This document shows, in pieces, positions 1-64,000 of a DNA stretch of 64,000 nt (positions within the stretch are counted from its first letter, which is position 1; each line of letters starts with the position of its first letter). The position numbers and the translations under genes were made by a program. The stretch lies in the NCBI GenBank assembly GCA_038998335.1, contig JAVZHQ010000002.1, positions 74,689 to 138,688 on the forward strand, written 5' to 3'. The DNA is from Candidatus Aenigmatarchaeota archaeon. GTDB taxonomy: Archaea; Aenigmatarchaeota; Aenigmatarchaeia; CG10238-14; SCSR01. The notes beneath the pieces were generated by a model. That model did no database searches and had not been told where the DNA came from. It saw only the letters and a program-made list of their open reading frames with translations.

Positions 1-17
1 ACGAGCTTTATGGAGCT

Positions 18-218
18 ATGCACTATTTAAAACTTAAAAAACCGAACAAAGTAATAAGATACTTGGAAGATGCTAGAAGAGCTTGTGAAGAGTTAGGCTA
101 TTCTGACTTTGCTGAAGAACTCTGGCTTTTGCAAGGAAAGATGGAAGTAACTTATAATCAACAGAAAAAAATGCTAAAAGATATTCAAGAAAAAATGTGG
201 AAACCCTTTAATGAATAA
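18..218 (+). CDS. small hypothetical protein (may be 5'-partial at window edge)
   Basis: 66-aa ORF with genome-typical composition, ending just before the tRNA. Confidence 0.4.
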   Translation: MHYLKLKKPNKVIRYLEDARRACEELGYSDFAEELWLLQGKMEVTYNQQKKMLKDIQEKMWKPFNE

Positions 219-343
219 TAGCGGGGGCACGATTTGAACGTGCGACCTTTACCCCAGACTTAAGTCTGTCCGGGTGTCACAAGAGCAGCCTTATGAGCCA
301 TTCGCAAAACTTCGGCGAGCACTCCAGGCTGCTCTACCCCGCT
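219..343 (-). tRNA. tRNA-Met initiator (CAT) with three introns (300-312, 276-291, 249-269)
   Basis: Acceptor AGCGGGG/CCCCGCT (A1-U72), D arm GAGC/GCTC, reconstituted anticodon arm CCGGG-CTCATAA-CCCGG, T arm GCACG-TTCAAAT-CGTGC. Confidence 0.92.
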
Positions 344-473
344 TTTACAACTTATATTAAATTTGATAGAAACATAATTTAAATACTTTTACCAATAGAG
401 TGGTAATTTTTGCTTTATTTTTAACTTTGAAAGTTGTAAACCTAATTATTTACCCAAAAAACACTTTTTCATC

Positions 474-788
474 ATGTACCAAGAAAAAGGTGTTCTGAAA
501 AGAGTGAAGGACTACATAAAAAGTTATTTTACTTTACCTTCTTTACTTGGTGGTGCTACGGGAACTGCCATAGGTTATTGGGGATCTTTAACCGCAATCT
601 CTCTTTACGATATAATAACAAATAAATTACCGCAAGCGATCCAAACAGGCAATTTAAACGTTTTTCTTTATTCAAGTTATTGGGAACCGGCAGGAAAGAT
701 TGCTTTTGTTAGTGGAATCGCAGGCTTAATTCTAGCAAGAAGAGTAGAAAGGTCAACAATTTCTTTTCTCAAAAAAATCTTAAGGTGA
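474..788 (+). CDS. small membrane protein, two hydrophobic segments
   Basis: ORF track; Gly-rich hydrophobic stretches. Confidence 0.6.
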   Translation: MYQEKGVLKRVKDYIKSYFTLPSLLGGATGTAIGYWGSLTAISLYDIITNKLPQAIQTGNLNVFLYSSYWEPAGKIAFVSGIAGLILARRVERSTISFLKKILR

Positions 789-792
789 TTAA

Positions 793-1611
793 ATGCTTCC
801 GCTCTTTAACGAGCTAGAAGAAAAAACAATAAAAAAAGAGGAGCTTTTGGAAATTTTCAAAGAATTTGGACTAAGTGAATATGAAACAAAGGTTTATTCC
901 GCTTTACTATTTCTTGGTTCCTCAAAAGTTGGGAAAATAAGCAAAGTGTCGAAAGTACCACAATCAAAAATTTATGGCGTGCTAGAAGAGCTTACTCAAA
1001 AGGAGTTAGTTGAGATTTTTGACGGTAGACCAAAGGAGTTCAAAGCAGTACCACCAAAAATAGCTTTTAAGAACCTTTTAGAGAGGAAGGAAGAAGAAGT
1101 TAAAATTCTTAAGAGTAGGATAGAGTTTTTGATAAAAGCTTTTAAACCTTTTGAAGTTAACGAAGAATTTGGTCAAGGAATTTGGGTACAAAAAAACGAA
1201 AAGAGTTGGGAAGTTCTAAACAGATTTTCTAGCATGTTAGAAAATTGCAAGAACTATGCTTTTGACATAACAAAAGATTTTTCCTTAACCTCTTCTTTTA
1301 GAGATTCTTTAAGAAAATGTGCAAGAAACGGCGCAAAGCTTATGGCAATAAGCACAACAAAAATTACCAGAGAAAATTTTCCCAAGGTTAAGTGGTTTTG
1401 TGATAATGGCTTAAAAATAAAAATTTTTGAAACCGAAAATCATCCAAGAGTCTTGGTAATAGATGGAAAAGAAGTTGGGGTAAAGCTCGAAAGCGATTCA
1501 AAAAAATTTTACTTCCAATTCCTTTGGTCAAAAAATAAGTCTTTAGTTAGAATTTTTGACAATTATGCAAAAACTTTATGGAGAATTGCAAAGCCTTTAA
1601 GAGTTACATAA
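793..1611 (+). CDS. TrmB-family transcriptional regulator
   Basis: FGLSEYETKVYSALL...VPQSKIYGVLEEL HTH plus C-terminal PLD-like effector domain. Confidence 0.88.
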   Translation: MLPLFNELEEKTIKKEELLEIFKEFGLSEYETKVYSALLFLGSSKVGKISKVSKVPQSKIYGVLEELTQKELVEIFDGRPKEFKAVPPKIAFKNLLERKEEEVKILKSRIEFLIKAFKPFEVNEEFGQGIWVQKNEKSWEVLNRFSSMLENCKNYAFDITKDFSLTSSFRDSLRKCARNGAKLMAISTTKITRENFPKVKWFCDNGLKIKIFETENHPRVLVIDGKEVGVKLESDSKKFYFQFLWSKNKSLVRIFDNYAKTLWRIAKPLRVT

Positions 1612-2682
1612 TAACTTGGAGATTGAAATCATTCTAGTTTTTCCTTTCATCCCTTTTTTTACTTCTTTTACTTTTATTAACTTAACTTGGTTAAGATGAT
1701 TTATCAAATCTCTAAAGGCTCTATCACTTATCGGCCTTTCAACTCTCTTGCAATATTCTTCGTACAATTCACCTGAAGTCAAGCTTTTTCTCTCCTTCAA
1801 TATTTCAAGAATAATTTTCTCATTTCCGCTTACGCTTTCTTCCAAGATTTTTGGTTTTGCAGGCTTAATCTCAGGCAGAACTTCCTTAACATGCGAAACT
1901 TTAAGTTTGTTAGAATTTTCACTTTCTGCCAACCTACCTGCTTTTAACAAGCATTCTAACCCAACTCTCACATCACTTCCTTTTTGAACTGCAAAATTTG
2001 CTACCAGAATGGCTACCCCTTCTTCCACAGAATGAAAAGCATTCTTAATTCTTTCCTCAAGAATATCTTTCATCTCTTGCAAGCTGTACGGCTTAAATTC
2101 GATTTCCTCTATTCTCAGGCTACTTTTTATTCTTGGGTCAAGCTTAACAAAAACATCTTTAAAGTTTGAAATAAAAACAAGACAAACTGGGTTTTTTAAG
2201 TACTGATTTATTCTTAACAAATCGTAAAGAACTTCTTCACTTTTGAAGATTAGTTGGTCGACCTCATCTAAACAAACTACTAAACCTTTTTTCGTCTTCC
2301 CTAAAAATTCAATTAACCTTTCGAGAACTTCATCTTTGCTTATCCCTCTTCTTGGAACAAATATTTCCAACTCGTTTGCTATTTTTGTGAGAATAGAAAG
2401 AGCAGTATTATAGCTCCAACAATTTATGTAAATTGTTTTCACACTTTCGCTAAACTCTTCAAACTCCCGAAAAACAAATTTAACAACATGAGTTTTTCCT
2501 ATTCCTGGTGGACCAAAAATGAAGGTGTTTTGTCCTGCTAAGCCTTTTGCTACTGGCATTAAATTTCTTGCTATTTGTTTTATCTTATCTTCTCGATGAG
2601 GCAAAAACTCTGGTAAGTAATCTGGAGATAAAACTTCCTCATTTTTAAAAATTTTTGATTCAATTTCTGAAAAAGTATTCAT
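1597..2682 (-). CDS. cdc6: Orc1/Cdc6 replication initiator
   Basis: LSPDYLP..LPHRE, Walker A GPPGIGKT, YINC, Walker B LDEVD, C-terminal wHTH. Confidence 0.92.
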   Translation of the reverse strand: MNTFSEIESKIFKNEEVLSPDYLPEFLPHREDKIKQIARNLMPVAKGLAGQNTFIFGPPGIGKTHVVKFVFREFEEFSESVKTIYINCWSYNTALSILTKIANELEIFVPRRGISKDEVLERLIEFLGKTKKGLVVCLDEVDQLIFKSEEVLYDLLRINQYLKNPVCLVFISNFKDVFVKLDPRIKSSLRIEEIEFKPYSLQEMKDILEERIKNAFHSVEEGVAILVANFAVQKGSDVRVGLECLLKAGRLAESENSNKLKVSHVKEVLPEIKPAKPKILEESVSGNEKIILEILKERKSLTSGELYEEYCKRVERPISDRAFRDLINHLNQVKLIKVKEVKKGMKGKTRMISISKLLCNS

Positions 2683-4292
2683 AAAACTTCCTTCAATTTT
2701 TTAATCGATTCCTCTTTTGTTTCTATCAAATAAGGTCCTAGTCTTGGACCTTTCTCTACTTTTAAGAGAATTTTGTAGAGAAGTTTGAAGAAACTTGCTG
2801 GTTTAATTCCATAACTTCTTGAAATTTCAAAAATTTTTGTCTGTACTTTTTCTCCGTCTTCTTCTTTTTCTAGATTTTCAACAAGCTCTTTTATTGCTTT
2901 CTTTTCCTCTTCAGAAATTTCTACTTCAGCTTCTATCTTTTCGTCTTCAACCCAATTCTTAGCAAACTCGAGTTTTTTCTTCAGATCTTCTATTAATTCT
3001 TTATCAACTTCTCTTACAAGTTTCATTTTCTTTAGCTTTTCTAAAGCAAATTCAAGCTGATTTTTTTCTGGTAGTATCCTTGCAATCTCAACAAGCCTTA
3101 AGTAAGGAATGCTTAAAGACGGTTTTTTAGGCGGACTGAGAAAATAAACATACTCAAAAAGTCTTTTTGCGTTCGTCAAGTCTCTTTCGTTTTCAACTTT
3201 TTCTAGCCCAAAATAAATTCTCTCAAGCTTGCTAAGTTCGTCCATATACTTTGGGATATCCGTAACATCAAGCTCTCTTGTTCCTTCAAATCTTTTGAAC
3301 ATTAAAAGAATCAAGCTTTGAACGCTGCCATACCGAAACCAAACTTGGGGAGTAAAAACATTTCCATAAGATTTTGAAATTTTTTTACCTCCTTTTTCTA
3401 GAAACATTTCGTATACTATGTGAAGAGGCGGTTCAAAACCTAGAACTTCTCTACAAATTGTGTCGTTAACTCTAACCGAGTCATGAATGTCTTTCCCATA
3501 AGCTTCAAAAACAATTCCTAAGGTTTTCCATCTTGCTGCAAACTCTCCTTTCCAACTTAGTTTTCCGTTTCCCTTAAAGTAGCTTGCCTCACCTTTATAA
3601 CCACAGCCCTTAACTATAATTTCTTTTCCGGTGTTCAAGTTTTTTCCCACAAATTGTTGGTCGCAAACATAAAGCACTTTATGCTCTTCAGGAATAAGCT
3701 GATAAGCTCGGGTTGTGTAGATTTTTCCACATTTTTCACAAACAGGAAAATAAGGAAGCATTTCCACAAATTTTTCTTGCCCAAGTAAATCTTTCACTAT
3801 TCTTCCAATTTTTTCCGCGTTCAAAAGAATTTGCTCTATTTCCTTGTCTAAAACTCCTTTTCTATAGTTTTCTGTTCCAGATTGGAAAGTGTAATCTATC
3901 CCAGCCTTTTCTATAGCTTCTATAAGCAAGGAGCTCATATGCTCGCCATAACTTGAATGACATTTAAAAGGATCTGGAATGTCAGTAACAGGCACTCCTA
4001 TATAATCTTCGAGCCAGTTTGGCATGGTTAAAGGAACCTTTCTTAAGCCATCTCTATCATCAGAGTAAGCAATAAACTCTGATTTAAAGCCTAAATCTCT
4101 CAAACCCAAAGTTACCCCATACTGTCTAATAACATCACCAAAACTACCTAGATGAGGAAAACCGGAAGCTCCTAAGCCTGATTCTGTCCTTAAAACTTTT
4201 AACTTCCTTTTTAATTTCTCTTCTCTTTCAACTATTTGCCTTGCTATTCTATCAATCCAGAACTCATACTTTTTCTTTTCCATTTCTCTCAA
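2679..4292 (-). CDS. lysS: class I lysyl-tRNA synthetase
   Basis: SGFPHLGS (HIGH-like), KISKSYGN (KMSKS-like), YGKD, GPRLG. Confidence 0.95.
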   Translation of the reverse strand: MREMEKKKYEFWIDRIARQIVEREEKLKRKLKVLRTESGLGASGFPHLGSFGDVIRQYGVTLGLRDLGFKSEFIAYSDDRDGLRKVPLTMPNWLEDYIGVPVTDIPDPFKCHSSYGEHMSSLLIEAIEKAGIDYTFQSGTENYRKGVLDKEIEQILLNAEKIGRIVKDLLGQEKFVEMLPYFPVCEKCGKIYTTRAYQLIPEEHKVLYVCDQQFVGKNLNTGKEIIVKGCGYKGEASYFKGNGKLSWKGEFAARWKTLGIVFEAYGKDIHDSVRVNDTICREVLGFEPPLHIVYEMFLEKGGKKISKSYGNVFTPQVWFRYGSVQSLILLMFKRFEGTRELDVTDIPKYMDELSKLERIYFGLEKVENERDLTNAKRLFEYVYFLSPPKKPSLSIPYLRLVEIARILPEKNQLEFALEKLKKMKLVREVDKELIEDLKKKLEFAKNWVEDEKIEAEVEISEEEKKAIKELVENLEKEEDGEKVQTKIFEISRSYGIKPASFFKLLYKILLKVEKGPRLGPYLIETKEESIKKLKEVL

Positions 4293-4307
4293 CTTTTAAA
4301 AAGTTTG

Positions 4308-4378
4308 TGGGCCTGCCAGGAATTGAACCTGGTTCTTGGCGTTGTAAGCGCCACGTCCTACCGTTAGACTACAGGCCC
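4308..4378 (-). tRNA. tRNA-Val (TAC), no intron
   Basis: GGGCCTG/CAGGCCC acceptor, TGGCG-CTTACAA-CGCCA anticodon arm, GGTTCAATTCC T arm. Confidence 0.93.
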
Positions 4379-4425
4379 TTATGCCAATATTTATTTGTAT
4401 CGAGTAAACTAATAAATTATTTTTC

Positions 4426-4923
4426 TCAAAGCTTAAGAGAATGTTCAATCCTTATAGGTATTTCCTTTGATTTTTTATTTTTATCGTCTTCTAAAATTTT
4501 ATAAGCTTTGATTAAACCATAGCTAACGTAAGAAACATTTCTTCTAAAGAACTTTTCTTCAAATTCAGCTCTTGCCCATAAAACTATCTCCAAGTCTTTT
4601 GCCACATCTAAATCATCCGGAGATAAATCTATTTTGCCGTTCGGATGTGAATGATACTGAAAAAACAAATAGCTTGGATTAAATTTCTTAAACATTCTAA
4701 CGTACATTTCTGTTCTTTGATTGTCAACTTCATTGTAGCTAGCCTTTTCAAAGACAGGAACTACACCCTTCAAGTAGAATTTTTTATCTTTCTCCATTCC
4801 ATAAACAAAACCACTAAATTCTGTTCTAGCAAGAGCCGATATTCTTGCCAGCTCTGTTAATCTAATAGCATCTACTGTTGACAAACAAATCTCTTCTATT
4901 TCTACCATAAGAATTAAAAACAA
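4426..4923 (-). CDS. JAB/MPN (Mov34) domain metalloprotein
   Basis: N-terminal E(FSG) plus YHSHP-x5-SPDD JAMM-type motif. Confidence 0.7.
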   Translation of the reverse strand: MFLILMVEIEEICLSTVDAIRLTELARISALARTEFSGFVYGMEKDKKFYLKGVVPVFEKASYNEVDNQRTEMYVRMFKKFNPSYLFFQYHSHPNGKIDLSPDDLDVAKDLEIVLWARAEFEEKFFRRNVSYVSYGLIKAYKILEDDKNKKSKEIPIRIEHSLKL

Positions 4924-4940
4924 TCTTAAAGTTTAAATTT

Positions 4941-5417
4941 CTAATTTCTAACCTTAAGAAAATCAGAATATTCAAGAATTAACTCTTCTGGAACAAGTAT
5001 TTTCTTGTAGCTTAGAATTCCTTTTTCAGCAAGCTTTTTATCAGAAGTTAGAAGAGTTAATTTTTCTCTTTTTGAAATGAACAAGTGTAAAGCATCTTTT
5101 GCTTCTAAACCAAAATTTTTTACTAAGTTAGCAATTGAAGAATTTAGACTAAACTCTTCTATTATTTCTGCCTTACTTTCTTCTAGAAACTTTTTAAGGA
5201 GGAGTGAAATTTTATTTTTATCTAATTTAAATTCCTTTTGCATTACTTCAAAAACCTCTGCCAAAACCCAAGAAGAAACAAAAATCTTAAAGTTATTGTT
5301 TAAACTTAAAGCCTTGATTATAAACGGGACTTTTCTTTTGTTGATCATGTTTTTAAAGTATCTTAAAAGTATGTTTGAGTCAAGGTATAGCTTTTCAATT
5401 TCTATAAATTTATGCAT
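4941..5417 (-). CDS. PIN-domain (VapC-like) ribonuclease
   Basis: YLDSNIL...LAE...KDALH...LLTSDKKL acidic PIN motif set. Confidence 0.85.
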   Translation of the reverse strand: MHKFIEIEKLYLDSNILLRYFKNMINKRKVPFIIKALSLNNNFKIFVSSWVLAEVFEVMQKEFKLDKNKISLLLKKFLEESKAEIIEEFSLNSSIANLVKNFGLEAKDALHLFISKREKLTLLTSDKKLAEKGILSYKKILVPEELILEYSDFLKVRN

Positions 5418-5476
5418 AGAAAAATTTATATACTAATAATATTTAAATATTTTGGGAGTTCACTTCCGGTGATCTA

Positions 5477-5932
5477 ATGAAAATAAAAAATGTAGAATAC
5501 GATACAAAAAATGCACAAAAAATATTTGAACTGCTTGAAAAAAACCCTAGAGGGTTAACAATTAGTGAGATTTCTAGAGAGCTTAGACTAAACCGCCATA
5601 CTGTAACAAAACTTTTAGAAAGAATGCTTATAGAAAAAAAAGTAAACTATGAGGAAAAAGGCCCAGCAAAAATTTTTTACTCAGTTGGAACAAGCAAGTT
5701 TGTTGGAAGAATTGACCAAGAAAAAGATACGCTTTGGTTTAACGTTTTTAAACCAAAGTATCCTGGGGAAGAAGAATTTTTAAGAATAAACCAGACAAAG
5801 CACGATTATCTTATTAGGTCTTCTACTAAGTTTAAGTCTGTTGGTGCAGTTGCTATTAAAAAAAGTAGTTTAGTAAGTGTGATTAAGTTATTAAAAGAAG
5901 TAGCAAAAAGAGAGTTTGGTTTAGAAGTTTAA
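5477..5932 (+). CDS. wHTH DNA-binding protein with small C-terminal domain
   Basis: GLTISEISRELRLNRHTVTKLL HTH. Confidence 0.75.
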   Translation: MKIKNVEYDTKNAQKIFELLEKNPRGLTISEISRELRLNRHTVTKLLERMLIEKKVNYEEKGPAKIFYSVGTSKFVGRIDQEKDTLWFNVFKPKYPGEEEFLRINQTKHDYLIRSSTKFKSVGAVAIKKSSLVSVIKLLKEVAKREFGLEV

Positions 5933-6651
5933 GACGCTACCAATCCTAGAGTTGCTGCAATTATAAATACAATTTGTCTTATCTCAAACCTTGGTCTCCA
6001 GTTAAAATAGTTAGAAGAAAGTTTAATTGTACCCTTATCACCGTTTATAGTTACTTGATATTTACTAGAATTCAGGAATTTTATCTTTGGCCTAAAGCTT
6101 ATAACTCTTAAGCAGCTAGGAAACTTTGCCAAATAAAAATTAAACTTTCTATTTTTTTCCAAATAATTCCCTTTTAAAACTTCATAAATTAAACCTTCTA
6201 TATTTCTAAACATAGCTTGTTTAAGTTCTATCGCATGTTTTGAATAAATTTCCTTAAGTTTTTGTGAATCGAGCTTAAGAGGATGGAACTTTACCTTAAG
6301 CAAACTTTCAAGAAGAAGAACTATTTCTTCAGTTTTTTTGTCAGGACCTCGATAAACTTCAAGAGTTTTAGTTAAAGTGTTAATAAAGCAATAAGTTCTT
6401 TTCAAGATTTTGTTTTTGCCGTTTTGTTTCAAAAAACTAACTATTTCATAAATATCTTCTTCTGAAAAAGCCTTTTTTAAAGCATCCTCTAAACTTTCAT
6501 AGTAAAAATATTGAACAAAAACTTCATTCTTATCATACCTGCTAACCTTTGCTTCTATCCAGCTATCTTTGAATTTTTTGTTGTTCAAAATTCCGCATAT
6601 TTCAAAAGGACTAGGAAGTTTTTCAAAAAGAAAAACTGTTATGGTTGGCAT
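5929..6651 (-). CDS. hypothetical protein
   Basis: 240-aa ORF, no recognised motif. Confidence 0.65.
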   Translation of the reverse strand: MPTITVFLFEKLPSPFEICGILNNKKFKDSWIEAKVSRYDKNEVFVQYFYYESLEDALKKAFSEEDIYEIVSFLKQNGKNKILKRTYCFINTLTKTLEVYRGPDKKTEEIVLLLESLLKVKFHPLKLDSQKLKEIYSKHAIELKQAMFRNIEGLIYEVLKGNYLEKNRKFNFYLAKFPSCLRVISFRPKIKFLNSSKYQVTINGDKGTIKLSSNYFNWRPRFEIRQIVFIIAATLGLVAS

Positions 6652-6707
6652 GATTAAGAAAATGAAAAATAAGACTGATAAAAATTTTTAACTTAAGGAA
6701 GTGGTAA

Positions 6708-7154
6708 CTACCAGACAATTACTCTTAACCAAACTCTTTTAATTTTTCCGTTCAAATCTTGAATCAACATTGGTTCTTCATAAGCTATTCTGTTAGTTGA
6801 GCTGGCAATTTTTCCATAATAAGGAGAAACTTTTAAAAATGTAAAATTAGAAATTCCACTAATATTAACAAAAATTTGATGGTTTTTAATTTCTTCGGGG
6901 GCATTAAAAACACAAGACCAATGACCTGTTGAATTTGTATTGGGACAAGTTATTTCTCTATCAACAAAAATTTTTACTTCAGCGTTTTGAATTGGCATAC
7001 CATTAAAATCTTTTGCTTCGCCATAAGCTAGAATAGTATCCTGCCACCAAGAAACTGAAGAATTTAAGTTTAAAGTTACTATTCCTTCTTCAGAAGCATA
7101 AGCAAAGACTAAAAAAATTAGTAGAAAAATTAAAAAAGGTAATAAGAGCTTCAT
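6708..7154 (-). CDS. secreted Ig-like/beta-rich protein
   Basis: signal peptide MKLLLPFLIFLLIFLVFAYA; beta-rich body with Cys pair. Confidence 0.65.
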   Translation of the reverse strand: MKLLLPFLIFLLIFLVFAYASEEGIVTLNLNSSVSWWQDTILAYGEAKDFNGMPIQNAEVKIFVDREITCPNTNSTGHWSCVFNAPEEIKNHQIFVNISGISNFTFLKVSPYYGKIASSTNRIAYEEPMLIQDLNGKIKRVWLRVIVW

Positions 7155-7193
7155 GTTTAATATTAAGTTACTTTAAATTAAAATTGTGATTGT

Positions 7194-7595
7194 ATGGAAG
7201 AAAAAGAGCTTCAAGAAAAAATATTTGTTTACAGGCTTTTGGAAGCTAGACTAAATTCTTTACTTAAAGAAAGAGAATTGTTAATAGCAAAAATTGTAGA
7301 AATTCAAACAACTTTACAAAGTATAGAGGAAATTAAGAAAGGCGAGGAAGTACTTTTTGCCTTAGGCTCAGAAGCTTATGCTTTTGGAAAGTTGAAAGAA
7401 AAAAATAGGATTATAGTTGAGGTTGGTAGCAATATAGCCTTGGAGAAAAATTTTGAAGACGCAAAAAAAACTTTAGAAAAAAGAAGAATCGAAATGGAAA
7501 AAACTTTAAACGAAGTAGAGAAAAGTATTGTTGAAGTTTCTTCAAGACTCCAAGAGCTCGCTCCAGAAATAGAGAAACTAGCTAAAGGGAGTTGA
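7194..7595 (+). CDS. pfdA: prefoldin alpha subunit
   Basis: coiled coils flanking EVLFALGS...IIVEVGSNIALEK; directly upstream of ftsY. Confidence 0.92.
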   Translation: MEEKELQEKIFVYRLLEARLNSLLKERELLIAKIVEIQTTLQSIEEIKKGEEVLFALGSEAYAFGKLKEKNRIIVEVGSNIALEKNFEDAKKTLEKRRIEMEKTLNEVEKSIVEVSSRLQELAPEIEKLAKGS

Positions 7596-8723
7596 ATGTT
7601 TGGGGTTCTTAAGAAAAAAATTTCAAAAGCAATAGAAGCTATCTCTGAGAAATTTAAGAAAAAAGAAGAAGTTAGCGAAAAAATTGAGAAAAAAATTGAA
7701 GAAATAGAAGAGAAAGAACCTGAAAAAGTTATCGAAGAAATAAAAAAAGAAAGCCCAAGCGAAGAATTTAAGAAAATTCTCGAAGAAAGCGAAAAGGAAA
7801 TAAAAGAAGCTAAGCCAAAAGAGAGAAAAAGTCTTATAAAAAAAGTGAAGGAGAAGATAATAAAGAAAATAAGAGAAAAAAAGTTAGAAGAAAAAGATTT
7901 GCTTCCTGTTCTTAATGAAATGAAGTTTGATTTAATAGAGGCTGACGTTACCTTAGAAGTTGCAGAAAAAATAATAAACGAACTTAAAAATAGCCTTTTA
8001 GGAAAAGAAGTCAAGAAAGGTGAGGAAGAAAAAGTTATAAAAGAAGCTTTAAGGAAAAGCTTGTTTGAGATCCTCTCTGTTCCAAAAATAAGTCTTGAGG
8101 AAACAATAGAAAAAGCGAAAAGAGAAAATAGACCTGCACTTTTTGTTTTTCTTGGGTTTAACGGTGTAGGCAAATCTTTGAACCTAGCAAAAGTAGCTCT
8201 TTGGCTCAAGAATAAAGGTTACAAACCTTTGATAGCTGCAGGTGATACTTTTAGAGCTGCTGCAATAGACCAAATAGAAGAATACGCAAAAATTGTTAAC
8301 GTGCCAGTAATCAAACAAAAGTATGGAGCTGATTCTTGTGCAGTAATTTATGATGCAAGAAAGGCTGCAGAAGCCAGAGGTTTTGACGTAGTTTTAGCTG
8401 ACACTGCGGGAAGAAGCCATACAAACAAGAATTTGATGGAAGAACTGAACAAGATTTGCAGAGTTAACAAGCCAGACTTAAAAATTTTGGTTTTAGATAG
8501 TTTAAGTGGGAGTGATGTTATTAATCAATTTAATTTTTTTGATAAAACTGTAGGTGTTGATGCAATTATATTCTCTAAGGTTGATGTAAACGAAAAAGGA
8601 GGAAACATCCTTTCTGTTTGCCATACTTTCAAAAGACCCATTTTGTTTATTGGTACTGGCCAAGGTTCTAAAGACTTAAAAGAATATGAACCAAACTTTT
8701 TTGTCTCAAACTTGGTTGATTAA
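7596..8723 (+). CDS. ftsY: SRP receptor FtsY
   Basis: charged N-terminus, GFNGVGKS, GDTFRAAA, DTAGR, KVD..EKGG. Confidence 0.95.
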   Translation: MFGVLKKKISKAIEAISEKFKKKEEVSEKIEKKIEEIEEKEPEKVIEEIKKESPSEEFKKILEESEKEIKEAKPKERKSLIKKVKEKIIKKIREKKLEEKDLLPVLNEMKFDLIEADVTLEVAEKIINELKNSLLGKEVKKGEEEKVIKEALRKSLFEILSVPKISLEETIEKAKRENRPALFVFLGFNGVGKSLNLAKVALWLKNKGYKPLIAAGDTFRAAAIDQIEEYAKIVNVPVIKQKYGADSCAVIYDARKAAEARGFDVVLADTAGRSHTNKNLMEELNKICRVNKPDLKILVLDSLSGSDVINQFNFFDKTVGVDAIIFSKVDVNEKGGNILSVCHTFKRPILFIGTGQGSKDLKEYEPNFFVSNLVD

Positions 8724-8775
8724 TAATCAGTTAATGGTTAAAAATTTTAATTTGAAAAAAAGTCAAATAATAAAT

Positions 8776-9585
8776 ATGAACGAAACCCTAATCATAGTTT
8801 TCATTGCAATATTTATTGTAGGTTTAATAGTTGGTTATATTCCAAGCTTGGCTGTTCCTATTCCTAATGGTGGTGGTAGTTCAGGAGCTCCTAGCCCAGG
8901 GCATACAGCAAGTCAAATAGGAGGGGGTACTGACGCAGAAAGAACCTTTGCCTCTTCTGGAAAGTATACTTTTCTTGGAGCATTAGACGTAAGAGGAGGG
9001 TTAACTGTAGTAGGGGATATCTCTTCATCAAATTATGTAAGAGGCACAACTGGTCTTTGTATCGGAAGTGATTGCAGAACTTCTTGGCCGTCTGGAATTA
9101 GTGGAAGTGGAACAGCAAACTATATCGTCAAATTCACCAGCTCCAATACTATTAACACTTCTCTAATATATGAGAGTGGAGGTAATATTGGTATTGGCAC
9201 AACAACACCAAATTATAAACTTCACGTAAAGGGAAACGCCTATTTTGATGGCCCTGTTGGTATAGGAGGGCAAGCATACAATCCAGGCGAACTAAAAGTA
9301 ACTGGCTGGGCCTACTTAGGTCGTGCGAATGTAGCAGCATCAGGCCAAACTAGCTGTACAAATTATGGAACTAGCTATTGTCTTGTTGATGATGCTAACG
9401 ATTGGATTGTGGCGTATTGCCCTTCAGGTAAGAGTATGGTGATAGGTGGAGGTTGTTCAAGCGATAAACCTGCTCCACTCTGGAAAAATGCACCTCTAGG
9501 CGACACTGGTTGGGAGTGCGACTGGAATGGAGATGCAGGCAAAATGACAGTTTATTTAATTTGTGCAAGAATAGCAGGTGATTAA
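8776..9585 (+). CDS. membrane-anchored/secreted Gly-Ser-Thr-rich surface protein with tail-fibre-like motifs
   Basis: N-terminal TM/signal from MNETLII; GLCIGSDCRTSWP, GNIGIGTTTP, C-terminal Cys-rich domain; start chosen at ATG 8776 within ORF 8686..9585. Confidence 0.7.
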   Translation: MNETLIIVFIAIFIVGLIVGYIPSLAVPIPNGGGSSGAPSPGHTASQIGGGTDAERTFASSGKYTFLGALDVRGGLTVVGDISSSNYVRGTTGLCIGSDCRTSWPSGISGSGTANYIVKFTSSNTINTSLIYESGGNIGIGTTTPNYKLHVKGNAYFDGPVGIGGQAYNPGELKVTGWAYLGRANVAASGQTSCTNYGTSYCLVDDANDWIVAYCPSGKSMVIGGGCSSDKPAPLWKNAPLGDTGWECDWNGDAGKMTVYLICARIAGD

Positions 9586-9772
9586 AAGTTATAATCGAGA
9601 ATCTGAAATTTTTCAACCATGTAAATACAAAAAACTTATCTAATTCTTTTAGCAACAGTCTTATTATTAAATCTGGTTCAACCTCTAAACAATTTATAAA
9701 CACTTTTTAAGTCTTTGTTAGCTTGATAAAAAAGAATTTAATAGATTTAAAAAACGAATAAATTAACAATAA

Positions 9773-11104
9773 GTGAGAAAAATGTTCGACAGTCTAGGAA
9801 AAAACCTTAGCAATTTGATAAGAAGAATAATAACAGGCGTTACTATAGACAAAAAAGCAGTAGAAGAAATTCTAGAAAATTTAAAAGTAATTCTTTTGCA
9901 AGCTGATGTCGATGCCAAGCTTGTAGAAGAGCTAACAGCAAAAATAAGGAAAAAGTGTTTAGAAGAGAAAATTCCTGCTGGTTTGACTCTCAGAGAACAT
10001 GTTTTGAAAGTAATTTATGAAGAACTGGTAAACCTGCTTGGAGGAAAACCTTCAGCCTTGATAGGAAAGAAAAAAATAATGGTAGTTGGTTTATTTGGCT
10101 CAGGAAAAACAACAAGCATAGTAAAAATTGCAAAATATTTTCAAAAACAAGGTTTAAAACCAGCCTTAGTTGCTTTAGATTATCATAGGCCTGCTGCTGT
10201 TGAACAACTTTTACAATTGGGAAAGCAAATCAATATCCCTGTCTACTTTGATGAAGGTAAAGACCCTTATAAATGCGCAAAAAATGCTTTAGAAAAATTC
10301 AAGAATTACGATACAATAATTTTTGATACAGCAGGAAGAGACGCTTTAGATAAAGAGCTAGCGGAAGAACTAAAAAAGCTGGGAGAAATAATTAAACCTG
10401 ATGAAGTTTTATTAACAATTCCTGCAGACATAGGAAAAATTGCTGGCCCTCAAGCTAGTGAATTTAACAAGCTGGTAGGAATTAGTGGAGTAATAGTAAC
10501 TAAAATGGATGGCACTGCAAAAGGAGGAGGAGCCTTAACTTCTTGTTTTGCAACAGGAGCAAAAGTTAAGTTTATTGGTATAGGAGAAAAAATAGAAGAT
10601 TTAGAAGTTTACAACCCAGAAAGGTTTGTTTCTAGATTGCTTGGCTTAGGCGACTTACAAACTCTTTTAGAAAAAGCAAAAGAAGCAGAAATAAAACCTG
10701 AAAAAGTTGAGAAAATAGTTGAAGGGAAGTTTACACTTCAAGACTTTTATGAGCAAATTCAAGCCATGCAAAAAATGGGGCCACTTTCAAAAGTTGTACA
10801 AATGATTCCAGGCTTGGGAATGCAACTTCCTGAAGAGCTTTTGGAAAAACAAGAAGAGAAATTAAAGAGTTATAAGTATATTATTGATAGCATGACAAAA
10901 GAAGAAAGAGAAAATCCTGAGATAATAAACTCAAGTAGAATTTCAAGGATTGCTAAAGGGAGCGGAAGACCTGAAGCTGAAGTTAGGGAATTGCTTAGTC
11001 AATATGAGAAAATGAAAAAACTACTGAAAACTTTTGGAGGAAAAGCTGGGCTTGAAAGAGGAAACTTAAAAAAGCTTGCAAAACAATTTGGATTTAGGTT
11101 TTAA
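9773..11104 (+). CDS. srp54: signal recognition particle protein SRP54
   Basis: GLFGSGKTT, DTAGR, TKMDGTAKGGG, M domain SRISRIAKGSG. Confidence 0.96.
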   Translation: MRKMFDSLGKNLSNLIRRIITGVTIDKKAVEEILENLKVILLQADVDAKLVEELTAKIRKKCLEEKIPAGLTLREHVLKVIYEELVNLLGGKPSALIGKKKIMVVGLFGSGKTTSIVKIAKYFQKQGLKPALVALDYHRPAAVEQLLQLGKQINIPVYFDEGKDPYKCAKNALEKFKNYDTIIFDTAGRDALDKELAEELKKLGEIIKPDEVLLTIPADIGKIAGPQASEFNKLVGISGVIVTKMDGTAKGGGALTSCFATGAKVKFIGIGEKIEDLEVYNPERFVSRLLGLGDLQTLLEKAKEAEIKPEKVEKIVEGKFTLQDFYEQIQAMQKMGPLSKVVQMIPGLGMQLPEELLEKQEEKLKSYKYIIDSMTKEERENPEIINSSRISRIAKGSGRPEAEVRELLSQYEKMKKLLKTFGGKAGLERGNLKKLAKQFGFRF

Positions 11105-11105
11105 A

Positions 11106-11960
11106 ATGGAAGGAAAGAAAGTAGTTTTGTTTTTTGCTGGAATTTTTCTTTTAACTCAGATTTTAGGGCTTTATATTGGTAATGAATACATTCAACTAAT
11201 AAAAGCTGGTGAAGCAGAACCTGCTTTTGAAAATCCAGAAAGCGTTGAAAATTCTATTCTTTTAATTTTTTACATGCTTCTGATGACAGGCTTGATAATA
11301 CTAATAATCAAATACAGAAAAACTCTTATAAGAGTTTTAGAAGCTGTAGCTGTGTTTTTCGCTTCTATGATAACTTTTGACTTTCTTTTTCCAGTTGTAA
11401 TACTTTTTGTTCCTGTATCTTTGATTCTTGCTTTTATTTTGACAGCTTGGAAAATTTTAAGGCCAAGTGTCTTAAACCAAAATCTAGCCATTATTTTCTC
11501 TATTGCTGGAGCTGGAGCAGTAATAGGTGCTTCGCTCGGAGTTCTCCCTGTTTTGGTTTTCATAGCTCTAATTGCAATTTATGATTTTATTTCTGTTTTT
11601 TTAACCAAACATATGGTTTATATAGCAAAAGAAATAACAAAAACTCCAACTGCTTTTACCGCTGCCTTTCCCTATAAATTTGAAAAACCAAAAAAAGTTG
11701 CTGTTAGAGGAAGAAAAATAACGAAAAAGTTTCATGTTTTTCAGCTTGGAGGTGGTGATATAGCCTTACCTTTAATCTTTTCTGTTTCTGTGCTCAGAAG
11801 CTTTGGTTTAATCCAAGCAATTTTCTCTATGATTGGGGCTTTAATCTTCCTTTCCATTCTTATTTATTACGTTACAAAAAAACCTGGCATGGCTTTACCA
11901 GGAATTCCATGGATAAGTTGTGGGATGCTTTCTTTCTTTATAATTTCCATGTTGATTTAA
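11106..11960 (+). CDS. presenilin-family intramembrane aspartyl protease
   Basis: multi-TM; YD, LGGGD and ALPG motifs; start at MEGKK within ORF 11076..11960. Confidence 0.85.
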   Translation: MEGKKVVLFFAGIFLLTQILGLYIGNEYIQLIKAGEAEPAFENPESVENSILLIFYMLLMTGLIILIIKYRKTLIRVLEAVAVFFASMITFDFLFPVVILFVPVSLILAFILTAWKILRPSVLNQNLAIIFSIAGAGAVIGASLGVLPVLVFIALIAIYDFISVFLTKHMVYIAKEITKTPTAFTAAFPYKFEKPKKVAVRGRKITKKFHVFQLGGGDIALPLIFSVSVLRSFGLIQAIFSMIGALIFLSILIYYVTKKPGMALPGIPWISCGMLSFFIISMLI

Positions 11961-12655
11961 ACTTTTCCTGCAAAAATTTGCTCTTTCGGAAAAACTACCA
12001 AACCATTCTTTGTTATTTGAATAGGATGTACTCCAGAATCATGATCTGTAGCTCTCATTTTTCTTACGCACAAGCCTCTAGTGTAAAACCCTGCCTCTTT
12101 TATGTAGTAAAGAATTATTATTCCATCAGCAACAAATTCTTCCACTCCTAAACCAGAAATTTTCCCTGAACCTTCCTCTATTTCTGAGACAAGAATTGTT
12201 GTACATCCCAAACGCTTAACAAGCCTTGTTAAATCTAAAATGCTTTTTCTTACTTGCAAGGCTTTTTCAAAGTACAAGCCTAGAATTGTTGACGGATCTA
12301 TAACAAGTCTTTTTGCTTTTAATTTTGTTACTTCAGTTTCTATCAAATCTCTTAACTTTTCAAAACTGTACATTTCTGCAGAAACGAAAGAAACCATTTT
12401 TTTCTCTATAAGTTCTTTAAAATTCCAGTTAAATTCTTCAACAGCATAGCTAATAAGCCTTTCAGGCTCTTCCTCAAGAGAAATATAAACTCCAGGCTCG
12501 TTATAAACATAAGCTCCATTATAGATAAATTGTAAGCAAAATATTGTTTTCCCAGCACCAGCAACACCAGAAAGAAGTATGGTAGAAGACTGGGGAAAAC
12601 CTCCACCTATCAAATCATCCAAACCAGGAATTCCTGTCTTTATTCTTTCTACCAT
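11957..12655 (-). CDS. KaiC/RAD55-like RecA-superfamily ATPase
   Basis: TGIPGLDDLIGGG, GVAGAGKT, SLEE, KMR. Confidence 0.9.
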   Translation of the reverse strand: MVERIKTGIPGLDDLIGGGFPQSSTILLSGVAGAGKTIFCLQFIYNGAYVYNEPGVYISLEEEPERLISYAVEEFNWNFKELIEKKMVSFVSAEMYSFEKLRDLIETEVTKLKAKRLVIDPSTILGLYFEKALQVRKSILDLTRLVKRLGCTTILVSEIEEGSGKISGLGVEEFVADGIIILYYIKEAGFYTRGLCVRKMRATDHDSGVHPIQITKNGLVVFPKEQIFAGKV

Positions 12656-12709
12656 AATAAAGAGTTGAATTTCTATTAAATTAAATTTTAAATTACATAA
12701 ACTTGATTT

Positions 12710-13312
12710 ATGAGAGAATTCATTTTAAGAGCTTCAAAAGCTGTAACTAGACCAGATTTTAATCTAAATGATTTACCGGGCTCAGCAGGAAGAATGGATT
12801 TAGTTTGTAGATGCATTTCTAGTGCTTTGTGGATATCTAACGATTTAAGAAGAGATACAAGAATTTCTGTGATTCTTGAAGGACCTCCAGCTCCACCAAA
12901 AATGTTAGTTTTTGAAGGAAGCTCTTTAAAGGGAGTTAACCCTGACGAAAGAAACATAGCCTCACATATAAGAAAAGCTTTAAAGCTAGGTGCTAACTTG
13001 AAACTTAACGAAGAATTAGAAATTTCGCCTGGGATAAAAGTTGCAAAGAAAAGTTTTGAAAGTTTGATAAGAGAAAAAATAGGAAAGATGCAAGTTCTAT
13101 ACTTACATCCAAAAGGAAAAGATATAAGGGAAATGGAAATAGAAGAAAACGTAGCTTTCATTTTAGGCGACCATATAGGAATTGCTAGAAAAACTGAAAA
13201 ACTAATGGAAAGACTTAACGTAGAAAAAGTTTCTTTAGGGAAAACGATTTATTTGGCAAGCCATGCTATAGTTATAGTAAATTATGAGTTAGACAAAAGA
13301 TGGTTAAAATGA
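12710..13312 (+). CDS. trmY: tRNA (pseudouridine54-N1)-methyltransferase
   Basis: DLPGSAGRMDLVCR, PDER, FILGDHIG SPOUT motifs; adjacent to pus10. Confidence 0.92.
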   Translation: MREFILRASKAVTRPDFNLNDLPGSAGRMDLVCRCISSALWISNDLRRDTRISVILEGPPAPPKMLVFEGSSLKGVNPDERNIASHIRKALKLGANLKLNEELEISPGIKVAKKSFESLIREKIGKMQVLYLHPKGKDIREMEIEENVAFILGDHIGIARKTEKLMERLNVEKVSLGKTIYLASHAIVIVNYELDKRWLK

Positions 13313-14589
13313 AGATAGAAGAAACTGCCTCAAAAATTTTGAAGAATTGGGTTTTATGCGACCATTGTCTAGGCAGACTATTTGCACAAATTTTAACTGG
13401 TCTTTCAAACGAGGAAAGAGGGAGAGTTATTAGATTGTTTATGGCTTTCTTGCTAGATTCAGGAGAAAAAATTGATTTAAACCCATCGAACTTTTATGGT
13501 ATAAAATTCAGGAACATAAAGTTAGAAACAAAACCAGAAAAATGCTTTATTTGTAAAAATATTTTTGAAAAGAAAGAAGAGCTAGCTAAAAAAATAAACG
13601 AGAAATTAAAAGGAATAGAGTTTGAAACGTTTGTTATAGGATCGAAAATTCCTGCAGAAATTGAAAAAGCAGAAGAAAAAGTTTGGGAGGAAACAGGAAT
13701 AGAGTTTGTTGAATCTATTAAATCAGAAATCAACAGAGAAATCGGTAAAGAAGTAGAAAAAATAACAAAAAAAAGGTTTGAGCCAAGAAATCCAGATGTT
13801 ACTATTCTTGTTGATGCAGAAAAAGGAAAAGTTAAAGTTGAAATAAGAAGTTTATACATTTTTGGAGGTTATAAAAAGCTTGTTAGAAATATTCCTCAAT
13901 CTAAATGGATTTGTAGTAGATGTAAAGGAAAAGGTTGCAGCTATTGCAAAGGAAAAGGAAAGTTATATCCAACTTCTGTTCAAGAGATAATAGAAAAACC
14001 TTTGCTTAAAACTACTAATGGAAAAAGAAGTTTTATGCATGCAACAGGTAGAGAAGACATTGACGCAAGATGCCTAGACTACAGGCCTTTTATAATAGAG
14101 ATTGAAAACCCAATAAAAAGGAAAATTGACTTAAAAAAAGTTGAAAAAGAAATTAACCAGTCAAAAAAAGTTAAGGTTAAAGGTTTAAGAATAACTGAAA
14201 AAGAATTTGTAAAAATTTTAAAGGCTGCAAGATTAGATAAAACTTACTTAGCTGAAGTTGAGTTTGAAAAAGCTATAGACAAAAACAAGTTGAAAGATTT
14301 AAAAGTCTTGAAAGAGCAACATATACTTCAAAAAACTCCTCTAAGAGTGTTGCACAGAAGAGCCGACAAGTTTAGGAAAAGAAAGGTGAAAAGTATCTCT
14401 TACAAGCTTTTGGGGAGGAAAAAGCTTCTTTTAAGAATTAAAGCTGAAGCTGGGCTCTATATAAAAGAATTGATAACTGGAGATGAAGGAAGAACTAAGC
14501 CAAGCGTACAGGAAATTTTAGGAAATAAAGTTAAAAAGATAAATTTAGATGTTATAAAAATACATGTAAAAAAACTAAAAGTTTGGTGA
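13300..14589 (+). CDS. pus10: tRNA pseudouridine(54/55) synthase Pus10
   Basis: CDHCLGR, GREDIDAR, TPLRVLHRRAD, GLYIKELITGD. Confidence 0.95.
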   Translation: MVKMKIEETASKILKNWVLCDHCLGRLFAQILTGLSNEERGRVIRLFMAFLLDSGEKIDLNPSNFYGIKFRNIKLETKPEKCFICKNIFEKKEELAKKINEKLKGIEFETFVIGSKIPAEIEKAEEKVWEETGIEFVESIKSEINREIGKEVEKITKKRFEPRNPDVTILVDAEKGKVKVEIRSLYIFGGYKKLVRNIPQSKWICSRCKGKGCSYCKGKGKLYPTSVQEIIEKPLLKTTNGKRSFMHATGREDIDARCLDYRPFIIEIENPIKRKIDLKKVEKEINQSKKVKVKGLRITEKEFVKILKAARLDKTYLAEVEFEKAIDKNKLKDLKVLKEQHILQKTPLRVLHRRADKFRKRKVKSISYKLLGRKKLLLRIKAEAGLYIKELITGDEGRTKPSVQEILGNKVKKINLDVIKIHVKKLKVW

Positions 14590-14593
14590 AGCT

Positions 14594-14878
14594 ATGGTCA
14601 AGAAATCAAGAGGAATAAGGGCAAAAACAAGAGAAAAATTGAGACAAAAACCAGGCTATAGGCCAGCGATAACAAAATTTTTGCAGGAATTTAAGGAAGG
14701 GCAAAAAGTTGCTATACTGCAAGAACCTTCTTCTCATTCAGGAATGCCGCACCCAAGGTTTAAAGGAAGGATAGGAAAAGTTATAGGGAAAAGAGGAAAA
14801 AGTTATATTGTTGAAATCACAGATGGAAATAAGGTTAAAAAGATAATATCAAGACCTGAACACTTAAAGGCGATATAA
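14594..14878 (+). CDS. rpl21e: 50S ribosomal protein L21e
   Basis: GMPHPRFKGRIG, RPEHL. Confidence 0.96.
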   Translation: MVKKSRGIRAKTREKLRQKPGYRPAITKFLQEFKEGQKVAILQEPSSHSGMPHPRFKGRIGKVIGKRGKSYIVEITDGNKVKKIISRPEHLKAI

Positions 14879-15205
14879 ATGAAAATAATAGCAGAAGAAA
14901 CAATAACTAATAGCGAAGCAAAAGAAATACTCGAAAATAGAGCGAAAGAAATCGAGCTTAAGTATGAACAAAAGAATGCTCTAGAAATTTTAAGGAAATT
15001 TGTCAAGCTTGATTCTGAAAAGGCAAAAAAGCTTGCTGAAGAACTTAAAAAAATTGAAAAATTAAGAGAAAAACAAATAGTTGAAATAATCAACTTTTTA
15101 CCGGAAGATAAAGATGAACTTAGAGTTGTACTTCATAAAGAATACAACAGCTTTACACCCGAAGAAATCGACATGATTTTAGAAACAGTTAAAAAATATA
15201 TCTAA
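14879..15205 (+). CDS. rpoF: RNA polymerase subunit Rpo4 (F)
   Basis: ELKYEQ..ALE, P..KDELR; conserved position after rpl21e. Confidence 0.9.
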   Translation: MKIIAEETITNSEAKEILENRAKEIELKYEQKNALEILRKFVKLDSEKAKKLAEELKKIEKLREKQIVEIINFLPEDKDELRVVLHKEYNSFTPEEIDMILETVKKYI

Positions 15206-15224
15206 ATCCTTTCTGGTGGTTTAA

Positions 15225-15773
15225 ATGATGAAAGATGAATACGCAATAGTTTTAGATTTTCTTCCTCATGGTAAGCCTGGAGATAGAAAAGCTGAACCTG
15301 TAGCTCAAGCTATAGGAGAAAAATTCTTCAACCTTTTAGAGTTAGCTATAAGAGAAAGCACAGAAGTTAAACCAAAGGAAAGAGTTTATATCGGCGAGGA
15401 TAAAAGGGATAAGGTAAAGTATATAAGAGGGAGAATAAGCTATAACGAGCTTACAAATTTTGCAAAAAGCGAACTAGAGGAAGTTTTGCTAGAACAAATA
15501 ACAAAAGATGAAAAAAGATTTGTTAATGTTTTCAACAAAGCTGGACCTATATCGACAAGAATGCACGCCTTAGAATTACTTCCTGGAATAGGTAAAAAGC
15601 ATCTTTGGGACATAATAAACGAAAGAAAGAAAAAGCCATTTGAAAGTTTTAAAGAATTGCAAGAAAGAATAGAAATGCTTCCTGACCCAAAGAAAATGGT
15701 CTTAAAAAGAATTTTAAATGAATTAGAAGGAAAGGATAGGCACAGGCTTTTTGTTGGTTTTTCATTTACTTAA
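15225..15773 (+). CDS. DUF655 putative RNA-binding protein
   Basis: VLDFLPHG, RMHALELLPGIGKK; conserved position after rpoF. Confidence 0.9.
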   Translation: MMKDEYAIVLDFLPHGKPGDRKAEPVAQAIGEKFFNLLELAIRESTEVKPKERVYIGEDKRDKVKYIRGRISYNELTNFAKSELEEVLLEQITKDEKRFVNVFNKAGPISTRMHALELLPGIGKKHLWDIINERKKKPFESFKELQERIEMLPDPKKMVLKRILNELEGKDRHRLFVGFSFT

Positions 15774-15988
15774 CTTTCTTCTCCTATTTCTTTCACTGCT
15801 ACTGCAACAGAAATCCAAAGTAATCCGCCAACTAAAAAGAGGACAAAAGCAATTAGCAAAGCCAAAGAAAAGCTTAAGTCACTAACTCCCAAACCTTTTT
15901 CCAAATGCCCAGCAATCATAGAAGCAAAAAGTATGCAGGCAGTACCTAAAACCCAAAAAGTTACTATTTTCCAATTCTTCTTTACCAT
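15770..15988 (-). CDS. small two-TM membrane protein
   Basis: 72-aa hydrophobic ORF. Confidence 0.6.
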   Translation of the reverse strand: MVKKNWKIVTFWVLGTACILFASMIAGHLEKGLGVSDLSFSLALLIAFVLFLVGGLLWISVAVAVKEIGEES

Positions 15989-16019
15989 TTTCTCTAAAAT
16001 TAGATAAGTTTTTTAAAGC

Positions 16020-16277
16020 TTATAAACTTCTTGTTATTCCTGTAACTTCAACTTCCCCTACTTCTTCAATTTCTTTCAGTTTTTTCTCTAGATTTTCTAC
16101 CTCTCCTCCTGCGTCTGGAACTATTTTAACAACATGAATAGCAACTAAACCAAAAGCAATAGGCTCGCGGGAAATTTTTTCTGGTTTTATCGCATTCTCT
16201 ATTTTTTCTTCTAACTTATCTAAGTCAACTTCAACAGTTTTTGGAAGAACCTTTAATCCAACTATTACTTCCCCCAT
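16020..16277 (-). CDS. ef1b: elongation factor 1-beta
   Basis: MGEVIVGLKVLP...EPIAFGL; start at ATG 16277. Confidence 0.93.
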   Translation of the reverse strand: MGEVIVGLKVLPKTVEVDLDKLEEKIENAIKPEKISREPIAFGLVAIHVVKIVPDAGGEVENLEKKLKEIEEVGEVEVTGITRSL

Positions 16278-16279
16278 CT

Positions 16280-16441
16280 TTACGGCCCCGTAAACCCACA
16301 TTTTGGGCAAGTATACTTATTGCTTAAAGCTTTACAAGTTGAGCATCTAACTATTAAAGCTTCCCCGCAACTTGGACATTCAAACTTAACGAAATTTTCT
16401 TTTGCTAAGATGTTAACCTTACAAGTTAAGCATTTAAACAT
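16280..16441 (-). CDS. zinc-ribbon protein (DUF1610/HVO_2753-like), absent from ORF track
   Basis: Hand translation MFKCLTCK...FECPSCG...RCSTCK...YTCPKCGFTGP; conserved position upstream of ef1b. Confidence 0.9.
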   Translation of the reverse strand: MFKCLTCKVNILAKENFVKFECPSCGEALIVRCSTCKALSNKYTCPKCGFTGP

Positions 16442-16480
16442 TATTTAAGCTTAGTATTAATAATTTTTATAGGTTACGCT

Positions 16481-16565
16481 GCCCCTGTAGTCTAGCCTGG
16501 ACAGGATAGAAGCTTGCGGTAAGAGTGAAAAGCTTCTGGCCCGGGTTCGAATCCCGGCAGGGGCA
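16481..16565 (+). tRNA. tRNA-Arg (GCG) with 11-nt intron at 37/38 (16520-16530)
   Basis: GCCCCTG/CAGGGGC acceptor, GAAGC-TTGCGG[intron]A-GCTTC, GGTTCGAATCC. Confidence 0.88.
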
Positions 16566-16594
16566 TTAAAAATTTAAAATACCAGTATTAAAAA

Positions 16595-16789
16595 TTGTTA
16601 GAGAAAATGCCAAATTTAATTCTTATAATCATCTTACTAATCCTAATTTTTCTTCTTTTCCTAAACTTAGACTGTATAATGGAGGGAATAAGCAGAGAAA
16701 ATAAGGCTTTTTGCTTTCATCAAGACTTTGGCTTAAGTAGAGTTGGTTTAAGAATTTCTTCAAGCCAAGGCTGTACTTGCTACCCTTAA
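16595..16789 (+). CDS. small signal-peptide/Cys-containing protein
   Basis: hydrophobic N-terminus, several Cys. Confidence 0.4.
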   Translation: MLEKMPNLILIIILLILIFLLFLNLDCIMEGISRENKAFCFHQDFGLSRVGLRISSSQGCTCYP

Positions 16790-17695
16790 TCATTTCAAAA
16801 TGATTTTCATAAAATCATGAGCAACTTTCGTGTTCTCAAAAATCTTTTTCGCATTTTCTTCTAAATCTTTTACATCAGTATACCTTCTACTTATGTGAGT
16901 TAAAATTAATTGCTTAACGTTAGCTTTTTTTGCTATTCTTGCTGCTTGCTTAACGTCAGCATGAGCTTTTCCACTTTCTTCTTCAAGAAAAGTTCCGTCA
17001 TGAATTAGCAAATCAGCGTCTTCAGAAATTTTTACAATATTGTCGCAAGGTTTGGTATCACCTGTATAAACAACCTTTAAACCTTTTTTCAAGTTAGCAA
17101 CTTCTTCAATTCTAATTTCCTTTCCCTTATACTCAGCTTTCCCATATTTTTTTAGTTTCTTAAGCCAATAACCCCTTTTCAACCCAAGCTCTTTAATTTT
17201 TTTCGAATCAATACTCCATCTATCCTTTTCCTTAAAAGCATAAGCTACAGAAGGAATAGAATGAAAAGCTGGAATAGAAAAAATTTGGTAATCTTCTGTT
17301 TCATCTATTAAAGTGACTTTATCGCCATGAAAAGGAACGTTTACAGCAACAACAGGAAACCTGCAACCAAAATAGCCTAAGCTTAAAATGTTTGTCACAA
17401 ACTTTTCAGCTTCTGGAGCAAAAATTTTTAACTCTTTTTTTCTTTTTTCCAAGCTCATGGTTTGAAGTAAAGGAATTAAACCAGCAAAATGGTCTGCATG
17501 CCAATGGGTTATGAAAATCTTGTCTATTTTCATAAAGCTAATTCCAGCAAGCATTAATTGCTTTTGAGTTCCTTCTCCACAATCAAAGAGCAAAGTTTCT
17601 TTTTTCTCGCTATAGTATTCTAAAGCTATTGCTGGATGACTCCTTTCTTTGCTCGGTATACCAGAAACTGTGCCCAAAAAAGTTATTACTATCAC
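16790..17695 (-). CDS. rnz: ribonuclease Z
   Basis: FLGT, DCGEGTQ, THWHADH, YTGDT, LTHISRRY. Confidence 0.95.
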   Translation of the reverse strand: MIVITFLGTVSGIPSKERSHPAIALEYYSEKKETLLFDCGEGTQKQLMLAGISFMKIDKIFITHWHADHFAGLIPLLQTMSLEKRKKELKIFAPEAEKFVTNILSLGYFGCRFPVVAVNVPFHGDKVTLIDETEDYQIFSIPAFHSIPSVAYAFKEKDRWSIDSKKIKELGLKRGYWLKKLKKYGKAEYKGKEIRIEEVANLKKGLKVVYTGDTKPCDNIVKISEDADLLIHDGTFLEEESGKAHADVKQAARIAKKANVKQLILTHISRRYTDVKDLEENAKKIFENTKVAHDFMKIILK

Positions 17696-17717
17696 AATCC
17701 TAATTATAGGAAAATCT

Positions 17718-19148
17718 TTATATTAGGCTTTCCTTTTCAAAGTATTTTCTCAAGAATATACCAAAATTTTCATCTTTTTTAACTAATTCCATTATTTTTT
17801 CATTCTCGTAAATTAGCTCAAAACCTTTTGCTAGCTGCTCTGCAATATGGTTTGGTATGCCTTTGGCTTTTAATACTTCCAGGCTTTTACTCAAGCTGTC
17901 AAGAATTTTCTCTCTTGCTGTCAAGAATTTTCTTCTAACTTCAACGCACCAAAAATTGTTTTCTATAAAAGGTCCGGTAATTGCTTGACCCTTATACTTT
18001 TCTAGAAATCTTTCAGAATCGTCTAAATCAAAAATTTTCGGCCCAACTCTTTTTTGAACTAAAGGCAGTTTAGAAATTTCCATCTCAAGCAAAACTATAG
18101 CTAAATCTTTCTCGTTAGTGTAAACATCTTTTCTTAAAACTTTAAACTCATACTTTACTTCTTCCAAAATGCTTTGAAGCCTGTCGGCAAACTTTCTTAG
18201 CTGAGGCCAAAGAATATCTGGAACAACTTTTGGCGGCAAAAACTTAACAAGTATTAGCTCAGTCCTTCTTTTCATCTGATAAACTATTAGCTCGTTTTCT
18301 GTTATTGGTTCAAGCTTCCTTTTAAAGAAAAGCTCCTCTCTTGGGTTTTCCAAAAATTCTTTTGCAAGTTTTTTAAACTTGAAGAAGTTCGTGGAAGATA
18401 AAGCAGCACAAGTATTCCTGTTTTTATCTGTTGGGTCAATAAGAATCAAGGCTTGATTTTTAAACATTTTTATAAGTTTTGGGTAATCTTTCTGCGAATA
18501 ATAATTTTTAACCTGAATTATTTCTCCCGGCTTCCAGTTAACAGCTTTTTTCATAAGGTTGAGAAAACTTTTATACTTTATTATAAGCAACTCGCAAACA
18601 TAACCAGAAAAACCTTCTGTTTTAGCGTCAGCCCCATAAATTTCGTTCGCTTCACAAAACTTCTTTAAAAGCCTTACTTCTTTTGCCATGTTTTTGGTTA
18701 AATTTTTTTCTATAAACCTAACATGAAAAGGAGTTCTGTCAACTGCAGACTTAATTTTTTCAGGACTTTCTACCTCATAGCAAGGAACTATGTCAACGCT
18801 TATTCCTTTGATTTTCCCAGAAACATAAGGATGTTGAGCATATTCTATGTTGTATTCACCTTTCATTCTTTCTATAACTTTCTTTCCAATTTCTAAGCCA
18901 AACCTTTCAAGCTCTTTTTCCTTCAAGCTAGGAGAAAAAAGAACAAAAATGTCAAATTCCATCTTTTCTGGAAGCCAAGTATCTCTTGTTATGCTTCCGG
19001 CAAGCATAGCTTTTGCATTGTACTTTTTTGCTTCATCATTCGCAACCTTGAGAACATGCCTAGCTAAAGATTTCAGTTTTCTTTCTTCCTCTTTTTTTGG
19101 CTTTATTTTTTCAAGTACTTCTTTCAGTACTTTAGTATACTTATCCAT
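17718..19148 (-). CDS. cca: class I CCA-adding enzyme
   Basis: GSITRDTWL...EFDIF, YAQHPY, SAVDRTPFH, GFSGYVCELL. Confidence 0.95.
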   Translation of the reverse strand: MDKYTKVLKEVLEKIKPKKEEERKLKSLARHVLKVANDEAKKYNAKAMLAGSITRDTWLPEKMEFDIFVLFSPSLKEKELERFGLEIGKKVIERMKGEYNIEYAQHPYVSGKIKGISVDIVPCYEVESPEKIKSAVDRTPFHVRFIEKNLTKNMAKEVRLLKKFCEANEIYGADAKTEGFSGYVCELLIIKYKSFLNLMKKAVNWKPGEIIQVKNYYSQKDYPKLIKMFKNQALILIDPTDKNRNTCAALSSTNFFKFKKLAKEFLENPREELFFKRKLEPITENELIVYQMKRRTELILVKFLPPKVVPDILWPQLRKFADRLQSILEEVKYEFKVLRKDVYTNEKDLAIVLLEMEISKLPLVQKRVGPKIFDLDDSERFLEKYKGQAITGPFIENNFWCVEVRRKFLTAREKILDSLSKSLEVLKAKGIPNHIAEQLAKGFELIYENEKIMELVKKDENFGIFLRKYFEKESLI

Positions 19149-19152
19149 TCTT

Positions 19153-20148
19153 TCACTTTATTTCAAACTCTTTCTCCACGCATCTTACTTTTCCTACTAC
19201 TTCGCATCCTCCGTATTGAAGGCTTCCTTTGTAGGAAGTGTAATAGCAAAACATTGCTTTATACTTTCCTGGTTCTGCCAATTTTTCTTCCATACAATTT
19301 TTCGAGAAGGTTCTGTTTCCAGAAGTGCAATTTATAGTTTTAGGCTCATAAACTTTTTGGTTCCAACTGTAAGTAAAAATGCTAAGAGGTTTAATTTCTG
19401 TGCACAATTTTGCTTTTGCTGGACAAATCGGACAAGCTAAGCAATCGCAAGGGCATGGACAATAAGGATTAATTTCTTGCTCTATCCATTCACCATTTTT
19501 ATAGAAATACAGAAAACGCTCGTCCCAGTCATAAAAGTCTAGATAGATTGAGGAATTAAGGTTGTTTATTATCTTAAACTCTATTTCTTCTCCTTGCTTG
19601 TAATAATCCTTGAGAATAAAGTTTATCCCAGGCTCAAGACCACAAATATCCTCTATTTCTATTCTCTTGTTTTCAACTTCTATATAGCTACAAGAAAACT
19701 CACCTTTCTGTCCAACTAGACCAAAAAGATAATAAACCTTGCAGTTGGGTAGAGAAATGCTACAGCCTTCAGGTTCTTTTTTCCAGACTTTTGAAGCTTG
19801 GAATAATTCTACTGTTGTGTTAGGTTTAATGTTTTCTATACCCTCGCAACTTTTCTTTAGGAAATTGAACAAAGACTCGTCTATAAATAATGATTTTTTG
19901 TTTACTTCTTCAAAAACTGTTCCACATTTTTCTACTTTTTTGTTCAAAATCTCTAACGCTTCCTCGCTTGTTATTTCAATAGAAACAGGTTTTTGCAGGT
20001 AGTATAAGACTAGTATTACTGCAACTAAAAGAATTATCGGTATCAATAAACTTTTTACACTTATTTTTTTCTTAACTTTTTCTTTTTTCTCTCCTACTTT
20101 CTTTTCTTCCTTTTTCTCTTCCTCTTTTTTTCTTTCTTTTTTTGCCAT
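19153..20148 (-). CDS. membrane-anchored Cys-rich extracellular protein
   Basis: Lys/Glu-rich tail, single TM, CPCPCDCLACPIC cluster, Ig-like C-terminus (PGKYKA). Confidence 0.65.
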   Translation of the reverse strand: MAKKERKKEEEKKEEKKVGEKKEKVKKKISVKSLLIPIILLVAVILVLYYLQKPVSIEITSEEALEILNKKVEKCGTVFEEVNKKSLFIDESLFNFLKKSCEGIENIKPNTTVELFQASKVWKKEPEGCSISLPNCKVYYLFGLVGQKGEFSCSYIEVENKRIEIEDICGLEPGINFILKDYYKQGEEIEFKIINNLNSSIYLDFYDWDERFLYFYKNGEWIEQEINPYCPCPCDCLACPICPAKAKLCTEIKPLSIFTYSWNQKVYEPKTINCTSGNRTFSKNCMEEKLAEPGKYKAMFCYYTSYKGSLQYGGCEVVGKVRCVEKEFEIK

Positions 20149-20182
20149 AATTATTTTTTGTTGTTTTATAGTTTTAAATCTA

Positions 20183-20806
20183 CTAGAAAAAGAAAAGAAA
20201 AAGCAACAAAAGAACAGCTAAAGAAAATAGAAAGATTAAAGGAGAAAGTTCTGTATAGGGTAAATAAACTAGGCCGGTAGTTGAGCTTGAGAAAAAGAAG
20301 ATTAATGAAAAGAAAATTAACAAAGGAATAAACTTAATTAACTCCCTTTTTTGAAGATCTTGCTGAGTTTTTTCTTTTTTTACGAGTAAATAATCTATAC
20401 TACTTTTAAGCATTTGGTAAACTTTTTCACCAAAACCAATCTTCAGCAAAATTTCTTCAGGAAGAAGCAAACCTTTTTTAACATAAGTAATAAACCTTGA
20501 ATAATTTCCAGTTCTGCGGAAATCTTGTAAAATACTTTCAGCTTCTTTCTTTAAACTTATTTCCATTCTTCTCCTTAACTCAGAATAATCTTTCTTACTA
20601 TACTCCATAAGTTCAACAGAAGTTTTTGGTAAGTATTCGAGAATCAAAACATTTTCATAACTTTTAAAAACAACCCTTTTTCTCTTTTCCAAAGGCAATT
20701 TCTCCCAATAAAGTTCTGCAATTTTAGCTAAACCTTTAGTAATTTCAAAAGTAAAGCTTAAATTTTCGTCGTATAAACGATTGTAAAGATTAGAAAAAAT
20801 CTCCAT
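20183..20806 (-). CDS. hypothetical protein with C-terminal TM hairpin
   Basis: ORF track; hydrophobic C-terminus with STTGLV linker. Confidence 0.6.
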   Translation of the reverse strand: MEIFSNLYNRLYDENLSFTFEITKGLAKIAELYWEKLPLEKRKRVVFKSYENVLILEYLPKTSVELMEYSKKDYSELRRRMEISLKKEAESILQDFRRTGNYSRFITYVKKGLLLPEEILLKIGFGEKVYQMLKSSIDYLLVKKEKTQQDLQKRELIKFIPLLIFFSLIFFFSSSTTGLVYLPYTELSPLIFLFSLAVLLLLFLFFF

Positions 20807-20837
20807 TATTTAATTTTTCTCTTTGAACAGCTTAACT

Positions 20838-21074
20838 CTAACCCTTCGCTAAATGCTTTTCCATCTCTGTTATAACTTCTTCGTAAAATGGCTTTTCATA
20901 TTTTTGAGAATTGCTTTTCAAGTAATTGTAAAGAGCTAATGCTTTCTCTTTCGTTAAAGTTTTAAACTCGTTTATTGCTTCTCTTATGCTACTTAACCTT
21001 AAAATACTATAAGGGCATGGAGAGCTACAAGGTTTAAGTAGTAAGTCAAAAGTTTCAGCTAAAGCGTCTGCCAT
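20838..21074 (-). CDS. hypothetical protein
   Basis: 78-aa ORF co-oriented with elp3. Confidence 0.5.
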   Translation of the reverse strand: MADALAETFDLLLKPCSSPCPYSILRLSSIREAINEFKTLTKEKALALYNYLKSNSQKYEKPFYEEVITEMEKHLAKG

Positions 21075-21096
21075 AGTTTATAAAATAAAGTTAAAA

Positions 21097-22656
21097 CTAT
21101 AAAAGTTTTGAGACATAAGCTCCTTCTTTTTTATAACCAAGCTTATAGTAATATTTTTTAACACCAGCTCCGCTTATTACCACAATTTTTTTCTTATCAA
21201 ATTCTTCCTTAGCAATTCTTTCAGCCTCTTCTAAAAGTCTTCTCCCAAAACCTTTATGTTGAAAAGCCTCTTTCTTAAATTCACCTACAGGAACCAAAGG
21301 GCCATAAACATGGAGCTCTCTTACCAAAGCAGTTTTTTCTGTTATTTCTTTCCTAAAAGGTTTGAAAGGAATTCTTAACCTTAGGAAAGCAATTAAAACA
21401 TCATTCTTAATATCCTCAAAACTTAAAAAAATTTCTTTTCCCTTAGAAGCTAAGTAATCAAGTCTACAAAGTTTTATTTTATTAAAATCGATTTTAACTC
21501 CTTTTTCAAGCTTATGCCCCACTTCTCTATACCTTATTTCTTTTATACTTATCCCAAGTTCTTCTGCTCTTTTCTCCACAAACTCTCTCAAATTACTTTT
21601 CTTAACTCCAGCAACTATGTGGCTTGCTGGTATATCTCTTTGAACCCTTATTATCCTGCAATACTTTGGAATGTACTTTAAAGCTCTTGCTATTAGTTCT
21701 ATTGCTTCCTTTTCTTCCAAAGGTCTATACTCACCTTTCTTCCACATTTCATAAAGTTTTGTCCCCTTAATCACAAGAGTAGGGTAAATCTTAAGTGAGT
21801 CTGGTCTAAAGTCAGGGTTTTCAAAAATTTCTTTAAATTGATTTAAATCTTCTTCAAAACTTGTAAACAGGCCTGGCATAACATGCCAAGTAATTTTTAA
21901 GCAAGAGTCTTTTGCTAGTTGCGTTGCTTTAATAACATCTTCTAAAGAATGAATTCTTTGTGCTTTCTTTAAAATTTCCGGATAAATAGACTGAACCCCA
22001 ATTTCAACTCTTGTAGTAGCTAGTTTAAGCATTTGATTTATATGCTTCTTAAAACAAAAATCAGGTCTTGTTTCTATGGTTAAACCAGAACACCTTATTC
22101 TTCCTTCCTCGTTTAGTCTTATAGCTTCTTCTAAGTTTTTTGCCTCGCTTCCGTTCAAAGCATCAAAAAGTCTTTTGACAAACCATTCTTGATATTCTTT
22201 TTCTAAAGCAAGAAAGGTTCCACCTATTATTATAAGCTCAACCTTATCGATGCTGTGACCCATTAAACCATACTGATTTATTCTACAATTCACCTGAAGA
22301 AAAGGGTCATAATTATTCTGTATAGCTCTTTGAATCGCAGGTTCTAAGCCAACGTAGCTTTGTGGTGCATTCTCACCTTTTGGGCAATAAATACATATAC
22401 CAGGACATTTTGCAGGTTTAGGTACAACAGTGATAACTGAAACTCCAGAAATTGTTCTTCCTGGTTTCATAACTAAAAAATCTTTAAGCTTTTCCTTTTC
22501 TTCTTTTGTGCAAGCTTGAAGAATTTGAATGCTTGTTGGAATTTTCTTTGCATTATATTTTTTACAAACTCTTTTAACTATTGACCAAGCTTTTTCTCTT
22601 GTAAGCTTTTCTTTTTTTAGTTCCTCGATTATCTCTCTTAGCAGTTTTTCTTCCAT
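21097..22656 (-). CDS. elp3: tRNA uridine(34) acetyltransferase Elp3
   Basis: CPGICIYCP radical SAM motif, ETRPD, RELHVYG, QHKGFGRRLL GNAT. Confidence 0.95.
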   Translation of the reverse strand: MEEKLLREIIEELKKEKLTREKAWSIVKRVCKKYNAKKIPTSIQILQACTKEEKEKLKDFLVMKPGRTISGVSVITVVPKPAKCPGICIYCPKGENAPQSYVGLEPAIQRAIQNNYDPFLQVNCRINQYGLMGHSIDKVELIIIGGTFLALEKEYQEWFVKRLFDALNGSEAKNLEEAIRLNEEGRIRCSGLTIETRPDFCFKKHINQMLKLATTRVEIGVQSIYPEILKKAQRIHSLEDVIKATQLAKDSCLKITWHVMPGLFTSFEEDLNQFKEIFENPDFRPDSLKIYPTLVIKGTKLYEMWKKGEYRPLEEKEAIELIARALKYIPKYCRIIRVQRDIPASHIVAGVKKSNLREFVEKRAEELGISIKEIRYREVGHKLEKGVKIDFNKIKLCRLDYLASKGKEIFLSFEDIKNDVLIAFLRLRIPFKPFRKEITEKTALVRELHVYGPLVPVGEFKKEAFQHKGFGRRLLEEAERIAKEEFDKKKIVVISGAGVKKYYYKLGYKKEGAYVSKLL

Positions 22657-22775
22657 AATTTCATGGTTAGCAAAAGGTTATAAAAAGCTTGATTTTTTCA
22701 GTTTTTTTGAGCAATTTCAATCACTATTCTTTAGTAGCGAAATCTTTAAATAGTATCACTTATAAATAGTAACAC

Positions 22776-22931
22776 ATGAGAAAAAATACAGAAGAAATAG
22801 CATTGATAGAAGAGCAATTATACGAGGCACAAATGGCTTTGTTCAAAGCAAAAACAGTAAGAGAAGCAAAGTTCTTACAAAATAAAATAGAATACTTAAA
22901 GAAAAGAGCAAAAGAATTAGGAATAATTTAG
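22776..22931 (+). CDS. 51-aa helical microprotein, absent from ORF track
   Basis: MRKNTEEIALIEEQLYEAQMALFKAK...ELGII; TATA-like sequence upstream. Confidence 0.45.
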   Translation: MRKNTEEIALIEEQLYEAQMALFKAKTVREAKFLQNKIEYLKKRAKELGII

Positions 22932-22953
22932 CTTTTTTAATTAGCTTTCTTGT

Positions 22954-23457
22954 TTATGAAAAATAAAAAAGAAGAAGGATGTAAAAAGGAAGTAAGGATA
23001 TTATGACGTCTAACAAAAGTGTTATCAAAGCTATACTCATTGCTATTTTTGTGCTCGCCACAAAAATTTTCTTGATAATTAGGTGAACTATTCCAATTAT
23101 CAAAATAATACTAACAAAAACCCCTAAGATGAAGTAGGGAAATTCAAGAAGTTCTTCAACAATAGTTAAGATCAAAAACTGCGTTACTTCGTAAGCACTT
23201 GTCAAGAAAAGAGCAATTAAGAAAAACGTGTACTTTTTGTACCTTGCTATAAACCTGTTAAAAGATTTTCTCAAGGTTAAATTATAAGCTTTTGGTAGTA
23301 AGTAAAATGCTAAAAAAGAAATGAAATAGCTTTCTAAATTTTCGACTACAATTGCTAGAGGGATGTTCCCAACCAACATCATGTTGATAGGAATGCTTAT
23401 TAAAATAAGAAAGAAGCTAACCAAAAGGAGAATAAACATTATTCTTAATTTTCTCAT
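22954..23457 (-). CDS. multi-pass membrane protein
   Basis: 167-aa highly hydrophobic ORF. Confidence 0.65.
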   Translation of the reverse strand: MRKLRIMFILLLVSFFLILISIPINMMLVGNIPLAIVVENLESYFISFLAFYLLPKAYNLTLRKSFNRFIARYKKYTFFLIALFLTSAYEVTQFLILTIVEELLEFPYFILGVFVSIILIIGIVHLIIKKIFVASTKIAMSIALITLLLDVIISLLPFYILLLFYFS

Positions 23458-23459
23458 AA

Positions 23460-23556
23460 TAGCCCCGAGCGGATTCGAACCGCTGTCACGAGGTTTCTTC
23501 CAGGCGACCAGAGCCTTCTACTCTTTTCGTATGCTTGGCCGCTACACCACGGGGCT
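23460..23556 (-). tRNA. tRNA-Gln (CTG) with two introns (23516-23526 at 29/30; 23495-23507 at 37/38)
   Basis: AGCCCCG/CGGGGCT acceptor, reconstituted CGAGG-CTCTGGA-CCTCG arm, AGCGG-TTCGAAT-CCGCT. Confidence 0.88.
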
Positions 23557-23922
23557 ATATGTAATAATTGAATGAGAAAAATTAAAAATGTGACATTCAG
23601 AAAAATATTTTAATTTATTTTCTTCAAATATTTTTAAGTGAAAGGGATGAAAGGTGAGTTAGAAACAACTTGTAATTTCTTCTTATTCCGATTTGTTTAA
23701 AGCTTCTTGTTTAGTTAATTCTTTACATTTTAGAAAATTCTTGAGCAAAAAAATGCTAAACCTTGTGCTTAAAAACTATAAAAACATAAAAATTATTTCA
23801 ATGTCAAATTATGCGTATCGAAGATGTGATAGAAAAATAATAGAATTAATAGAAAAGCATGGTATAAAATTAATTGTTAGACAAAACTTAGGAAGACCAA
23901 GTATGATAGAGAGGCGAATAAA

Positions 23923-25779
23923 ATGAGAATTTTACAGTTGCATGTAGATTTTATAGAGTATGAACCAATAAAAAAAGAAATTGCCCAAGCAGAAGAGGCT
24001 GAAAAGAAAAAGTATAGACTTGAAGAAATTCTTGTTTTGTTCACTTGTGTGGAAGAAGGAGATGATCAAGAAGTTGCAAGGGAAGCAATAGAAGAAACTA
24101 AAGATTTTCTCCAGAAATTAAAATTAAACAGAATTTTAATCTACCCTTTTGCTCATTTAAGCTCAAACATAGCAAAGCCTGGTGAAGCCTTAAAAATAAT
24201 AAAAAAGATGGAAGAATTTGCAAGAAAAAATGGAATAGAAACTTTTAGGGCTCCTTTTGGCTGGAACAAAGCATTACAAATAAAAGTTAAAGGTCATCCT
24301 TTGGCTGAACAATCAAGACACATTTCTCCAAAGGAAAAGGAGGAAAAAGTTTCAGAAGCAATAAAAGCAGAAGAAAAGATTAAATCCTACTGGTTTATTC
24401 TTTCACCAGACGGAAAACTAACAGAAGTGGAAAAGTTTGATTTTTCAAAACATCCTAACTTAAAGAAACTTGCTGATTATGAAATTAGTAAAGTGAGAGC
24501 AGTTCAGCAAGTTCCTCCTCATGTTACTCTAATGAAAAAACTAGAAATAGCAGATTATGAAGAAGGTTCAGACCCTGGAAACTTGAGATGGTATCCAAAA
24601 GGAAGACTAATAAAATCTTTACTTGAAAATTTTGTTACTCAAAAAGTTTTAGAATATGGTGGAATGGAAGTCGAAACTCCTGTAATGTATGATTTTAACC
24701 ATCCTGCCTTAGCAAACTATCTAAACAGATTTCCTGCAAGACAGTATGTTGTTAAATCAGAAGATAAAGAGCTTTTCCTTAGGTTTTCTGCATGCTTTGG
24801 CCAGTTTTTAATGAGTAAGGATGCTCAAATCTCTTACAAAAATCTGCCTTTTAGAATATACGAGCTAACAAGATATAGCTTCAGAAGAGAAAAAAGTGGA
24901 GAAGTTGTTGGGCTTAAGAGGTTGAGAGCTTTTACTATGCCTGATGTTCATGCTTTCTGTCAAGATATGGAACAAGCTAAGCAAGAATTTTTAGTCAGGT
25001 TTAAGCTTTGCATGGAAGTTTTAAAAGAAATCGGTTTAGAAAAAGAGGATTATGAGCTTGCGATAAGGTTTACTAAAGATTTTTACGAGAAGAACAAGAG
25101 CTTTGTTCTTTCTCTAGTTAAGCTTTTTGGAAAACCTGTCTTAGTTGAAGCATGGACCGAAAGATTTTTCTACTTTGTTTTAAAGTGGGAATTCAATTTC
25201 ATCGATAACTTAAACAAAGCAGCTGCTCTTTCTACAGACCAAATTGATGTTGAAAATGCAGAAAGATATGGAATAACTTATACTGATAAAAAAGGCAAGA
25301 AAAAGCATCCTATAATACTGCATTGTTCGCCTAGTGGAGCAATAGAAAGATGTATTTATGCTCTTTTGGAAAAAGCTTATTCAGAACAGCAAAAAGGAAA
25401 TGTTCCAAAACTTCCTTTATGGCTTTCTCCTACTCAAGTAAGACTCATTCCTGTCTCGAACAAGTTTTTAGAGTATGTAGAAAAAATAGCCGAAACTTTG
25501 GAAAAAAATTGTATAAGAGTTGATGTTGATGATAGAGAAGAAACAGTAAACAAAAAAATAAGAGAAGCCGAAATAGAGTGGGTTCCTTTTATTTGTGTTA
25601 TTGGGGCTAAAGAGGTTAAAGGGAAAACTTTGGCTGTTAGAATAAGGGAGAAAAAGGAAGTTAAGGAAATGGAAGTAGAAAAATTGATAGAAATGATTAA
25701 AGATGAGGTTAGAGGAAAACCCTTCAAAGTTCTTTCTTTGCCAAAATACTTGTCGAAGCGTGCTTTTTTCACTGGCTAA
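23923..25779 (+). CDS. thrS: threonyl-tRNA synthetase, archaeal type with N-terminal editing domain
   Basis: MRILQLHVDF, YPFAHLS, KGHPLAE, FRRE, RLRAFTMPDVH, GAIER. Confidence 0.96.
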   Translation: MRILQLHVDFIEYEPIKKEIAQAEEAEKKKYRLEEILVLFTCVEEGDDQEVAREAIEETKDFLQKLKLNRILIYPFAHLSSNIAKPGEALKIIKKMEEFARKNGIETFRAPFGWNKALQIKVKGHPLAEQSRHISPKEKEEKVSEAIKAEEKIKSYWFILSPDGKLTEVEKFDFSKHPNLKKLADYEISKVRAVQQVPPHVTLMKKLEIADYEEGSDPGNLRWYPKGRLIKSLLENFVTQKVLEYGGMEVETPVMYDFNHPALANYLNRFPARQYVVKSEDKELFLRFSACFGQFLMSKDAQISYKNLPFRIYELTRYSFRREKSGEVVGLKRLRAFTMPDVHAFCQDMEQAKQEFLVRFKLCMEVLKEIGLEKEDYELAIRFTKDFYEKNKSFVLSLVKLFGKPVLVEAWTERFFYFVLKWEFNFIDNLNKAAALSTDQIDVENAERYGITYTDKKGKKKHPIILHCSPSGAIERCIYALLEKAYSEQQKGNVPKLPLWLSPTQVRLIPVSNKFLEYVEKIAETLEKNCIRVDVDDREETVNKKIREAEIEWVPFICVIGAKEVKGKTLAVRIREKKEVKEMEVEKLIEMIKDEVRGKPFKVLSLPKYLSKRAFFTG

Positions 25780-26590
25780 CAGCTTTTGAATGGTTCCAAA
25801 CCAAGTTGAACAAAGGCTCAAGCATTTGGCTTGCTGCATGCTCACTTTTACTCCAAACAACTAAGTCTTGAGTCGAATGCACACTCTTAGGATCAGTTAA
25901 ACCAAAGATTAGCTGGCTACCATCAACAACTGCAAACCTTCCGCTTATTGGTACTTCCTTTTCATTAGCAACTCTTATCTCTGCTATGCTACCCAAAGAT
26001 TTTATTGCTTCAGAGCATCTTTCTGTACTGCTTGTCACGATTTTAATCTCTACTCCCTTTTCTTTCGCTTTTCTCAAAGCTTCAAAATGGTTAGAAAACA
26101 AATCGTTTAAACCTTCAGGAGTAGTTACTATGTTAATTTTTTGGTTTGCACTTCTTATCATTGAATCAAGCTGTTGAAAAACAGAAAACTTCCCTTTTAA
26201 AGTACCTGTAACTTCTTCGGGAGAAATGACTTTAAGCCCTTGAGAATAAATGTCCATAAGCTCCCTCATCACTGGTGATTCTTTAAGTGCGTTAATTCTT
26301 TCAACTGTAGCCTTAAAATCTTCTTCTAACTTTTTCTTTGCCCTTTCAAGAGCTTCGTCTGGAGAAATCGCTACATAGCGAATGGGTTTTCCTGTTTGAA
26401 CAACAACAAAACCTTTTTCTGCTAAGGTTTGAAGAACATCATAAGCTCTACTTCTTGGCACACCAGCAATCTCAGAAAGTTCGCCTGCAGTTGAGTTTCC
26501 TCTTGCTAAAAGAGCTATCCAAAGCTTTCTTTCGTATAAGTTTAAACCTATTCCTTTCAAAGCGTCTAAAACTTTTGTTGAAGCTATCAT
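25769..26590 (-). CDS. TrmB-family transcriptional regulator
   Basis: GLNLYERKLWIALL...GVPRSRAYDVL. Confidence 0.9.
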   Translation of the reverse strand: MIASTKVLDALKGIGLNLYERKLWIALLARGNSTAGELSEIAGVPRSRAYDVLQTLAEKGFVVVQTGKPIRYVAISPDEALERAKKKLEEDFKATVERINALKESPVMRELMDIYSQGLKVISPEEVTGTLKGKFSVFQQLDSMIRSANQKINIVTTPEGLNDLFSNHFEALRKAKEKGVEIKIVTSSTERCSEAIKSLGSIAEIRVANEKEVPISGRFAVVDGSQLIFGLTDPKSVHSTQDLVVWSKSEHAASQMLEPLFNLVWNHSKAVSQ

Positions 26591-26671
26591 TTTCTCCCTT
26601 GTTACTATGTAGTGATTTAATATATAAATTATTAAACTTAACTATTTTGGAACAGATAATTTTAAATAGTT

Positions 26672-28378
26672 TTAGCCTCTTAAGCCTTGTGATTTGTATA
26701 ACTCTACTAACCTATCAATAGTGTCAGCTTCCTCTGGACCCTTATCTTCCCTTATTCTTACCAAACGAGGAAATCTCAAAGCATAACCTGAAGAGTAGTT
26801 TGGTGATTTTTGAATCTCTTGAAAGGCAACTTCTACAACAATTTTTGGTCTTATCCTTACTTCCCTTCCTTTTTCCTCAACTATTAAGTCTTTTAAAGTA
26901 TCTGTCATTAGTTGAAATTGCTCTTCTGTTAAACCTGTGCCCATCATACCGCAAGGTAAAAACTCTCCGGTATCAGGATCTCTGCAAGCTAAAACATAAG
27001 AGCTTAACCATTTTGCTCTTAGGCCTTCACCATAAGTCGCACCAACTATTACCAAATCTAAAGTTTCCATTATAGGCTTTATCTTATACATAGTTCCTAC
27101 ATGCCTTCCAAAAACGTAAGGAGAGTCTAAAATTTTAAGCATTAAACCTTCTTGTTTTGCGTTTAAAGCTTCTTGGTAGAATTCTTCTGCTGTTTTTAAG
27201 TCAGAAGTGATTATTTGTTTTGCAAGCTCAACCTTTCCAGGAATAATTCTAACTATTTTCTCCAAAATCTTCCTTCTTTCCTTAAAAGGTTTATCAAAAA
27301 GTTGTTTTCCTTCAAGGTAAACTACATCAAACAGATGAATTTGAACTGGAATTTCTTTTATCATTTTCTCTATATCATACTTTCTATGAATTCTTTGAGA
27401 AAGAACCTGAAAAGGTAAAGGTAATTTAGTTTTTGGGTTTATCGCTAAAGCTTCACCTTCCACTATACACTCTTTTGGTTTTAAGGCTTCTCTAAGGTAT
27501 TGAACTAAGTCTGGGAATTGTTTTGTAACTTCCTCTTCTCTTCTAGTAAAAAGCCAAATCTTATCTCCCTGCTTATGGGCTTGAACTCTTGCGCCATCAT
27601 ACTTGTACTCAGCTGCAATTTTTTTGAATTCGTCTAAAACTTCCTTAATACTCTCTGCCTTTTCCCCAAGCATCACTTGTATCGGTCTACCAAGCTTAAC
27701 TTTCACGCTTTTTAACCCTTCTACTCCCTTTTCCTTAGCAATTCTTGCAACTTCACCAAAATCAGAAAGTATGTTCCAAGCATACTCCACAGCTTCTGTT
27801 AATTTCTCTTTTTCTTCTTTGCTCATATTCTTTTTAAAAAGAAAAGCATCAACTATAGCATCTCTTATTATTCCTTCAGCAACCCCAATTCTTAACTCTT
27901 GAAGAATTGTTCTTACTATATACCTTGCTTCTTCTGGCTTTGCTGAAGCAAGAAGCTCTGCTATAATCTTTAACTTTTTTTCTTGCGAACCTTTACCAGT
28001 AACTACAGCTAACTCTTGCAAATTTTTAAAAACATAACTTACCGTTAACTTTTTTGTGAATAGAGTAACCTGTTTTTTGCTTTTAACACATTGCTCTGCT
28101 GCAAGACCCAAATCTCCAGTTTCCTTAAACTTTTCTTCTACTAACTCAGGTTTAACCCCTGTTGCCTTAGATATTGCTCTTATCATCATTTGAGTTGCAA
28201 TACCAAGCTCTAAACCTGTGTACTTAGGATAAACCAAACCCTGAGCAAGCAAAACCACTTTTTCTAAATCTTCTATCGGAGCTTGGGAAAATAGTTTTGC
28301 AAGTATCTCTGTCTTTTTCAGTTTTGCTGAAACATTTTCTAATTCTTTATAAACTTCAACTAGTGTCGAGTAATCCAT
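26672..28378 (-). CDS. lig: ATP-dependent DNA ligase
   Basis: EYKYDGARVQ, EGLMLK, LRFPR motifs. Confidence 0.96.
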   Translation of the reverse strand: MDYSTLVEVYKELENVSAKLKKTEILAKLFSQAPIEDLEKVVLLAQGLVYPKYTGLELGIATQMMIRAISKATGVKPELVEEKFKETGDLGLAAEQCVKSKKQVTLFTKKLTVSYVFKNLQELAVVTGKGSQEKKLKIIAELLASAKPEEARYIVRTILQELRIGVAEGIIRDAIVDAFLFKKNMSKEEKEKLTEAVEYAWNILSDFGEVARIAKEKGVEGLKSVKVKLGRPIQVMLGEKAESIKEVLDEFKKIAAEYKYDGARVQAHKQGDKIWLFTRREEEVTKQFPDLVQYLREALKPKECIVEGEALAINPKTKLPLPFQVLSQRIHRKYDIEKMIKEIPVQIHLFDVVYLEGKQLFDKPFKERRKILEKIVRIIPGKVELAKQIITSDLKTAEEFYQEALNAKQEGLMLKILDSPYVFGRHVGTMYKIKPIMETLDLVIVGATYGEGLRAKWLSSYVLACRDPDTGEFLPCGMMGTGLTEEQFQLMTDTLKDLIVEEKGREVRIRPKIVVEVAFQEIQKSPNYSSGYALRFPRLVRIREDKGPEEADTIDRLVELYKSQGLRG

Positions 28379-28409
28379 AACATTAAATTATTGTAAGTTT
28401 AAATATTTT

Positions 28410-28583
28410 ATGAATGGAATGACAGGCTGGACTTGGACCTTTGGTTTTTGCGAGACTTGTTTGAAAAATTCGCATGAAAAAGTAAAACTTGTTAAAAGAA
28501 AAATTGTTTCTGGTGATTTAGAAGGTAAATATTCAAAAGAGTTTTGGGTTTGCCCTGTTTGTGGAGCAACAAAAAGGTTATAA
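28410..28583 (+). CDS. zinc-ribbon microprotein, absent from ORF track
   Basis: Hand translation with FCETC...VCPVCG; divergent from lig. Confidence 0.6.
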   Translation: MNGMTGWTWTFGFCETCLKNSHEKVKLVKRKIVSGDLEGKYSKEFWVCPVCGATKRL

Positions 28584-28584
28584 T

Positions 28585-29079
28585 TTATGGAGTATAGTTT
28601 TTAAGAAACTCAAAAGCTTTTGAGAAAACAGGGTTTTTATTCTCAGAAACTAAGGCTATATAGAAGCGCTTATAACGACTAGCTCTAGGATTTTTAATTT
28701 TTTTCTCCCAACTTTTTGAAGTACTGCCCCCACTTATTTTCTCTAATTCAAAATTAGTCGCATAATTAAGTGAAAAAGGTAAAAAAGGCTTGAAGTTTTT
28801 ATAATTCCCAAAAAACATAACAAGCTCTATAATTGTAAAATCAAGAACTAATTCTTTTTCTTTAAGATAATTTAAATGATTAAGAGTAACTTGAGGATAA
28901 GATTCACATAAATCTAAAACTGTTGGGAACTTACCTTTTCTGTTAAAATCTATAACTTTAAACAAAACCTTTTTTTTATTTTCCCTCAAACCCATCTCTT
29001 CTACTTCATAAACCTCTTTAATGTATTTAGAAATGTTTCCATCTTTTATGCGTTCTAGCAACTCGCTAACTTCTACCAC
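28585..29079 (-). CDS. hypothetical protein (possible wHTH)
   Basis: 164-aa ORF. Confidence 0.5.
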   Translation of the reverse strand: MVEVSELLERIKDGNISKYIKEVYEVEEMGLRENKKKVLFKVIDFNRKGKFPTVLDLCESYPQVTLNHLNYLKEKELVLDFTIIELVMFFGNYKNFKPFLPFSLNYATNFELEKISGGSTSKSWEKKIKNPRASRYKRFYIALVSENKNPVFSKAFEFLKNYTP

Positions 29080-29138
29080 AAAAATTATTTAAGACCCAAA
29101 AGCTTTAATCGTTAAAACAAAAATTTATTTAGATAAAA

Positions 29139-29792
29139 ATGAACGTTTTTGAAGCGATTTTTGGAAGGAGAAGTGTAAGAAGTTTTAAAAAGGAAGAGAT
29201 TGACGATAGACTTATTGGTTTAATGCTTTATTGTGCTACGCAAGCACCTTCAGCTGGAAACACTCAAGACTGGGTTTTTATCGTGGTAAAAAATGAAGAG
29301 ATAAAAAGAAAATTAGCAAAAGCTGCTTTAGACCAAGATTTTATAATAGAAGCTCCTGTAGTTGTAGTTGTTTGCTCAGACTTGAAAAAAATAAGTTTGA
29401 GATATGAAGAGAGAGGAGAAAGATTGTATTCGATTCAAGATGTTGCAGCAGCAACTCAAAACATGTTATTAGCGGCTTATGCCTTAGGCCTAAGCTCTTG
29501 TTGGGTTGGTGCTTTTGATGAAGAAGAAGTAAAGTTTATTCTAGAACTACCAGAGCATATAAGACCTTTAGCAATAATTCCTGTTGGCTATTCGGAAGAA
29601 AAACCAGAAGCTCCACCAAGGATTCCTTTCGAAAACCTAACTTATTTAGACAGGTTTGGTGGGAAATATCAAATTGAGTTTAAACCTTTAGAAACCTATT
29701 TGAGAGAAGCTTTAAAAAAGCTTAAAACCGTGGAGAAAAAACCAACTAAAAAAATTAGCTTTGAAGAGTTTATCAAAAGGTTAGTTAAATAA
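29139..29792 (+). CDS. nitroreductase family protein
   Basis: RRSVRSF, APSAGNTQDW, GLSSCWVGAF. Confidence 0.92.
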   Translation: MNVFEAIFGRRSVRSFKKEEIDDRLIGLMLYCATQAPSAGNTQDWVFIVVKNEEIKRKLAKAALDQDFIIEAPVVVVVCSDLKKISLRYEERGERLYSIQDVAAATQNMLLAAYALGLSSCWVGAFDEEEVKFILELPEHIRPLAIIPVGYSEEKPEAPPRIPFENLTYLDRFGGKYQIEFKPLETYLREALKKLKTVEKKPTKKISFEEFIKRLVK

Positions 29793-29826
29793 ATATTAAA
29801 TTCAAAAATATAATAAGGTCGAGTAA

Positions 29827-31251
29827 ATGAAAAAGTTAATCTTCTTTATTACCATAGCACTACTCTTGCTAGCTAAGTCAGCTTTTGCCCAAGATTTAGA
29901 GCTTTACTTTGAAACTGCGCAATTAAAAATGTACGCAGGAAAATCTGGCTCGATAGAAGTAACTGTTTTTAACAACCAAAACTTTACTGACACTTTTTCT
30001 TTGACTATATGGCCTACGCAATTTGCTGATGTTCTAACATCCATAGAAAACCCTAACTTGAGAATAAACGCAAAAAGTAACGCAAGCACAAAAATTTATT
30101 TTTTTGCTCCTGAGTGTGCAGACGAATCTACGATCCAATTTGAAATCACAGCAAGTTCTACAACTACAAACGTTTCAAAAGCAAAGAATATTTTGCTTAC
30201 TGTTTTAAGAACTTTCATAGTTTGCATTTCTGATTTCAAACTTGATAAGTATGGTGAAATCGACCCAAACGAATCTTTAAAGATAACAACATACCTTACA
30301 AATCCAACTTATAAAGTATCGCCCCAATTTTTTGTTCAGACTAACATTAAGTTTGAAAACAGAACTATTGAAAGTTTTGACGAAACCATCCAACCAATGG
30401 CACAAAAGTCAACAAAAATTTTGAGTTTGACCTATAATTTTAGTGAGTACGCAAGTCCAGGAATATATAGAATAGAGGTTTTGCTTAAAGATGAATTAAA
30501 CAATCTAGTAACAAAAAAAGAAGAAACAATTAGGATAAAAATAGTAAACAAAACTTCTACTCAAAGCTGGACTGACATAGGAATTCTTTCTGCAGTAACA
30601 ACAGTAAAAATAAAAAACGAGGGAAACGTGCCAGTCCCTATAAAAATAACAACTTCAATTCCAAGCTTTATTAAAAATCTTTTCTTCCCAGAAATTCAAC
30701 CTACTAGCGAGAAAGCACAAGATGGATGGATAGAATATGAATGGAATTTTGAAAACGTTAAGCCAGGAGAAGAAGTTACAATAAGGTATGAAATAAAGCT
30801 TCTTTATGTTTGGCTTTTCTGCTTGGGAGTAGTGATTGTGGTAATTCTTGCTTTTAAGTTTGTTTATGGTCCTACTGTTGTTAAGAAATACAAACCAATA
30901 GTTCCAACCTTAGGAAAAGAAATTACTATTGCCTTAGAGGTTAAGAATAGGAGCAGACATGAAATAGAAAACATTGAAATTAAAGACTTTGTTCCTACAT
31001 TGTTTGAGGTTAGTGGGAAGTTTGACACTGTTAGACCAGATTCAATTAAAAAAATTAAAGGTGGAACAGTATTAACATGGAAATTTGCCTCACTTAAACC
31101 ACTAGAAGAAAGAGTTTTAACTTACAAGATTAAACCAAAGATGGAAATAAGTGGAACTTTTAAATTGCCGAATGCTTATATGAAATACTTGGATAAGAAA
31201 AAAGAAGTTAAAAGTATAGTTTCCAAATCTATTTTAATCAAACCAGAATAA
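29827..31251 (+). CDS. membrane-anchored multi-Ig-domain cell surface protein
   Basis: signal peptide, repeated beta-sandwich motifs (KNEGN, PGEE), internal TM. Confidence 0.75.
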   Translation: MKKLIFFITIALLLLAKSAFAQDLELYFETAQLKMYAGKSGSIEVTVFNNQNFTDTFSLTIWPTQFADVLTSIENPNLRINAKSNASTKIYFFAPECADESTIQFEITASSTTTNVSKAKNILLTVLRTFIVCISDFKLDKYGEIDPNESLKITTYLTNPTYKVSPQFFVQTNIKFENRTIESFDETIQPMAQKSTKILSLTYNFSEYASPGIYRIEVLLKDELNNLVTKKEETIRIKIVNKTSTQSWTDIGILSAVTTVKIKNEGNVPVPIKITTSIPSFIKNLFFPEIQPTSEKAQDGWIEYEWNFENVKPGEEVTIRYEIKLLYVWLFCLGVVIVVILAFKFVYGPTVVKKYKPIVPTLGKEITIALEVKNRSRHEIENIEIKDFVPTLFEVSGKFDTVRPDSIKKIKGGTVLTWKFASLKPLEERVLTYKIKPKMEISGTFKLPNAYMKYLDKKKEVKSIVSKSILIKPE

Positions 31252-31285
31252 GATTTAAAAAATCTTGTTGCAATTTTTTATATAT

Positions 31286-31399
31286 CCCCGCTTAGCTCAA
31301 CGGTAGAGCGACCGGCTGTAGGCGAGCGCTTTGGCGCCTGCTAGTAGCCATCGCTCGGTTAATACCGGTAGGTTGGGAGTTCAACTCTCCCAGCGGGGA
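31286..31399 (+). tRNA. tRNA-Tyr (GTA) with 42-nt intron at 37/38 (31322-31363)
   Basis: C1-G72 acceptor CCCCGCT/AGCGGGG, ACCGG-CTGTAG[intron]A-CCGGT, GGGAG-TTCAACT-CTCCC. Confidence 0.88.
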
Positions 31400-31469
31400 C
31401 TATTATTTTTAAGGTACAAAAACCAAAAACTTTAAAAGTTTTTAAATTCCAAATATCATAAATATATTC

Positions 31470-31585
31470 GTTGGCGGCCAAAGCGGGGAGGAAACATCTG
31501 TTCCCATTCCGAACACAGTAATTAAGCTCCCCAGCGATCTGGGTTGTACTTTCCGAAAGGAAGGGAACTCCAGGACGCCGCCAAC
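31470..31585 (+). rRNA. rrf: 5S rRNA, stand-alone
   Basis: GTTGGCGGC/GCCGCCAAC terminal helix; conserved CCCATTCCGAAAC-like loop CCCATTCCGAACAC..TAAGC. Confidence 0.92.
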
Positions 31586-31660
31586 AATTTAAATTGGTGT
31601 CTGTATTAAAAGAAAAATAGAGAATGATGACTTTTCCTTAGAATTCAATGAGATAAGAAT

Positions 31661-31746
31661 GCCTCGGTGGTGTAGGGGCCTAATGGATAGGCTAAGCATA
31701 CGAGCCTGTCACGCTCGTGACACGGGTTCAAATCCCGTCCGAGGCG
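31661..31746 (+). tRNA. tRNA-Asp (GTC) with 13-nt D-arm intron at 21/22 (31683-31695)
   Basis: GCCTCGG/CCGAGGC acceptor, CGAGC-CTGTCAC-GCTCG, oversized D loop resolved by BHB GGCC/GGCT. Confidence 0.9.
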
Positions 31747-31758
31747 TATGGTGAAAAT

Positions 31759-31995
31759 ATGGAATTTGAAATAGAAAACCATAGGCTTGTACCAAAACAT
31801 ATTTTATTAAACGAAAAAGAGAAAGAAGAACTTTTGAGAAAGTACGGCATAACGCTTAAAGAACTACCAAGGATTTTATCTTCAGACCCTATGGTAAAAG
31901 CTTTAAACGCAAAAGTAGGAGATGTCATTAAAATTATAAGGAAGAGCCCTACTGCTGAGGCAACTGAATATTATAGGGTAGTTGTAAAGGGGTGA
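31759..31995 (+). CDS. rpoH: RNA polymerase subunit Rpo5 (H)
   Basis: [35 protein letters not shown] before ATG 31759. Confidence 0.96.
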
Positions 31996-31999
31996 ACTC

Positions 32000-33478
32000 T
32001 TGAACGAAACCTTCCTTACACTTTTAGATGTTTTCACCAACGAAAAAGGTTTTGTAAGATTCCAGATAGATTCATACAACGACTTTATAACAAGAAGAAT
32101 ACCAAAAGTACTTTCAGAGATAGGAGTAATTAAACCAGAAGTTCCTGAGCTTGGTGAGTTTAAGATAAAGCTTGGTGAGTTTAAGATAGGGGAACCAACA
32201 GTTAAAGAAGCTGATGGTTCAACTAGGCCGATATTGCCGATGGAAGCTAGAATAAGAAACCTTACTTATGCTGCTCCTATGTACGTTGAAATGACACCAA
32301 TTCTAAATAATATAGAAAGTGAAAGTGTTGTTGTTAATTTTGGCGATATGCCTGTAATGGTAAAATCAAAAATTTGTCCTTTGTCTTTCATGTCAAAACA
32401 AGAACTTATAGAAGCCGGAGAAGACCCAGAAGACCCAGGAGGATATTTTATAATCAACGGAACGGAGAGAATTCTAGTACTAGTTGAAGAAATTGCTCCA
32501 AACAGAATAATTGTCTCAAAAGTTGATACAGGAAACATTTCAGAAATTGCAAGAATTCACTCTGAAAAAGATGGTTATGTTCAAAGACATTTACTTGAGA
32601 GAAAAAATGATGGTTTAATATTTATCAGTTTTGCCAATATAACAAGGCTTCCTCTTGTTATCCTTCTGAAGGCATTAGGCTTGGAGTCTGACAGAGATAT
32701 AGTAACTGCTATTTCTACCGATTCAGAAGTTCAGGAAGAATTTTATGTTAATCTCTACGAAGCTGGAATTTCTACAAGAAACGAGGCTTTAGATGAAATA
32801 GGAAAACACTTAAAAATACCTCAAAAAGAGTACAGGATAGATAGAGCAACAAAGTTAATAGACAAATACTTACTTCCTCACTTAGGCCAAAATCCTGAGA
32901 ACAGAATGGAAAAAGCTGTTTTCCTGGCAAAAGCTGCTGGCAAGCTTATCAAGTTGCATTTAGGAAAAATTGAAGAAGACGATTTAGACCATTATTCAAA
33001 CAAAAGAATCAGATTAGCTGGTGATTTGCTAGAGATTTTACTTAGGTCTATACTGCTTGGAAAATGGGGATTAATAACAAGAATTACTTACAATTATCAA
33101 AAATTAACAAAAAGAGGTAGACTACCTCCTTTGCAGGCAATAGTAGAATCTAATGTTTTAACAAACCAGATCGTTTCTGCTTTAGCAATAGGTTCATGGG
33201 TTGGTGGAAGAACTGGAGTAAGCCAAAGGTTAGAAAGGGGCAGCTATATAAAAACTTTATCTCACATGAGAAACGTGCTTTCACCTCTAACTTCAACTCA
33301 AGAGCATTTCGAAGCAAGAGAGCTTCATCCTACTCATTGGGGCAAGCTATGCACAAGCGAAACACCAGAAGGTGCAACGATAGGATTAAGGAAGTACTTA
33401 GCTTTAATGGCTGAAGTAACTAGTGGCTTAGGCGAAAAGGAAAGAAAAGCTGTTCTGAATATAATAAAAGGTGGTTGA
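32000..33478 (+). CDS. rpoB2: RNA polymerase subunit Rpo2N (B'')
   Basis: EARIRNLTY, DPGGYFIINGTE, ETPEG. Confidence 0.96.
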   Translation: MNETFLTLLDVFTNEKGFVRFQIDSYNDFITRRIPKVLSEIGVIKPEVPELGEFKIKLGEFKIGEPTVKEADGSTRPILPMEARIRNLTYAAPMYVEMTPILNNIESESVVVNFGDMPVMVKSKICPLSFMSKQELIEAGEDPEDPGGYFIINGTERILVLVEEIAPNRIIVSKVDTGNISEIARIHSEKDGYVQRHLLERKNDGLIFISFANITRLPLVILLKALGLESDRDIVTAISTDSEVQEEFYVNLYEAGISTRNEALDEIGKHLKIPQKEYRIDRATKLIDKYLLPHLGQNPENRMEKAVFLAKAAGKLIKLHLGKIEEDDLDHYSNKRIRLAGDLLEILLRSILLGKWGLITRITYNYQKLTKRGRLPPLQAIVESNVLTNQIVSALAIGSWVGGRTGVSQRLERGSYIKTLSHMRNVLSPLTSTQEHFEARELHPTHWGKLCTSETPEGATIGLRKYLALMAEVTSGLGEKERKAVLNIIKGG

Positions 33479-35275
33479 ATGACTGACATATTTTTAGACG
33501 GAAAATATGTTGGTTCTACTAACGAACCAGAAAAGTTAGTTGAAAAAATCAGAAATGAAAGAAGAAACGGACTTATTTCAAGTCAAGTTAACGTTGTTTA
33601 TTATAAAGAGCATGATGAGATAAGAATTTTAACAGACCCTGGAAGAGTAAGAAGACCTTTAATAATTGTAGAAAATGGAAAACCAAAACTAACCCAAGAA
33701 CATATAGAGAAGTTAAAGAAAGGTGAAATGAAATGGGACGATTTACTTAAAAATGGAATTATCGAATATTTGGACGCAGAAGAAGAAGAAAATGCCTACA
33801 TAGCTCTTAAACCAGAAGAGTTAACATCAGAGCATACTCACTTAGAGCTAGATTCTTCTTTGATTCTTGGCCTTTCTGCTTCTTTTATTCCATATCCAGA
33901 GTTTAACAGAGGTGATAGAGTAAACTATGGAGCAAAAATGATTGGTCAGTCGATTGGTCTATTTATAACAAATTATCTTAGCAGAGTAGACACAAAATCC
34001 AACTTTATGATTTATCCTCAAGTTCCAATTGTTCAAACTTATGCTCATAAAATTATAAACTATGAAAAGCATCCAAGTGGAAGTAATGTTATAGTTGCTA
34101 TTGCTTCTTTCCAAGGTTACAACATGGAAGATGCTATTGTTATAAATGCTAGTTCATTACAAAGAGGTTTGTTCTGGTCCTATATGCTCAGAACTTATGA
34201 AGCTGAACAGAAGAGATACATGGGAGGACAAGAAGATATAATAGGTATTCCTGAACCAGGAGTAAGAGGATATGCAGGTGAAGATGCTTACAAACATTTG
34301 CCAGAAGACGGGATAGTTAATCCTGAAACTCTTGTTAATTCAGATGATGTTCTTATAGGAAGAGTTTCACCATTAAGATTTTTAGGTTCAATGGACCAAT
34401 TCGTCACAGGAATAGAAAATATAAGAGAAACTTCTGTTAGACTAAGACATGGAGATTCAGGAATCGTTGATAGAGTATTTTTAACTGAAACAGTAGACGG
34501 AACCAAACTCGTAAAAGTTGTGGTTAGAGACTTGAAAATTCCAGAAATAGGTGATAAGTTTGCAAGCAGGCATGGACAGAAAGGGGTTATTGGATTAATA
34601 CTTCCTCAAGAAGATATGCCATTTACAGAGGATGGAATAGTTCCTGATATAATTTTCAACCCGCATGGAATACCTTCAAGAATGACTATGGGGCAGCTTT
34701 TAGAAATTATCGCAGGAAAAGTTGGCGCACTTTCTGGAAGGTATATTTTCTCCCCACCATTTAACCCAACACCAGAAAAAGAATTAAGAAGTATGTTAGA
34801 AGCTTATGGTTTTAGAAATGATGGAAAAGAGACTATGTACGACGGAATAACAGGAAAGAAATTTGAAGCACAAATTTTTATAGGCAGTTGCTTTTACCAA
34901 AAATTGGACCATCTAGTTTCAAACAAAATCCATGCAAGGTCAAGAGGACCTGTCACATTATTAACCAAACAACCAACAGAAGGAAGGAGCAAGGAAGGAG
35001 GTTTAAGATTAGGAGAGATGGAAAAAGATTGCTTAATTGCGCATGGCGCAGCGCTTGCTTTAAAAGAAAGGTTTGACTCTGATAAAACTACTGTATCTGT
35101 TTGTAGTGAGTGCGGTTTAGTTGCAATATTTGACAGAATAAAAAACAGAAAGTACTGCCCTGTTTGTAAAGAATCAAAAATTATTGATGTTGAAATGAGC
35201 TACGCCTTTAAACTAATGTTAGATGAACTTAAAAGCATGCTTATATATCCAAGAATTGTTGTAAAGGAGGAGTAA
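33479..35275 (+). CDS. rpoB1: RNA polymerase subunit Rpo2C (B')
   Basis: GYNMED, GDKFASRHGQKG, GGLRLGEME. Confidence 0.96.
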   Translation: MTDIFLDGKYVGSTNEPEKLVEKIRNERRNGLISSQVNVVYYKEHDEIRILTDPGRVRRPLIIVENGKPKLTQEHIEKLKKGEMKWDDLLKNGIIEYLDAEEEENAYIALKPEELTSEHTHLELDSSLILGLSASFIPYPEFNRGDRVNYGAKMIGQSIGLFITNYLSRVDTKSNFMIYPQVPIVQTYAHKIINYEKHPSGSNVIVAIASFQGYNMEDAIVINASSLQRGLFWSYMLRTYEAEQKRYMGGQEDIIGIPEPGVRGYAGEDAYKHLPEDGIVNPETLVNSDDVLIGRVSPLRFLGSMDQFVTGIENIRETSVRLRHGDSGIVDRVFLTETVDGTKLVKVVVRDLKIPEIGDKFASRHGQKGVIGLILPQEDMPFTEDGIVPDIIFNPHGIPSRMTMGQLLEIIAGKVGALSGRYIFSPPFNPTPEKELRSMLEAYGFRNDGKETMYDGITGKKFEAQIFIGSCFYQKLDHLVSNKIHARSRGPVTLLTKQPTEGRSKEGGLRLGEMEKDCLIAHGAALALKERFDSDKTTVSVCSECGLVAIFDRIKNRKYCPVCKESKIIDVEMSYAFKLMLDELKSMLIYPRIVVKEE

Positions 35276-35276
35276 A

Positions 35277-37808
35277 ATGCAAGTTGACAGAATAGAGTTC
35301 TCAATTTTGAGTCCAGAAATGATTAAAAAAATGAGTGTAGCAAAAATTACAAAAACTGAGCTTTACGATCAAGAAGGTTATCCGATAGAAGGAGGCCTAA
35401 TGGACCCAAGGTTGGGAGTTGTTGATCCTGGAATAAGATGTAGAACATGCGGAGGAAGTGTTGGAGAATGCCACGGACATTTTGGTTATCTTGAGCTTAC
35501 TCGTCCAGTAGTTCACGTACATTATGCAAAAATAATTTTAAGCCTTTTGAAAGTTTGTTGTAAAAAGTGCGGAAGAGTTTTGATAGCAGAAAAAGATGTA
35601 CAAAAGATAAAAACCAAAAAAGTACCTTTTAAAGAGATAGTAAAACTTGCAAAGAAAAAATGCCCTTACTGTAATGCTGAACAAGGAAAGATAAAGTTCA
35701 TCAAACCTTATACTTTTCTTGAAGATAATGAAATTTTGAACCCCATAAAATTAAGAGAAAGACTTGAGAAAATTCCTAGCGAAGATCTTGAGCTTTTAGG
35801 ATTTAAAGGTATGCGTCCAGAATGGCTTATCTTAACGCTTTTGCCCATTCCACCAGTTACTGTTAGGCCATCTATAACACTGGAAACAGGAGAAAGGTCT
35901 GAAGATGATTTAACTCACAAGCTTGTTGATATAGTAAGAATTAACGAAAGGTTAAAAGAAAATATAGATTTAGGAGCGCCAGATTTTATTATCGAAGACC
36001 TTTGGGAGCTTTTGCAGTACCATGTTGCAACCTTTTTTGATAATGAAATAACTGGTGTTCCGCCAGCAAGGCATCGCTCTGGAAGAGTTCTCAAAACTCT
36101 TTCTCAAAGACTTAAGACAAAAGAAGGAAGGTTTAGAGGGAATTTAGCAGGCAAGAGAGTTAATTTCTCGGCAAGAACTGTTATAAGTCCAGATTCTATG
36201 ATAGATATAGATGAGGTGGGTGTTCCTGAAATTGTTGCTAAAGAATTGACTATTCCTGTAAGAGTGAATGAAAAAAATATAGAGGAGATGAGAAGACTAG
36301 TTCTCAACGGAACAAACTGGCCTGGAGCAAATTATGTGATAAGACCTGACGGAAGAAGAAAGAAAGTGACAAACGAAAATAAGGAAGATTTAGCTAAAGA
36401 ATTAGCTCCTGGCTATATTGTAGAAAGGCACATAAGAGATGGTGATATAGCACTTTTCAACAGACAACCAAGTTTGCATAGAATGAGCCTTATGGCCCAT
36501 AGAGTAAGGGTAATGCCATTCAAAACTTTTAGACTTAACTTATGTTCTTGCCCTCCTTATAATGCAGATTTTGACGGAGATGAGATGAATTTGCATATAC
36601 CTCAAACAGAAGAGGCTCAAGTTGAAGCGCAAGAATTGATGATAGTCCCAAAACACATGAGAAGTCCAAGATTTTCTGGGCCAATAATAGGGGCAGTAAA
36701 AGATCATATTACTGGATTATACTTGCTAACTCATGGAAATAAGAAGTTTAAGAGAGAAGAGTTTGTACAACTCATAAGAGCTGTTGACCAAGAAATAGAA
36801 ATACCTGAAAAGGAGTACATGAGTGGAAAAGAAATATTCAGCCTTTTCTTACCAAAAGACTTTTCCATAGAGCATAAAGCAAAATGCTGTAAAGGATGTG
36901 AAAAATGTTTGAAAGAAAAATGTCCTTATGATGCTTATGTTGTTATAAAAAATGGAAAATTAATTTGTGGTACCATAGATAAAGCTGCTGTCGGCGACGA
37001 AGATGGAAAAGTTATAGATAAAATGGAAAAGGAATATGGGGCTATGTTCTTGAAGAAGTTCTTGTTCAACATAACCAGACTTTCTATTCAAGTTCTAATG
37101 AATTCTGGTTTTTCCTTAAGTATTTCAGATCAAGACCTAACAGAAGAAGAGACTAGAGAAATTAAAAAAGTTTTAGATAATGTAAGAAGAGAAGTTGATG
37201 AACTTATAGAAGCCTACGAAAAAGGAGAAATTAGAATTCTTGCCGGAAGAACCCCAAAAGAAAGTTTGGAGCATTTGATTAAAATAAAGTTAAGAAATGG
37301 GTTGAACGAAGTAGGAAAAATATTGGCTGAAAGGGCAAAAGAAAATCCAACAATAATAATGGCAAAAAGTGGGGCAAGAGGAAGTCTGGTAAATCTTGTA
37401 CAGACTGCTGCAGTTATAGGACAGGAAACTGTTATGGGAGAAAGAATGGAAAGAGGTTACCAAGAAAGAACTTTCCCACATTTCAAAAGAGGCGATGTGA
37501 GCCTAGAGGCAAAAGGGTTTGTTGGTAGGGGATTTAGAAGCGGTTTAACTCCTTTTGAATTTTTCTTTGACGCAATAAACAGTAGAGAATCTTTGATGGA
37601 TAAATCGCTCAAAACAAGACATTCGGGTTATATGGAAAGAAGATTAGTAGGAGCTTTACAAGATTTGAAAGTTGAGTATGACGGAAGTGTAAGAGATAGT
37701 GCCAAAAGAATTGTTCAATTCTTACCCGGAGAAGACGGGCTTGATCCTTCAAAAATTAAAAAGGTTGGTATAGATGTTAGAGGAATTGCAGAAAAATTAT
37801 TTGGATGA
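35277..37808 (+). CDS. rpoA1: RNA polymerase subunit Rpo1N (A')
   Basis: NADFDGD catalytic motif, NRQPSLH. Confidence 0.97.
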
Positions 37809-38907
37809 AATAGTTTTACCTAAGAGAATTGTTAAAGAGATAGAAGAAGTTGCTAAAGAGAAAAAGCTAACAAAAGAACAACTAAAAAAATTGGAAGAAG
37901 AAGTAAAGAAAGAATATTTAAGATCAAGGTTTGAACCAGGTGAAGCAATAGGTATAATTGCTGCTCAAAGCATATCTGAACCAGCTACTCAAATGACAAT
38001 GAGAACTTATCACTTTGCTGGCTCTGCAGGTATAAAAGTTACTTATGGGTTACCTCGTCTAATTGAAATTTTTGACGCAAAGAAAAATCCAGAAACACCT
38101 ATGATGACAATTTACCTTAAAAAAGAATTTAATAACAGAGAAGATGCAAAAAAAGTTGCAGAAAAAATCTTGGAGAAAAAAGTCCTTAAGCTAATGAAAA
38201 GAGCTTCTATAGACTTAAGCGAAGGGTTAATAGAAATTGAACCAATAGATTTAAGAAAAATAAGCTCTATTGCTGAAGCTATAAAAGAAAATTTCAAAGA
38301 TTTAAAAGTTCAAGTGAAAAAAGATGCAATAGTAATTAAACCAAAAAAAGAGATTGAGATAAGGGAATTGCAAAGAATAAGGGAAAAGATATTAAACACT
38401 AGAGTTAGTGGAATTGAAGGCATTTCTAACGTGGTTGTTAGAAGAGAGGGTGATGACTGGATTATTAACACTATAGGTTCTAATTTGGAAGAAGTCCTTA
38501 AAATAAAGGAAGTTGATAGCACAAGAACTATTACTAATGACATTTATGAAACTGCGAGAGTTTTAGGAATAGAAGCTGCAAGGAACTTAATAATAAACGA
38601 AGCACAAAAAACTTTGGAAGAACAAGGTTTAAATGTTGATGTTCGTCACTTAATGCTTGTGGGAGATATAATGACAAGAAGTGGAACGATAAAACCAATA
38701 GGAAGGTATGGAGTTGCTGGTGCAAAATCTTCAATCCTAGCAAGAGCAGCTTTTGAAGAGACTATTAAACATTTGGTTAAAGCTTCTGTTAGAAATGAAG
38801 TTGATAGTTTCCAAGGAATTTTCGAAAATGTTATGATTGGACAAGTAGTTCCAGCAGGAACTGGAATGTTTGAGCTAGTGGCAAGGTTTGAAGAGGAAGA
38901 AAAATGA
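37774..38907 (+). CDS. rpoA2: RNA polymerase subunit Rpo1C (A'')
   Basis: [30 protein letters not shown]. Confidence 0.96.
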
Positions 38908-39164
38908 GCCTAGCAAAAACAATTCAAGACGCAATAAAAAGTAAAAAAGCAATAATAGGTTATAGAGAATCGATTAAATATTTGAAGTTAAACAAAGCAG
39001 AATTAATTATACTGGCAGAAAATTCACCAGAAAAGATAAAAAAAGAAATTGAACATATAGCAAAAATTGCAAACATTAAACTAGAAACTGTTAAAGAGAG
39101 TAAAGAATTAGGAGTTATGTGTGGGAAACCATTTCCAGTAACAACTGTAGTGATTAAAGGATAA
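38904..39164 (+). CDS. rpl30e: 50S ribosomal protein L30e
   Basis: [10 protein letters not shown]; operon position. Confidence 0.92.
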
Positions 39165-39166
39165 CT

Positions 39167-39589
39167 ATGAGTCTAACCTTCAACACAGAAACCATAAGAC
39201 TTATAACACTCTTTGAAAACCTTACCGGAGCTAGAGTCAAGGATTGTGTAATAGATAAAGAAAGCAACACTGTTTATTTTCTGGTAGAAGAAGGAATGAT
39301 TGGTATAGCTATAGGAAAGAATGGAAGCGTTGTTAAAAATGCAGAAAAGTTAATAGGAAAAAACATTAAAATATTTGAATTTTCAAAAGACCTGAAAACT
39401 TTTGTAAAGAAACTTATACCACAAGCTAATGAAATAAGAATAAAGAATGAAAACAACTCGATAATAGTTGAAGTAAAAGTAGACAAGAAAGAAAAGGCTT
39501 TAGTTATAGGAAGGGATGAGAAAAACTTAAAAATATTAAAGCAATTATTTCAAAGAAACCATAAAGTTAATGATTTAGTTGTAAGGTGA
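39167..39589 (+). CDS. nusA: archaeal NusA (KH-domain)
   Basis: AIGKNG and VIGRD KH motifs; operon position. Confidence 0.92.
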
Positions 39590-39593
39590 AAAA

Positions 39594-40019
39594 ATGGGAA
39601 GAGGCTTATTTGCAGCAAGGAAATTGAAAAAAACAAGAAAAAAAATGAAGTGGAAAGATATACACTACAAAAGAAGAATCTTGCAACTATGGAAAAAAGA
39701 TCCTTTGGAAGGAGCCCCCCAAGCTAGAGGAATAGTTATCGATAAGCGTGGAGTAGAGCAAAGAAAACCAGCTTCAGGATTAATTAAGGCTGTAAGAGTT
39801 CAATTACTTAAAAATAACGTTCAAGTTACTGCTCATGTTCCTGGAGAAGGAGCGATAGACATAATTAACGAGCATGATGAGGTACTTATAGAAAGTATAG
39901 GCGGTGCGCAAGGCGGGCCAAAAGGAAGTATGTGGGGAATTAAGTATAAAGTTGTTAAGGTAAACGGAGTTGCTTTAAGTGAAATTTTAGCTGGAAAGAA
40001 ACAAAAGCCTACTAGGTAA
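39594..40019 (+). CDS. rps12: 30S ribosomal protein S12
   Basis: [30 protein letters not shown]. Confidence 0.95.
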
Positions 40020-40024
40020 AAAAT

Positions 40025-40624
40025 ATGGAATTAAAAATTTTTGGAAAATGGAGCACAGAAGGAGTAGAAGTTAAAGACCCTGGTTTAGCAAAATACATAA
40101 ACCTCAAGCCAGTTATCGTCCCTCGCTCAGGAGGGAAGTATGCCAAACAACAATTTCATAAATCAAAAATGAATATTGTTGAAAGATTTATGAACAAACT
40201 TATGGTTCCTGGTCATAGAGGAAAAAAGCATGTTACTAGTTCTGGTCATTGTGTGGGAAAAACTTCTGTTCAGTACAAAATTGTTAAAGAAGTTTTTGAA
40301 AGAATCGAACAAATAACTAAAAAAAATCCTATAGAAGTTTTAGTCGGAGCCATAGAAAACGCTGCCTTGAGAGAAGAAATAACCTCTTATCAGCTTGGAG
40401 GAATAATCGTTAGAAGAGCTGTGGTTACAAGCCCGCAGAGAAGGGTTGATTTAGCTTTAAGAAACATAGTCCAAGCAGCTTATAGAAAAGCTTTTGGGAA
40501 GAAGGAAAATATGATTGATGCTTTGGTAAATGAAATAATTGCTGCATACAATAACGACGCTAGCAAAAGTGAAGCAATAAAGGAAAAGGAAAGGATAGAA
40601 AGGGAGGCAGAAGGTGCAAGATGA
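40025..40624 (+). CDS. rps7: 30S ribosomal protein S7
   Basis: DPGL..YI, IVER, SPQRRVDLALR. Confidence 0.95.
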   Translation: MELKIFGKWSTEGVEVKDPGLAKYINLKPVIVPRSGGKYAKQQFHKSKMNIVERFMNKLMVPGHRGKKHVTSSGHCVGKTSVQYKIVKEVFERIEQITKKNPIEVLVGAIENAALREEITSYQLGGIIVRRAVVTSPQRRVDLALRNIVQAAYRKAFGKKENMIDALVNEIIAAYNNDASKSEAIKEKERIEREAEGAR

Positions 40625-40710
40625 ATTTTTGAACCATTAATCTTTAAAACCATTTCTAAAGGATTAATAATAAATATGCGACTTTCCAAAATTTAGAAAT
40701 TAACTTAAAG

Positions 40711-42912
40711 GTGAAAAAAATGGCAAAGAAAGAGATGATTGAAAGGATCAAAGAAGCGATGAAAGATCCAGCAAGAATAAGAAATGTTGCAACAAGCTCT
40801 CATGTACATCATGGGAAAACTGCTTTAACTGATAACTTGATGGCTGGAGCAGGAATGTTAGCAGAAGAAATGGCAGGAAAAGTAATGTACACTTGGTTTG
40901 ATGAACAAGAGAGAAGAAGACAACTAACAATTTATGGAGCAAACGTTTCCATGGTTCATGAGTATGAAGGTAAAGATTATTTAATTAACTTAGTCGATAC
41001 TCCTGGTCATGTGGATTTTGGTGGTGATGTTACTAGAGCAATGCGTGCTGTTGACGGCACAATAGTTCTTGTATGCGCAGTTGAGGGAATAATGCCGCAA
41101 ACAGAAACAGTTTTCAGACAAGCTTTGAGAGAATACGTTAAGCCAGTTTTATTCATTAACAAGACCGACAGGCTGATAAAAGAGTTAAAATTATCACCAG
41201 AAGACATGCAAAAAAGGTTTGAAGAAATTATTCGTGATGTTAATATTCTGATTCAAAAGTATGCCCCTGAAGAGTTTAAGAATAAATGGTTAGTAAGCGT
41301 TGCAAATGGTAGTGTAGCGTTTGGTTCAGCAACTAAAAGATGGGCTATTTCTATCCCATACATGCAAAAAACTGGAATAACTTTTAAGGAGATTATTGAA
41401 CTCACATTAGCTGGAAAGGAAGATGAGCTAGCAAAAAAAGCTCCTCTACATCAAGTTGTTTTAGACATGATTATTAAACATTTACCAAATCCTTTAGAAG
41501 CTCAGAGGTATAGGCTATCAAAAATTTGGAAAGGAGATTTAGAATCAGAAATAGGGAAGCAAATGTTAGCATGCGATGCAAACGGAAGACTTGCTGCAAT
41601 AGTCACAAAAGTAGTTCCTGACCCACATGTAGGTTTTGTTGCAACAGCAAGAATTTTCTCAGGAAAAGTTTACAAAGGAAAGGACGTTTACTTGATAAAC
41701 CAGCATAAACAAGAAAAAATTCAGCAAGTTGCTGTTTACAAAGGAATATTGAGAATTCCTGTTGAAGAAGTTACTGCAGGAAACATCGCTGCAATAGTTG
41801 GAATTCCTGAAGCTTTCACAGGAGAAACTGTTTGTGAACCAGACAATATAATAGAACCTTTTGAAGAAATAAAGCATCTGTTTGAGCCTGTAGTGACAAA
41901 AGCTATTGAGCCAAAAAATCCTATGGAATTACCAAAGCTTGTTGAAGCTTTAAAGAGAATTGGAAAGGAGGATGCTGTTTTGCAAGTGAAAATAAATCAA
42001 GAAACAGGAGAATACCTTGTTTCTGGCTTAGGTGAACTTCATCTGGAGGCAAAAGTTGAGAATAAGCTTAAAGAAATGGGAATAGAAGTTGAGATGAGTA
42101 AGCCTATAGTTGTTTATAGAGAAACAATTTTTGATAAGTCTCCTACTATTGAAGGAAAAAGCCCAAACAAGCATAATAGATTTTACATAATGGTTGAACC
42201 TTTGGAAGAAAAAATATACCAAGCTATGAAAGAAGGAGAAATTCCAAGCACAGTAGAAGTTAAAACTAAAATGTTAGACTTGTTCAAAAAACTTTCTAAC
42301 TTAGGAATGGATTATGACGAGGCAAAAAGAATAGTTGTAATTTACAATAAAAACATGTTTATCGACTTAACAAAAGGTGTGCAATTTATGAATGAAGTTA
42401 TAGAAATGGTTAAAGATGCTTTTAAGGAAGTTATGGATGATGGACCATTAGCAAGAGAACCTTGCACTAAAGTGAAAGTTAAGCTTGTAGATGCTGAGCT
42501 TCATGAAGACCCTGTGCATAGAGGCCCAGGACAAATAATGCCTGCTGTAAGGTATGCTATAAGGCAGGGAATGCTTAAAGCTAACGCTACCTTGCTTGAA
42601 CCTAAACAAATAATAAGGATTGATGTACCTACTGAGCTAATGGGCGAGGCTACAAGAGAAGTTGAGAACAGAAGAGGGCAAATTTTAGACATGAAAGAAG
42701 AGAGGGGGGCAAGCGTTATAATAGCAAAGGTTCCTGTTTCTGACATGTTTGGTTTTGATGCTAGCTTAAAATCTGCAACCTCAGGAAGAGGATTTTATAG
42801 CTTGATAGAAACAGTTTTTGAAAAATTACCGAATGAACTAAGAGACGAAGTAATAAAAAGCATAAGGAAGAGAAAAGGTCTACCTGAAGAAATTCCTAAA
42901 CCTGAAGTATAG
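40711..42912 (+). CDS. fusA: elongation factor EF-2
   Basis: DTPGHVDFGGDV, NKTD, GLGELHLE, diphthamide loop HEDPVHRGPGQ. Confidence 0.96.
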   Translation: MKKMAKKEMIERIKEAMKDPARIRNVATSSHVHHGKTALTDNLMAGAGMLAEEMAGKVMYTWFDEQERRRQLTIYGANVSMVHEYEGKDYLINLVDTPGHVDFGGDVTRAMRAVDGTIVLVCAVEGIMPQTETVFRQALREYVKPVLFINKTDRLIKELKLSPEDMQKRFEEIIRDVNILIQKYAPEEFKNKWLVSVANGSVAFGSATKRWAISIPYMQKTGITFKEIIELTLAGKEDELAKKAPLHQVVLDMIIKHLPNPLEAQRYRLSKIWKGDLESEIGKQMLACDANGRLAAIVTKVVPDPHVGFVATARIFSGKVYKGKDVYLINQHKQEKIQQVAVYKGILRIPVEEVTAGNIAAIVGIPEAFTGETVCEPDNIIEPFEEIKHLFEPVVTKAIEPKNPMELPKLVEALKRIGKEDAVLQVKINQETGEYLVSGLGELHLEAKVENKLKEMGIEVEMSKPIVVYRETIFDKSPTIEGKSPNKHNRFYIMVEPLEEKIYQAMKEGEIPSTVEVKTKMLDLFKKLSNLGMDYDEAKRIVVIYNKNMFIDLTKGVQFMNEVIEMVKDAFKEVMDDGPLAREPCTKVKVKLVDAELHEDPVHRGPGQIMPAVRYAIRQGMLKANATLLEPKQIIRIDVPTELMGEATREVENRRGQILDMKEERGASVIIAKVPVSDMFGFDASLKSATSGRGFYSLIETVFEKLPNELRDEVIKSIRKRKGLPEEIPKPEV

Positions 42913-42938
42913 TATTCGCTGATTTCGTCTGTTAAAGT

Positions 42939-42953
42939 GAAAAAGTTTAAATA
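42939..42953 (+). promoter_or_regulatory. putative BRE/TATA promoter of EF-1a
   Basis: GAAAAAG-TTTAAATA upstream of GGGGGTG SD and start codon. Confidence 0.5.
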
Positions 42954-42994
42954 TATTTAAATACTCAATTTAAATTTAAGTTAGTGGGGGTGAA

Positions 42995-44275
42995 TTGATG
43001 CCTGCAAAACCACACATAAACATAATGACTGCAGGACATGTTGATGCTGGTAAATCAACTCTTATAGGAAGATTACTATACGAAACTGGAGCCATAAGAG
43101 ATGAAGAATTAAGAAAGTTAAAGGAATTGGCTACTCAACTTAAGAAAGAAACTTTCGAATATGCTTTTGTTATGGACAAGCTTAAAGAGGAAAGAGAAAG
43201 AGGTTTAACAATAGATATAATGCATCGCCCTTTTGAAACACAAAAATGGTTTTTCACTATAATCGACTGTCCTGGTCATAGAGATTTTGTTAAAAATATG
43301 ATAACTGGAGCAAGCCAAGCAGATGCTGCCATTTTTGTTATTTCAGCAAAGGAAGGAGAAGGTGTGCAAGAACAAACAAAAGAGCATGCTTGGCTCATGA
43401 AAGTTCTTGGAATTAAACAAATTATTGTTGTTTTGAACAAAATGGATACGGTAAACTATGACGAAAAAAGGTTTAACGAAGTAAAAGAGGAAGCAATAAA
43501 GTTGCTTAAAACTATTGGTTACAAAGTTGAAGAAATTCCTTTCATTCCAATTTCAGCTTACCATGGAGATAATGTTACTAAGAAATCTGATAAAACGCCT
43601 TGGTATAAAGGTCCTACCTTAGTTGAAGCCTTAGACACTTACATAAAAGAGCCAGAAAAACCTGTTGGAAAGCCATTAAGAATTCCAATCCAAGATGTTT
43701 ACAGCATAACAGGAGTTGGTACTGTTCCAGTAGGGAGGGTTGAAACAGGAGTTTTAAAAGTTGGCGACACTCTAGTTTTTGAACCACCAGGAGTAAAAGG
43801 TGAAGTTAAATCTATAGAAATTCACCATCAACCAATTCAAGAAGCTAAACCAGGAGATAATGTTGGGTTTAATGTAAGAGGAGTGAGCAAAACCGATATA
43901 AAGAGAGGGGATGTAGCAGGCCATCCTGACAACCCTCCAACTGTAGCAAAAGAGTTTACTGCACAAATTGTTGTTTTGCAACATCCAACAGTAATTAGTG
44001 CTGGTTATACTCCAGTTTTTCACTGTCATACTGCTTCAGTAGCTTGTACTATTACTGAAATAATTGCAAAGATTGACCCAAGAACAGGTGCAGTAATTCA
44101 GGAAAAACCTGATTTCATAAAAACTGGAGATGCAGCAAAGATTAGAGTTGTTCCTACCAAACCAATGGTTATTGAGAAGCAATCTGACTTTCCTGAGTTG
44201 GCAAGGTTTGCTATTCGTGACATGGGAATTACAGTAGCTGCTGGAGTTTGCTTGGATGTAGTAAAGGCCAAGTAG
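42995..44275 (+). CDS. tuf: elongation factor EF-1 alpha
   Basis: [37 protein letters not shown]. Confidence 0.97.
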
Positions 44276-44292
44276 TTATTTAGTATTATTTC
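44272..44292 (+). repeat. left terminal inverted repeat GTAGTTATTTAGTATTATTTC
   Basis: exact reverse complement of 51484-51504; contains the tuf TAG stop. Confidence 0.92.
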
Positions 44293-44337
44293 CCTGGCTC
44301 TTTTTTATTATTTTATTAGGCTGAGGCTTTATAAAGC

Positions 44338-44733
44338 TTGTGGTTAATTCTATTAATTGATATGGTTACATCTAAAAAAATACTAGAGATTAAAATAAAA
44401 AGAGATTGGTATGATTATGTTATGCTAATCTTGGTGGGGATTGGTACCTTTAGCGCATTATTTGGCGTGACTATACAAGTTCCAAAAATACAAGGCGCAT
44501 TAGAAAATATTAGCAAATCATATAATGCAAGTTTAAGTGAAAGATTATCAATCAAAGAAACTTTTACGACATGTGTCACGCATGCAAAAACACCACACAT
44601 AACAGAATGCTATACATGCAATGAATACCCCATAGAACAAATTAATGCAATTCTGCGTGTGTGCAATATAGAAATAACAGACTCTCTTACTAATACAACA
44701 AACAAAACACAAAAACTCGAATTAATAAAATAG
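44338..44733 (+). CDS. element-borne membrane-anchored hypothetical protein
   Basis: one TM then Cys/Thr-rich region; ATG start possibly 44362. Confidence 0.55.
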   Translation: MWLILLIDMVTSKKILEIKIKRDWYDYVMLILVGIGTFSALFGVTIQVPKIQGALENISKSYNASLSERLSIKETFTTCVTHAKTPHITECYTCNEYPIEQINAILRVCNIEITDSLTNTTNKTQKLELIK

Positions 44734-44817
44734 AAAAAATGTTTAAATTTCCATATTTTTTATTTCTCCTTTCCTTTATTATAAAATTATTTTTTTTCAG
44801 TCTTTTGGTTGAAGAAT

Positions 44818-45051
44818 CTAATACATTGAGCTTTGTTGAGTTGCTAAATATATGAAAACAACAACTACAATAAAAACTACAACTATACAAATAAATAGAA
44901 ATATATTACCCGTAGATATGAAGAAATCACCGGTTCCGGGTAAAATAGCATTCATTGTCCTACCCAAAACATTGCCAAAATAAGCCAATAAACCTAACGC
45001 TAATATTATTGAACCCATTATTCCTAGCACCACCCATATATTTATTTCCAT
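44818..45051 (-). CDS. element-borne two-TM protein
   Basis: 77-aa hydrophobic ORF. Confidence 0.6.
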   Translation of the reverse strand: MEINIWVVLGIMGSIILALGLLAYFGNVLGRTMNAILPGTGDFFISTGNIFLFICIVVVFIVVVVFIYLATQQSSMY

Positions 45052-45105
45052 ATCTCATGAGATGAAATCAAAAATATTTATTTTTATTCTTTGTTAATTG
45101 AATTA

Positions 45106-45453
45106 TTAACACTTACCAATAGTAGTAGTAATAGTATATCCTCTTTCAATCATCTTGCTGACTAACTCTTCTAAACTTACCCACTTCCTTTTCTTATTGC
45201 CTACCAAAAGATAGCACACGCACTCAACGATGTCTCTTGCTACACTATTATCTCTACTACTATTACTATCTACTATTACATTTGGCCCCATTATCTCTAC
45301 TACTTTATCCAGCGCAAACTGAGGATTTCTCATGTAGCTTCTAAGAAAAGGTAAGGTTAATCTTATACCGGCTTCTGTCACTACTAAAACATTATTAAGG
45401 TATAACTCGTTTACTATTTCTTCTATTTGTTGTAAACTTATTGAAATACTCAT
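45106..45453 (-). CDS. element-borne hypothetical protein
   Basis: ORF 45106..45522; ATG at 45453 overlaps the upstream stop. Confidence 0.55.
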   Translation of the reverse strand: MSISISLQQIEEIVNELYLNNVLVVTEAGIRLTLPFLRSYMRNPQFALDKVVEIMGPNVIVDSNSSRDNSVARDIVECVCYLLVGNKKRKWVSLEELVSKMIERGYTITTTIGKC

Positions 45454-45719
45454 CGAATCACCGCATTGCTTAATAATCGCATCCTTAGAACGATGCCGTG
45501 AGAGGCTCTTCTTTCGCACCAACCGTTTTTAACCCATAATGAAAGAATTTGTCTACCTATTCTCCAACAAATCTTTCTGTGACTAAACCAGAATCTTATA
45601 TAGCTATAATTTATCACTTTGTTGGGTGTTGTGTAGAAAGCGGGCAACTCCTCTAAAAATTTCTCAAACAAATATTTGGCATATTTGTTCTCCATATGAT
45701 TATTAACCATTAGAATCAC
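45450..45719 (-). CDS. element-borne small basic protein
   Basis: 89-aa ORF in a tightly overlapping minus-strand run. Confidence 0.5.
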   Translation of the reverse strand: MILMVNNHMENKYAKYLFEKFLEELPAFYTTPNKVINYSYIRFWFSHRKICWRIGRQILSLWVKNGWCERRASHGIVLRMRLLSNAVIR

Positions 45720-45794
45720 CCCGATTTCCAGATGAAGGTGATTCCTTCCACCATTTTCTTAGGACCTTAACATATTCTGGCAGGTTGTCTTCAT

Positions 45795-45929
45795 TCATTT
45801 TCTCTCACCTTTTCGCAATTCTTTCTCAAGAAGAACTCTTATAAAACCTGAAAAAGTTGAACCTCGTTTGTAGGCTTTCTTTTTTGCTTTTTCCTTCAAA
45901 CTTTTCGGTATTGAAATTGTAGCCCTCAT
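45795..45929 (-). CDS. ribbon-helix-helix (CopG-like) protein, absent from ORF track
   Basis: MRATISIPKSLKEKAKKKAYKRGSTFSGFIRVLLEKEL. Confidence 0.75.
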   Translation of the reverse strand: MRATISIPKSLKEKAKKKAYKRGSTFSGFIRVLLEKELRKGERK

Positions 45930-46034
45930 GGCGCAAATTTAAGTAATCTAATGTTAAATTCGGGTAGGTATCAAAAAATGATACTACTTATCTCAACAAT
46001 TATTTAAAAATAGTTACGCCGAAATTATTTTTAG

Positions 46035-46400
46035 ATGTTTAAAAAGTTTAAAATAAAAATATTAGAGTTGCTCGTAAAAAATTCTGTAAACTCTTTTGAA
46101 AAAGCAATTAGAATGGATGTTTATGAAGAAAGGTTAATGAAAGAGATTGGAATTGAAAATAAAACTTACTTCTATAAGATATTGTACGAAATGGAGAGAG
46201 GAAAGGCTATAACAAGAGTCGCTCACGGCCCAACGAACCGTGTTTATGTTTATATGACACCGAGTCAATACGAGCGGGTTAAAAAACTACTTCCTATTCT
46301 GAATGATTTAGAACTTGTTTTAGGTCTTATTTTAGTTTCGAATAAAGACATTAATAGGATTGTGGATACACTATTGCAAAAAATTTACGAAAAGTCTTGA
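46035..46400 (+). CDS. wHTH-like regulator
   Basis: GIENKTYFYKILYEMERGKAITR helix-wing pattern; divergent from the RHH gene. Confidence 0.55.
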   Translation: MFKKFKIKILELLVKNSVNSFEKAIRMDVYEERLMKEIGIENKTYFYKILYEMERGKAITRVAHGPTNRVYVYMTPSQYERVKKLLPILNDLELVLGLILVSNKDINRIVDTLLQKIYEKS

Positions 46401-46595
46401 AATTCTGCAAAAGTGCTTTATTTTAAGTAGATATAATTTTTAAAGTAAGAATAAGAAATTTTTGAATCTTTTAACAAATCTTTAAGAGTAAATCTTTCTA
46501 AAATACCAAGTTTATCCAAATCTTTGACTTTTTCGAGAAATTCTTTAGATTTTGAGATAAATAGTATATAAAAATTTCATACCATAAATTAAATT

Positions 46596-46823
46596 ATGAG
46601 AGGCGAGCTCATGGAATTAAGTTGTCCATTCTGTGACAGGGGGAAAATAGAAGTCTGGTATATTCCAAGCTATATTAAAATTAGAAGAATATCTGGCTCA
46701 TTTGGTAAGGGTCACGCCTTTTCTAAAAGTGCTGATATTTGGATAGTAAAATCAGGTTGTCCTGTTTGTGGTAAATCACCAAATGAAGTAGAAAGAGAAT
46801 TAAAACGAAAGAGAATAATTTAG
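46596..46823 (+). CDS. zinc-ribbon protein
   Basis: CPFC...CPVCG. Confidence 0.7.
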   Translation: MRGELMELSCPFCDRGKIEVWYIPSYIKIRRISGSFGKGHAFSKSADIWIVKSGCPVCGKSPNEVERELKRKRII

Positions 46824-46833
46824 GTTATAAATT

Positions 46834-47499
46834 ATGTCAGAAATTGACAAACAATCTAAAATAATTTTAAAAAATGGAGAAATTTTATGTTCTTTACCAA
46901 TTACTGCTCATACAAGTAAAATCAGAGTAAAGAGAAATGGAGAACCTTTAGCCACGCGTCAAAAAAATCTTCTTGATAGTGACTTGATAGAATGGCAAAT
47001 TTCTTACTATAAACCAAATACAAACAAAGAACTTTTTGAAATTGGGTTGATGTTAAAAATTGCTTATGAAAATGGAATTATTTCTAGAGAAGAATTAAAA
47101 AATATTAAGGAATATGTCAAGAAAGTTGATAAAACTTTCTTTGAGAGTTATTCTTTTAGAGTTGAGAAGTTAGAAGAAAATTTTTATGATTTTATGGTGA
47201 TGTTGAGAGAATTTCCCTTTCTTCGTAAATTTTTTAGCGATGGTTGCTCTTTAGAAATAGAAATAAAACACAAGCAAAAAGCTGTCGGGTTTCAACCTAT
47301 GCTTTATATTTTTATTCCTTTAAAAAATGTAGTTTCAGAAAATGAGAATAATTTAATCGGAAGAAAAGCAAGGCCAAAAGAAAGAGTGATTTGGAAACCT
47401 AATAAAATACATATAATTGAAACAATTAAGGCATTTGCTATAGCTTCTAAGACTCATCTGAATGATATCAAAGAAATTCTTAACAGGATTGAATCCTAA
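46834..47499 (+). CDS. R.PabI-family restriction enzyme (HALFPIPE fold DNA glycosylase)
   Basis: LPIT..SKIRVKR, IEWQISY, KQKAVGFQPMLY resemble R.PabI-family motifs; convergent with a methyltransferase. Confidence 0.75.
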   Translation: MSEIDKQSKIILKNGEILCSLPITAHTSKIRVKRNGEPLATRQKNLLDSDLIEWQISYYKPNTNKELFEIGLMLKIAYENGIISREELKNIKEYVKKVDKTFFESYSFRVEKLEENFYDFMVMLREFPFLRKFFSDGCSLEIEIKHKQKAVGFQPMLYIFIPLKNVVSENENNLIGRKARPKERVIWKPNKIHIIETIKAFAIASKTHLNDIKEILNRIES

Positions 47500-48622
47500 A
47501 CTCTAAAATATCACTTTTTTTAATTGATTTGCTACCAACCCTAAAAGTTAGGTTTTTGAAATGTTCTTGATTTTCATTTAGTATTCTGCATATTTTTTCC
47601 TTAAGTTCTTTATCTTTGTCATATTTTTCTTTAAACTTAAACACATAAAACATGTCATTCAAAACATCTTTCTTTATGTTTATTAATCCAGCCCTACCGA
47701 CACTTGTATTACCAACTCTAACGATAGCTAGATAATAATCTGAGACATTTTCACCTACAGGGATTTCAATTTTTTCTGTTATGTTTGAACCAGAAACATT
47801 ATTATTCGTGTAGGATTTTTTATAATAAACTTTTTCATTTGATAAAAACTCATATAATGGAATTCCCTTAAGGCATACATTTTTCTTGTATAAGAATGAT
47901 TTTGGTATAAGCTCTTCAGTTAATAGATTGGACTTATCTAATATTTCCTCGACCTTCCTACCCTCTTCATAAATAAGAATTATTTTATCTTTAAACTTTT
48001 CAACATTAGTAAATATGGCAAAACAGCATGGTATGGGCTCATCGACCCATTTTTTATTGTTTTGATACACTATAATGGTAGAAAATCTATTTAGAATTTC
48101 TCTTTTAACTTCCAAATTTTTTCCTTTTATAAAAAAGGAAATTGGTAGAACAAAACCAATAGTCGAATTTTCATCTTTTAAATGTTTAATAGACTTAAGA
48201 ATAAAGACATTCTCTATTTGTATTTTCTCTTTTTTAACCAATTTTTTTGTTAGGTATTCTTTGGGGTGAATAGGACTATTAAAATATTTTTTTGGAAAGT
48301 AGTAGCTTTCCTTTATGTTATATTTCGTGAAAGGCGGGTTACCTATAATTAGGTCAAATTTTTTATCTAAAGGGTAAAGGAAAAAGTCACAAGGTTGCTT
48401 TGTGAATTGTGGGTCAATCTCACAACCTTCTATGTTATTAAATCCTTTCTTTTTAAGAATTTTTATAAAATTACCTGTTCCAAAGGAGGGCTCTAAAATC
48501 TGAATTTTTTTATCATATTTTTTAAATTTCAGAATTAAATCTATAACTTTTTTTACTATTTCCTTTCTTGTAAAATATTGACCTAAAATGAATTTTTTAT
48601 TTATTTTCAAATTTATCACCAT
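47480..48622 (-). CDS. N6-adenine DNA methyltransferase, gamma class
   Basis: GQYFT, LEPSFGTGNF (motif I) before GNPPF (motif IV). Confidence 0.9.
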   Translation of the reverse strand: MVINLKINKKFILGQYFTRKEIVKKVIDLILKFKKYDKKIQILEPSFGTGNFIKILKKKGFNNIEGCEIDPQFTKQPCDFFLYPLDKKFDLIIGNPPFTKYNIKESYYFPKKYFNSPIHPKEYLTKKLVKKEKIQIENVFILKSIKHLKDENSTIGFVLPISFFIKGKNLEVKREILNRFSTIIVYQNNKKWVDEPIPCCFAIFTNVEKFKDKIILIYEEGRKVEEILDKSNLLTEELIPKSFLYKKNVCLKGIPLYEFLSNEKVYYKKSYTNNNVSGSNITEKIEIPVGENVSDYYLAIVRVGNTSVGRAGLINIKKDVLNDMFYVFKFKEKYDKDKELKEKICRILNENQEHFKNLTFRVGSKSIKKSDILEFRIQSC

Positions 48623-49263
48623 ATATTAGCCAATCTTTTATTGGCAAGTTTAACATACTTTGGATTAATTTCAAATCCTATAAAATTTCGATTGAGTTGT
48701 TTACAGGCGATAGCTGTGCTTCCACTTCCAATAAAAGGGTCTAAGATTAAATCATTTTCTTTGGTGAACATTATCAGTATATCTCGAATAAAATGCTTGG
48801 GTTTAGGTGTAGGGTGGTCTATATAGCCTTCATCAGGTTCGATCATCTTTGTTCCAGCTATATGCTCAAATAAATCTTTATTAGGTTGAATAATTTTCGG
48901 GTTTCCTTTCTTGAAAATGAAGCAAGACATATATTTTGTAATTCCTATTGGAGATTTAACATTTGCTTTTGGAGAATAAAAAATTATTTGCCAAAAGTAG
49001 ACAAATGGGTTGTTTATAAATAGTTTTGGTAGAAATTTTGTGCTAAAAAATGTAATGAAGAAACTATTATTTTTTAAAACCCTATAACATTCGGGTAAAA
49101 TTTTATAGAATGTGGTTAAATCCTCGTCGTTACGAATTCCCTCTTTTTTCAAGCCGTAAGGTGGGTCTGTGATAATTGCATCTATGGTTTCATCCGGTAT
49201 CTCTTTAATTAATTTTAAAGCATCGCCCAATACTATTTTGTTAATAAATTTGTCGATTGTCAT
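48616..49263 (-). CDS. N4-cytosine/N6-adenine DNA methyltransferase, beta class
   Basis: TDPPY, HPTPKP, LDPFIGSGST. Confidence 0.92.
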   Translation of the reverse strand: MTIDKFINKIVLGDALKLIKEIPDETIDAIITDPPYGLKKEGIRNDEDLTTFYKILPECYRVLKNNSFFITFFSTKFLPKLFINNPFVYFWQIIFYSPKANVKSPIGITKYMSCFIFKKGNPKIIQPNKDLFEHIAGTKMIEPDEGYIDHPTPKPKHFIRDILIMFTKENDLILDPFIGSGSTAIACKQLNRNFIGFEINPKYVKLANKRLANIW

Positions 49264-49416
49264 TATTCACACCATTTAAACTATGTTATTATCTTTTGAT
49301 ATCCATTTTTTTCTCAGTTAGCATTATAGTAATATATAACACTACCTATATTTAAAATTTAATAACCCTAACACTAAGGTTATAGATTTATATACTACTA
49401 AACACTTAAAGAATAT

Positions 49417-49551
49417 ATGGCCAAACGAATTTCTACAAGTATAAAAATAGACCCGGAAATCCTTAAACAAGCAAAACATTATGCAATTGATGAGGGTATT
49501 ACTTTTTCTGAATTGGTAGAAAGAGCATTAAAAAATGAAATAAAAAAATAA
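49417..49551 (+). CDS. ribbon-helix-helix protein, absent from ORF track
   Basis: MAKRISTSIKIDPEILKQAKHYAIDEGITFSELVERALKNEIKK; divergent from the MTases. Confidence 0.75.
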   Translation: MAKRISTSIKIDPEILKQAKHYAIDEGITFSELVERALKNEIKK

Positions 49552-49705
49552 ATTATCCGAAAAAATAGTTCGATTCTTATTTGAATTTTAATATTATCCA
49601 AACATTCAAAGATGTTCCAAAAGATTTGAGTAGAGAAGCTAAAATCGTTATTGGAACTGCATGGGTTTTATGGAATGAAATACCATATGAGTTTACGATT
49701 TGATT

Positions 49706-50281
49706 TTAATTTTTTTCTAAACTCCTTCTTTTCATCTCTTCTTCCTTCTTTTTCATATAAGCTTCATAAATTATGTCAAATTTTTCCAAAATAGCTGATT
49801 GATGGGGTTTTTCGATTTTTTGAATAATTGTAGGAGATTGGTACATTTCTCCTAAAACTTTCATTAAATGAATTTTTACAAGTAAAAGCCTGTCTATATT
49901 CTTATCCAACCTTCCTCCATCCTTTACTTCATACCACTTAGCCACTTCAAGTCTTCTATCTATATCTTCAAGCTCATTCCACATTAAATTTATTAATTGC
50001 TCCACATTTCTTGTGTTATATTTTTTGATTATAATTTTTTTGAAAGCACAAATCGCTCCTGTCTGATAAAAGCTACACCTATCTCTTATATAGCAACTAT
50101 CACAATCAATTATTTTAAATCTTCTCGCTCTCATCCCATGCTTAAATGCTGCCAAATTTCCTTTTACAAACCTTCCTGTTTTAGGGTCTCTGTCAATCTG
50201 CTTTACAACTGTTTCTCTGCTATCCTTAATTTTATTTTCACCGTTTGTGTTTTCTTGACCAACGGTGACCATAAACATCAC
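49706..50281 (-). CDS. hypothetical protein with terminase-small-subunit-like motif and 4-Cys cluster
   Basis: RDPKTGRFVKGN.AAFKHG then CDSC..RC..C; start overlaps integrase stop. Confidence 0.55.
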   Translation of the reverse strand: MMFMVTVGQENTNGENKIKDSRETVVKQIDRDPKTGRFVKGNLAAFKHGMRARRFKIIDCDSCYIRDRCSFYQTGAICAFKKIIIKKYNTRNVEQLINLMWNELEDIDRRLEVAKWYEVKDGGRLDKNIDRLLLVKIHLMKVLGEMYQSPTIIQKIEKPHQSAILEKFDIIYEAYMKKKEEEMKRRSLEKN

Positions 50282-51444
50282 TCCTCAAACAAATATTCCA
50301 AACCTCTCTCCTTGACCATTTGCCTAAAAACCTCTTTTACACTTTCGTCCCTATTTGCCAACACCAAAAGAAAATCTTTAACAAAATCATCAAAATCTTT
50401 CCTCACCTTTTCAGCTTCCAAAATCATTTTAATATCCAAAGGAGAGCCACACCTTTTACAAAAACTAAAAGATGATGGGTTGACTTCACCACATTTAAAA
50501 CATTTCTTAACTTCCTTGTTCATAACTTCTAAGAGCTTTTCATCTATCTCCTTTCCTGATAAATGATAATAAACAGAAGCCATCTTGCTATCTTTAGTCC
50601 AACCGAATATTTCCTTCATCACAGCTTCTGGTAAATGTTTTGCTAAATGAGTAGCTCTTGCGTGTCTGAAAGCATGAGGATTCACTCTTTTTTTAATTCC
50701 AACTTTCTCAGCCAACTTTTTTAAAATAGATTCAACTTGCACATAGGTTATTAATCCTCGTTTGTTTTTGCCCAAAGATATCCACACATAAGCTTCTGGG
50801 TCGTTTCTTAAAGGATGTACATCTAACCAATTTTCTAATTCCTTAACATACTCTATTATTCTCACTCTTCTCATTCCAGTTTTTCCGTCAACTATTAACA
50901 CACAGCCATGCTCATCAAAAATTATATTTTTAATTTTTAGGGAAAGCAACTCTCCTACTCTGCAACCCGATTCATAAAGTACGAGAACTAGGGCTTTATC
51001 TCTAAGATTGTTTGCTACTTTAGCCATCCTTTCTATTTCTTCTTTAGTCAAAATCTCTTCTGGTAAGAACTTGTTTTTCAACTTATGATTTAACTTAATC
51101 CATTCTACTTCTTCAGGATAAGTATTTGAGTTTCTCAACCATTTATAAAACCTCTTTAGCTCGCATTTAATCGCAGTTTTAGATTTCTCACTTCCGTACC
51201 TATTCTCTACTTCACTAACAACAGCTATGATATCCTCTTTTGTAGCTTCTGTAAATGGTTTGTTGAGAATTTTTGCTATCGTGGACAAAGCCCAAAGAAC
51301 ATTCCTCAAAGTAGCTTTTCTGAAGCCGTTTGCATTAAGAAGATTGAAGAACTTGAAGATAAGCTGTTTGTTCTCTTCGCATATAGAAGAGTTTTTAATT
51401 CTCTCAATATCTTTTTCCAAGCTTCTGGCAGTATTTAAGCTCAT
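50278..51444 (-). CDS. tyrosine recombinase/integrase with C-terminal zinc ribbon
   Basis: ESGCRVGE (R), DGKTG (K), HAFRH, FGW, VYYHL (Y); CFKCG..CKRCG. Confidence 0.95.
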   Translation of the reverse strand: MSLNTARSLEKDIERIKNSSICEENKQLIFKFFNLLNANGFRKATLRNVLWALSTIAKILNKPFTEATKEDIIAVVSEVENRYGSEKSKTAIKCELKRFYKWLRNSNTYPEEVEWIKLNHKLKNKFLPEEILTKEEIERMAKVANNLRDKALVLVLYESGCRVGELLSLKIKNIIFDEHGCVLIVDGKTGMRRVRIIEYVKELENWLDVHPLRNDPEAYVWISLGKNKRGLITYVQVESILKKLAEKVGIKKRVNPHAFRHARATHLAKHLPEAVMKEIFGWTKDSKMASVYYHLSGKEIDEKLLEVMNKEVKKCFKCGEVNPSSFSFCKRCGSPLDIKMILEAEKVRKDFDDFVKDFLLVLANRDESVKEVFRQMVKERGLEYLFEE

Positions 51445-51483
51445 AATTTTGCCTACCTTCTTTTTAGCCTAAATATGCCAGAA

Positions 51484-51504
51484 GAAATAATACTAAATAA
51501 CTAC
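51484..51504 (-). repeat. right terminal inverted repeat GAAATAATACTAAATAACTAC
   Basis: exact reverse complement of 44272-44292; 40 nt upstream of the integrase start. Confidence 0.92.
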
Positions 51505-51596
51505 CATAGCTTTATGTAGTTAAGGCAAAGTAATTCTTTTATTTTTTCTTTGTTGTTTATAATAAAAATTAGTAAAATTAAGATTTTCTCAAAAAA

Positions 51597-51773
51597 TTAT
51601 TTCTGCTTGCTTGCAAAATAAGCTACCCCAATTCCTAGAAGTGCAAAAGCAAAAGCTATTACACCCAAAACCCAAGCTTGCTCTTTTGCGAATATCAAGA
51701 AGAAAAAAACTATTGGTATAAATATACCTGCAAGAGCAGGAGCAATTCCAGTTATATCATGTTCTTTTTTCAT
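51597..51773 (-). CDS. 58-aa two-TM microprotein, absent from ORF track
   Basis: MKKEHDITGIAPALAGIFIPIVFFFLIFAKEQAWVLGVIAFAFALLGIGVAYFASKQK. Confidence 0.6.
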   Translation of the reverse strand: MKKEHDITGIAPALAGIFIPIVFFFLIFAKEQAWVLGVIAFAFALLGIGVAYFASKQK

Positions 51774-51895
51774 ACTTAATGCTTGTTTTACAAGCTTATA
51801 AGCATTGTTTAACTATCAAAAGTTCAAAACAAACTTGTAAGAATTAATCAAGATTCCCTAAAATATTTAAATAAGCTTTACAAATCAAAATTCTA

Positions 51896-51909
51896 GAAAA
51901 GTTTAAATA
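51896..51909 (+). promoter_or_regulatory. putative BRE/TATA promoter for the LAGLIDADG-rps10-cmk unit
   Basis: GAAAAG-TTTAAATA, nearly identical to the element upstream of tuf, about 33 nt before the ATG. Confidence 0.5.
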
Positions 51910-51941
51910 ATTTAACTCAATAACACAAGAGAAGTGGTATT

Positions 51942-53075
51942 ATGAAAATTGATTTAGAAAACATAGCAAAAGAAGTTTTTAAGAAAAAACCTTTGGTAAT
52001 AAAAAAAATAGACAAAAATCTAATTAAAGTTTTCTATAAAGGTAAAAGTCCAAGAAACACACCAAAACCAATAATTCTTCCAAAAATAATAAATTTGGAT
52101 GAAGAAATTATTGAGAATGTTGGAATGTACATTGGTGATGGAACTCTCTCACCAACCAGAAAACATCAAATAGAATTTACTACTATAGATGTAGACATGG
52201 CAAAAAAATTCCTCGATTTTTTAACGAAAAGATGGTGTGTTAAAATACAAAATATAACCTTTATTTTAAAGTACAACAAAGGAAACAAAAAAACAATAAA
52301 AGAAAAATGGAAAAAATATCTAAATGTCCCAAGTGAAAAACTTCTAGTTAAAAAAGAAACTAAATATAATGCTCGAGATTCTCTGACAATTATTGTTAAC
52401 AGCTTGATTTTTACTCAAGTATTCAAAAAATTTATTAAAAAATCACTACCATTAATTAAACTAAATTCTAAATTAATAAAAGCATTTCTAAGAGGAGAAT
52501 TTGCAGCTGATGGAAAATTTATAGTAGAAAAAGATACCAATACCTACTATATCTCTGAAATAACCTTCTGTTATAACTATCCTAAAGAGTTATGGTTACG
52601 GAATTACTTAGTCGAATGCCTAACGAAAGAAGGAATAACAAAAATCAATGAAAACCGAAAAGGCTTTATTAGAATTACCGGCTGGAATAATTATTTTAAA
52701 TTATGGAAGATGGGAATTTTTAACTGTTGTAAGAGAAAAAAAGAAAAATTTCTATCAACGATTAAACAATCAAAAATTCATCTTATGGTAGATGTTGAAA
52801 CAATTAAACAAATTATAAATTCTTCGAGTCTGACCAAAAAGGCCATAGCAAATAAAGTTGGTATAAATAGATCAAATCTTTTTAGAGTTCTAAATGGTAA
52901 ACAACTTATGACAATTGAACAATTTAATGCACTTACTCAATTAATTGATAATCATTTAAATACTTATCAAAATCAAATAAGTAAAATTAGGATTGGTAAA
53001 CTTACTTATTTGCCATTTTCCCGAGAATTTATAAATTTTGTTGCAAAAGAAAAATTGATAAAAGGTGATAGGTAA
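51942..53075 (+). CDS. free-standing two-motif LAGLIDADG endonuclease with C-terminal XRE-like HTH
   Basis: VGMYIGDG and FLRGEFAADG motifs; LTKKAIANKVGINRSNLFRVLNG HTH. Confidence 0.85.
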   Translation: MKIDLENIAKEVFKKKPLVIKKIDKNLIKVFYKGKSPRNTPKPIILPKIINLDEEIIENVGMYIGDGTLSPTRKHQIEFTTIDVDMAKKFLDFLTKRWCVKIQNITFILKYNKGNKKTIKEKWKKYLNVPSEKLLVKKETKYNARDSLTIIVNSLIFTQVFKKFIKKSLPLIKLNSKLIKAFLRGEFAADGKFIVEKDTNTYYISEITFCYNYPKELWLRNYLVECLTKEGITKINENRKGFIRITGWNNYFKLWKMGIFNCCKRKKEKFLSTIKQSKIHLMVDVETIKQIINSSSLTKKAIANKVGINRSNLFRVLNGKQLMTIEQFNALTQLIDNHLNTYQNQISKIRIGKLTYLPFSREFINFVAKEKLIKGDR

Positions 53076-53425
53076 ATGCAAATAGCAAGAATAAAACTTT
53101 TAGGAAGAGACCCAAAAGAATTGGATAGCATTTGCAATGAAATAAAGGAAATAGCAAAAAAATTAGGTGTAGATTATAGAGGACCGATTCCCTTACCAAC
53201 AAAAAAATTGAAAGTAGTAACTATGAAAACTCCTTGTGGCGACGGGACACTAAACTAGACATCTAGTTTAGCCCGAAAGGCCATGGAAATGCTACTTTTG
53301 ATAGATGGGAGATGAGAATTCATAAGCGTCTAATAGATGTTAAAGCTGATGAAAGAGCTTTAAGACAAATAATGAGAATTAATATTCCTACTAATGTTCA
53401 CATTGAAATCAAGCTTTTAGGTTAA
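53076..53425 (+). CDS. rps10: 30S ribosomal protein S10, spliced: join(53076..53248,53278..53425), 106 aa
   Basis: Exon 1 MQIARIKL...GPIPLPT...KTPCGDG; exon 2 ...[14 protein letters not shown]...RQIMRI..P..V.IEI in another frame; 29-nt removal restores the frame. Confidence 0.92.
53249..53277 (+). other. predicted 29-nt bulge-helix-bulge mRNA intron in rps10
   Basis: CGGG-AC^A-CTAAACTAGA-CA-TCTAGTTTAG-CCCG-AA^A. Confidence 0.85.
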
Positions 53426-53456
53426 TTTTTAACTTTTAAAAAAATAACTTTTTCTT

Positions 53457-54008
53457 ATGAAGAAAAAGTTGGTAATAGTTATTTCTGGCCCTCCTGGAGT
53501 TGGAACATCAAGCGTAGCAAGAGAAATAGCTAAAAAATTAAAGCTAAGATATCTTTCACCTGGAAAAACCTACAAAAGTTTTTTGAGTGAAAAAGAAGCG
53601 AAAGCAGCTTTGGAATTCTGGAAAACTGAATTTGGAAGAAGTAAAAAATTACATAAAGCCTTAGATGAAAGCCAAGTTAAGGAAGCAAAAAAAGGTAACC
53701 TAGTAATTTGTGGTAAGCTTTCAATTTATTTTCTCAAAGACTTAGCTGACTTAAAAGTTTGGTTAGAAGCTCCCTTAGAAATAAGAGCAAAAAGAACTGC
53801 AGAAAGAGATAATATTCCTTTTGAAGAAGCTTTGAGACAAATAAGTGAAAGAGAAAATATTGAAAGAAAAAAATGGAAAGAAATATATGGTTTTGATTAT
53901 TTCAACCAAAAAAAAGATGCTGACCTTGTTTTAAATACTTCAAACCTAACTCTTGAAGAAACTGTAAATAAAATTCTAGAGTTTATGAAATCAAAAAGCT
54001 TGATTTAA
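53457..54008 (+). CDS. cmk: cytidylate kinase, archaeal type
   Basis: ISGPPGVGTSS, WLEAPLEIRAKR..ERD, YG.D, D..LNT. Confidence 0.85.
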   Translation: MKKKLVIVISGPPGVGTSSVAREIAKKLKLRYLSPGKTYKSFLSEKEAKAALEFWKTEFGRSKKLHKALDESQVKEAKKGNLVICGKLSIYFLKDLADLKVWLEAPLEIRAKRTAERDNIPFEEALRQISERENIERKKWKEIYGFDYFNQKKDADLVLNTSNLTLEETVNKILEFMKSKSLI

Positions 54009-54033
54009 TTTTTTAAGTGTGAAATATTAGAGT

Positions 54034-54936
54034 ATGGAAATACTTCCGATAGCTTTTGATTCTTTGGGAACAAGAAGTATGGCAACTTTTGTTGAAACTG
54101 ATGACATAAAAATTTTAATTGATCCTGGAGTTTCCTTAGCTCCTGTAAGGTATGGTTTACCTCCGCATGCTCTAGAACTTAAAAAGTTAGATGAAAGTTG
54201 GGAAAAAATAGTTAAACTAGCAAGCGATTCGGATATTCTCATCATTACACATTACCATTATGACCATCATAACCCTTGGGAAAACTTGGAAATTTACAAG
54301 AATAAAATAGTTTTAATCAAGCACCCTACAGAAAAAATAAATTTTTCCCAGAAAGGTAGAGCAAAATATTTTTTAGAACAAATAAAAAATCTGCCAAAAA
54401 AACTTGAGTTTTGCGATGGTAAGGAGTTTAAGTTTGGAAGAACAAGGATAAAATTTTCACAACCAGTTTTCCATGGAACAAACCAAAAGCTAGGCTATGT
54501 TACAGAAGTTTTGATTGAAAATAGTGAATATAAATTTCTTCATACTTCAGATGTCGAAGGCCCGACTCAAAAAGAGCAAGTAGATTTTATTACAGAAAAT
54601 AAACCAAACTTAGTTTTCCTTGACGGTCCTTTATCTTACATGATTTACAGGTTTGGTTTGGAAAACTTGGAAGTTTCGATTCAAAACATGATAAAAATAA
54701 TCGAGGCTTGCCCTTTAGAAAGCTTGATAGTTGAGCACCATTTTCTAAGAGATTTAAAATGGAAAGAAAAAATAAAAAAAGTCTATGAATTTGCAGAAAG
54801 GAAAAAAGTTAAAGTTCAATGTGTAGCTGAATTCTTAGGCAAGCCTATAGAAATGCTAGAAGCAAGAAGAAAGGAACTTTACAAAAAATATCCAGAAATG
54901 ACTTATGAATCTAAAAGGAAGGTTATGGAAGAATAG
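54034..54936 (+). CDS. metallo-beta-lactamase fold hydrolase (UPF0282-like)
   Basis: DSLGTRSM, THYHYDH, TSDVEGP, HHFLRD. Confidence 0.88.
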   Translation: MEILPIAFDSLGTRSMATFVETDDIKILIDPGVSLAPVRYGLPPHALELKKLDESWEKIVKLASDSDILIITHYHYDHHNPWENLEIYKNKIVLIKHPTEKINFSQKGRAKYFLEQIKNLPKKLEFCDGKEFKFGRTRIKFSQPVFHGTNQKLGYVTEVLIENSEYKFLHTSDVEGPTQKEQVDFITENKPNLVFLDGPLSYMIYRFGLENLEVSIQNMIKIIEACPLESLIVEHHFLRDLKWKEKIKKVYEFAERKKVKVQCVAEFLGKPIEMLEARRKELYKKYPEMTYESKRKVMEE

Positions 54937-54955
54937 TAAAAATATTTAAAGAGAA

Positions 54956-57448
54956 ATGTTTATTAGTATGGGCTACAAAGAAAAACTGCTCTTGATAGAT
55001 GCTGATTATATTTTGAAAGAAAATAAAGGCGTAGTAAGACTTTTCTGTAAAGACAAAGAAGAGAAAACAGTATTGGTTCTTGATGAAAGTTTTGAACCAT
55101 ACTTCTATGCTATGCCAAACGAAGGAAAACTGGAAAAACTAAAGAAAAAGATCGAAGAGTTGCAAAAAGAGAAGATTGGAATAAAATTTTTAAAAACAGA
55201 AATTGTTGAAAAAATTTGGAATGGAGAAAAAGTTAAGCTAGTCAAAATTACTATAGATAACCCTAGAAGAATCCCAGATGTAAGAGATGCTATAAAGGAT
55301 TGGGAAGAAGTTAAAGAAACTTACGAGTATGACATTCCATTCTACAAGCGTTACATAATAGACAAACAAATAAAACCAATGGGCTGGATTATTGTAGAAG
55401 GAGAAGAGATAAAAGAGTTTGGAGAATATCAAGTAGATAAGATAGTTAAAGCAAACTCAGTTAAACCAATCGAACTTGAGAAGGATATTAAGCTTAAAGT
55501 TATGGCTTTTGACACTGAATGGGTAGAAGAAAACGACAAAAGTAAGCTAATAATGATTAGTTTGGTTTGTAGCGATGGAAGTAAAAAAGTTTTAACATGT
55601 TACGAATGGGAGAAAAAACCAAGCTATGTTGAGGTTTTAAAAAATGAAGAAGGAATGATAAAAAGGTTTTTGGAAATAGTTAAAGAAAAAGACCCAGACT
55701 TCTTAGTTGGCTATAATTCTGATGGTTTTGACATACCAAAACTTAAAGATAGAGCTAATGAGCTTAAAGTTCAACTGAAACTTGGAAGAGAAGGCTCTCC
55801 AGTTCATGTTGTAAGAAGAGGTAGAGTTAGCTCAGCAAAAGCAAAAGGCAGAATCCATGTAGACTTGTTCAACTTCATTAGCCATATTCTATCAGCGTCC
55901 ATGAAAAGTGAAGTCCTTACTTTAGATGAAGTAGCTCAAGAATTGCTTGGAATAGGGAAGAAAAAAATGGAATACAAGGAAATGGTAGAAATATGGGGTA
56001 AGAAAGAACAGCTTGAAAGATTGGCTGAATATTCGCTCTGGGATTCTGAGTTAACTTTAAGACTTTCGCATCTAATCCTTCCACAAATATTTGCTTTATC
56101 CAAATTAACAGGCCAGCTTCCGTTTGACGTTTCTCGCTATACTTACTCTCAATTAGTTGAAGCTTTTTTCATGGGAAGAGCTTTTGTTGACAATATTTTA
56201 ATACCAAACAGGCCAAAAACCGAAGAAATAGAAAGAAGGAAAATGGCCCCTGTTTATAAAGGAGCTATAGTAATAGAACCAAAAAAAGGAATTCACTATA
56301 ATATTTTGGTTTTTGATTTCCGTTCATTGTATCCGACTATTGTCGTAACTCATAACATTTCACCAGAAACATTAAATTGTGAGCATTCTGAATGTAAGGA
56401 AAGGAACAAAGTTCCTGAAACAAAATGGCATTTTTGCATAAAAAGAAAAGGTTTTATTCCAAAACATTTAGATGAGTTGATAAAATCAAGACAAAAAATA
56501 AAAGAGGGGATGAAAAAAATTGAGAAAGACTCTGAAGAATGGAAAAAATTAGATAACATGCAGTACGCTTTGAAAATAATAGCCAACGCAACTTATGGCT
56601 ATTTAGGTTTTTTCAGTGCAAGATGGTACAAAAGGGAATGTGGAGCTTCAGCAGCAGCTTTTGGAAGGTATTACATTTCCAAGGTTATAGAAAAGGCAAA
56701 ACAAGAAGGTTTTGAAATAATTTATGGTGATACAGACTCTCTTATGGTAAAATTGCCAAAAGACTTACCAGCTGAGAAGCTAAGGAATATAGGAAAAGGT
56801 TTTGAAGAAAAGGTAAACAAAGAATTGCCTGGGATAATCGAGTTAGAATTTAGAGATTTGTACGAAGGTGGTATATTTACAGTAAGAAGAAGTGGAGAAA
56901 TTGGAGCAAAGAAAAGATATGCCTTAATAGATTATGAAGGAAACCTAGAAGTTCGTGGCTTTGAAACTGTAAGAAGAGATTGGTGCAATCTTTCAAAAAA
57001 GATTCAGCGAGAAGTTTTAGTAACAATTCTTAGAGATAAGAATCCTTTAAAAGCTATCGAATTAGTTAGAGAAACTATAAAGAAAATTAAAGAAGGGAAA
57101 GTTCCTCTAGAAGATTTGGTAATTTATGAACAAATTACTAGGCCATTAAGCCAGTATGAACAAATTGGCCCACATGTAAAGGCAGCACAAAAGGCAAGGC
57201 TAAGAGGAAGAGTTATAGGCGAAGGTATGGTGATAGGTTTTGTCATAGTAAAAGGAAAAGGAAGTATAGCAGATAGAGCAGAACCCGTAGAAGATGTAAA
57301 ACCAAACGAGTATGATCAAGAATATTATATATACCATCAAATTTTACCTGCAAGTATGAGAGTTTTTAAAGCTTTGGGCTATACAGAACAAGAAATTTTA
57401 AGTGGAAAAGAACAAAAAGGTTTAGAAAAATTTATCAAGAAGCTCTAG
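54956..57448 (+). CDS. polB: family B DNA polymerase
   Basis: Exo FDTE, YNSDGFD; Pol DFRSLYP, KIIANATYGY, YGDTDS. Confidence 0.96.
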   Translation: MFISMGYKEKLLLIDADYILKENKGVVRLFCKDKEEKTVLVLDESFEPYFYAMPNEGKLEKLKKKIEELQKEKIGIKFLKTEIVEKIWNGEKVKLVKITIDNPRRIPDVRDAIKDWEEVKETYEYDIPFYKRYIIDKQIKPMGWIIVEGEEIKEFGEYQVDKIVKANSVKPIELEKDIKLKVMAFDTEWVEENDKSKLIMISLVCSDGSKKVLTCYEWEKKPSYVEVLKNEEGMIKRFLEIVKEKDPDFLVGYNSDGFDIPKLKDRANELKVQLKLGREGSPVHVVRRGRVSSAKAKGRIHVDLFNFISHILSASMKSEVLTLDEVAQELLGIGKKKMEYKEMVEIWGKKEQLERLAEYSLWDSELTLRLSHLILPQIFALSKLTGQLPFDVSRYTYSQLVEAFFMGRAFVDNILIPNRPKTEEIERRKMAPVYKGAIVIEPKKGIHYNILVFDFRSLYPTIVVTHNISPETLNCEHSECKERNKVPETKWHFCIKRKGFIPKHLDELIKSRQKIKEGMKKIEKDSEEWKKLDNMQYALKIIANATYGYLGFFSARWYKRECGASAAAFGRYYISKVIEKAKQEGFEIIYGDTDSLMVKLPKDLPAEKLRNIGKGFEEKVNKELPGIIELEFRDLYEGGIFTVRRSGEIGAKKRYALIDYEGNLEVRGFETVRRDWCNLSKKIQREVLVTILRDKNPLKAIELVRETIKKIKEGKVPLEDLVIYEQITRPLSQYEQIGPHVKAAQKARLRGRVIGEGMVIGFVIVKGKGSIADRAEPVEDVKPNEYDQEYYIYHQILPASMRVFKALGYTEQEILSGKEQKGLEKFIKKL

Positions 57449-58004
57449 CGTTTGTAACCTTAAGCAAATCTGCCTTTGTTATTATTCCCACAATCTTTCC
57501 TTTTTTACTCACTAGTATTGCATGATTGTTTTGGAGTAAAGTCAGTATCGAACTTAAAGGCTCTTTCTCCGTAACTATTGGAAAACTCTCTTCCATTATT
57601 TCTTCAACCTTTTTGTTCAAGAAATCTGAAGGTCTTTTACCTTTAGAAATTTGGTCTAGAATTGTTCTCTCAGAAATACTACCAACAAAATTTTTTCCGT
57701 CAAAAACAGGAAGTTGAGAATAGCCATACCTTCTCATCAGCTTTATAGCTTTGGAAACCTTTTCTTTATTTTTAATCCAAACTACCTTAGCTGTTAAAAG
57801 TTGCTCTGCTGTTATTTGACTCCTTTTCTCTAAAGCTTCAAGACAATCAAAAATTTTTTTAACAGCATAATAGCTTGGGTTAACTTTTTTTGATTCAATC
57901 TTTGCTATTAAAGATTGACTTAAACCACAAAAAGCTGCTAAACTTTTCTGTGTTAAACCTAAATTTTTCCTCCTTTTTTCTATTTCTTCTATTTCCGGCA
58001 ACAT
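57435..58004 (-). CDS. XRE-HTH + CBS-domain regulator
   Basis: GLTQ..LA..GLSQSLIAKIE; YSQLPV; GIITKADLL. Confidence 0.9.
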   Translation of the reverse strand: MLPEIEEIEKRRKNLGLTQKSLAAFCGLSQSLIAKIESKKVNPSYYAVKKIFDCLEALEKRSQITAEQLLTAKVVWIKNKEKVSKAIKLMRRYGYSQLPVFDGKNFVGSISERTILDQISKGKRPSDFLNKKVEEIMEESFPIVTEKEPLSSILTLLQNNHAILVSKKGKIVGIITKADLLKVTNARAS

Positions 58005-58064
58005 ATTCCTATAAGAATATTTTTTTCATAAAAATATTAATAAAAGAATATTCTACTTTTAAAA

Positions 58065-59273
58065 ATGAGGAACATAGTAATAGAGGAGCTTAAACAACTT
58101 CCTATTGATGAACAAAAAATAGAAATAGTAGAAAGGAAAGGCTTGGGGCATCCTGATTATATTTGCGATTCAATAATGAACCAAATCTCTATCGAGTTGA
58201 GCAAATACTACATTAAAAAATTTGGTTCTATTCTTCACCATAATATAGATAAAGCTTTATTAGCTGCAGGTGAAGTTGAAAACAAGTTTGGTGGAGGAAA
58301 GATTAAAAAACCCATGCTTCTTGTTATTGGTGATAGGGCAACTTACTTTGTGGATGAAGAAGAAGTTCCTGTAAGTGAAATTGCCATAACAACAGCAAAG
58401 AAATGGTTCAAAGAAAACTTAAGGTTTGTTGATCCCGAAGAACATGTAAAGTATCAAGTAGAACTTAAGCAAGTTTCCTCTGCTTTAGCAAGCATTTTTG
58501 AGAAAAAAAGGAAGATACTCGGAGCTAACGATACTTCCGCTACTGTCGGCTATGCTCCTTTAAGTAAAACAGAAAAAATAGTTCTTGAAACGGAAAGATA
58601 CCTTAACTCAAAAAAATTCAAGAAAGATTTTCCAGAAACTGGAGAAGATATCAAAGTTATGGGGATAAGAAAAAATAATACAATTGATTTAACTATAGCT
58701 CTAGCTTTTGTTGATAGATTCATAGATTGTGAAGAAACTTACTTTAGAAGAAAAAAAGAAGTAGAAGAGAATTTAAACGAGTACCTGAATTCGAACTACA
58801 ATTTTGAAAGAATAAACATAAACATAAATACCCTTGATGAAAAAGGAAAAGGTGAGGCTGGCCTTTTTTTAACAGTTAGTGGAACTTGTGCAGATGGTGC
58901 TGATTCAGGTCAAGTTGGAAGGGGAAACAGAGTGAATGGAGTTATCCCTTTAAAGAGACCAACAAGTTCAGAGGCAGCAGCAGGTAAAAACCCAGTCTCG
59001 CATGTAGGAAAAATTTATAATGTGCTTACTTACAAGCTTGCTGAAGAAATATACAAAAAAGTCCCAGATTTAAAAGAAGTTTATGTTTGGCTTGTGAGTA
59101 AAATAGGTATACCAATAGACCAGCCAGCAATGGTTGCTACTCAAGTTATCCTAAACGATAACAACTATCTTAAAAATGTTTATAAGGAAATAGAAGAAAC
59201 GATTAACAAACAGTTAGATAGCATAGATAAGTTTTGTATGGATTTAGCAACAGGAAAGTACACAATATGCTAA
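58065..59273 (+). CDS. mat: archaeal S-adenosylmethionine synthetase
   Basis: ERKGLGHPDYICD, ANDTS, GEDIKVMG, GRGNR, GKNPVSHVGKIY. Confidence 0.96.
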   Translation: MRNIVIEELKQLPIDEQKIEIVERKGLGHPDYICDSIMNQISIELSKYYIKKFGSILHHNIDKALLAAGEVENKFGGGKIKKPMLLVIGDRATYFVDEEEVPVSEIAITTAKKWFKENLRFVDPEEHVKYQVELKQVSSALASIFEKKRKILGANDTSATVGYAPLSKTEKIVLETERYLNSKKFKKDFPETGEDIKVMGIRKNNTIDLTIALAFVDRFIDCEETYFRRKKEVEENLNEYLNSNYNFERINININTLDEKGKGEAGLFLTVSGTCADGADSGQVGRGNRVNGVIPLKRPTSSEAAAGKNPVSHVGKIYNVLTYKLAEEIYKKVPDLKEVYVWLVSKIGIPIDQPAMVATQVILNDNNYLKNVYKEIEETINKQLDSIDKFCMDLATGKYTIC

Positions 59274-59533
59274 ACCCTTAACTTTGGTCCTTTAACAAGA
59301 AACTGAGAGATAATAGGCAAAGCTTTATTATCAATTCTTAATTTCTCATCTACTTTGCTTATATATTTTTCTTTTTCAAGTTTTAACAAATAGTCTTTAA
59401 CCATTTTCCTTTGCCTTATAGGGAATTTCGATAGTAATTCCTCTAAAGAAATGTATTTTTTAGTTGAACCCTTTGCTAAAACAAATAACGAAAGTAACAA
59501 TGTCTTTTCAAACTCTGTTAGCATATCCAACAT
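59270..59533 (-). CDS. small wHTH-like protein
   Basis: 87-aa ORF with helix-wing pattern. Confidence 0.55.
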   Translation of the reverse strand: MLDMLTEFEKTLLLSLFVLAKGSTKKYISLEELLSKFPIRQRKMVKDYLLKLEKEKYISKVDEKLRIDNKALPIISQFLVKGPKLRV

Positions 59534-59629
59534 ATGTTGTATAGAAATAAATAAAGTTTTCGGTTTTGAACAAGTTAAATATTTAAATTCTTCTTACAAC
59601 TATTAATTGAAAAATCAAAAGGGAGAGAA

Positions 59630-59893
59630 ATGCCAAAAAAATCCGAAGCAGAGTACAAAATCTACTCTTTTGTTTGCCAAAATCCAGGCTTATGTACTTA
59701 TGAAATCTCAAAAAGATTGTTTATGAGTGGTGGGAAAGTAAGATATTTTCTTTCTAGACTTAAGAAAAAGGGATTGGTAAAATTTAGGTTTGATAGAAAA
59801 AATCCAAGAATTAGAAAACTTACTTACCCTGTGAGTAGTTTAGAACTTCTTCCAAGGAAAATTAAAATTCAACTTAAAAATCTTAAGATTTAG
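59630..59893 (+). CDS. small wHTH protein
   Basis: NPGLCTYEISKRL.MSGGKVRYFLSRLKKKGLV. Confidence 0.75.
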   Translation: MPKKSEAEYKIYSFVCQNPGLCTYEISKRLFMSGGKVRYFLSRLKKKGLVKFRFDRKNPRIRKLTYPVSSLELLPRKIKIQLKNLKI

Positions 59894-60005
59894 GCTATAT
59901 ACCTTAAATCTTTTTCATGTTCTTTATGAAGTCTCATGTACTTTTCTAACTCTTTCAAAGCCCATTTCTTCAATTTTTCTTCAGAATTTTTTCTTTTTTT
60001 CTTTT

Positions 60006-61103
60006 TCATAATGTCATCTTTTCAAATTTTATCTTTAAATCCTTTTCTCCCCAAGAAAAAACAGGAACATTTCTTCTCAATTTTTTAAACCTTTCACTTA
60101 ATGAATGAGAAATTATCGGTAAAGCTATGGTCGCATCAGCATAGCAAGTCGCCATTCTTGAACCTTTAGATTCTTTCCCCCAGCTTATCGCTTCCTCAAA
60201 AGTACAACCAGACAAACCACCCCATTGAGGAGAATCTGTAGTTATCTGAATCGCAAAGTTATGGGATTTTTCATGTCTTGTTTGATAACTTGCTATTACT
60301 GCTGTCTGTTGAATAAAGTTTTTTGGTGTACCGCCACCAATATAAATAACTCCACTATACTTTGTTTTTTCCCTTATTCTTGCTGTTTCGTGAACATCTT
60401 TAAGGTAATCTACTATTATGTTCTTCTTTTGAAGTGTGATTAGTTCGCCACCAAACTTTATAGTTTTTTCTTTTTTCCTTCTGTTTGCTATCATTAAAGA
60501 AAAACCTATGCAACTATCACCAAAAGCTGGACAAAAAATTGGCACACCATTCTTATAAGCTGATAGTATGATTGAATCTTTTTCCCTTCCGTATTTTGAT
60601 AAAAATTTTCCTAGCAATTCGAATACTTCCCTCGAAGAATATGGGTAATTATCTTCTAACATCATGCTAAATGGACCAGAAATTATGTTATCAAGCTTAT
60701 AGAATTTTCTTTCATCGGCAAAAACATCATAAATTCTGTCAACTCTCATTTTTCTCAATTTATGATCGTCTATCATATGAGTTCCGATAAAATGTTTCAT
60801 TCCCATAGCTTCGCAGAAATCATGGTACATATTTGCTCCAGTTGTAACTAAAACATCTATCATCCTTCTTTTAATAAAATAAGAAATTATTTTTCTCATT
60901 CCTGCAGGAACCATTGCTCCTGCCAAACCAAACCATATAACTAAATTCTTTCTTTTGAGCATTCTTGACCAAATTTCTATTACTTCTGCTAATTTTCTCC
61001 CTTGAAAACCAATAGCCAGCATTTCATTTGTAAGTTCACTTATTTTCTTTTCAGGCCAAACTTCTATAGGCTCAGTTGGATGAGCTAAAAATTTTTTTCT
61101 CAT
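60006..61103 (-). CDS. dys: deoxyhypusine synthase
   Basis: GFQG, TTGAN..HD, GGGTPKNF, GGLSGCTFEEAISWGK, DATIALP. Confidence 0.92.
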   Translation of the reverse strand: MRKKFLAHPTEPIEVWPEKKISELTNEMLAIGFQGRKLAEVIEIWSRMLKRKNLVIWFGLAGAMVPAGMRKIISYFIKRRMIDVLVTTGANMYHDFCEAMGMKHFIGTHMIDDHKLRKMRVDRIYDVFADERKFYKLDNIISGPFSMMLEDNYPYSSREVFELLGKFLSKYGREKDSIILSAYKNGVPIFCPAFGDSCIGFSLMIANRRKKEKTIKFGGELITLQKKNIIVDYLKDVHETARIREKTKYSGVIYIGGGTPKNFIQQTAVIASYQTRHEKSHNFAIQITTDSPQWGGLSGCTFEEAISWGKESKGSRMATCYADATIALPIISHSLSERFKKLRRNVPVFSWGEKDLKIKFEKMTL

Positions 61104-61217
61104 TTTTAAATAAATTATAGTTTCTTGAAAATAAAAAGTATTAGCTATTTTATAAAATATGTAAAAGAGAATAGAAAATTACTTTAAAAAGTTTGTGTAA
61201 AAAAATAAATGAATTCT

Positions 61218-61373
61218 ATGAAAGTCATAAAAAATCTCAAATGCCCAAAATGCAAAAAGCCAATTCCTTATAGAACTTTAAAACTAACAGAAGGGAGATG
61301 TAATCATTGTGGTTATATAATTGCTTCTTCTATCCTTAAGTTTGCAAATAATGGAAATAAAAAACTTGATTAA
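61218..61373 (+). CDS. zinc-ribbon microprotein, absent from ORF track
   Basis: LKCPKCKK...GRCNHCGY; paralog at 62264-62422. Confidence 0.65.
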   Translation: MKVIKNLKCPKCKKPIPYRTLKLTEGRCNHCGYIIASSILKFANNGNKKLD

Positions 61374-61395
61374 TACTCTGCTTCTATAATCTTTT

Positions 61396-62262
61396 ATGGA
61401 AGAAGAAGTTAAAGAAAAATATAAAAAAGCTTGTTCGATTTCTCAAGAAGTAAGAGAATATGCAAAAAGTCTAATTAAAGAGGGTATAAGAGTTGTAGAA
61501 GTAGCAGAAAAGATTGAAAAGAAAATAGAAGAGTTAGGAGGTAAACCTGCATTTCCAACAAACATTTCTATAAACGAAATAACTGCTCATTATTCCCCTG
61601 ACCTAGGAGATCCTACTATCTTCAAAGATGAGGATTTGGTTAAAGTAGATATAGGAGTGCATGTGGACGGATATATCTGGGATAGCGCTTTTACTGTTTG
61701 TGTGAATAAAAAAACCCATCCTCTAATAGAAGTTTCAGAAAAAGCTTTAAGTGAAGCTTTAAAATTAATTAAGCCTGGCACAAAAGTTTATGAGATTTCA
61801 GAAGTTGTTGAAAAGACAATAACTGAAAACGGCTTTAACCCTGTGAGAAACCTTTGTGGGCATGGATTAGAAAGATTTAATCAGCACGCTTCTCCAACCA
61901 TACCCAACTGTAAAAACTCTATTCAAGAAGAAATAAAAGAAGGTCAAGCTATAGCAATGGAAGTTTTTGTAACAAACGGTTCTGGTTGGGTTAAAGAATC
62001 TTACCCCACTTTAATTTATAAGTACAAACAAGATAAGCCAATCCGACTTTGGGAAGGAAGAAAAATCCTAGAGTTAGCAAAAGTAAAGTTTGAGAAGCTA
62101 CCATTTTCAAAGAGATGGCTTATTGGTATAATTAGTCCCTTGAAAATTGACCTAGCCCTGAGGCAACTTGTGGAAATAGATGCTCTGATAGAGTATCCAA
62201 TCTTAAAAGAGGATAGTAATGGTCTAGTTGCACAGTCAGAAGAAACCATTTTAGTAGAATAA
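61396..62262 (+). CDS. map: methionine aminopeptidase type II
   Basis: AFP.N.S.N..AHYSP, KVDIGVHVDG..DSA, NLCGH, EVF, SEET. Confidence 0.95.
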   Translation: MEEEVKEKYKKACSISQEVREYAKSLIKEGIRVVEVAEKIEKKIEELGGKPAFPTNISINEITAHYSPDLGDPTIFKDEDLVKVDIGVHVDGYIWDSAFTVCVNKKTHPLIEVSEKALSEALKLIKPGTKVYEISEVVEKTITENGFNPVRNLCGHGLERFNQHASPTIPNCKNSIQEEIKEGQAIAMEVFVTNGSGWVKESYPTLIYKYKQDKPIRLWEGRKILELAKVKFEKLPFSKRWLIGIISPLKIDLALRQLVEIDALIEYPILKEDSNGLVAQSEETILVE

Positions 62263-62263
62263 T

Positions 62264-62422
62264 TTACTTTACGTACTTGCTTCTTATTCTAGATCTTGCA
62301 GAAGAGAACTTTGCTATTATTGCAGAAACTAGAAATCCGCAATTACTGCACTTACCCCTATTTTTTATAAGTTCTTTTTTGAGAACTTTTCTTCCACATT
62401 TCGGGCATTTAAGCGTTCGCAT
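62264..62422 (-). CDS. zinc-ribbon microprotein, absent from ORF track
   Basis: LKCPKCGR...GKCSNCGF; paralog of 61218-61373. Confidence 0.65.
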   Translation of the reverse strand: MRTLKCPKCGRKVLKKELIKNRGKCSNCGFLVSAIIAKFSSARSRIRSKYVK

Positions 62423-62423
62423 A

Positions 62424-62660
62424 TTATCTTATCCTTCTTGTCCAATAATAGACTGAACCCGCTTTATTTTTTTGAATAACTTTTTTTTCTTCAACTAAAA
62501 CTTTAAGCTGACTTTTAATGGAGTTCAAAGAGACGATTCTTTTAACCTTTTCGTTAACCTTGAAATTTATTGGGAGAATTTTTAAAGGAACTGGTGATTC
62601 GTTCAAAACTTCTAAAATAGCAGGACCTAGAGAACTGTCTCTATTCTTACTCTTGGCCAT
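62424..62660 (-). CDS. small wHTH-like protein
   Basis: ILEVL...SLNSIKSQLKVLVEEKKV...YYW. Confidence 0.6.
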   Translation of the reverse strand: MAKSKNRDSSLGPAILEVLNESPVPLKILPINFKVNEKVKRIVSLNSIKSQLKVLVEEKKVIQKNKAGSVYYWTRRIR

Positions 62661-62872
62661 AATATTATTATGGTTTTTTCTATAAAAAAAGCTAACATAC
62701 TAAAAGTGAAAAATTAATAAAAAAAAGAGTTTTAAAGTTTTTAAAAACAAAAATAAGACTTAAAATTTCTTATAATTAAAAACAAAATCAAATATTTTCT
62801 TTTTTAACGCTAGATAAAGAGAAATTTATATCTTTTTGAGGTTTAAATAATATTTTAAAGTCATTACTCCAG

Positions 62873-63169
62873 TTGGCGCATTTAGGTGAAAATATGAGAA
62901 AAGATAAAGTTCAAAACCTTATAAAAATAATTAAGTGTTTAAAACAGTCAGAAGAGGGTTGGCTTTGGATAAGAGAAATAGCAAGAAGGACAAAATTACA
63001 CCATAAAACTGTCTCTAGACTTATAAACACCCATTTAAGTATGTTTGTTGATATCCAAAAATTTGAGCCTTTTAACGTGCAAATGGTTAGATTAAAACCT
63101 GGAACCGATATAAATGGTATATTTAGATTTCTTTCGGTAATGGATAAACTAGAAACAACTAAAAAATAG
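62873..63169 (+). CDS. HTH protein
   Basis: WLWIREIARRTKLHHKTVSRLI; ATG start probably 62894. Confidence 0.75.
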   Translation: MAHLGENMRKDKVQNLIKIIKCLKQSEEGWLWIREIARRTKLHHKTVSRLINTHLSMFVDIQKFEPFNVQMVRLKPGTDINGIFRFLSVMDKLETTKK

Positions 63170-63191
63170 CTTCTTTTTATACCAAATTAAA

Positions 63192-63929
63192 TTACTTGGT
63201 TTGAAGATTTAAATCGCTTTGAAGCGCTTCAAAGCGATATCTTACCCAACCCTGACCATCTTTTTCAAACCTTTCTATTTTGTCTGTTCTTTTAGCCATA
63301 TTTGAAAGTAAACCCCTTAGCCCTGAGGTGTCTTTCCACCCTAGTTTTTGTGCAAGATCCTTGTAGCTTATTTCTTTACATTCTTTTATAATAGCTAAAA
63401 CTTCTTCCATTTTTGGTGTTAAAGGTAATTGAGATTCTATTTTTTCTATTTGAGTCATTATTTCAGTTTTAATAGGTTCTGGTGAAATTTCTGCCGTTTT
63501 TTTAAGAGATTCTATAGAATTTTGAATTATTTCAAATCTTTTTGACATATTTTCATCGTGTTGCTTTAAAATTTCTTTTATCTCATTAACAGTCATTAAA
63601 GGAATTTCAAACTTAGACAAAAACCAGTCCTTTGAAACCATTTGAGTCTCTATTCTATTCAACGAAGCCTCGATTTCTTTTAGAGCCCTTCCTGTATACC
63701 CAGCAGCTATGCCTAATTGAAGAGATTCTTTTTCAAGCTCTAGGGTTTCTGATTGCGGTGTTTCTGGTTGAATTTTGGTTTCTGAAGTAGCGATTTGAAG
63801 CGCTTTGAAGCGCTCTTGAAGCGCTTTTTCATCGCTTTGAAGCGCTTTTAAATCGTTTGAAGCGCTTTGAAGCGCTTCAGGACTGCGCTTTTTTCTAAAA
63901 AACTGCAATAATCGATCAATTAAGCTCAC
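63192..63929 (-). CDS. coiled-coil protein with C-terminal wHTH
   Basis: LTPKMEEVL..I...EISYKDLAQKLG...GLRGLLS. Confidence 0.7.
   Translation of the reverse strand: MSLIDRLLQFFRKKRSPEALQSASNDLKALQSDEKALQERFKALQIATSETKIQPETPQSETLELEKESLQLGIAAGYTGRALKEIEASLNRIETQMVSKDWFLSKFEIPLMTVNEIKEILKQHDENMSKRFEIIQNSIESLKKTAEISPEPIKTEIMTQIEKIESQLPLTPKMEEVLAIIKECKEISYKDLAQKLGWKDTSGLRGLLSNMAKRTDKIERFEKDGQGWVRYRFEALQSDLNLQTK
63213..63238. repeat. perfect 26-bp palindrome ATCGCTTTGAAGCGCTTCAAAGCGAT
   Basis: self reverse-complement, checked by hand. Confidence 0.9.
63795..63876. repeat. six copies of TTGAAGCGCT
   Basis: starts at 63795, 63805, 63816, 63837, 63857, 63867. Confidence 0.9.
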
Positions 63930-64000
63930 TATTAATATTATGATTTACTTCCTTATAAACTTTCACTTTTTAAAATAAAGCTAGTAACTTCACTTTTTAT

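Follow-up and report, generated by a model that had tools for sequence, protein, structure and literature searches.

An element of about 7.26 kb lies at the end of the gene for translation elongation factor EF-1α in the stretch of DNA analysed here (64,000 nucleotides, hereafter the window). We consider it very probable that this is a site-specific integrative element inserted in the 3′ end of the EF-1α gene, and that the two perfect inverted arms near its ends are the split halves of its own palindromic attachment site. The argument rests on a direct repeat just outside the arms, on the native-like EF-1α end displaced to the far side of the element and on the recurrence of the same layout in relatives.

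Inverted arms, integrase and cargo

The arms form a perfect 21-nt inverted repeat, with GTAGTTATTTAGTATTATTTC at 44272-44292 and its exact reverse complement at 51484-51504. When searched with up to three mismatches, the 21-mer gave two matches in the window and none in 100 shuffles, and the whole 1,009,365-bp assembly contains only these two copies (chance expectation 0). Inward of each arm, both sides carry CTGGC and then TAGGCT, and the inverted similarity extends beyond the 21 nt as an imperfect continuation. An earlier note on this DNA had described the perfect repeat and both inner motifs correctly. It had also placed the start of an intact integrase gene 40 nt inside the right end, which we measured at 39 nt inside the right arm, and had seen no tRNA at the ends, in agreement with our finding that the four tRNAs of the window all lie elsewhere. 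Its reservation that the 21-mer might be a dispersed host motif is answered by the copy number in the assembly. The features of the region are as follows.

40711-42912: EF-2 gene, preceding the EF-1α gene
42995-44275, plus strand: EF-1α (aEF1A/tuf) gene, integration target, 426-aa ORF
44256-44275, plus strand: attL, left copy of the imperfect direct repeat, comprising the last EF-1α codons and the stop codon
44272-44292, plus strand: integrase-distal arm (the left inverted repeat of the earlier note), overlapping the EF-1α stop codon
44293-44337, plus strand: element end region with CTGGC, a T-rich tract and TTAGGCT/TATA-like motifs; imperfect continuation of the inverted repeat, conserved in genome G001 and metagenome contig L094
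44338-44733, plus strand: small ORF
44818-45051, minus strand: small ORF
45106-45522, minus strand: small ORF
46035-46400, plus strand: small ORF
46596-46823, plus strand: small ORF, zinc-ribbon-like
46834-47499, plus strand: R.Pab1-like restriction endonuclease, cargo (PF09522, E 2.1e-11, 44.4 bits against a cut-off of 25)
47480-48622, minus strand: N6-adenine DNA methyltransferase of the Eco57I/N6_Mtase type, cargo (PF02384, E 1.2e-9; PF07669, E 6.5e-9; PHROG methyltransferase matches)
48616-49263, minus strand: N4/N6 DNA methyltransferase, cargo (PF01555, E 1e-32; phrog_67, E 2.4e-50)
49706-50281, minus strand: 191-aa protein adjoining the integrase (weak PHROG match only, phrog_887, E 7.4e-11)
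50278-51444, minus strand: tyrosine integrase, XerA-like, with a C-terminal zinc ribbon (388 aa, intact)
51466-51483, minus strand: motif between arm and integrase, putative integrase promoter; a nearly identical motif follows the arm in genomes G049 and G078
51484-51504, minus strand: integrase-proximal arm (the right inverted repeat of the earlier note)
51505-51533, plus strand: attR, with 9 nt of element DNA (51505-51513), then the core (51514-51520), then the native EF-1α 3′ end in its displaced position (to 51533)

The integrase belongs to the tyrosine recombinase superfamily (PF00589, E 8.6e-27, 94.4 bits against a cut-off of 27.1), and its best solved relative is Pyrococcus abyssi XerA (4a8e, E 1.2e-21). 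In the alignment to 4a8e, the R of CRVGEL, the K of GKTG, HAFRHAR, the W of GWT and the Y of VYYH face the XerA positions R, K, HxxR, H/W and Y, which we take to be the catalytic positions of XerA and of tyrosine recombinases. We rejected an assignment as the XerA chromosome-dimer resolvase (NCBIfam NF040815): the score of 121.5 bits lies below the cut-off of 220, and the gene sits in a mobile element that is found in another family too. An SSV-type ("suicidal") integrase carrying attP in its ORF was ruled out, because the 388-aa ORF is intact and the core lies outside it.

The cargo is a restriction-modification system. The 191-aa protein is a possible candidate for an accessory or directionality factor, and the arms are putative binding sites of the integrase or of an accessory protein. 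None of the five small ORFs between 44338 and 46823 matched a Pfam, PHROG or NCBIfam family above threshold. Contig L094 has a stretch with 81% identity to 45113-45357. No capsid or replication genes were recognised in the element, and searches of it against Pfam, PHROG and NCBIfam found no transposase, conjugation genes or Xis.

A probable attachment site at the EF-1α gene end

Just outside the arms, we detected a direct repeat (44256-44275 and 51514-51533) in which 17 of 20 positions agree, among them an unbroken 7-nt block, ATGTAGT (44256-44262 and 51514-51520). This was the sole match with up to three mismatches in the window, and none of about 5000 random pairs of 40-nt windows reached 17/20. 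The repeat is imperfect, with three mismatches in 20, and its perfect stretch is short. Its placement relative to the arms is exactly symmetric, each arm standing 9 nt from the 7-nt core, and the core lies 70 nt upstream of the integrase start.

The left copy of the repeat is the end of the EF-1α gene, whose product shows 70-98% identity to the EF-1α of 40 related genomes. The right copy reads VVKAK-stop, keeps its own stop codon and is followed by a T-rich tract. Over the 34 nt of 51514-51547, the identity to genome G012 is 91%, across its native EF-1α end and the DNA that follows, and the copy also resembles the native EF-1α 3′ end of G005, a member of the same genus. In G005, we found neither the arm nor an integrase match, and about 450 nt separate the EF-1α stop codon from a conserved block upstream of the S10 gene, which identifies this locus as an empty site; G012 likewise lacks the 21-mer. 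A direct target repeat at both ends is thus accompanied by an empty site in a relative, as in a site-specific integrative element. The direct repeat outside the arms and the native-like EF-1α end at its right copy together indicate that the element of about 7.26 kb integrated at the EF-1α 3′ end. The earlier note had found no direct att repeat and had taken the arms as the boundaries; both points have to be revised, since the empty site in G005 and the native-like sequence at 51514-51533 put the breakpoints in the direct repeat.

In the mechanism that we propose, the element (about 44263-51520) would have recombined with the host EF-1α 3′ end through its XerA-like tyrosine integrase, with crossover in ATGTAGT, and the 7-nt block at 44256-44262 is presumably the region of overlap and strand exchange. 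To the right of the attL crossover, the element would provide replacement codons for the same amino acids (VKAK), the stop codon and the T-rich tract. The EF-1α codons after 44262 and the stop codon are accordingly best read as element DNA, the T-rich tract in 44293-44337 may serve as a substitute EF-1α terminator, and the original gene end would have been stranded at attR. Because the arms lie 9 nt inside the core on each side, the ends of an excised circle would form one symmetric site, arm(21)-9-core(7)-9-arm(21). Integration would split this palindrome, so that the integrated element looks as if it were bounded by inverted repeats. The element may still be able to excise. Contigs of four sequencing runs contained the integrated form only, with no inverted, excised or empty configuration and no skip from about 44262 to about 51521, although contigs can miss rare forms.

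The same locus, module and layout in relatives

We then compared the locus and the integrase module with those of other genomes and metagenome contigs. The 21-mer also stands directly after the EF-1α stop codon in G001, of the same genus, and in metagenome contigs L091 and L094. Since the EF-1α genes of L091 and L094 are only 70% and 88% identical to the present one at the DNA level, the identical 21-mer appears to travel with the element. Counting G001, L090, L091 and L094, the EF-1α 3′ end has been used in at least four further sequences. In G001, the EF-1α gene is followed by the left arm and by some 60 nt of element-end sequence, and no integrase is present there; we read this as the remnant of an earlier insertion, the alternative being that it is native to the genus. 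The native EF-1α flank of G018 has the first 11 nt of the arm in common.

The arm and the integrase also occur together in genome G054, which belongs to another family, and in metagenome contig L090. In G054, the arm, the integrase and the ORF of the 191-aa protein are 97.5% identical over 1920 bp (the protein is 98% identical over residues 1-171 of 191). The surrounding chromosomal DNA reaches only 66-72% identity to the present genome, and the homology ends within the core, at 51516. This copy adjoins a pfkB-like gene rather than EF-1α, so that target specificity is not absolute; its far end runs off the contig. These findings point to a recent transfer of the integrase module between two archaeal families, with differing restriction-modification cargos. 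In L090, an arm-like (imperfect) copy, a 25-nt spacer (9+7+9) and an arm lie next to an integrase module that is 98% identical, an arrangement with the geometry proposed for the circle, although here it represents an integrated junction.

The layout recurs in more distant members of the integrase family. Among 24 integrase copies surveyed, we recognised att-like direct repeats, picked by eye, in eight; many of the 16 copies in which none was recognised lie at contig ends. Exact inner arms of 11-21 nt were present in five of the eight elements, each matched by at most one of about 300 random window pairs, and no significant exact inner arm was found in the other three. All five have their symmetry centre within the direct repeat, and outer inverted matches longer than 7 nt occurred in none of the eight. 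The element in G114 (11.1 kb, integrase 47% identical), which also carries a restriction-modification system, combines perfect inner arms of 20 nt with a 25-nt spacer and a direct repeat of 13 nt. Its arm sequences are unrelated to the 21-mer, although the geometry is alike. By eye we read its target as a candidate tRNA, but neither ARAGORN nor Rfam called one. The spacers of more distant relatives measure 31-39 nt instead of 25 nt, and relatives with inner arms and outer direct repeats sit at tRNA or tRNA-like 3′ ends.

Alternative explanations and known systems

One alternative is that the left arm and the roughly 60 nt after the EF-1α stop codon are native DNA of the genus, and that an element with an inverted copy was inserted downstream by another event, so that the arms are not halves of one site. 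The homologous arm and about 60 nt in G001, with no integrase at the locus, and the 11 nt shared with G018 would fit this. It is nevertheless unlikely, given that the 21-mer is absent from G005 and G012, is perfectly kept after the divergent EF-1α genes of L091 and L094, and accompanies the integrase at a site other than EF-1α in a genome of a different family. It would also leave the native-like EF-1α end at attR and the exact 9-7-9 symmetry unexplained, and G114 repeats the geometry with unrelated arms. More improbable still is an assembly artefact, in which the chromosome and a separate contig of the element were wrongly merged at the 21-mer that they share (k = 21). The repeat length does equal a common minimum k-mer size, yet the similarity runs past the 21 nt, an independent set of contigs from the probable source run has the interval 42500-53377 within a single record of 11,624 nt and shows 0 differences, and contigs of three other studies span the left arm (44247-44349 and 43994-44335) and the right arm (51019-51534, 50993-51511 and 51272-51523). 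We regard such an error as having almost no chance of being the cause.

The earlier note had proposed a transposon-like element or, alternatively, an invertible cassette. Its tyrosine-recombinase mobile element of about 7.2 kb stands, with limits within 9-16 nt of ours, whereas neither the transposon-like nor the invertible part is supported, given the direct target repeat, the inner arms and the same layout in relatives. In an invertible cassette, the integrase would flip the 7.2-kb segment via the inverted 21-mers, and its own gene could thereby come to lie downstream of EF-1α, a strongly expressed gene. Two observations would fit such a cassette: a recombinase gene stands beside one of two perfect inverted repeats, and NCBIfam gives a weak match to DNA invertases of the tyrosine type (E 1.5e-8; 34.5 bits, cut-off 221). 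The single 42500-53377 contig and the lack of any strand-changing joint in the four runs argue only weakly against inversion, because contigs drop rare forms. The arm also has, by eye, no evident internal dyad and spacer as expected of a complete recombination site, the directly oriented common sequence lies outside the arms, and relatives pair their arms with direct repeats at tRNA ends, an integration signature; we therefore judge the cassette quite improbable.

Tn916-type conjugative transposons combine a tyrosine recombinase with imperfectly or perfectly inverted ends, as does the present element. A Tn916-like or IS-like transposon would recognise the 21-nt terminal repeats and produce the flanking repeat as a target-site duplication, and the 97.5%-identical second copy of the integrase end at a different type of site in G054 could suggest this. 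However, the flanking repeat (17/20) represents two diverged versions of one gene end rather than a fresh duplication, the element extends 9 nt beyond the right arm, and the same EF-1α position was hit in the four further sequences. Insertion is site-specific with a direct target repeat, and no transposase, conjugation genes or Xis were recognised. We rejected membership in this class, and a transposon origin is very improbable.

Site-specific integration as favoured here has close parallels. Phage 21 and e14 integrate in the 3′ end of icd and carry a substitute gene end. As in those cases, integration at EF-1α falls in the last codons of a housekeeping gene and an element-borne replacement end leaves the protein intact; theirs are lambdoid integrases with multiple arm-type sites, whereas here there is one symmetric arm pair. 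The Cre/loxP site is organised as 13-8-13. The Xer/dif site has two 11-nt inverted repeats with a 6-nt spacer (PMC8371274). The present site shares with both a perfect dyad symmetry around a short asymmetric centre, its recombinase is most similar to XerA, and arm sequences likewise differ wholly between homologous recombinases. Unlike them, its arms are 20-21 nt long, stand 9 nt from the 7-nt centre (25-nt spacer) and occur only in the element site, with none in the native host site, which resembles the asymmetry of lambda attP/attB.

Archaeal cryptic integrated elements with non-suicidal (pNOB8-type/XerA-like) tyrosine integrases include some in the 3′-distal region of protein-coding genes, as described in the portions considered here of Krupovic et al. 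2019 (PMC6563490) and of the review by Badel et al. 2021 (PMC8371274). For NitEve-E2, the same portions describe element DNA that takes the place of the target gene end and brings a new stop codon. The present element agrees with this group in its intact integrase beside one att site, its short direct att repeats, the replacement of the target gene end with its stop codon and the re-use of the site, leaving remnants or arrays. It differs in its host, a small-genome DPANN archaeon, and in its target, EF-1α not being among the protein-gene targets named in those portions; they likewise make no mention of long perfect inner arms. EF-2 is given there as a target of casposons, which use Cas1 and not a tyrosine integrase.

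On this reading, the element is an ordinary site-specific integrated mobile element of a known kind, in a tiny hot-spring archaeon. What looked like a peculiar element bounded by inverted repeats thereby becomes a clear case of site-specific integration in a DPANN-type archaeon, from a group whose mobile elements have been sparsely documented. The case adds the end of the EF-1α gene as a target for integration, with the gene end restored by the element, and documents a recurring symmetric attachment-site layout. Annotators who meet inverted repeats at both ends of an integrase island should consider that these may be the two arms of a split attP, and look for the actual att repeat immediately beyond them. 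More tentatively, this integrase family of small-genome archaea might use a modular att site, in which perfect arms of 11-21 nt, free to differ completely from one element to another, surround a 25-39-nt spacer with a central crossover. One half of this spacer would reproduce an essential host gene's end, that of EF-1α in the present element and tRNA or tRNA-like ends in relatives. Should integrase recruitment depend on nothing but the arms, and target choice on nothing but the spacer, exchanging the spacer would be enough for retargeting; this would account for near-identical modules moving between archaeal families and would offer a compact, possibly heat-tolerant integration tool. As a separate observation, the neighbouring S10 gene contains a candidate mini-intron, which may be of more interest than the element.

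Composition and boundaries of the element

The insert of about 7.26 kb at the 3′ end of the EF-1α gene is a classical integrative element with an unusual host, an unusual target, and a symmetric attachment site. Archaeal elements usually integrate into tRNA genes. Here tRNA calls gave none at either end, in agreement with the earlier note on this sequence. The features of the region were as follows.

40711-42912, EF-2 gene, preceding EF-1α
42995-44275, EF-1α gene, its stop codon overlapped by the left arm
44272-44292, left arm, a 21-mer
Between the arms, five small ORFs without family matches
Between the arms, cargo: an R.Pab1-like restriction endonuclease and two DNA methyltransferases
Between the arms, a 191-aa ORF
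50278-51444, minus strand, intact integrase of 388 aa (PF00589 plus a C-terminal zinc ribbon)
51484-51504, right arm, exact reverse complement of the left arm
53076-53423, ribosomal protein S10 gene

The perfect 21-bp inverted repeats (the arms) described in the earlier note were recovered, as were CTGGC and TAGGCT inward of both. When up to three mismatches were allowed, the 21-mer occurred twice in the window and in none of 100 shuffles. The earlier note named a dispersed host motif as a finding that would refute its reading; the whole assembly (1,009,365 bp, 9 contigs) contained only these two copies. The GC profile was uninformative (27-30% in the element interior, and likewise in host DNA at 51500-53000). 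The integrase, already recognised as intact and lying just inside the right end, starts 39 nt from the right arm. Its closest relative is archaeal XerA (4a8e, E 1.2e-21, catalytic positions aligned), and it did not reach the XerA equivalog cut-off (121.5 vs 220 bits). Family searches recognised no capsid, replication, transposase, or conjugation genes in the element.

The same stretch was present in hot-spring metagenomes of six studies. In the probable source run, a single contig of 11,624 nt covered 42500-53377 with 0 differences, and each arm was crossed by contigs of three other studies, thereby ruling out an assembly artefact.

Direct repeat and crossover geometry

Just outside the arms, the final EF-1α codons and stop (44256-44275) are repeated directly at 51514-51533 with 17/20 identical positions, contradicting the earlier reading that the ends lack a direct att repeat. 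This pair was the only match with three or fewer mismatches in the window, and its identity was reached by 0 of about 5,000 random pairs of 40-nt windows. Its longest stretch free of mismatches is the 7-nt core ATGTAGT (44256-44262 and 51514-51520). A 3-mismatch match in another genome (G003:C84) lay inside a coding gene and was treated as chance.

The right copy encodes VVKAK-stop followed by a T-rich tract, and in G012, which belongs to the same family, the native end of EF-1α together with the DNA after it matches 51514-51547 with 91% identity across 34 nt. Given this resemblance to a native gene end, the right copy looks like the original EF-1α end, displaced by the insertion. The present EF-1α end from 44263 onward would then have been supplied by the element, leaving the encoded amino acids unchanged. 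The distance from core to arm is exactly 9 nt at both junctions. A circle made by joining the element ends would read arm (21)-9-core (7)-9-arm (21), symmetric and with the crossover at its centre. Integration into the EF-1α end would split this symmetric site, which is why the element ends look like terminal inverted repeats.

These repeats had led to the proposal of a transposon-like element or, alternatively, an invertible cassette. The transposon-like reading was not borne out, as the direct repeat of the EF-1α end lies outside the arms. With regard to the cassette, contigs of four public runs over 42500-54000, which can miss rare forms, gave no sign of inversion, and no excision, empty-site, or inversion joint had credible support; the joints listed had sides of only 20-39 nt and were noise-like. 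Those contigs neither support nor exclude rare inversion or excision of the element. The geometry described here is that of an integrative element whose attachment site is itself symmetric.

EF-1α is not among the protein-gene targets named in the consulted portions of PMC6563490 and PMC8371274, and EF-2 is named there as a casposon target (PMC6563490 / PMC8371274). PMC8371274, in the portion consulted, raises the question of whether protein-gene targets have the dyad symmetry needed by tyrosine recombinases. Here the dyad symmetry belongs to the element and not to the host site. Literature searches found no relevant title for Aenigmatarchaeota, integrase, and hot spring, and among the titles listed for DPANN and integrase none concerned this element type.

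Occupied, empty, and remnant sites in relatives and metagenomes

We compared the EF-1α locus of the genome holding the window (G000) with those of related archaeal genomes. In G005, a member of the same genus with 95% identity in EF-1α, the gene end is native and the 21-mer is missing. A search at E 1e-20 or better gave no integrase match in this genome, and the distance between its EF-1α stop and the conserved block upstream of S10 is only about 450 nt. Judging by its sequence, this locus is an empty site. Its spacer aligned poorly with 51534-51850, with matches confined to the gene end and the block upstream of S10. In G001 (same genus, 98%), the DNA after EF-1α begins with the left arm and continues through roughly 60 nt of element end to an unrelated 421-aa gene and then S10; the right arm and the integrase are both absent at this locus. 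We read the left arm and adjoining 60 nt as a probable remnant of an earlier insertion. The 421-aa gene (locus L036, G001:C17, 11984-13249) had a weak Fucose_iso_C match (E 0.0032) and no match in G000, and may be cargo of a decayed element or a host gene.

The 21-mer had five matches in metagenome contigs and 0 in viral contigs. In contigs L091 and L094, a perfect 21-mer follows EF-1α DNA that is only 70% and 88% identical, respectively, which argues for an arm that moves together with the element. In addition, L094 was 81% identical to 45113-45357. In L090 the integrase module is 98% identical, and the DNA upstream of the module contains an arm-like copy, a spacer of 25 nt (9+7+9), and the arm, with an S10 gene close by; this is the predicted full palindrome, apparently formed here by insertion into an older remnant. 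L092 and L093 had nothing else in common with the window, and their matches were set aside as chance or unrelated.

Integrase homologues (E 1e-20 or better) were found in 55 of 118 genomes of the order. The integrase of G054, which belongs to another family, was 99% identical to that of G000, and the two genomes share 1920 bp at 97.5% identity (window 51516-49600) that include the arm, the integrase, and the 191-aa ORF. The homology ends at 51516, which falls within the 7-nt core and fits a crossover at this point. The chromosomal flanks of G054 were only 66-72% identical to those of G000 and non-syntenic, and its site adjoins a pfkB-like gene, not EF-1α, indicating that secondary sites are usable. 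Past the common stretch the G054 cargo differs and consists of a large methyltransferase-type enzyme, within which the contig ends; by ORF reading it is of N6-methyltransferase type, >814 aa (L066, G054:C11, 14771-17212). The G114 cargo (L070, G114:C1, 11287-13068) comprises an MjaI-like endonuclease and an N4/N6 methyltransferase. The typical cargo of such small elements in this lineage seems to be a restriction-modification system.

Retrieval of the DNA surrounding integrase homologues gave 20 regions, and 24 copies of the integrase were examined for direct repeats, both upstream and on the far side of the gene. Att-like repeats were accepted by eye for eight copies and recognised in none of the other 16, several of which were no more than 5 kb from the end of a contig and two of which (the G099 pair) formed a tandem duplication. 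The G099 pair (L081, G099:C153, about 8850-16370) consists of two integrase-bearing units with identical blocks of 38-224 nt upstream of each integrase, and resembles a tandem array at a single site.

Elements with accepted att-like repeats (genome; direct repeat; inner inverted match; spacer where noted)
G000; accepted; 21 nt exact; 25 nt
G114; 13 nt; 20 nt exact; 25 nt
G049; 12 nt; 13 nt exact
G035; 13 nt; 13 nt exact
G115; 16 nt, 3′ end of tRNA-Asp; 11 nt exact
G053; 13 nt; 7-8 nt range
G078; 15 nt, 3′ end of tRNA-Thr; 7-8 nt range
G057; 12 nt; 7-8 nt range

Exact inner inverted arms were present in five of the eight, each length being reached by at most one of about 300 random window pairs; the exact inner matches of 7-8 nt in the other three were within the random range. 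Inverted matches in the outer flanks measured just 5-7 nt in all eight. The spacer was also 25 nt in L090 and 31-39 nt in the three more distant armed elements, and the centre of symmetry fell inside the direct repeat in 5/5 armed elements. Arm sequences were unrelated from element to element. G000, G049, and G078 share a conserved motif just inside the integrase-proximal arm, possibly the integrase promoter. At the att repeats, ARAGORN called tRNA-Thr for G078 and tRNA-Asp for G115 and no tRNA for G049, G053, G035, and G057; for the G114 target, neither ARAGORN nor Rfam called one.

Insertions at the S10 gene

The S10 frame is broken by a 29-nt insertion (window 53250-53279) that is absent from G001 and contains an in-frame stop; its removal restores the G001 protein sequence exactly. 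The insertion folds into a helix, a 4-bp helix, and a hairpin, each strand bearing a 3-nt bulge, in a bulge-helix-bulge-like arrangement (dG -25.5, z -4.5; equally stable in 0/200 shuffles), and the genome contains no second copy of the hairpin motif. S10 was found in 67 of 70 family genomes searched, and in about 10 of these the match was split or contained a stop at roughly the same codons (G000, G002, G004, G019, G062, G072, G079, G080, G082, and possibly G098, at a contig end). Across five distinct sequences, 95.2% of cells pair, vs 21-50% in slid controls, and three pairs in the helices have compensatory changes on both sides. The insert in the three copies from genus g6 is a different one, and its position is either unchanged or slightly shifted. 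The insertion is a candidate mini-intron with features like those of a bulge-helix-bulge splice site; in the titles and abstracts consulted, cbf5 was the only protein gene named as having such an intron. Elsewhere in the window (4307-31747), three of the four tRNA genes called (Pro, Ser, and Ala) measure 87-99 nt, which suggests introns.

A 377-aa ORF (window 51942-53075) is inserted exactly at the S10 start, its stop codon (53073-53075) abutting the S10 ATG (53076) in G000. It had HTH-like matches and a weak LAGLIDADG_3 match (E 2.2e-4, below cut-off). The ORF is absent from G001, where the S10 ATG has the same position after the same 87-nt upstream block; G005 shares this block, and its contig ends a few bases beyond. 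The ORF looks like a free-standing homing-endonuclease-like gene that would use the S10 promoter.

Follow-up and report, generated by a model that had tools for sequence, protein, structure and literature searches.

An intron-split rps10 immediately preceded by a free-standing LAGLIDADG endonuclease gene in a tiny hot-spring archaeon: a candidate archaeal form of collaborative homing

Collaborative homing has been described in cyanophage S-PM2, where the gene of the free-standing endonuclease F-CphI lies beside the intron-containing psbA gene (Zeng, Bonocora and Shub 2009, as described in PMC6083498), and by the account given there both cleavage and immunity were shown by experiment (PMC6083498); mobE / I-TevIII of phage T4 is a related case, as presented in PMC2790892. 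The bulge-helix-bulge (BHB) intron in the cbf5 pre-mRNA of Desulfurococcales and Sulfolobales is too short to encode a nuclease (PMC2738675); the literature examined names no other experimentally confirmed BHB intron of an archaeal protein-coding gene. Archaeal rRNA genes carry BHB introns inside which the enzymes I-DmoI, I-Tsp061I and I-PorI are encoded. BHB introns are cut by the host splicing endonuclease, with no maturase required. WhiA (PDB 3hyi) is a conserved bacterial regulator that has lost the catalytic acidic residues of the LAGLIDADG fold.

The window analysed here is a stretch of 64,000 nucleotides (contig JAVZHQ010000002.1, assembly GCA_038998335.1) from a Candidatus Aenigmatarchaeota archaeon, a tiny hot-spring archaeon with a 1-Mb genome. 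The locus resembles F-CphI and psbA in that a free-standing endonuclease gene adjoins a conserved gene with an ORF-less intron, and in the proposal made here that the intron blocks self-cleavage while the enzyme mobilises the intron, intron-only alleles being expected. It differs in its host (an archaeal chromosome, there a phage), its enzyme (a LAGLIDADG core with an HTH-like domain, not the Endo VII or HNH type), its intron (a 28-35-nt protein-spliced BHB intron, there a self-splicing group I intron) and its target, an essential gene for a ribosomal protein; cleavage and immunity, experimental there, are putative here. The enzyme fold, the intron kind and the host splicing machinery are shared with the archaeal rRNA BHB introns, whereas the enzyme gene here lies outside the intron, next to a protein gene, and the intron is too short to encode anything. 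The cbf5 passages of PMC2738675 link no nuclease gene to that intron, whereas an endonuclease gene adjoins the intron-bearing gene here, and the cbf5 lineage is Crenarchaeota, while the records of the relatives found here are labelled Nanoarchaeota, Woesearchaeota or Aenigmatarchaeota. The domain order, LAGLIDADG core and then HTH, is that of WhiA, a degenerate LAGLIDADG transcription factor, whereas the protein here keeps both acidic residues and is the product of an optional mobile gene. In the published texts searched, among them a Nanobdellota preprint, no account turned up of an archaeal protein gene in which a BHB intron goes together with a free-standing LAGLIDADG gene. New here are the exact insertion, the promoter capture, the shared tract, the gene-intron association, the two intron types and the parallel at rtcB. 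We suggest that the locus represents collaborative homing in an archaeal form, with a selfish element of two parts residing in the chromosome, and put the probability of this reading at roughly one half.

The endonuclease gene (51942..53075, forward strand, 377 aa) is an exact 1134-nt insertion relative to empty alleles. Its TAA (53073-53075) directly adjoins the rps10 ATG at 53076, as the earlier note had claimed, and the gene lies outside the IR element, also in line with that note: the perfect 21-nt inverted repeats (44272-44292 and 51484-51504) end at 51504 and enclose an integrase and two methyltransferase-like ORFs, the latter named from sequence only, the profile scan having covered the integrase alone. 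The upstream region and first codons of the endonuclease gene are a copy of the rps10 promoter and start. The segment 51852..51941 (forward strand), with two TTTAAATA-type boxes and a GAAGTGGT Shine-Dalgarno-like run, is 90-93% identical to the sequence immediately 5' of the rps10 ATG in G062, G061 and G065, and the endonuclease N-termini MQVARIKL, MQTAEIDL and MKIDL resemble the rps10 start MQIARIKL, the best copies being the N-termini of homologues P0005-P0008. By its sequence, this first promoter-and-leader copy from rps10 probably now drives the endonuclease gene. At the other end, the 3' part of the endonuclease gene (53017..53075, forward strand) doubles as the rps10 leader and holds a degenerate second promoter copy, with TTTATAAAT near 53029-53037, about 40 nt 5' of the rps10 ATG, and GGTGAT at 53064-53069; in G037 the final endonuclease codons overlap an intact copy of the native rps10 TATA box. 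Between genera, the sequence 5' of the rps10 ATG is not conserved. The suggestion in the earlier note that the HTH domain autoregulates a shared promoter was not supported.

The encoded protein was predicted to be a monomeric LAGLIDADG homing endonuclease by two motifs and by its fold. Motif 1, NVGMYIGDG (52116..52142, forward strand), ends with catalytic D66 at the end of helix 54-66 of the AlphaFold model, and motif 2, AFLRGEFAADG (52482..52514, forward strand), with catalytic D190 in helix 176-190. Across 19 aligned homologues, G65 and D66 never vary, G67 is invariant or nearly so, and changes at G185, F187, A188 and G191 are rare; of the aligned homologues having the region, two distant members carry E at position 190 and the others D. 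The acidic residues of both motifs, which the note had said to be kept, are retained across homologues of 29-64% identity, and at 41% identity the length and motifs are still preserved. The model of the 377-aa protein (pLDDT 92.1, pTM 0.89), together with the Foldseek search, shows the double alpha-beta-beta-alpha-beta-beta-alpha core. Foldseek returned 55 PDB matches at E <= 0.001, and the best 50 of these 55 are nearly all LAGLIDADG proteins; the matches listed include the TliVMA intein endonuclease (E 1.4e-7), I-AniI, I-Tsp061I and I-DmoI, and also the bI3 maturase (2ab5) and the regulator WhiA (3hyi, rank 12). The window protein narrowly misses the Pfam LAGLIDADG_3 gathering score (21.9 bits, cut-off 22.5), four homologues have a precomputed PF14528 match, and the near miss is outweighed by the predicted fold; the free-standing LAGLIDADG gene proposed in the note is borne out by motifs and model. 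The C-terminal HTH of that note fared in part: the model has a five-helix, HTH-like domain (residues ~285-345, 52794..52976, forward strand), while the sequence support is weak, consisting of sub-threshold Pfam matches over residues 274-353. Homologue P0004 is named an XRE-type antidote protein by one source. A scan of viral contigs with the endonuclease family alignment found no relative.

The rps10 gene is split into exon 1 (53076..53248; TIGR01046 positions 3-57) and exon 2 including the stop codon (53278..53425; TIGR01046 positions 65-99), both on the forward strand and, by the profile match, in different frames. Between them lies a 29-nt type-A mini-intron (53249..53277, forward strand), recognised by fold, covariation and the restored frame; its boundary is ambiguous by 1 nt (53249-53277 or 53250-53278), since A53249 equals A53278. 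Excision of the 29 nt gives a single 106-codon frame, ...GDGT|GHGN..., identical to the intact protein of the same-genus G062. The intron begins 173 nt after the rps10 ATG, against about 170 nt in the earlier note, and lies in the GDGTGHGN codons, in agreement with the ORF-less intron placed there in the conserved PCGDG loop codons; the tRNA-type character which the note proposed is supported as BHB by the predicted fold and covariation. A central 4-bp helix (53243-53246 with 53272-53275) is predicted between a canonical 3-nt bulge on the 5' side (53247-53249), with a 9-bp hairpin (53250-53258 with 53263-53271), and a 2x4 internal loop of relaxed form on the 3' side (53241-53242 against 53276-53279), with an outer helix (53236-53240 with 53280-53284). 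Predicted cuts after the second base of each bulge would restore the mature sequence. The fold of 53225-53300 has -25.5 kcal/mol (z = -4.06; 0/200 shuffles as good). Among only seven type-A sequences 92.9% of cells pair and 8/20 pairs are changed on both sides, values reached by 0/500 shuffles, and slid controls pair in 21-47% of cells.

A second intron, type B (G034, G035, G037), has the canonical form of helix, 3-nt bulge, 4-bp helix, 3-nt bulge and helix. Types A and B are unlike in sequence and stand 7 nt apart within one ~20-bp stretch of the same conserved codons. Across the interrupted alleles the introns are placed 166-173 nt into rps10, and all 10 of these alleles regain the 106-codon frame with GDGTGHGN once 28-35 nt are removed. 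Each intron is a near-perfect palindrome, and its 3' part pairs with the exon. A search of the genome for the 30-nt intron string, allowing up to 3 mismatches, gave a single match, so it is not a repeated element there. The genome encodes the host splicing genes EndA (PF01974, 95 bits) and RtcB (PF01139, 547 bits). None of the four sequencing runs has a contig joined across the intron; only DNA run X2 covers the site, and the two runs labelled metatranscriptomic, both flagged as probably DNA, hold no contig across it. The rps10 gene, a standard marker, is mis-called as two fragments in intron-bearing genomes, and the same holds for rtcB.

The endonuclease gene behaves as a mobile cassette, with exact presence/absence alleles, decayed footprints and a recently shared tract. 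Compared with two same-genus genomes (G062, G061) the insertion is exactly 1134 nt: homology of G062 jumps from 53073 to 51938, and in G061 a single run of 8 bases corresponds to 51942-51949 as well as to 53076-53083. Metagenome contigs of runs X13 and X8 skip exactly from 51941 to 53076, again 1134 nt, and a contig of run X2 skips from 51940 to 53075; gene-covering contigs are also present in these three runs. G000 and G063 are 96.5-100% identical over 52883-54682, a 1.8-kb tract in which 550 nt are without any difference, although the G063 MAG contig (C81) starts inside the endonuclease gene and may be an assembly chimera. Beyond 55083 their identity is 76-87%, the background being about 80%, and G064 and G062 show 63-88% along the whole comparison, inside the tract and beyond it. 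G064 retains ~11 nt of the endonuclease 5' end and ~55 nt of its 3' end, with a similar remnant in G004; these footprints were found at the DNA level, being too short for a protein profile search. In the sequence upstream of rps10 (39 loci, 50.8 kb searched), the 12-mer TTCCC[AG]AGAATT is confined to G063, G064 and G004, and a six-frame profile search of up to 1.5 kb upstream of rps10 at the 39 loci detected protein-level remnants in G037 and G063 only. A 12-nt match to the endonuclease 5' end upstream of rps10 in G047 (E 0.034) was considered too weak for a footprint.

The co-occurrence survey proposed in the note gave a favourable result. Full-length endonuclease matches are present in 6 of the 70 family genomes, plus the 3' end in G063. 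The rps10 gene was found in 67 of the 70, with 9 intron-bearing and 58 intronless; the endonuclease gene or its footprint precedes rps10 in 5/9 intron-bearing genomes (G000, G063, G064, G004, G037) and in 0/58 intronless ones, although these genomes are related and the counts overstate independence. The gene also adjoins an rps10 split by the intron in metagenome lineages L073/L074 (62% identity) and L075 (41%), so that all five lineages with gene or footprint (3 family, 2 metagenome) carry the intron. The gene accompanies type A in the window, L073 and L075, and type B in G037. Since it is always found with the intron and never before an intronless rps10, the two are not independent. Four genomes (G047, G026, G034, G035) have the intron with a clean "empty" upstream site and no trace of the gene; these intron-only alleles fit collaborative homing and also simple hitch-hiking. 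In the exon tree the intron-bearing alleles nest within their own genera beside intronless ones, so the intron comes and goes while the exons are vertically inherited. The tree follows genera and gave no signal of exon co-conversion; flanking exon bases common to type-A alleles cannot show conversion, because the same bases pair in the BHB. In genus g16 type B occurs both with and without the gene. Should type B shield the target, homing of the gene into a G037 allele that already had type B would be impossible; the gene would have to have been there first and later lost from G034 and G035.

Our results suggest that the intron shields the essential rps10 from the enzyme and may spread with the enzyme gene. 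In this form of collaborative homing, part one would be the free-standing LAGLIDADG gene, with its captured rps10 promoter and first codons, directly before rps10, and part two the ORF-less 28-35-nt BHB intron in the GDGTGHGN loop codons. The host tRNA-splicing endonuclease and RtcB ligase would excise the intron from the rps10 mRNA. In alleles lacking the element the enzyme would recognise and cut the uninterrupted GDGTGHGN-loop DNA, which is the cleavage site we infer; repair from an element-bearing allele would copy the intron, and a long conversion tract would also take in the endonuclease gene, which lies 170 nt upstream. The recognition site of the carrier would be split by the intron, and the sole rps10 copy so protected. 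The endonuclease gene may later decay or be deleted, leaving the intron.

It is possible, though doubtful, that the enzyme instead targets its own insertion site at the rps10 promoter/start, in the manner of classical homing, in which the site is split by the insertion, and that the intron is a neutral passenger in the co-conversion tract, having chanced to lie 170 nt away in the first carrier. In every clade-1 member the cassette occupies the same fixed position between two rps10 promoter-to-codon-8 copies, the endonuclease N-termini resemble the rps10 start, and the tract shared by G000 and G063, at least 1.8 kb, far exceeds 170 nt; deletion between the flanking direct repeats could also yield the clean-site intron-only alleles. 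A sister clade of the endonuclease (29-36% identity), always beside top6A (topoisomerase VI), where it sits at the end of that gene, points the same way: top6A and top6B beside these clade-2 genes gave unbroken matches with no intron, so the endonuclease family needs no intron as such, and its sister-clade members perhaps manage without one by sitting in or adjoining their own target. A 216-nt gap in top6B of L084, considered as an intron, was ruled out as an open in-frame insertion. However, the sequence upstream of rps10 is not conserved between genera, making the promoter/ATG junction a poor target for spread, and a site wholly in codons 1-8 would stay intact in the downstream copy. Homing to the insertion site also leaves to chance the second, unrelated intron type 7 nt away, paired with the gene in G037, and the same gene-plus-intron layout with an unrelated enzyme at rtcB.

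We detected this rtcB parallel in the same genome. A second LAGLIDADG gene, encoding 279 aa and unrelated to the rps10-side gene (BLASTP E 0.85), overlaps the rtcB start, and ~230 nt further downstream rtcB is interrupted by 18 inserted nt that contain two stops. Orthologues of the 279-aa gene adjoin interrupted rtcB in G053, G020, G038 and G019, and G068 has a heavily decayed rtcB-side endonuclease remnant with rtcB uninterrupted over profile positions 1-209. The fold of 81 nt around the insert is no better than shuffles (z = -0.61), and no BHB is claimed there.

It is improbable that the gene is a relic, decaying or already inactive, whose association with the intron is historical only, with nothing cut today. 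Constraint on the gene is indeed weak at present, judging from the 38 listed differences among close metagenome variants: 16 are synonymous and 22 non-synonymous, where random transitions would give 33% synonymous, and they include G185R in motif 2 (one low-depth contig). The L076 copy has no canonical in-frame start codon, the L073 copy, its stop codon lost, continues for ~20 codons into rps10, and the footprints in G064 and G004 record decay. The window copy, however, is full-length with both catalytic aspartates and a confident fold, the length and motifs hold down to 41% identity, and the 550 identical nt of G000 and G063 argue for recent transfer. A domesticated LAGLIDADG-plus-HTH regulator, acting like WhiA on rps10 (on top6A in the sister clade), or a maturase binding the intron RNA, as might be suggested by WhiA and the bI3 maturase among the listed fold matches, by the C-terminal HTH-like domain and by the conserved gene neighbourhoods of both clades, is very improbable in view of the catalytic acidic residues kept here and lost in WhiA, the patchy distribution, the exact presence/absence alleles with decayed copies, and BHB introns needing no maturase.

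An extension of the collaborative-homing reading, which we consider unlikely, is that free-standing LAGLIDADG endonucleases create and spread BHB introns in protein and tRNA genes of small-genome archaea. After a cut in an essential gene, the only repair products to survive would be those that abolish the site and are also removable from the RNA; hairpin-rich filler folding with the flanking exon into a BHB would become fixed, and this "immunity intron" would then be copied into other alleles by the same enzyme. Such an origin would explain the two unrelated rps10 introns 7 nt apart, the near-perfect palindromes with an exon-pairing 3' part, and the same layout with an unrelated enzyme at rtcB.

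For the origin and movement of short ORF-less BHB introns the locus offers a testable answer, in which a parked nuclease gene would give mobility and the intron immunity. Natural empty, full and decayed alleles are available in the same genus and in the same hot-spring communities. New meganuclease specificities could also come from this enzyme family, in which an HTH-like domain is added to the LAGLIDADG core and separate clades accompany different conserved genes. If true, the proposed mechanism would carry collaborative homing beyond the group I introns of phages, into archaeal chromosomes and to introns that are spliced by proteins, and would help to explain the patchy introns of DPANN-type archaea.

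The gene order around the rps10 of the window is the usual archaeal one, with rpoA2, L30e, NusA, S12 and S7 before EF-2 (40711-42912), followed by EF-1alpha/tuf (42995-44275), rps10 (53076-53425), cytidylate kinase (53457-54008), a metallo-beta-lactamase-fold protein and PolB. We detected three extras in the tuf-rps10 interval: a 7.2-kb integrated element, a minus-strand ORF of 58 codons, and the free-standing endonuclease ORF (51942-53075, plus strand, 377 aa), whose TAA (53073-53075) touches the rps10 ATG. The description of this locus in the earlier note was right in each detail checked, this junction included. The element (44272-51504) follows the tuf stop directly and is bounded by a perfect 21-nt inverted repeat at either end (44272-44292, 51484-51504). 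It carries several small ORFs and, on the minus strand, a tyrosine recombinase (integrase) with a zinc ribbon (50278-51444) and two methyltransferase-like ORFs (47480-49263, named from sequence only). The same-genus genome G061 is without the element and has a tuf-to-rps10 spacer of 277 nt. The genome holding the window (G000) is archaeal, 1.0 Mb in 9 contigs and 90% complete, and the sequencing runs containing the window's sequence carry hot-spring metagenome labels.

The rps10 gene is split. Residues 4-58 of its first ORF match positions 3-57 of the archaeal uS10 model (NCBIfam), and the second ORF matches positions 65-99 in another frame. Folding of the RNA at 53225-53300 gave -25.5 kcal/mol (z = -4.06; 0/200 shuffles as good), with an exon-exon outer helix, a 4-bp helix (CGGG/CCCG), a 3-nt bulge (ACA) and a 9-bp hairpin; the 3' side has a 2x4 internal loop where the canonical bulge-helix-bulge (BHB) motif has a 3-nt bulge. 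Predicted cuts after the second base of each bulge take out 29 nt to give GDGT|GHGN, and the predicted spliced sequence is exactly that of the intact gene of G062, from the same genus. A GDGTGHGN-type reading (fourth residue T or C) was found in all 30 intact rps10 genes examined. The splicing endonuclease and RtcB are both encoded by G000. Type A introns (28-32 nt, after GAC GGG AC) occur in genera g1, g2, g15 and g21 and in the metagenome loci L073/L074 and L075. Type B introns (32-35 nt, after GGA G, 7 nt upstream of the type A site) occur in genus g16, are unlike type A in sequence and fold into the canonical motif of two 3-nt bulges and a 4-bp helix. Predicted intron removal restores the 106-codon frame in 10/10 interrupted alleles examined. 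In the seven type A sequences compared, the paired fraction of cells is 92.9%, against 21-47% for slid controls, and changes on both sides are seen in 8 of 20 pairs; none of 500 shuffles reaches these values. Elsewhere in the window, a 114-nt tRNA called by Rfam and unreported by ARAGORN (31286-31399) and two further long tRNA genes (16480-16566, 87 nt; 23459-23557, 99 nt) are probably intron-bearing.

The endonuclease protein narrowly misses the Pfam LAGLIDADG_3 cut-off (21.9 bits vs 22.5) and has weak Pfam HTH matches at residues 274-353. A search among 5.8 billion proteins detected 19 relatives (23-99% identity, nearly all ~375 aa), in whose alignment G65 and D66 of motif 1 are invariant and G67 nearly so; motif 2 (LRGEFAADG) is nearly invariant, with D190 replaced by E only in the two most distant members. 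The AlphaFold model built from this alignment (pLDDT 92.1, pTM 0.89) had 55 PDB matches at E <= 0.001, led by the LAGLIDADG enzymes TliVMA intein endonuclease, I-AniI, I-Tsp061I, I-DmoI and I-SceI; they also include the bI3 maturase and WhiA. In the model, the C-terminal 90 residues fold as a bundle of five helices, which is consistent with an HTH. Motif conservation, model and fold matches together identify the protein as a LAGLIDADG enzyme of the two-motif kind that retains both catalytic aspartates and bears an additional C-terminal domain of DNA-binding type.

A uS10 model search located rps10 in 67 of 70 family genomes. Ten genes were flagged as split, one of which was removed (G059, where a contig end cuts the gene and the site reads through without an intron), leaving nine intron-bearing genomes: G000, G063 and G064 (g1), G004 (g2), G047 (g21), G026 (g15), and G034, G035 and G037 (g16). 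The endonuclease gene or its footprint precedes rps10 in 5/9 of these and in 0/58 intronless genomes. The upstream site is clean in the remaining intron-bearing genomes G047, G026, G034 and G035, with tuf stopping 50-56 nt before rps10 in the last two. From these counts a naive Fisher test yields ~1e-5, a value overstated because the genomes are related; the weight-bearing count is five separate gene or footprint lineages, all with the intron and zero exceptions. The co-occurrence survey called for in the earlier note, which had proposed that the endonuclease cuts intronless rps10 while the ORF-less intron confers immunity, therefore came out in favor of the proposal.

Full-length relatives were detected by whole-genome protein search in only 6/70 genomes, with the 3' end of a further one where a G063 contig begins. 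The relatives split into two clades, each at a fixed address. Clade 1 (41-100% identity) is always in the tuf-rps10 interval and comprises the genes of the window and G063, G037 (44%), L073/L074 (62%), L075 (41%) and L076 (47%), whose contig ends inside the endonuclease gene. In every case with a visible downstream gene rps10 is intron-split, in four diverged lineages, or five with the G004 footprint. In L073 (around 5100-5200) the endonuclease frame has no stop before rps10, which it enters for ~20 codons in a different frame, and the rps10 there starts with TTG. Clade 2 (29-36% identity; L067-L070, L077-L087), in genomes labelled Nanoarchaeota, Woesearchaeota or Aenigmatarchaeota, always adjoins the topoisomerase VI subunit A gene (top6A) in varying orientation: either downstream and co-oriented, or convergent with stop codons that overlap, or lodged between top6B and top6A. 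The clade 2 loci showed no intron, and both top6A and top6B are unbroken there; the top6B insertion of L084 (1082-1299), next to the clade 2 gene, was considered as an intron and rejected, being an open in-frame stretch of ~72 codons rich in lysine and glutamate.

The endonuclease gene behaves as a mobile cassette. Coming from the downstream side, homology to G062 extends across rps10 as far as 53073 and resumes directly at 51938; in G061 one 8-base stretch matches both 51942-51949 and 53076-53083, and rps10 is intronless in both genomes. Contigs of the public runs X13 and X8 jump exactly from 51941 to 53076 (1134 nt) and an X2 contig from 51940 to 53075, while other contigs of these runs, from the same kind of sample, cover the gene interior. 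Such joints at <95% likeness may stem from related organisms, which is still the setting that homing needs. The 90 nt upstream of the endonuclease gene are 90-93% identical to the rps10 promoter and leader of G061, G062 and G065, and several homologues begin with residues that echo the rps10 start MQ(I/V)ARIKL (MQVARIKL, MQVARIEL, MQTAEIDL). The final codons of the G037 gene overlap a second, intact copy of the rps10 TATA box; the second promoter copy is degenerate in the window. Intron-bearing G064, whose contig begins 128 nt before rps10, retains ~11 nt of the 5' end of the gene and ~55 nt of its 3' end, and G004 carries a similar remnant, which its genus-mates are without; the 3'-end 12-mer TTCCC[AG]AGAATT lies upstream of rps10 in G063, G064 and G004 only (39 loci, 50.8 kb). 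G000 and G063 have zero differences over 52883-53433 and 96.5-100% identity up to 54682, dropping to 76-87% beyond 55083, while G064 and G062 are 63-88% identical to G000 throughout. Such a pattern would be expected from a recent gene conversion with the cassette at its centre; alternatively, the MAG contig may be chimeric. The G063 contig C81 begins within the endonuclease gene, of which only the last 193 nt are present, and the G065 contig C32 terminates <=5 nt from the promoter/ATG junction; such assembly breaks at the borders of the cassette hint that the two populations hold mixed alleles.

The one-sided pattern recurs at a different gene with an unrelated enzyme, since rtcB is interrupted beside orthologues of a second endonuclease and interrupted rtcB without this enzyme is common. 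We detected 31 LAGLIDADG_3 matches (Pfam model) in G000; many of these fall within ORFs of 800-2000 codons, several per host gene, and are presumably inteins, and ~7 are in free-standing ORFs of 217-475 codons. One of the free-standing genes (279 aa, G000:C1:119765-120601) overlaps the rtcB start by 4 nt (both genes, G000:C1:119765-122073, locus L089, 515-2826). About 230 nt from the rtcB start, the conserved GY|GFPIGG motif is interrupted by an insert of 18 nt that keeps the frame and contains two TAA codons. BLASTP detected no likeness between the rtcB-side and rps10-side enzymes (E 0.85). The orthologues (56-77% identity) adjoin rtcB in four genomes, G020, G038, G019 and G053, the last with an orthologue that itself contains two stops; all four rtcB genes are interrupted. 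G068 has a heavily decayed remnant next to an rtcB unbroken over profile positions 1-209.

In the cyanophage F-CphI/psbA system, experiments described in PMC6083498 showed that the free-standing endonuclease cleaves the neighbouring gene, when intronless, at the site of intron insertion, that the intron blocks self-cleavage and that the enzyme supplies intron mobility. The rps10 data fit that scheme, and we give collaborative homing, with its predicted cut site, a probability of about 0.5. The main texts of the papers searched contained no pairing of a free-standing LAGLIDADG gene with the BHB intron of an archaeal protein-coding gene; related literature covers the cbf5 intron, phage collaborative homing and intron-encoded archaeal LAGLIDADG enzymes. 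The main rival, that the enzyme has its own insertion site as target, with the intron as a mere passenger, agrees with the fixed address of the gene, the long tract shared by G000 and G063 and the intron-less sister clade at top6A; we regard it as unlikely, as the sequence upstream of the rps10 ATG is unconserved across genera and coincidences would be needed for a second intron type 7 nt away with the gene and for the same layout at rtcB. A decaying relic is suggested by how weakly close variants are constrained (of 38 listed differences, 16 are synonymous and 22 non-synonymous, G185R being one), but seems quite improbable. A WhiA-like regulator or maturase is very improbable because the catalytic residues are kept and the gene is optional and decaying.

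Under collaborative homing, the conserved rps10 loop codons would be the target, and the ~20-bp predicted site would be split by either intron type, their positions differing by 7 nt. Repair from a carrier allele would always copy the intron, and the endonuclease gene, 170 nt off, only with a long enough repair tract; the two promoter copies flanking the gene may offer a ready route to intron-only conversion. Such homing would account for the rule that the gene implies the intron, for intron-only alleles with clean sites, and for the two intron types and the rtcB parallel. The exon tree places every intron-bearing allele inside its own genus next to intronless ones (G000 by G062, G004 by G002, G034 by G028), so the rps10 intron of this family comes and goes while the exons pass vertically.

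Follow-up and report, generated by a model that had tools for sequence, protein, structure and literature searches.

How the sole gene for ribosomal protein S10 can be expressed when its reading frame is broken after codon 57 is the question raised by this locus, which was analysed within a window comprising the whole 64,000-nucleotide stretch of DNA from an Aenigmatarchaeota genome (G000). In the interrupted rps10 gene (53076..53425; this and all other features of the locus lie on the forward strand) the ORF that opens with ATG 53076 covers the first 60 residues of S10 and ends at TAG 53256-58, and the C-terminal part of the protein is found in a different frame, open from 53267 to the stop at 53423-25. 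The original prediction of a bulge-helix-bulge (BHB) intron in the rps10 mRNA was built on this 60-aa ORF and on a C-terminal half in another frame, both of which are present in the sequence, and on the claim that removal of 29 nt (53249-53277) would rejoin the halves; excision of these positions does give an ORF of 106 aa. Exon 1 (53076..53248) comprises 57 codons plus 2 nt, ends in ...GGG AC and matches positions 1-52 of the Pfam Ribosomal_S10 profile; the intron (53249..53277) contains the in-frame TAG; exon 2 (53278..53425) comprises 1 nt plus 48 codons with stop TAA 53423-25, and matches positions 41-98 of the S10 profile.

The 76 nt around the break adopt one dominant fold (-25.5 kcal/mol, 60% of the ensemble; z = -4.06, with 0/200 shuffles folding as well). 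In the computed structure a central 4-bp helix is formed by CGGG of exon 1 (53243..53246) and CCCG of the intron (53272-53275), followed by an ACA bulge (53247..53249) at the 5' splice site and by a perfect 9-bp inner hairpin within the intron (53250..53271; arms 53250-58 and 53263-71, loop ACAU 53259-62); these elements were all recognised in the original prediction and recur in the fold. Its description of two 3-nt bulges holds for the 5' ACA and has to be amended on the other side, where the supposed AAA bulge is a 2x4 asymmetric internal loop in which AAAG (53276..53279) faces GA (53241-42), making the motif relaxed on its 3' side. Likewise, the outer helix, described earlier as an offset TGGC/GCCA pairing, is refined to GUGGC of exon 1 (53236..53240) paired with GCCAU of exon 2 (53280-53284), which closes the internal loop and may be extended by up to 3 further pairs. 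EndA cuts after the second base of the bulge, and the position of the 5' cut, after 53248, follows from this canonical rule together with restoration of the frame; the corresponding 3' cut would fall after 53277. The bulge geometry described in the accessible part of PMC4090602 agrees with cutting after the second base. BHB structure and frame restoration are nevertheless weak evidence when taken alone, because a loose in-house scanner for BHB motifs combined with ORF fusion returned 1306 matches in the 1-Mb genome. A variant tuned to short first exons gave 219 and was too noisy for discovery, and a strict scan of the genome gave 8, among which rps10 alone looks real. Given this scanner noise, the case for the rps10 intron rests on comparison with relatives.

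Surveys of 118 genomes of the order (S10 present in 113) and of 371 of the phylum (S10 present in 332) identify split S10 in nine Aenigmatarchaeota species, all in the window's own family; a search for split rps10 among relatives, offered in the original prediction as a check, thus had a positive outcome. The inserts are of two types. The type A intron, found in six species of four genera, interrupts the Thr codon of the motif CGDGTGHGN (GGN AC^A GGC, the caret marking the splice point) and measures 29 nt in G000 and G002 (where the insert is identical), 28 nt in G004, 30 nt in G019 and G062, and 32 nt in G072. The type B intron lies 7 nt upstream of the type A site, inside the Asp codon (GGA G^AT GG), and is confined to one genus, with lengths of 33 nt in G079, 32 nt in G080 and 35 nt in G082; in all three it forms a strict 3-4-3 BHB with 5' bulge AGC and a clean 3' bulge UUA. 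In all five distinct type A alleles the 5' bulge is situated between central helix and inner hairpin and reads ACA (ACU in G072), and both the 5' and the 3' ends of the intron are common to the four genera. Presence of an intron is patchy within genera, extending to 3/4 species with S10 in genus g1, 3/10 in g6, 1/6 in g11 and 1/3 in g3. When the cuts are placed after the second 5'-bulge base and two bases past the central helix, a 106-aa S10 is obtained from all 8 distinct alleles; their intron lengths leave remainders of 0, 1 and 2 on division by 3, and the frame is always restored. The predicted rps10 junction, moreover, reproduces the CGDGTGHGN motif of intron-less alleles (n=30 extracted; CGDGTGHGN in 25/30, CGDGCGHGN in 4/30 and CGDSTGHGN in 1/30), and the window's spliced S10 differs by 1 residue from that of the intron-less G001, a member of the same genus. 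Eight further weak S10 matches (seven in the phylum survey, and G098 in the order survey) proved to be genes cut by contig ends and not splits.

Comparison of the inserts shows that pairing is kept while sequence changes. When the five distinct type A alleles are aligned, giving 100 pair cells, 95% of cells are standard pairs, a figure that 0/500 column shuffles reach and that falls to 27-51% when partners are slid by 1-3 columns; with five sequences these values are indicative and not statistical proof, since related sequences can beat shuffles without any structure. The hairpin count is lowered by the MAFFT alignment, which sets the G019 hairpin one bulged base out of register, although the fold of G019 itself is intact. 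In the central helix 100% of cells are paired in the five alleles, with three G-U changes and, in G062, a compensatory change between exon and intron (the exon Gly codon reads GGC for GGG, and its intron partner G for C); the outer helix, with 7 pairs, is paired in 97% of cells. Two pairs of the inner hairpin are changed on both sides among relatives, and the hairpin tips have diverged almost completely between genera with their pairing kept. The exon bases of the helices are synonymous sites, and they are fixed as TGT GGC GAC GG(G/C) AC^A GGC CA(T/C) in 5/5 type A alleles; TGT GGC GAC is found in 0/30 intron-less alleles, where third positions vary freely. Constraint from RNA structure alone could be sufficient cause for these fixed sites. 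In the type B alleles (3/3) Ser (AGT) replaces Cys (TGT) beside the intron, giving an A-U pair in the outer helix. At the protein level, codon differences between G000 and G004 comprise 31 synonymous and 3 non-synonymous changes spread over both exons and, as judged from the aligned sequences, purifying selection acts on both exons of rps10.

These observations allow explanations other than splicing to be weighed. That the 29 nt are absent from the real DNA, having arisen in sequencing or assembly, might be suspected of a metagenome-assembled genome whose relatives have contigs that break nearby (at most 206 nt upstream in G002 and 141 nt upstream in G004), and this artefact had been raised in the original prediction itself. 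However, two contigs from other hot-spring studies (52600-53335 and 52600-53307; records X2, 1842 nt, and X3, 929 nt) run without gaps from the 3' end of the gene upstream through exon 1 and the insert into the beginning of exon 2; the G002 insert is identical; and diverged inserts are present in 7 further species and one metagenome contig, which leaves an artefact with next to no probability. The strain represented by X2 carries two variants in the motif, A53249T, by which the third bulge base comes to match that of G072, and T53284C, which turns an outer-helix G-U pair into G-C. The metagenome contig, a twin of the G062 allele, was the one match to a degenerate 27-nt pattern in JGI metagenomes; an 18-nt exon-intron pattern run against GTDB species genomes recovered five archaeal rps10 loci, all already known, as well as 54 unrelated stretches, 53 of which are bacterial. 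A decaying pseudogene, disabled by the 29 nt while S10 is supplied by another copy or is dispensable, would account for an ORF truncated at 60 aa with its remainder out of frame and for gene callers that give fragments alone, and a second copy could sit in the missing part of a genome that is 90% complete. Against this stand the single S10 locus detected by Pfam profile search in the 1.0-Mb, 9-contig assembly, for a protein that is universal in ribosomes, and the lack of a second full S10 match in any of the nine split genomes (the intact second copy considered in the original prediction was looked for here and among the relatives); furthermore, both halves of the interrupted gene are intact in nine species, the codon changes separating G000 from G004 are predominantly synonymous in both exons, and indels among inserts of 28-35 nt always keep the spliced frame. 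The pseudogene is thus largely refuted and retains a very small probability. Translational recoding, by ribosome bypass (hopping) or frameshift with no RNA splicing, is brought to mind by the stop codon soon after the break and by the stable hairpin in the gap, which resemble known bypass elements; T4 gene 60 is the example of ribosome hopping. Yet there are no matching take-off and landing codons (ACA precedes the gap, and AAA or AUA precedes GGC after it), the gaps differ widely in sequence and length (28-35 nt) and occupy two sites, the conserved trait is helix-bulge-helix geometry with covariation between exon and intron, and type B is a textbook 3-4-3 BHB; to recoding we assign only a small probability.

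The reading preferred here, which we consider very likely from the comparative data, is that rps10 carries a genuine archaeal BHB intron spliced by EndA and RtcB; a second and less certain layer of this reading is that intron and upstream nuclease gene form a mobile pair. The original prediction of a BHB intron in the rps10 mRNA is thus supported by the single locus, the junction motif, the frame in 8 alleles, covariation and the presence of EndA and RtcB genes. In the pre-mRNA, exon GUGGC..CGGG would pair with exon GCCAU and intron CCCG around the 9-bp intron hairpin. We infer with high confidence that EndA would cut this substrate between 53248 and 53249, in the 5' bulge (AC^A), and between 53277 and 53278, two bases past the central helix (AA^AG), that RtcB would ligate the exons, and that the spliced mRNA alone would yield S10, the 29 nt and their in-frame TAG being removed to give a normal 106-aa protein. 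S10 of this archaeon very probably depends, then, on the tRNA-splicing enzymes. No sequencing run catalogued as RNA contains the site, and no contig of two metatranscriptome-labelled runs (X12 and X14, flagged as probably DNA) extends over 53172-53303.

Genes for these enzymes were found, and they also supply two points that count against splicing. EndA is represented by a single protein of 188 aa with N-terminal and catalytic domains (PF01974, E 2e-27), and its size and single copy suggest an alpha4-like enzyme. EndA of the alpha4 kind is classically strict, and the 2x4 loop of type A needs an EndA of relaxed specificity, yet the enzyme here looks alpha4. According to the accessible part of PMC5829648, alpha4-type EndAs of DPANN archaea with an additional loop occur together with numerous disrupted tRNA genes, a link that fits cutting of the relaxed rps10 motif. 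In the present genome introns are flagged in 19/46 tRNA genes (ARAGORN with its intron option), some of these calls being doubtful. RtcB (PF01139, E 7.9e-165) is required for ligation and is itself interrupted in this genome, by two in-frame TAA codons. Both TAA codons lie in an 18-nt insert whose fold places a 4-bp helix between two bulges, and its removal joins GY to GFPIGG.

The stop codon of a free-standing ORF of 377 aa (51942..53075, including the stop) abuts the rps10 ATG. Neither this ORF nor the type B introns of relatives nor the other split genes of the genome, described below, figured in the original prediction. The encoded protein combines a C-terminal helix-turn-helix with two LAGLIDADG motifs; its match to Pfam LAGLIDADG_3 is marginal (E 2.2e-4), and 5/5 aligned homologues match the same family (best E 5.3e-6). 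The homologue alignment defines conserved motifs G.Y.GDG and FLRG.FAA(D/E)G, which correspond to YIGDG and FAADG in the nuclease; in the 5 homologues the first D never changes, and the place of the second is taken by D or E. An AF2 model (pLDDT 86.9) gives as top Foldseek matches the TliVMA intein, PI-SceI, I-DmoI, I-AniI and I-Tsp061I, with probability 1.00 for PI-SceI, I-DmoI and I-AniI at TM values of only about 0.3-0.57. A sequence search against the PDB matched the C-terminal helix-turn-helix alone, the LAGLIDADG fold being seen by the fold search. By motifs, Pfam and predicted fold, then, the ORF at 51942-53075 is a putative LAGLIDADG homing endonuclease.

The closest homologue in the order (44% identity) belongs to G082, a bearer of the type B intron, where it is situated 29 nt upstream of rps10 inside an insertion of ~1.7 kb in the tuf-rps10 spacer. 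Among 18 homologue-bearing genomes the nuclease gene adjoins rps10 in three, namely G000, G002 and G082, all of them intron-bearing; in the other 15 the homologue and rps10 are on different contigs. No nuclease gene is found beside rps10 in the intron-less G001, G003 and G012. Five of the nine intron-bearing species (G019, G062, G072, G079 and G080) also have none, and carry instead tuf or a membrane-protein gene upstream of rps10; the pairing of nuclease and intron is therefore not obligatory. (G004, whose contig ends ~140 nt upstream of rps10, was left out of the adjacency count.) Adjacency of nuclease and rps10 represents two independent lineages at most. Homologues in G020, G073, G070 and G085, which were expected to precede split genes, turned out to be convergent to topoisomerase VI genes instead.

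The same layout recurs elsewhere in the genome. LAGLIDADG_3 has 31 matches, many within giant intein-bearing ORFs, and four of the eight free-standing LAGLIDADG ORFs examined directly precede a protein gene that bears a mini-intron. In addition to rps10, where the 29-nt insert lies 173 nt into the gene and is relaxed on its 3' side, inspection downstream of LAGLIDADG ORFs revealed the 18-nt insert about 225 nt into rtcB, a 31-nt insert 49 nt into alba and a 23-nt insert 43 nt into fbp; the last two form canonical BHB motifs, and the Pfam match begins at profile position 9 in both alba and fbp. Apart from these protein genes, a fifth free-standing LAGLIDADG ORF overlaps the start of a tRNA-Cys gene with a predicted 31-nt intron in one ARAGORN run; a second ARAGORN run found no tRNA at that position.

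A mechanism that would connect nuclease and intron can be proposed with moderate confidence from the analysis of these loci. The nuclease would cut intron-less alleles of rps10 in the conserved stretch that encodes CGDGTGHGN, and repair of the double-strand break would copy the nuclease gene together with exon 1 and the intron; since the intron splits the target site, the carrier would be protected. Such an arrangement would amount to collaborative homing in which a BHB intron takes the role of the group I intron, and genomes that bear the intron without the nuclease gene would have lost the latter after fixation. Two introns 7 nt apart beside homologous nucleases would be expected if any BHB-forming insertion in the recognition site gives immunity. 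The other possibility is that the intron is real and spliced but is old, vertically inherited and immobile, with the upstream nuclease gene an unrelated neighbour. The five intron-bearing species without a neighbouring nuclease gene fit an immobile intron, as do type A ends common to four genera, which common descent predicts, and the precedent of the cbf5 intron, described in the accessible part of PMC2738675 as short, nuclease-free and vertically gained and lost. What it leaves unexplained is that homologous nucleases adjoin rps10 in two genera with two different introns, that the layout recurs at three other protein genes of this genome and that presence of the intron is patchy within four genera; free-standing homing endonucleases, furthermore, typically cut a flanking conserved gene, as stated in the accessible part of PMC6083498. 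An immobile intron beside an unrelated gene is a real possibility that we nonetheless judge unlikely.

If the mobile pair is taken further, the loci may represent a class of mobile element in DPANN archaea, so far undescribed, that consists of a free-standing LAGLIDADG gene just upstream of an essential gene and, a short distance into the latter, an 18-35-nt BHB mini-intron that would split the target of the nuclease; from the present analysis we consider the chances for and against this class to be evenly balanced. Were it to exist, selfish nucleases would bring introns into archaeal protein genes as a means of immunity, and the tRNA-splicing enzymes would make insertion of the mini-intron harmless. 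The element would then be present in one genome at rps10, at rtcB (the splicing ligase itself), at alba, at fbp and perhaps at a tRNA-Cys gene, so that EndA and RtcB would be required for ribosome synthesis, chromatin and gluconeogenesis alike.

Several consequences would follow from the rps10 intron itself. With an intron in the sole gene of a universal ribosomal protein, translation itself would depend on the tRNA-splicing enzymes, and the known substrates of the small alpha4-like EndA of DPANN archaea would widen. Annotation is affected as well: the warning in the original prediction that such genes would be misannotated is borne out by public gene calls, where a single 90%-identity cluster contains four 60-aa N-terminal fragments, one 63-aa C-terminal fragment and one 116-aa read-through form, the last from an allele with a stop-free insert, and where the source gives the name S10 to 2/6 members, both of them among the 60-63-aa fragments. 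Annotation pipelines thus lose essential genes, and completeness estimates that use marker genes are distorted. The nuclease link, repeated at four protein genes in one genome, offers a testable route for the origin and spread of such introns and has a bearing on a long-standing question, namely how protein-coding genes come to acquire introns.

Within the searchable literature (subscription journals and supplements lying outside its scope), no earlier report was found of an intron in rps10, in agreement with the original prediction, nor of a BHB mini-intron coupled to a free-standing nuclease, and cbf5 is the only archaeal mRNA in which experiments document a protein-spliced intron. What is new here is the host gene and the lineage for a known kind of intron; the association with a free-standing homing endonuclease gene is unreported. 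A BHB intron in cbf5 pre-mRNA is said to have been described by Watanabe in 2002 and Yoshinari in 2006. The cbf5 intron of Desulfurococcales and Sulfolobales is 16-44 bp long, is spliced by EndA and has been gained and lost among relatives (Yokobori 2009, PMC2738675); according to the accessible part of that paper, cbf5 was the one archaeal protein gene with confirmed splicing, and its intron lacks the length to code for a nuclease. Reviews and enzyme papers up to 2025, among them EndA papers of 2018 and 2025 in their accessible parts, likewise cite cbf5 alone as a pre-mRNA substrate. The rps10 intron resembles that of cbf5 in being short, in residing in a protein gene, in its BHB or relaxed motif, in its predicted removal by the tRNA splicing endonuclease, in its patchy presence among relatives and in being easily mistaken for a frameshift. 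The two differ in that the host here is rps10 in Aenigmatarchaeota, a DPANN lineage, and not cbf5 of Crenarchaeota; in that rps10 has two intron types 7 nt apart; in that EndA is here a single 188-aa protein, whereas cbf5 splicing is linked to a hetero-oligomer; in that a homing endonuclease gene adjoins rps10 and none is reported beside the cbf5 intron in the accessible part of PMC2738675; and in that cbf5 splicing was shown by experiment, whereas the rps10 case is known from sequence. The rps10 intron thus works like the cbf5 intron and is not a member of the cbf5 type.

Introns of archaeal tRNA genes form canonical or relaxed BHB motifs and range from 11 to 129 nt, according to the accessible parts of PMC4090602 and PMC5829648. 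The rps10 intron shares with them the 4-bp helix between bulges, a size within their range and the same enzymes, in a genome with many intron-bearing tRNA genes; unlike them it lies in an mRNA substrate, in which the exon strands of the helices are coding, so that pairing limits change at synonymous sites. In archaeal rRNA, some introns code for LAGLIDADG homing endonucleases such as I-DmoI and I-Tsp061I, and BHB intron and nuclease form a mobile unit. Such introns are also mentioned in the accessible part of PMC2738675. The combination of a BHB intron with a LAGLIDADG homing endonuclease is the same at rps10, but in the rRNA case the nuclease is encoded inside a long intron, whereas here the introns measure 28-35 nt and the gene is free-standing, upstream of the rps10 start. 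The closest parallel to the proposed pair in function is collaborative homing by the free-standing F-CphI beside the intron-containing psbA gene of cyanophage S-PM2 (Zeng, Bonocora and Shub 2009, as described in the accessible part of PMC6083498). As in that system, a free-standing nuclease lies beside a gene with an intron at the presumed target, the intron providing immunity and the nuclease mobility, and at rps10 the nuclease gene is adjacent to the intron-bearing gene and optional among relatives. In the phage, however, the intron is a self-splicing group I intron and the nuclease is of the Endo VII type, whereas the rps10 pair would combine an intron spliced by proteins with a LAGLIDADG nuclease of predicted cleavage, in an archaeal chromosome.

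The genome that holds the window (G000) contains further protein genes split shortly after their start codons, each with a LAGLIDADG reading frame at its 5' end. On the minus strand of L118 (G000:C1:674900-676500) the alba gene, which lies downstream of a nuclease frame at 636-1442 and runs to 312, is interrupted 49 nt past its ATG by a 31-nt insert of canonical bulge-helix-bulge form (outer helix UUUG/CAAA, central helix UCGG/CCGA, bulges ACA and AUG); the 269-aa LAGLIDADG frame ends 2 nt 5' of the alba ATG, and the Alba Pfam match begins at profile position 9. The gene for fructose-1,6-bisphosphatase (FBPase_3) in L119 (G000:C1:45500-47800) begins at about 1109 and is split 43 nt past its ATG by a canonical 23-nt insert at about 1152-1174 (outer helix GGCUG/CAGCC, central helix ACAU/GUGU), with a 315-aa LAGLIDADG frame directly 5' of it, at 133-1080.

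The rtcB gene carries an in-frame insert of 18 nt (L037 1576-1593; G000:C1, about 120826-120843) that contains two TAA codons, folds as bulge, 4-bp helix and bulge, and on removal leaves GY joined to GFPIGG. The start of rtcB is overlapped by a LAGLIDADG frame of 279 aa (L037 515-1354; Pfam E 8e-24). RtcB is the ligase required for splicing, and its own gene would itself require splicing. A LAGLIDADG frame of 217 aa in L120 (G000:C1:370800-371800), ending at C1:371550, likewise overlaps the start of a candidate tRNA-Cys gene (C1:371540-371646), for which a local ARAGORN run with the intron option predicted a 31-nt intron and where a separate tRNA search found no tRNA. ARAGORN, run locally, also called a tRNA-Leu with an 800-nt intron at G000:C1:653838-654731; the call may be spurious, or else it reflects a long intron with possible room for an open reading frame.

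For S10 itself, the public protein calls (P0006 and P0002, members of a cluster of S10 calls) include a 116-aa protein in which read-through of a stop-free insert adds 10 residues, and a 63-aa C-terminal fragment whose initial residues are the read-through of a variant intron; public metagenomes hold more alleles than are visible in the species genomes. When the 18-nt pattern of the rps10 exon-intron border was scanned over GTDB species genomes, 54 unrelated stretches also matched (L051-L109), all bacterial except one, with Patescibacteria/CPR genomes contributing a large share.

The homing-element load of G000 is unusually heavy: its 1-Mb genome holds 31 LAGLIDADG_3 domain matches, many of them within open frames of 800-2046 aa that are probably multi-intein genes. 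Around rps10, the rps10-linked nuclease gene is preceded, at a distance of about 500 nt, by a tyrosine recombinase with a C-terminal zinc ribbon (Phage_integrase, E 8.6e-27; window 50278-51444, minus strand), and the linkage of tuf to rps10, present in the relatives G003, G062, G079 and G080, is broken in G000. Homologues that come next in similarity to the rps10-linked nuclease, at 32-37% identity, are found in four other relatives (G020:C114, G073:C14, G070:C95 and G085:C36; L047-L050), where they lie away from rps10, tail to tail with genes for topoisomerase VI subunits.
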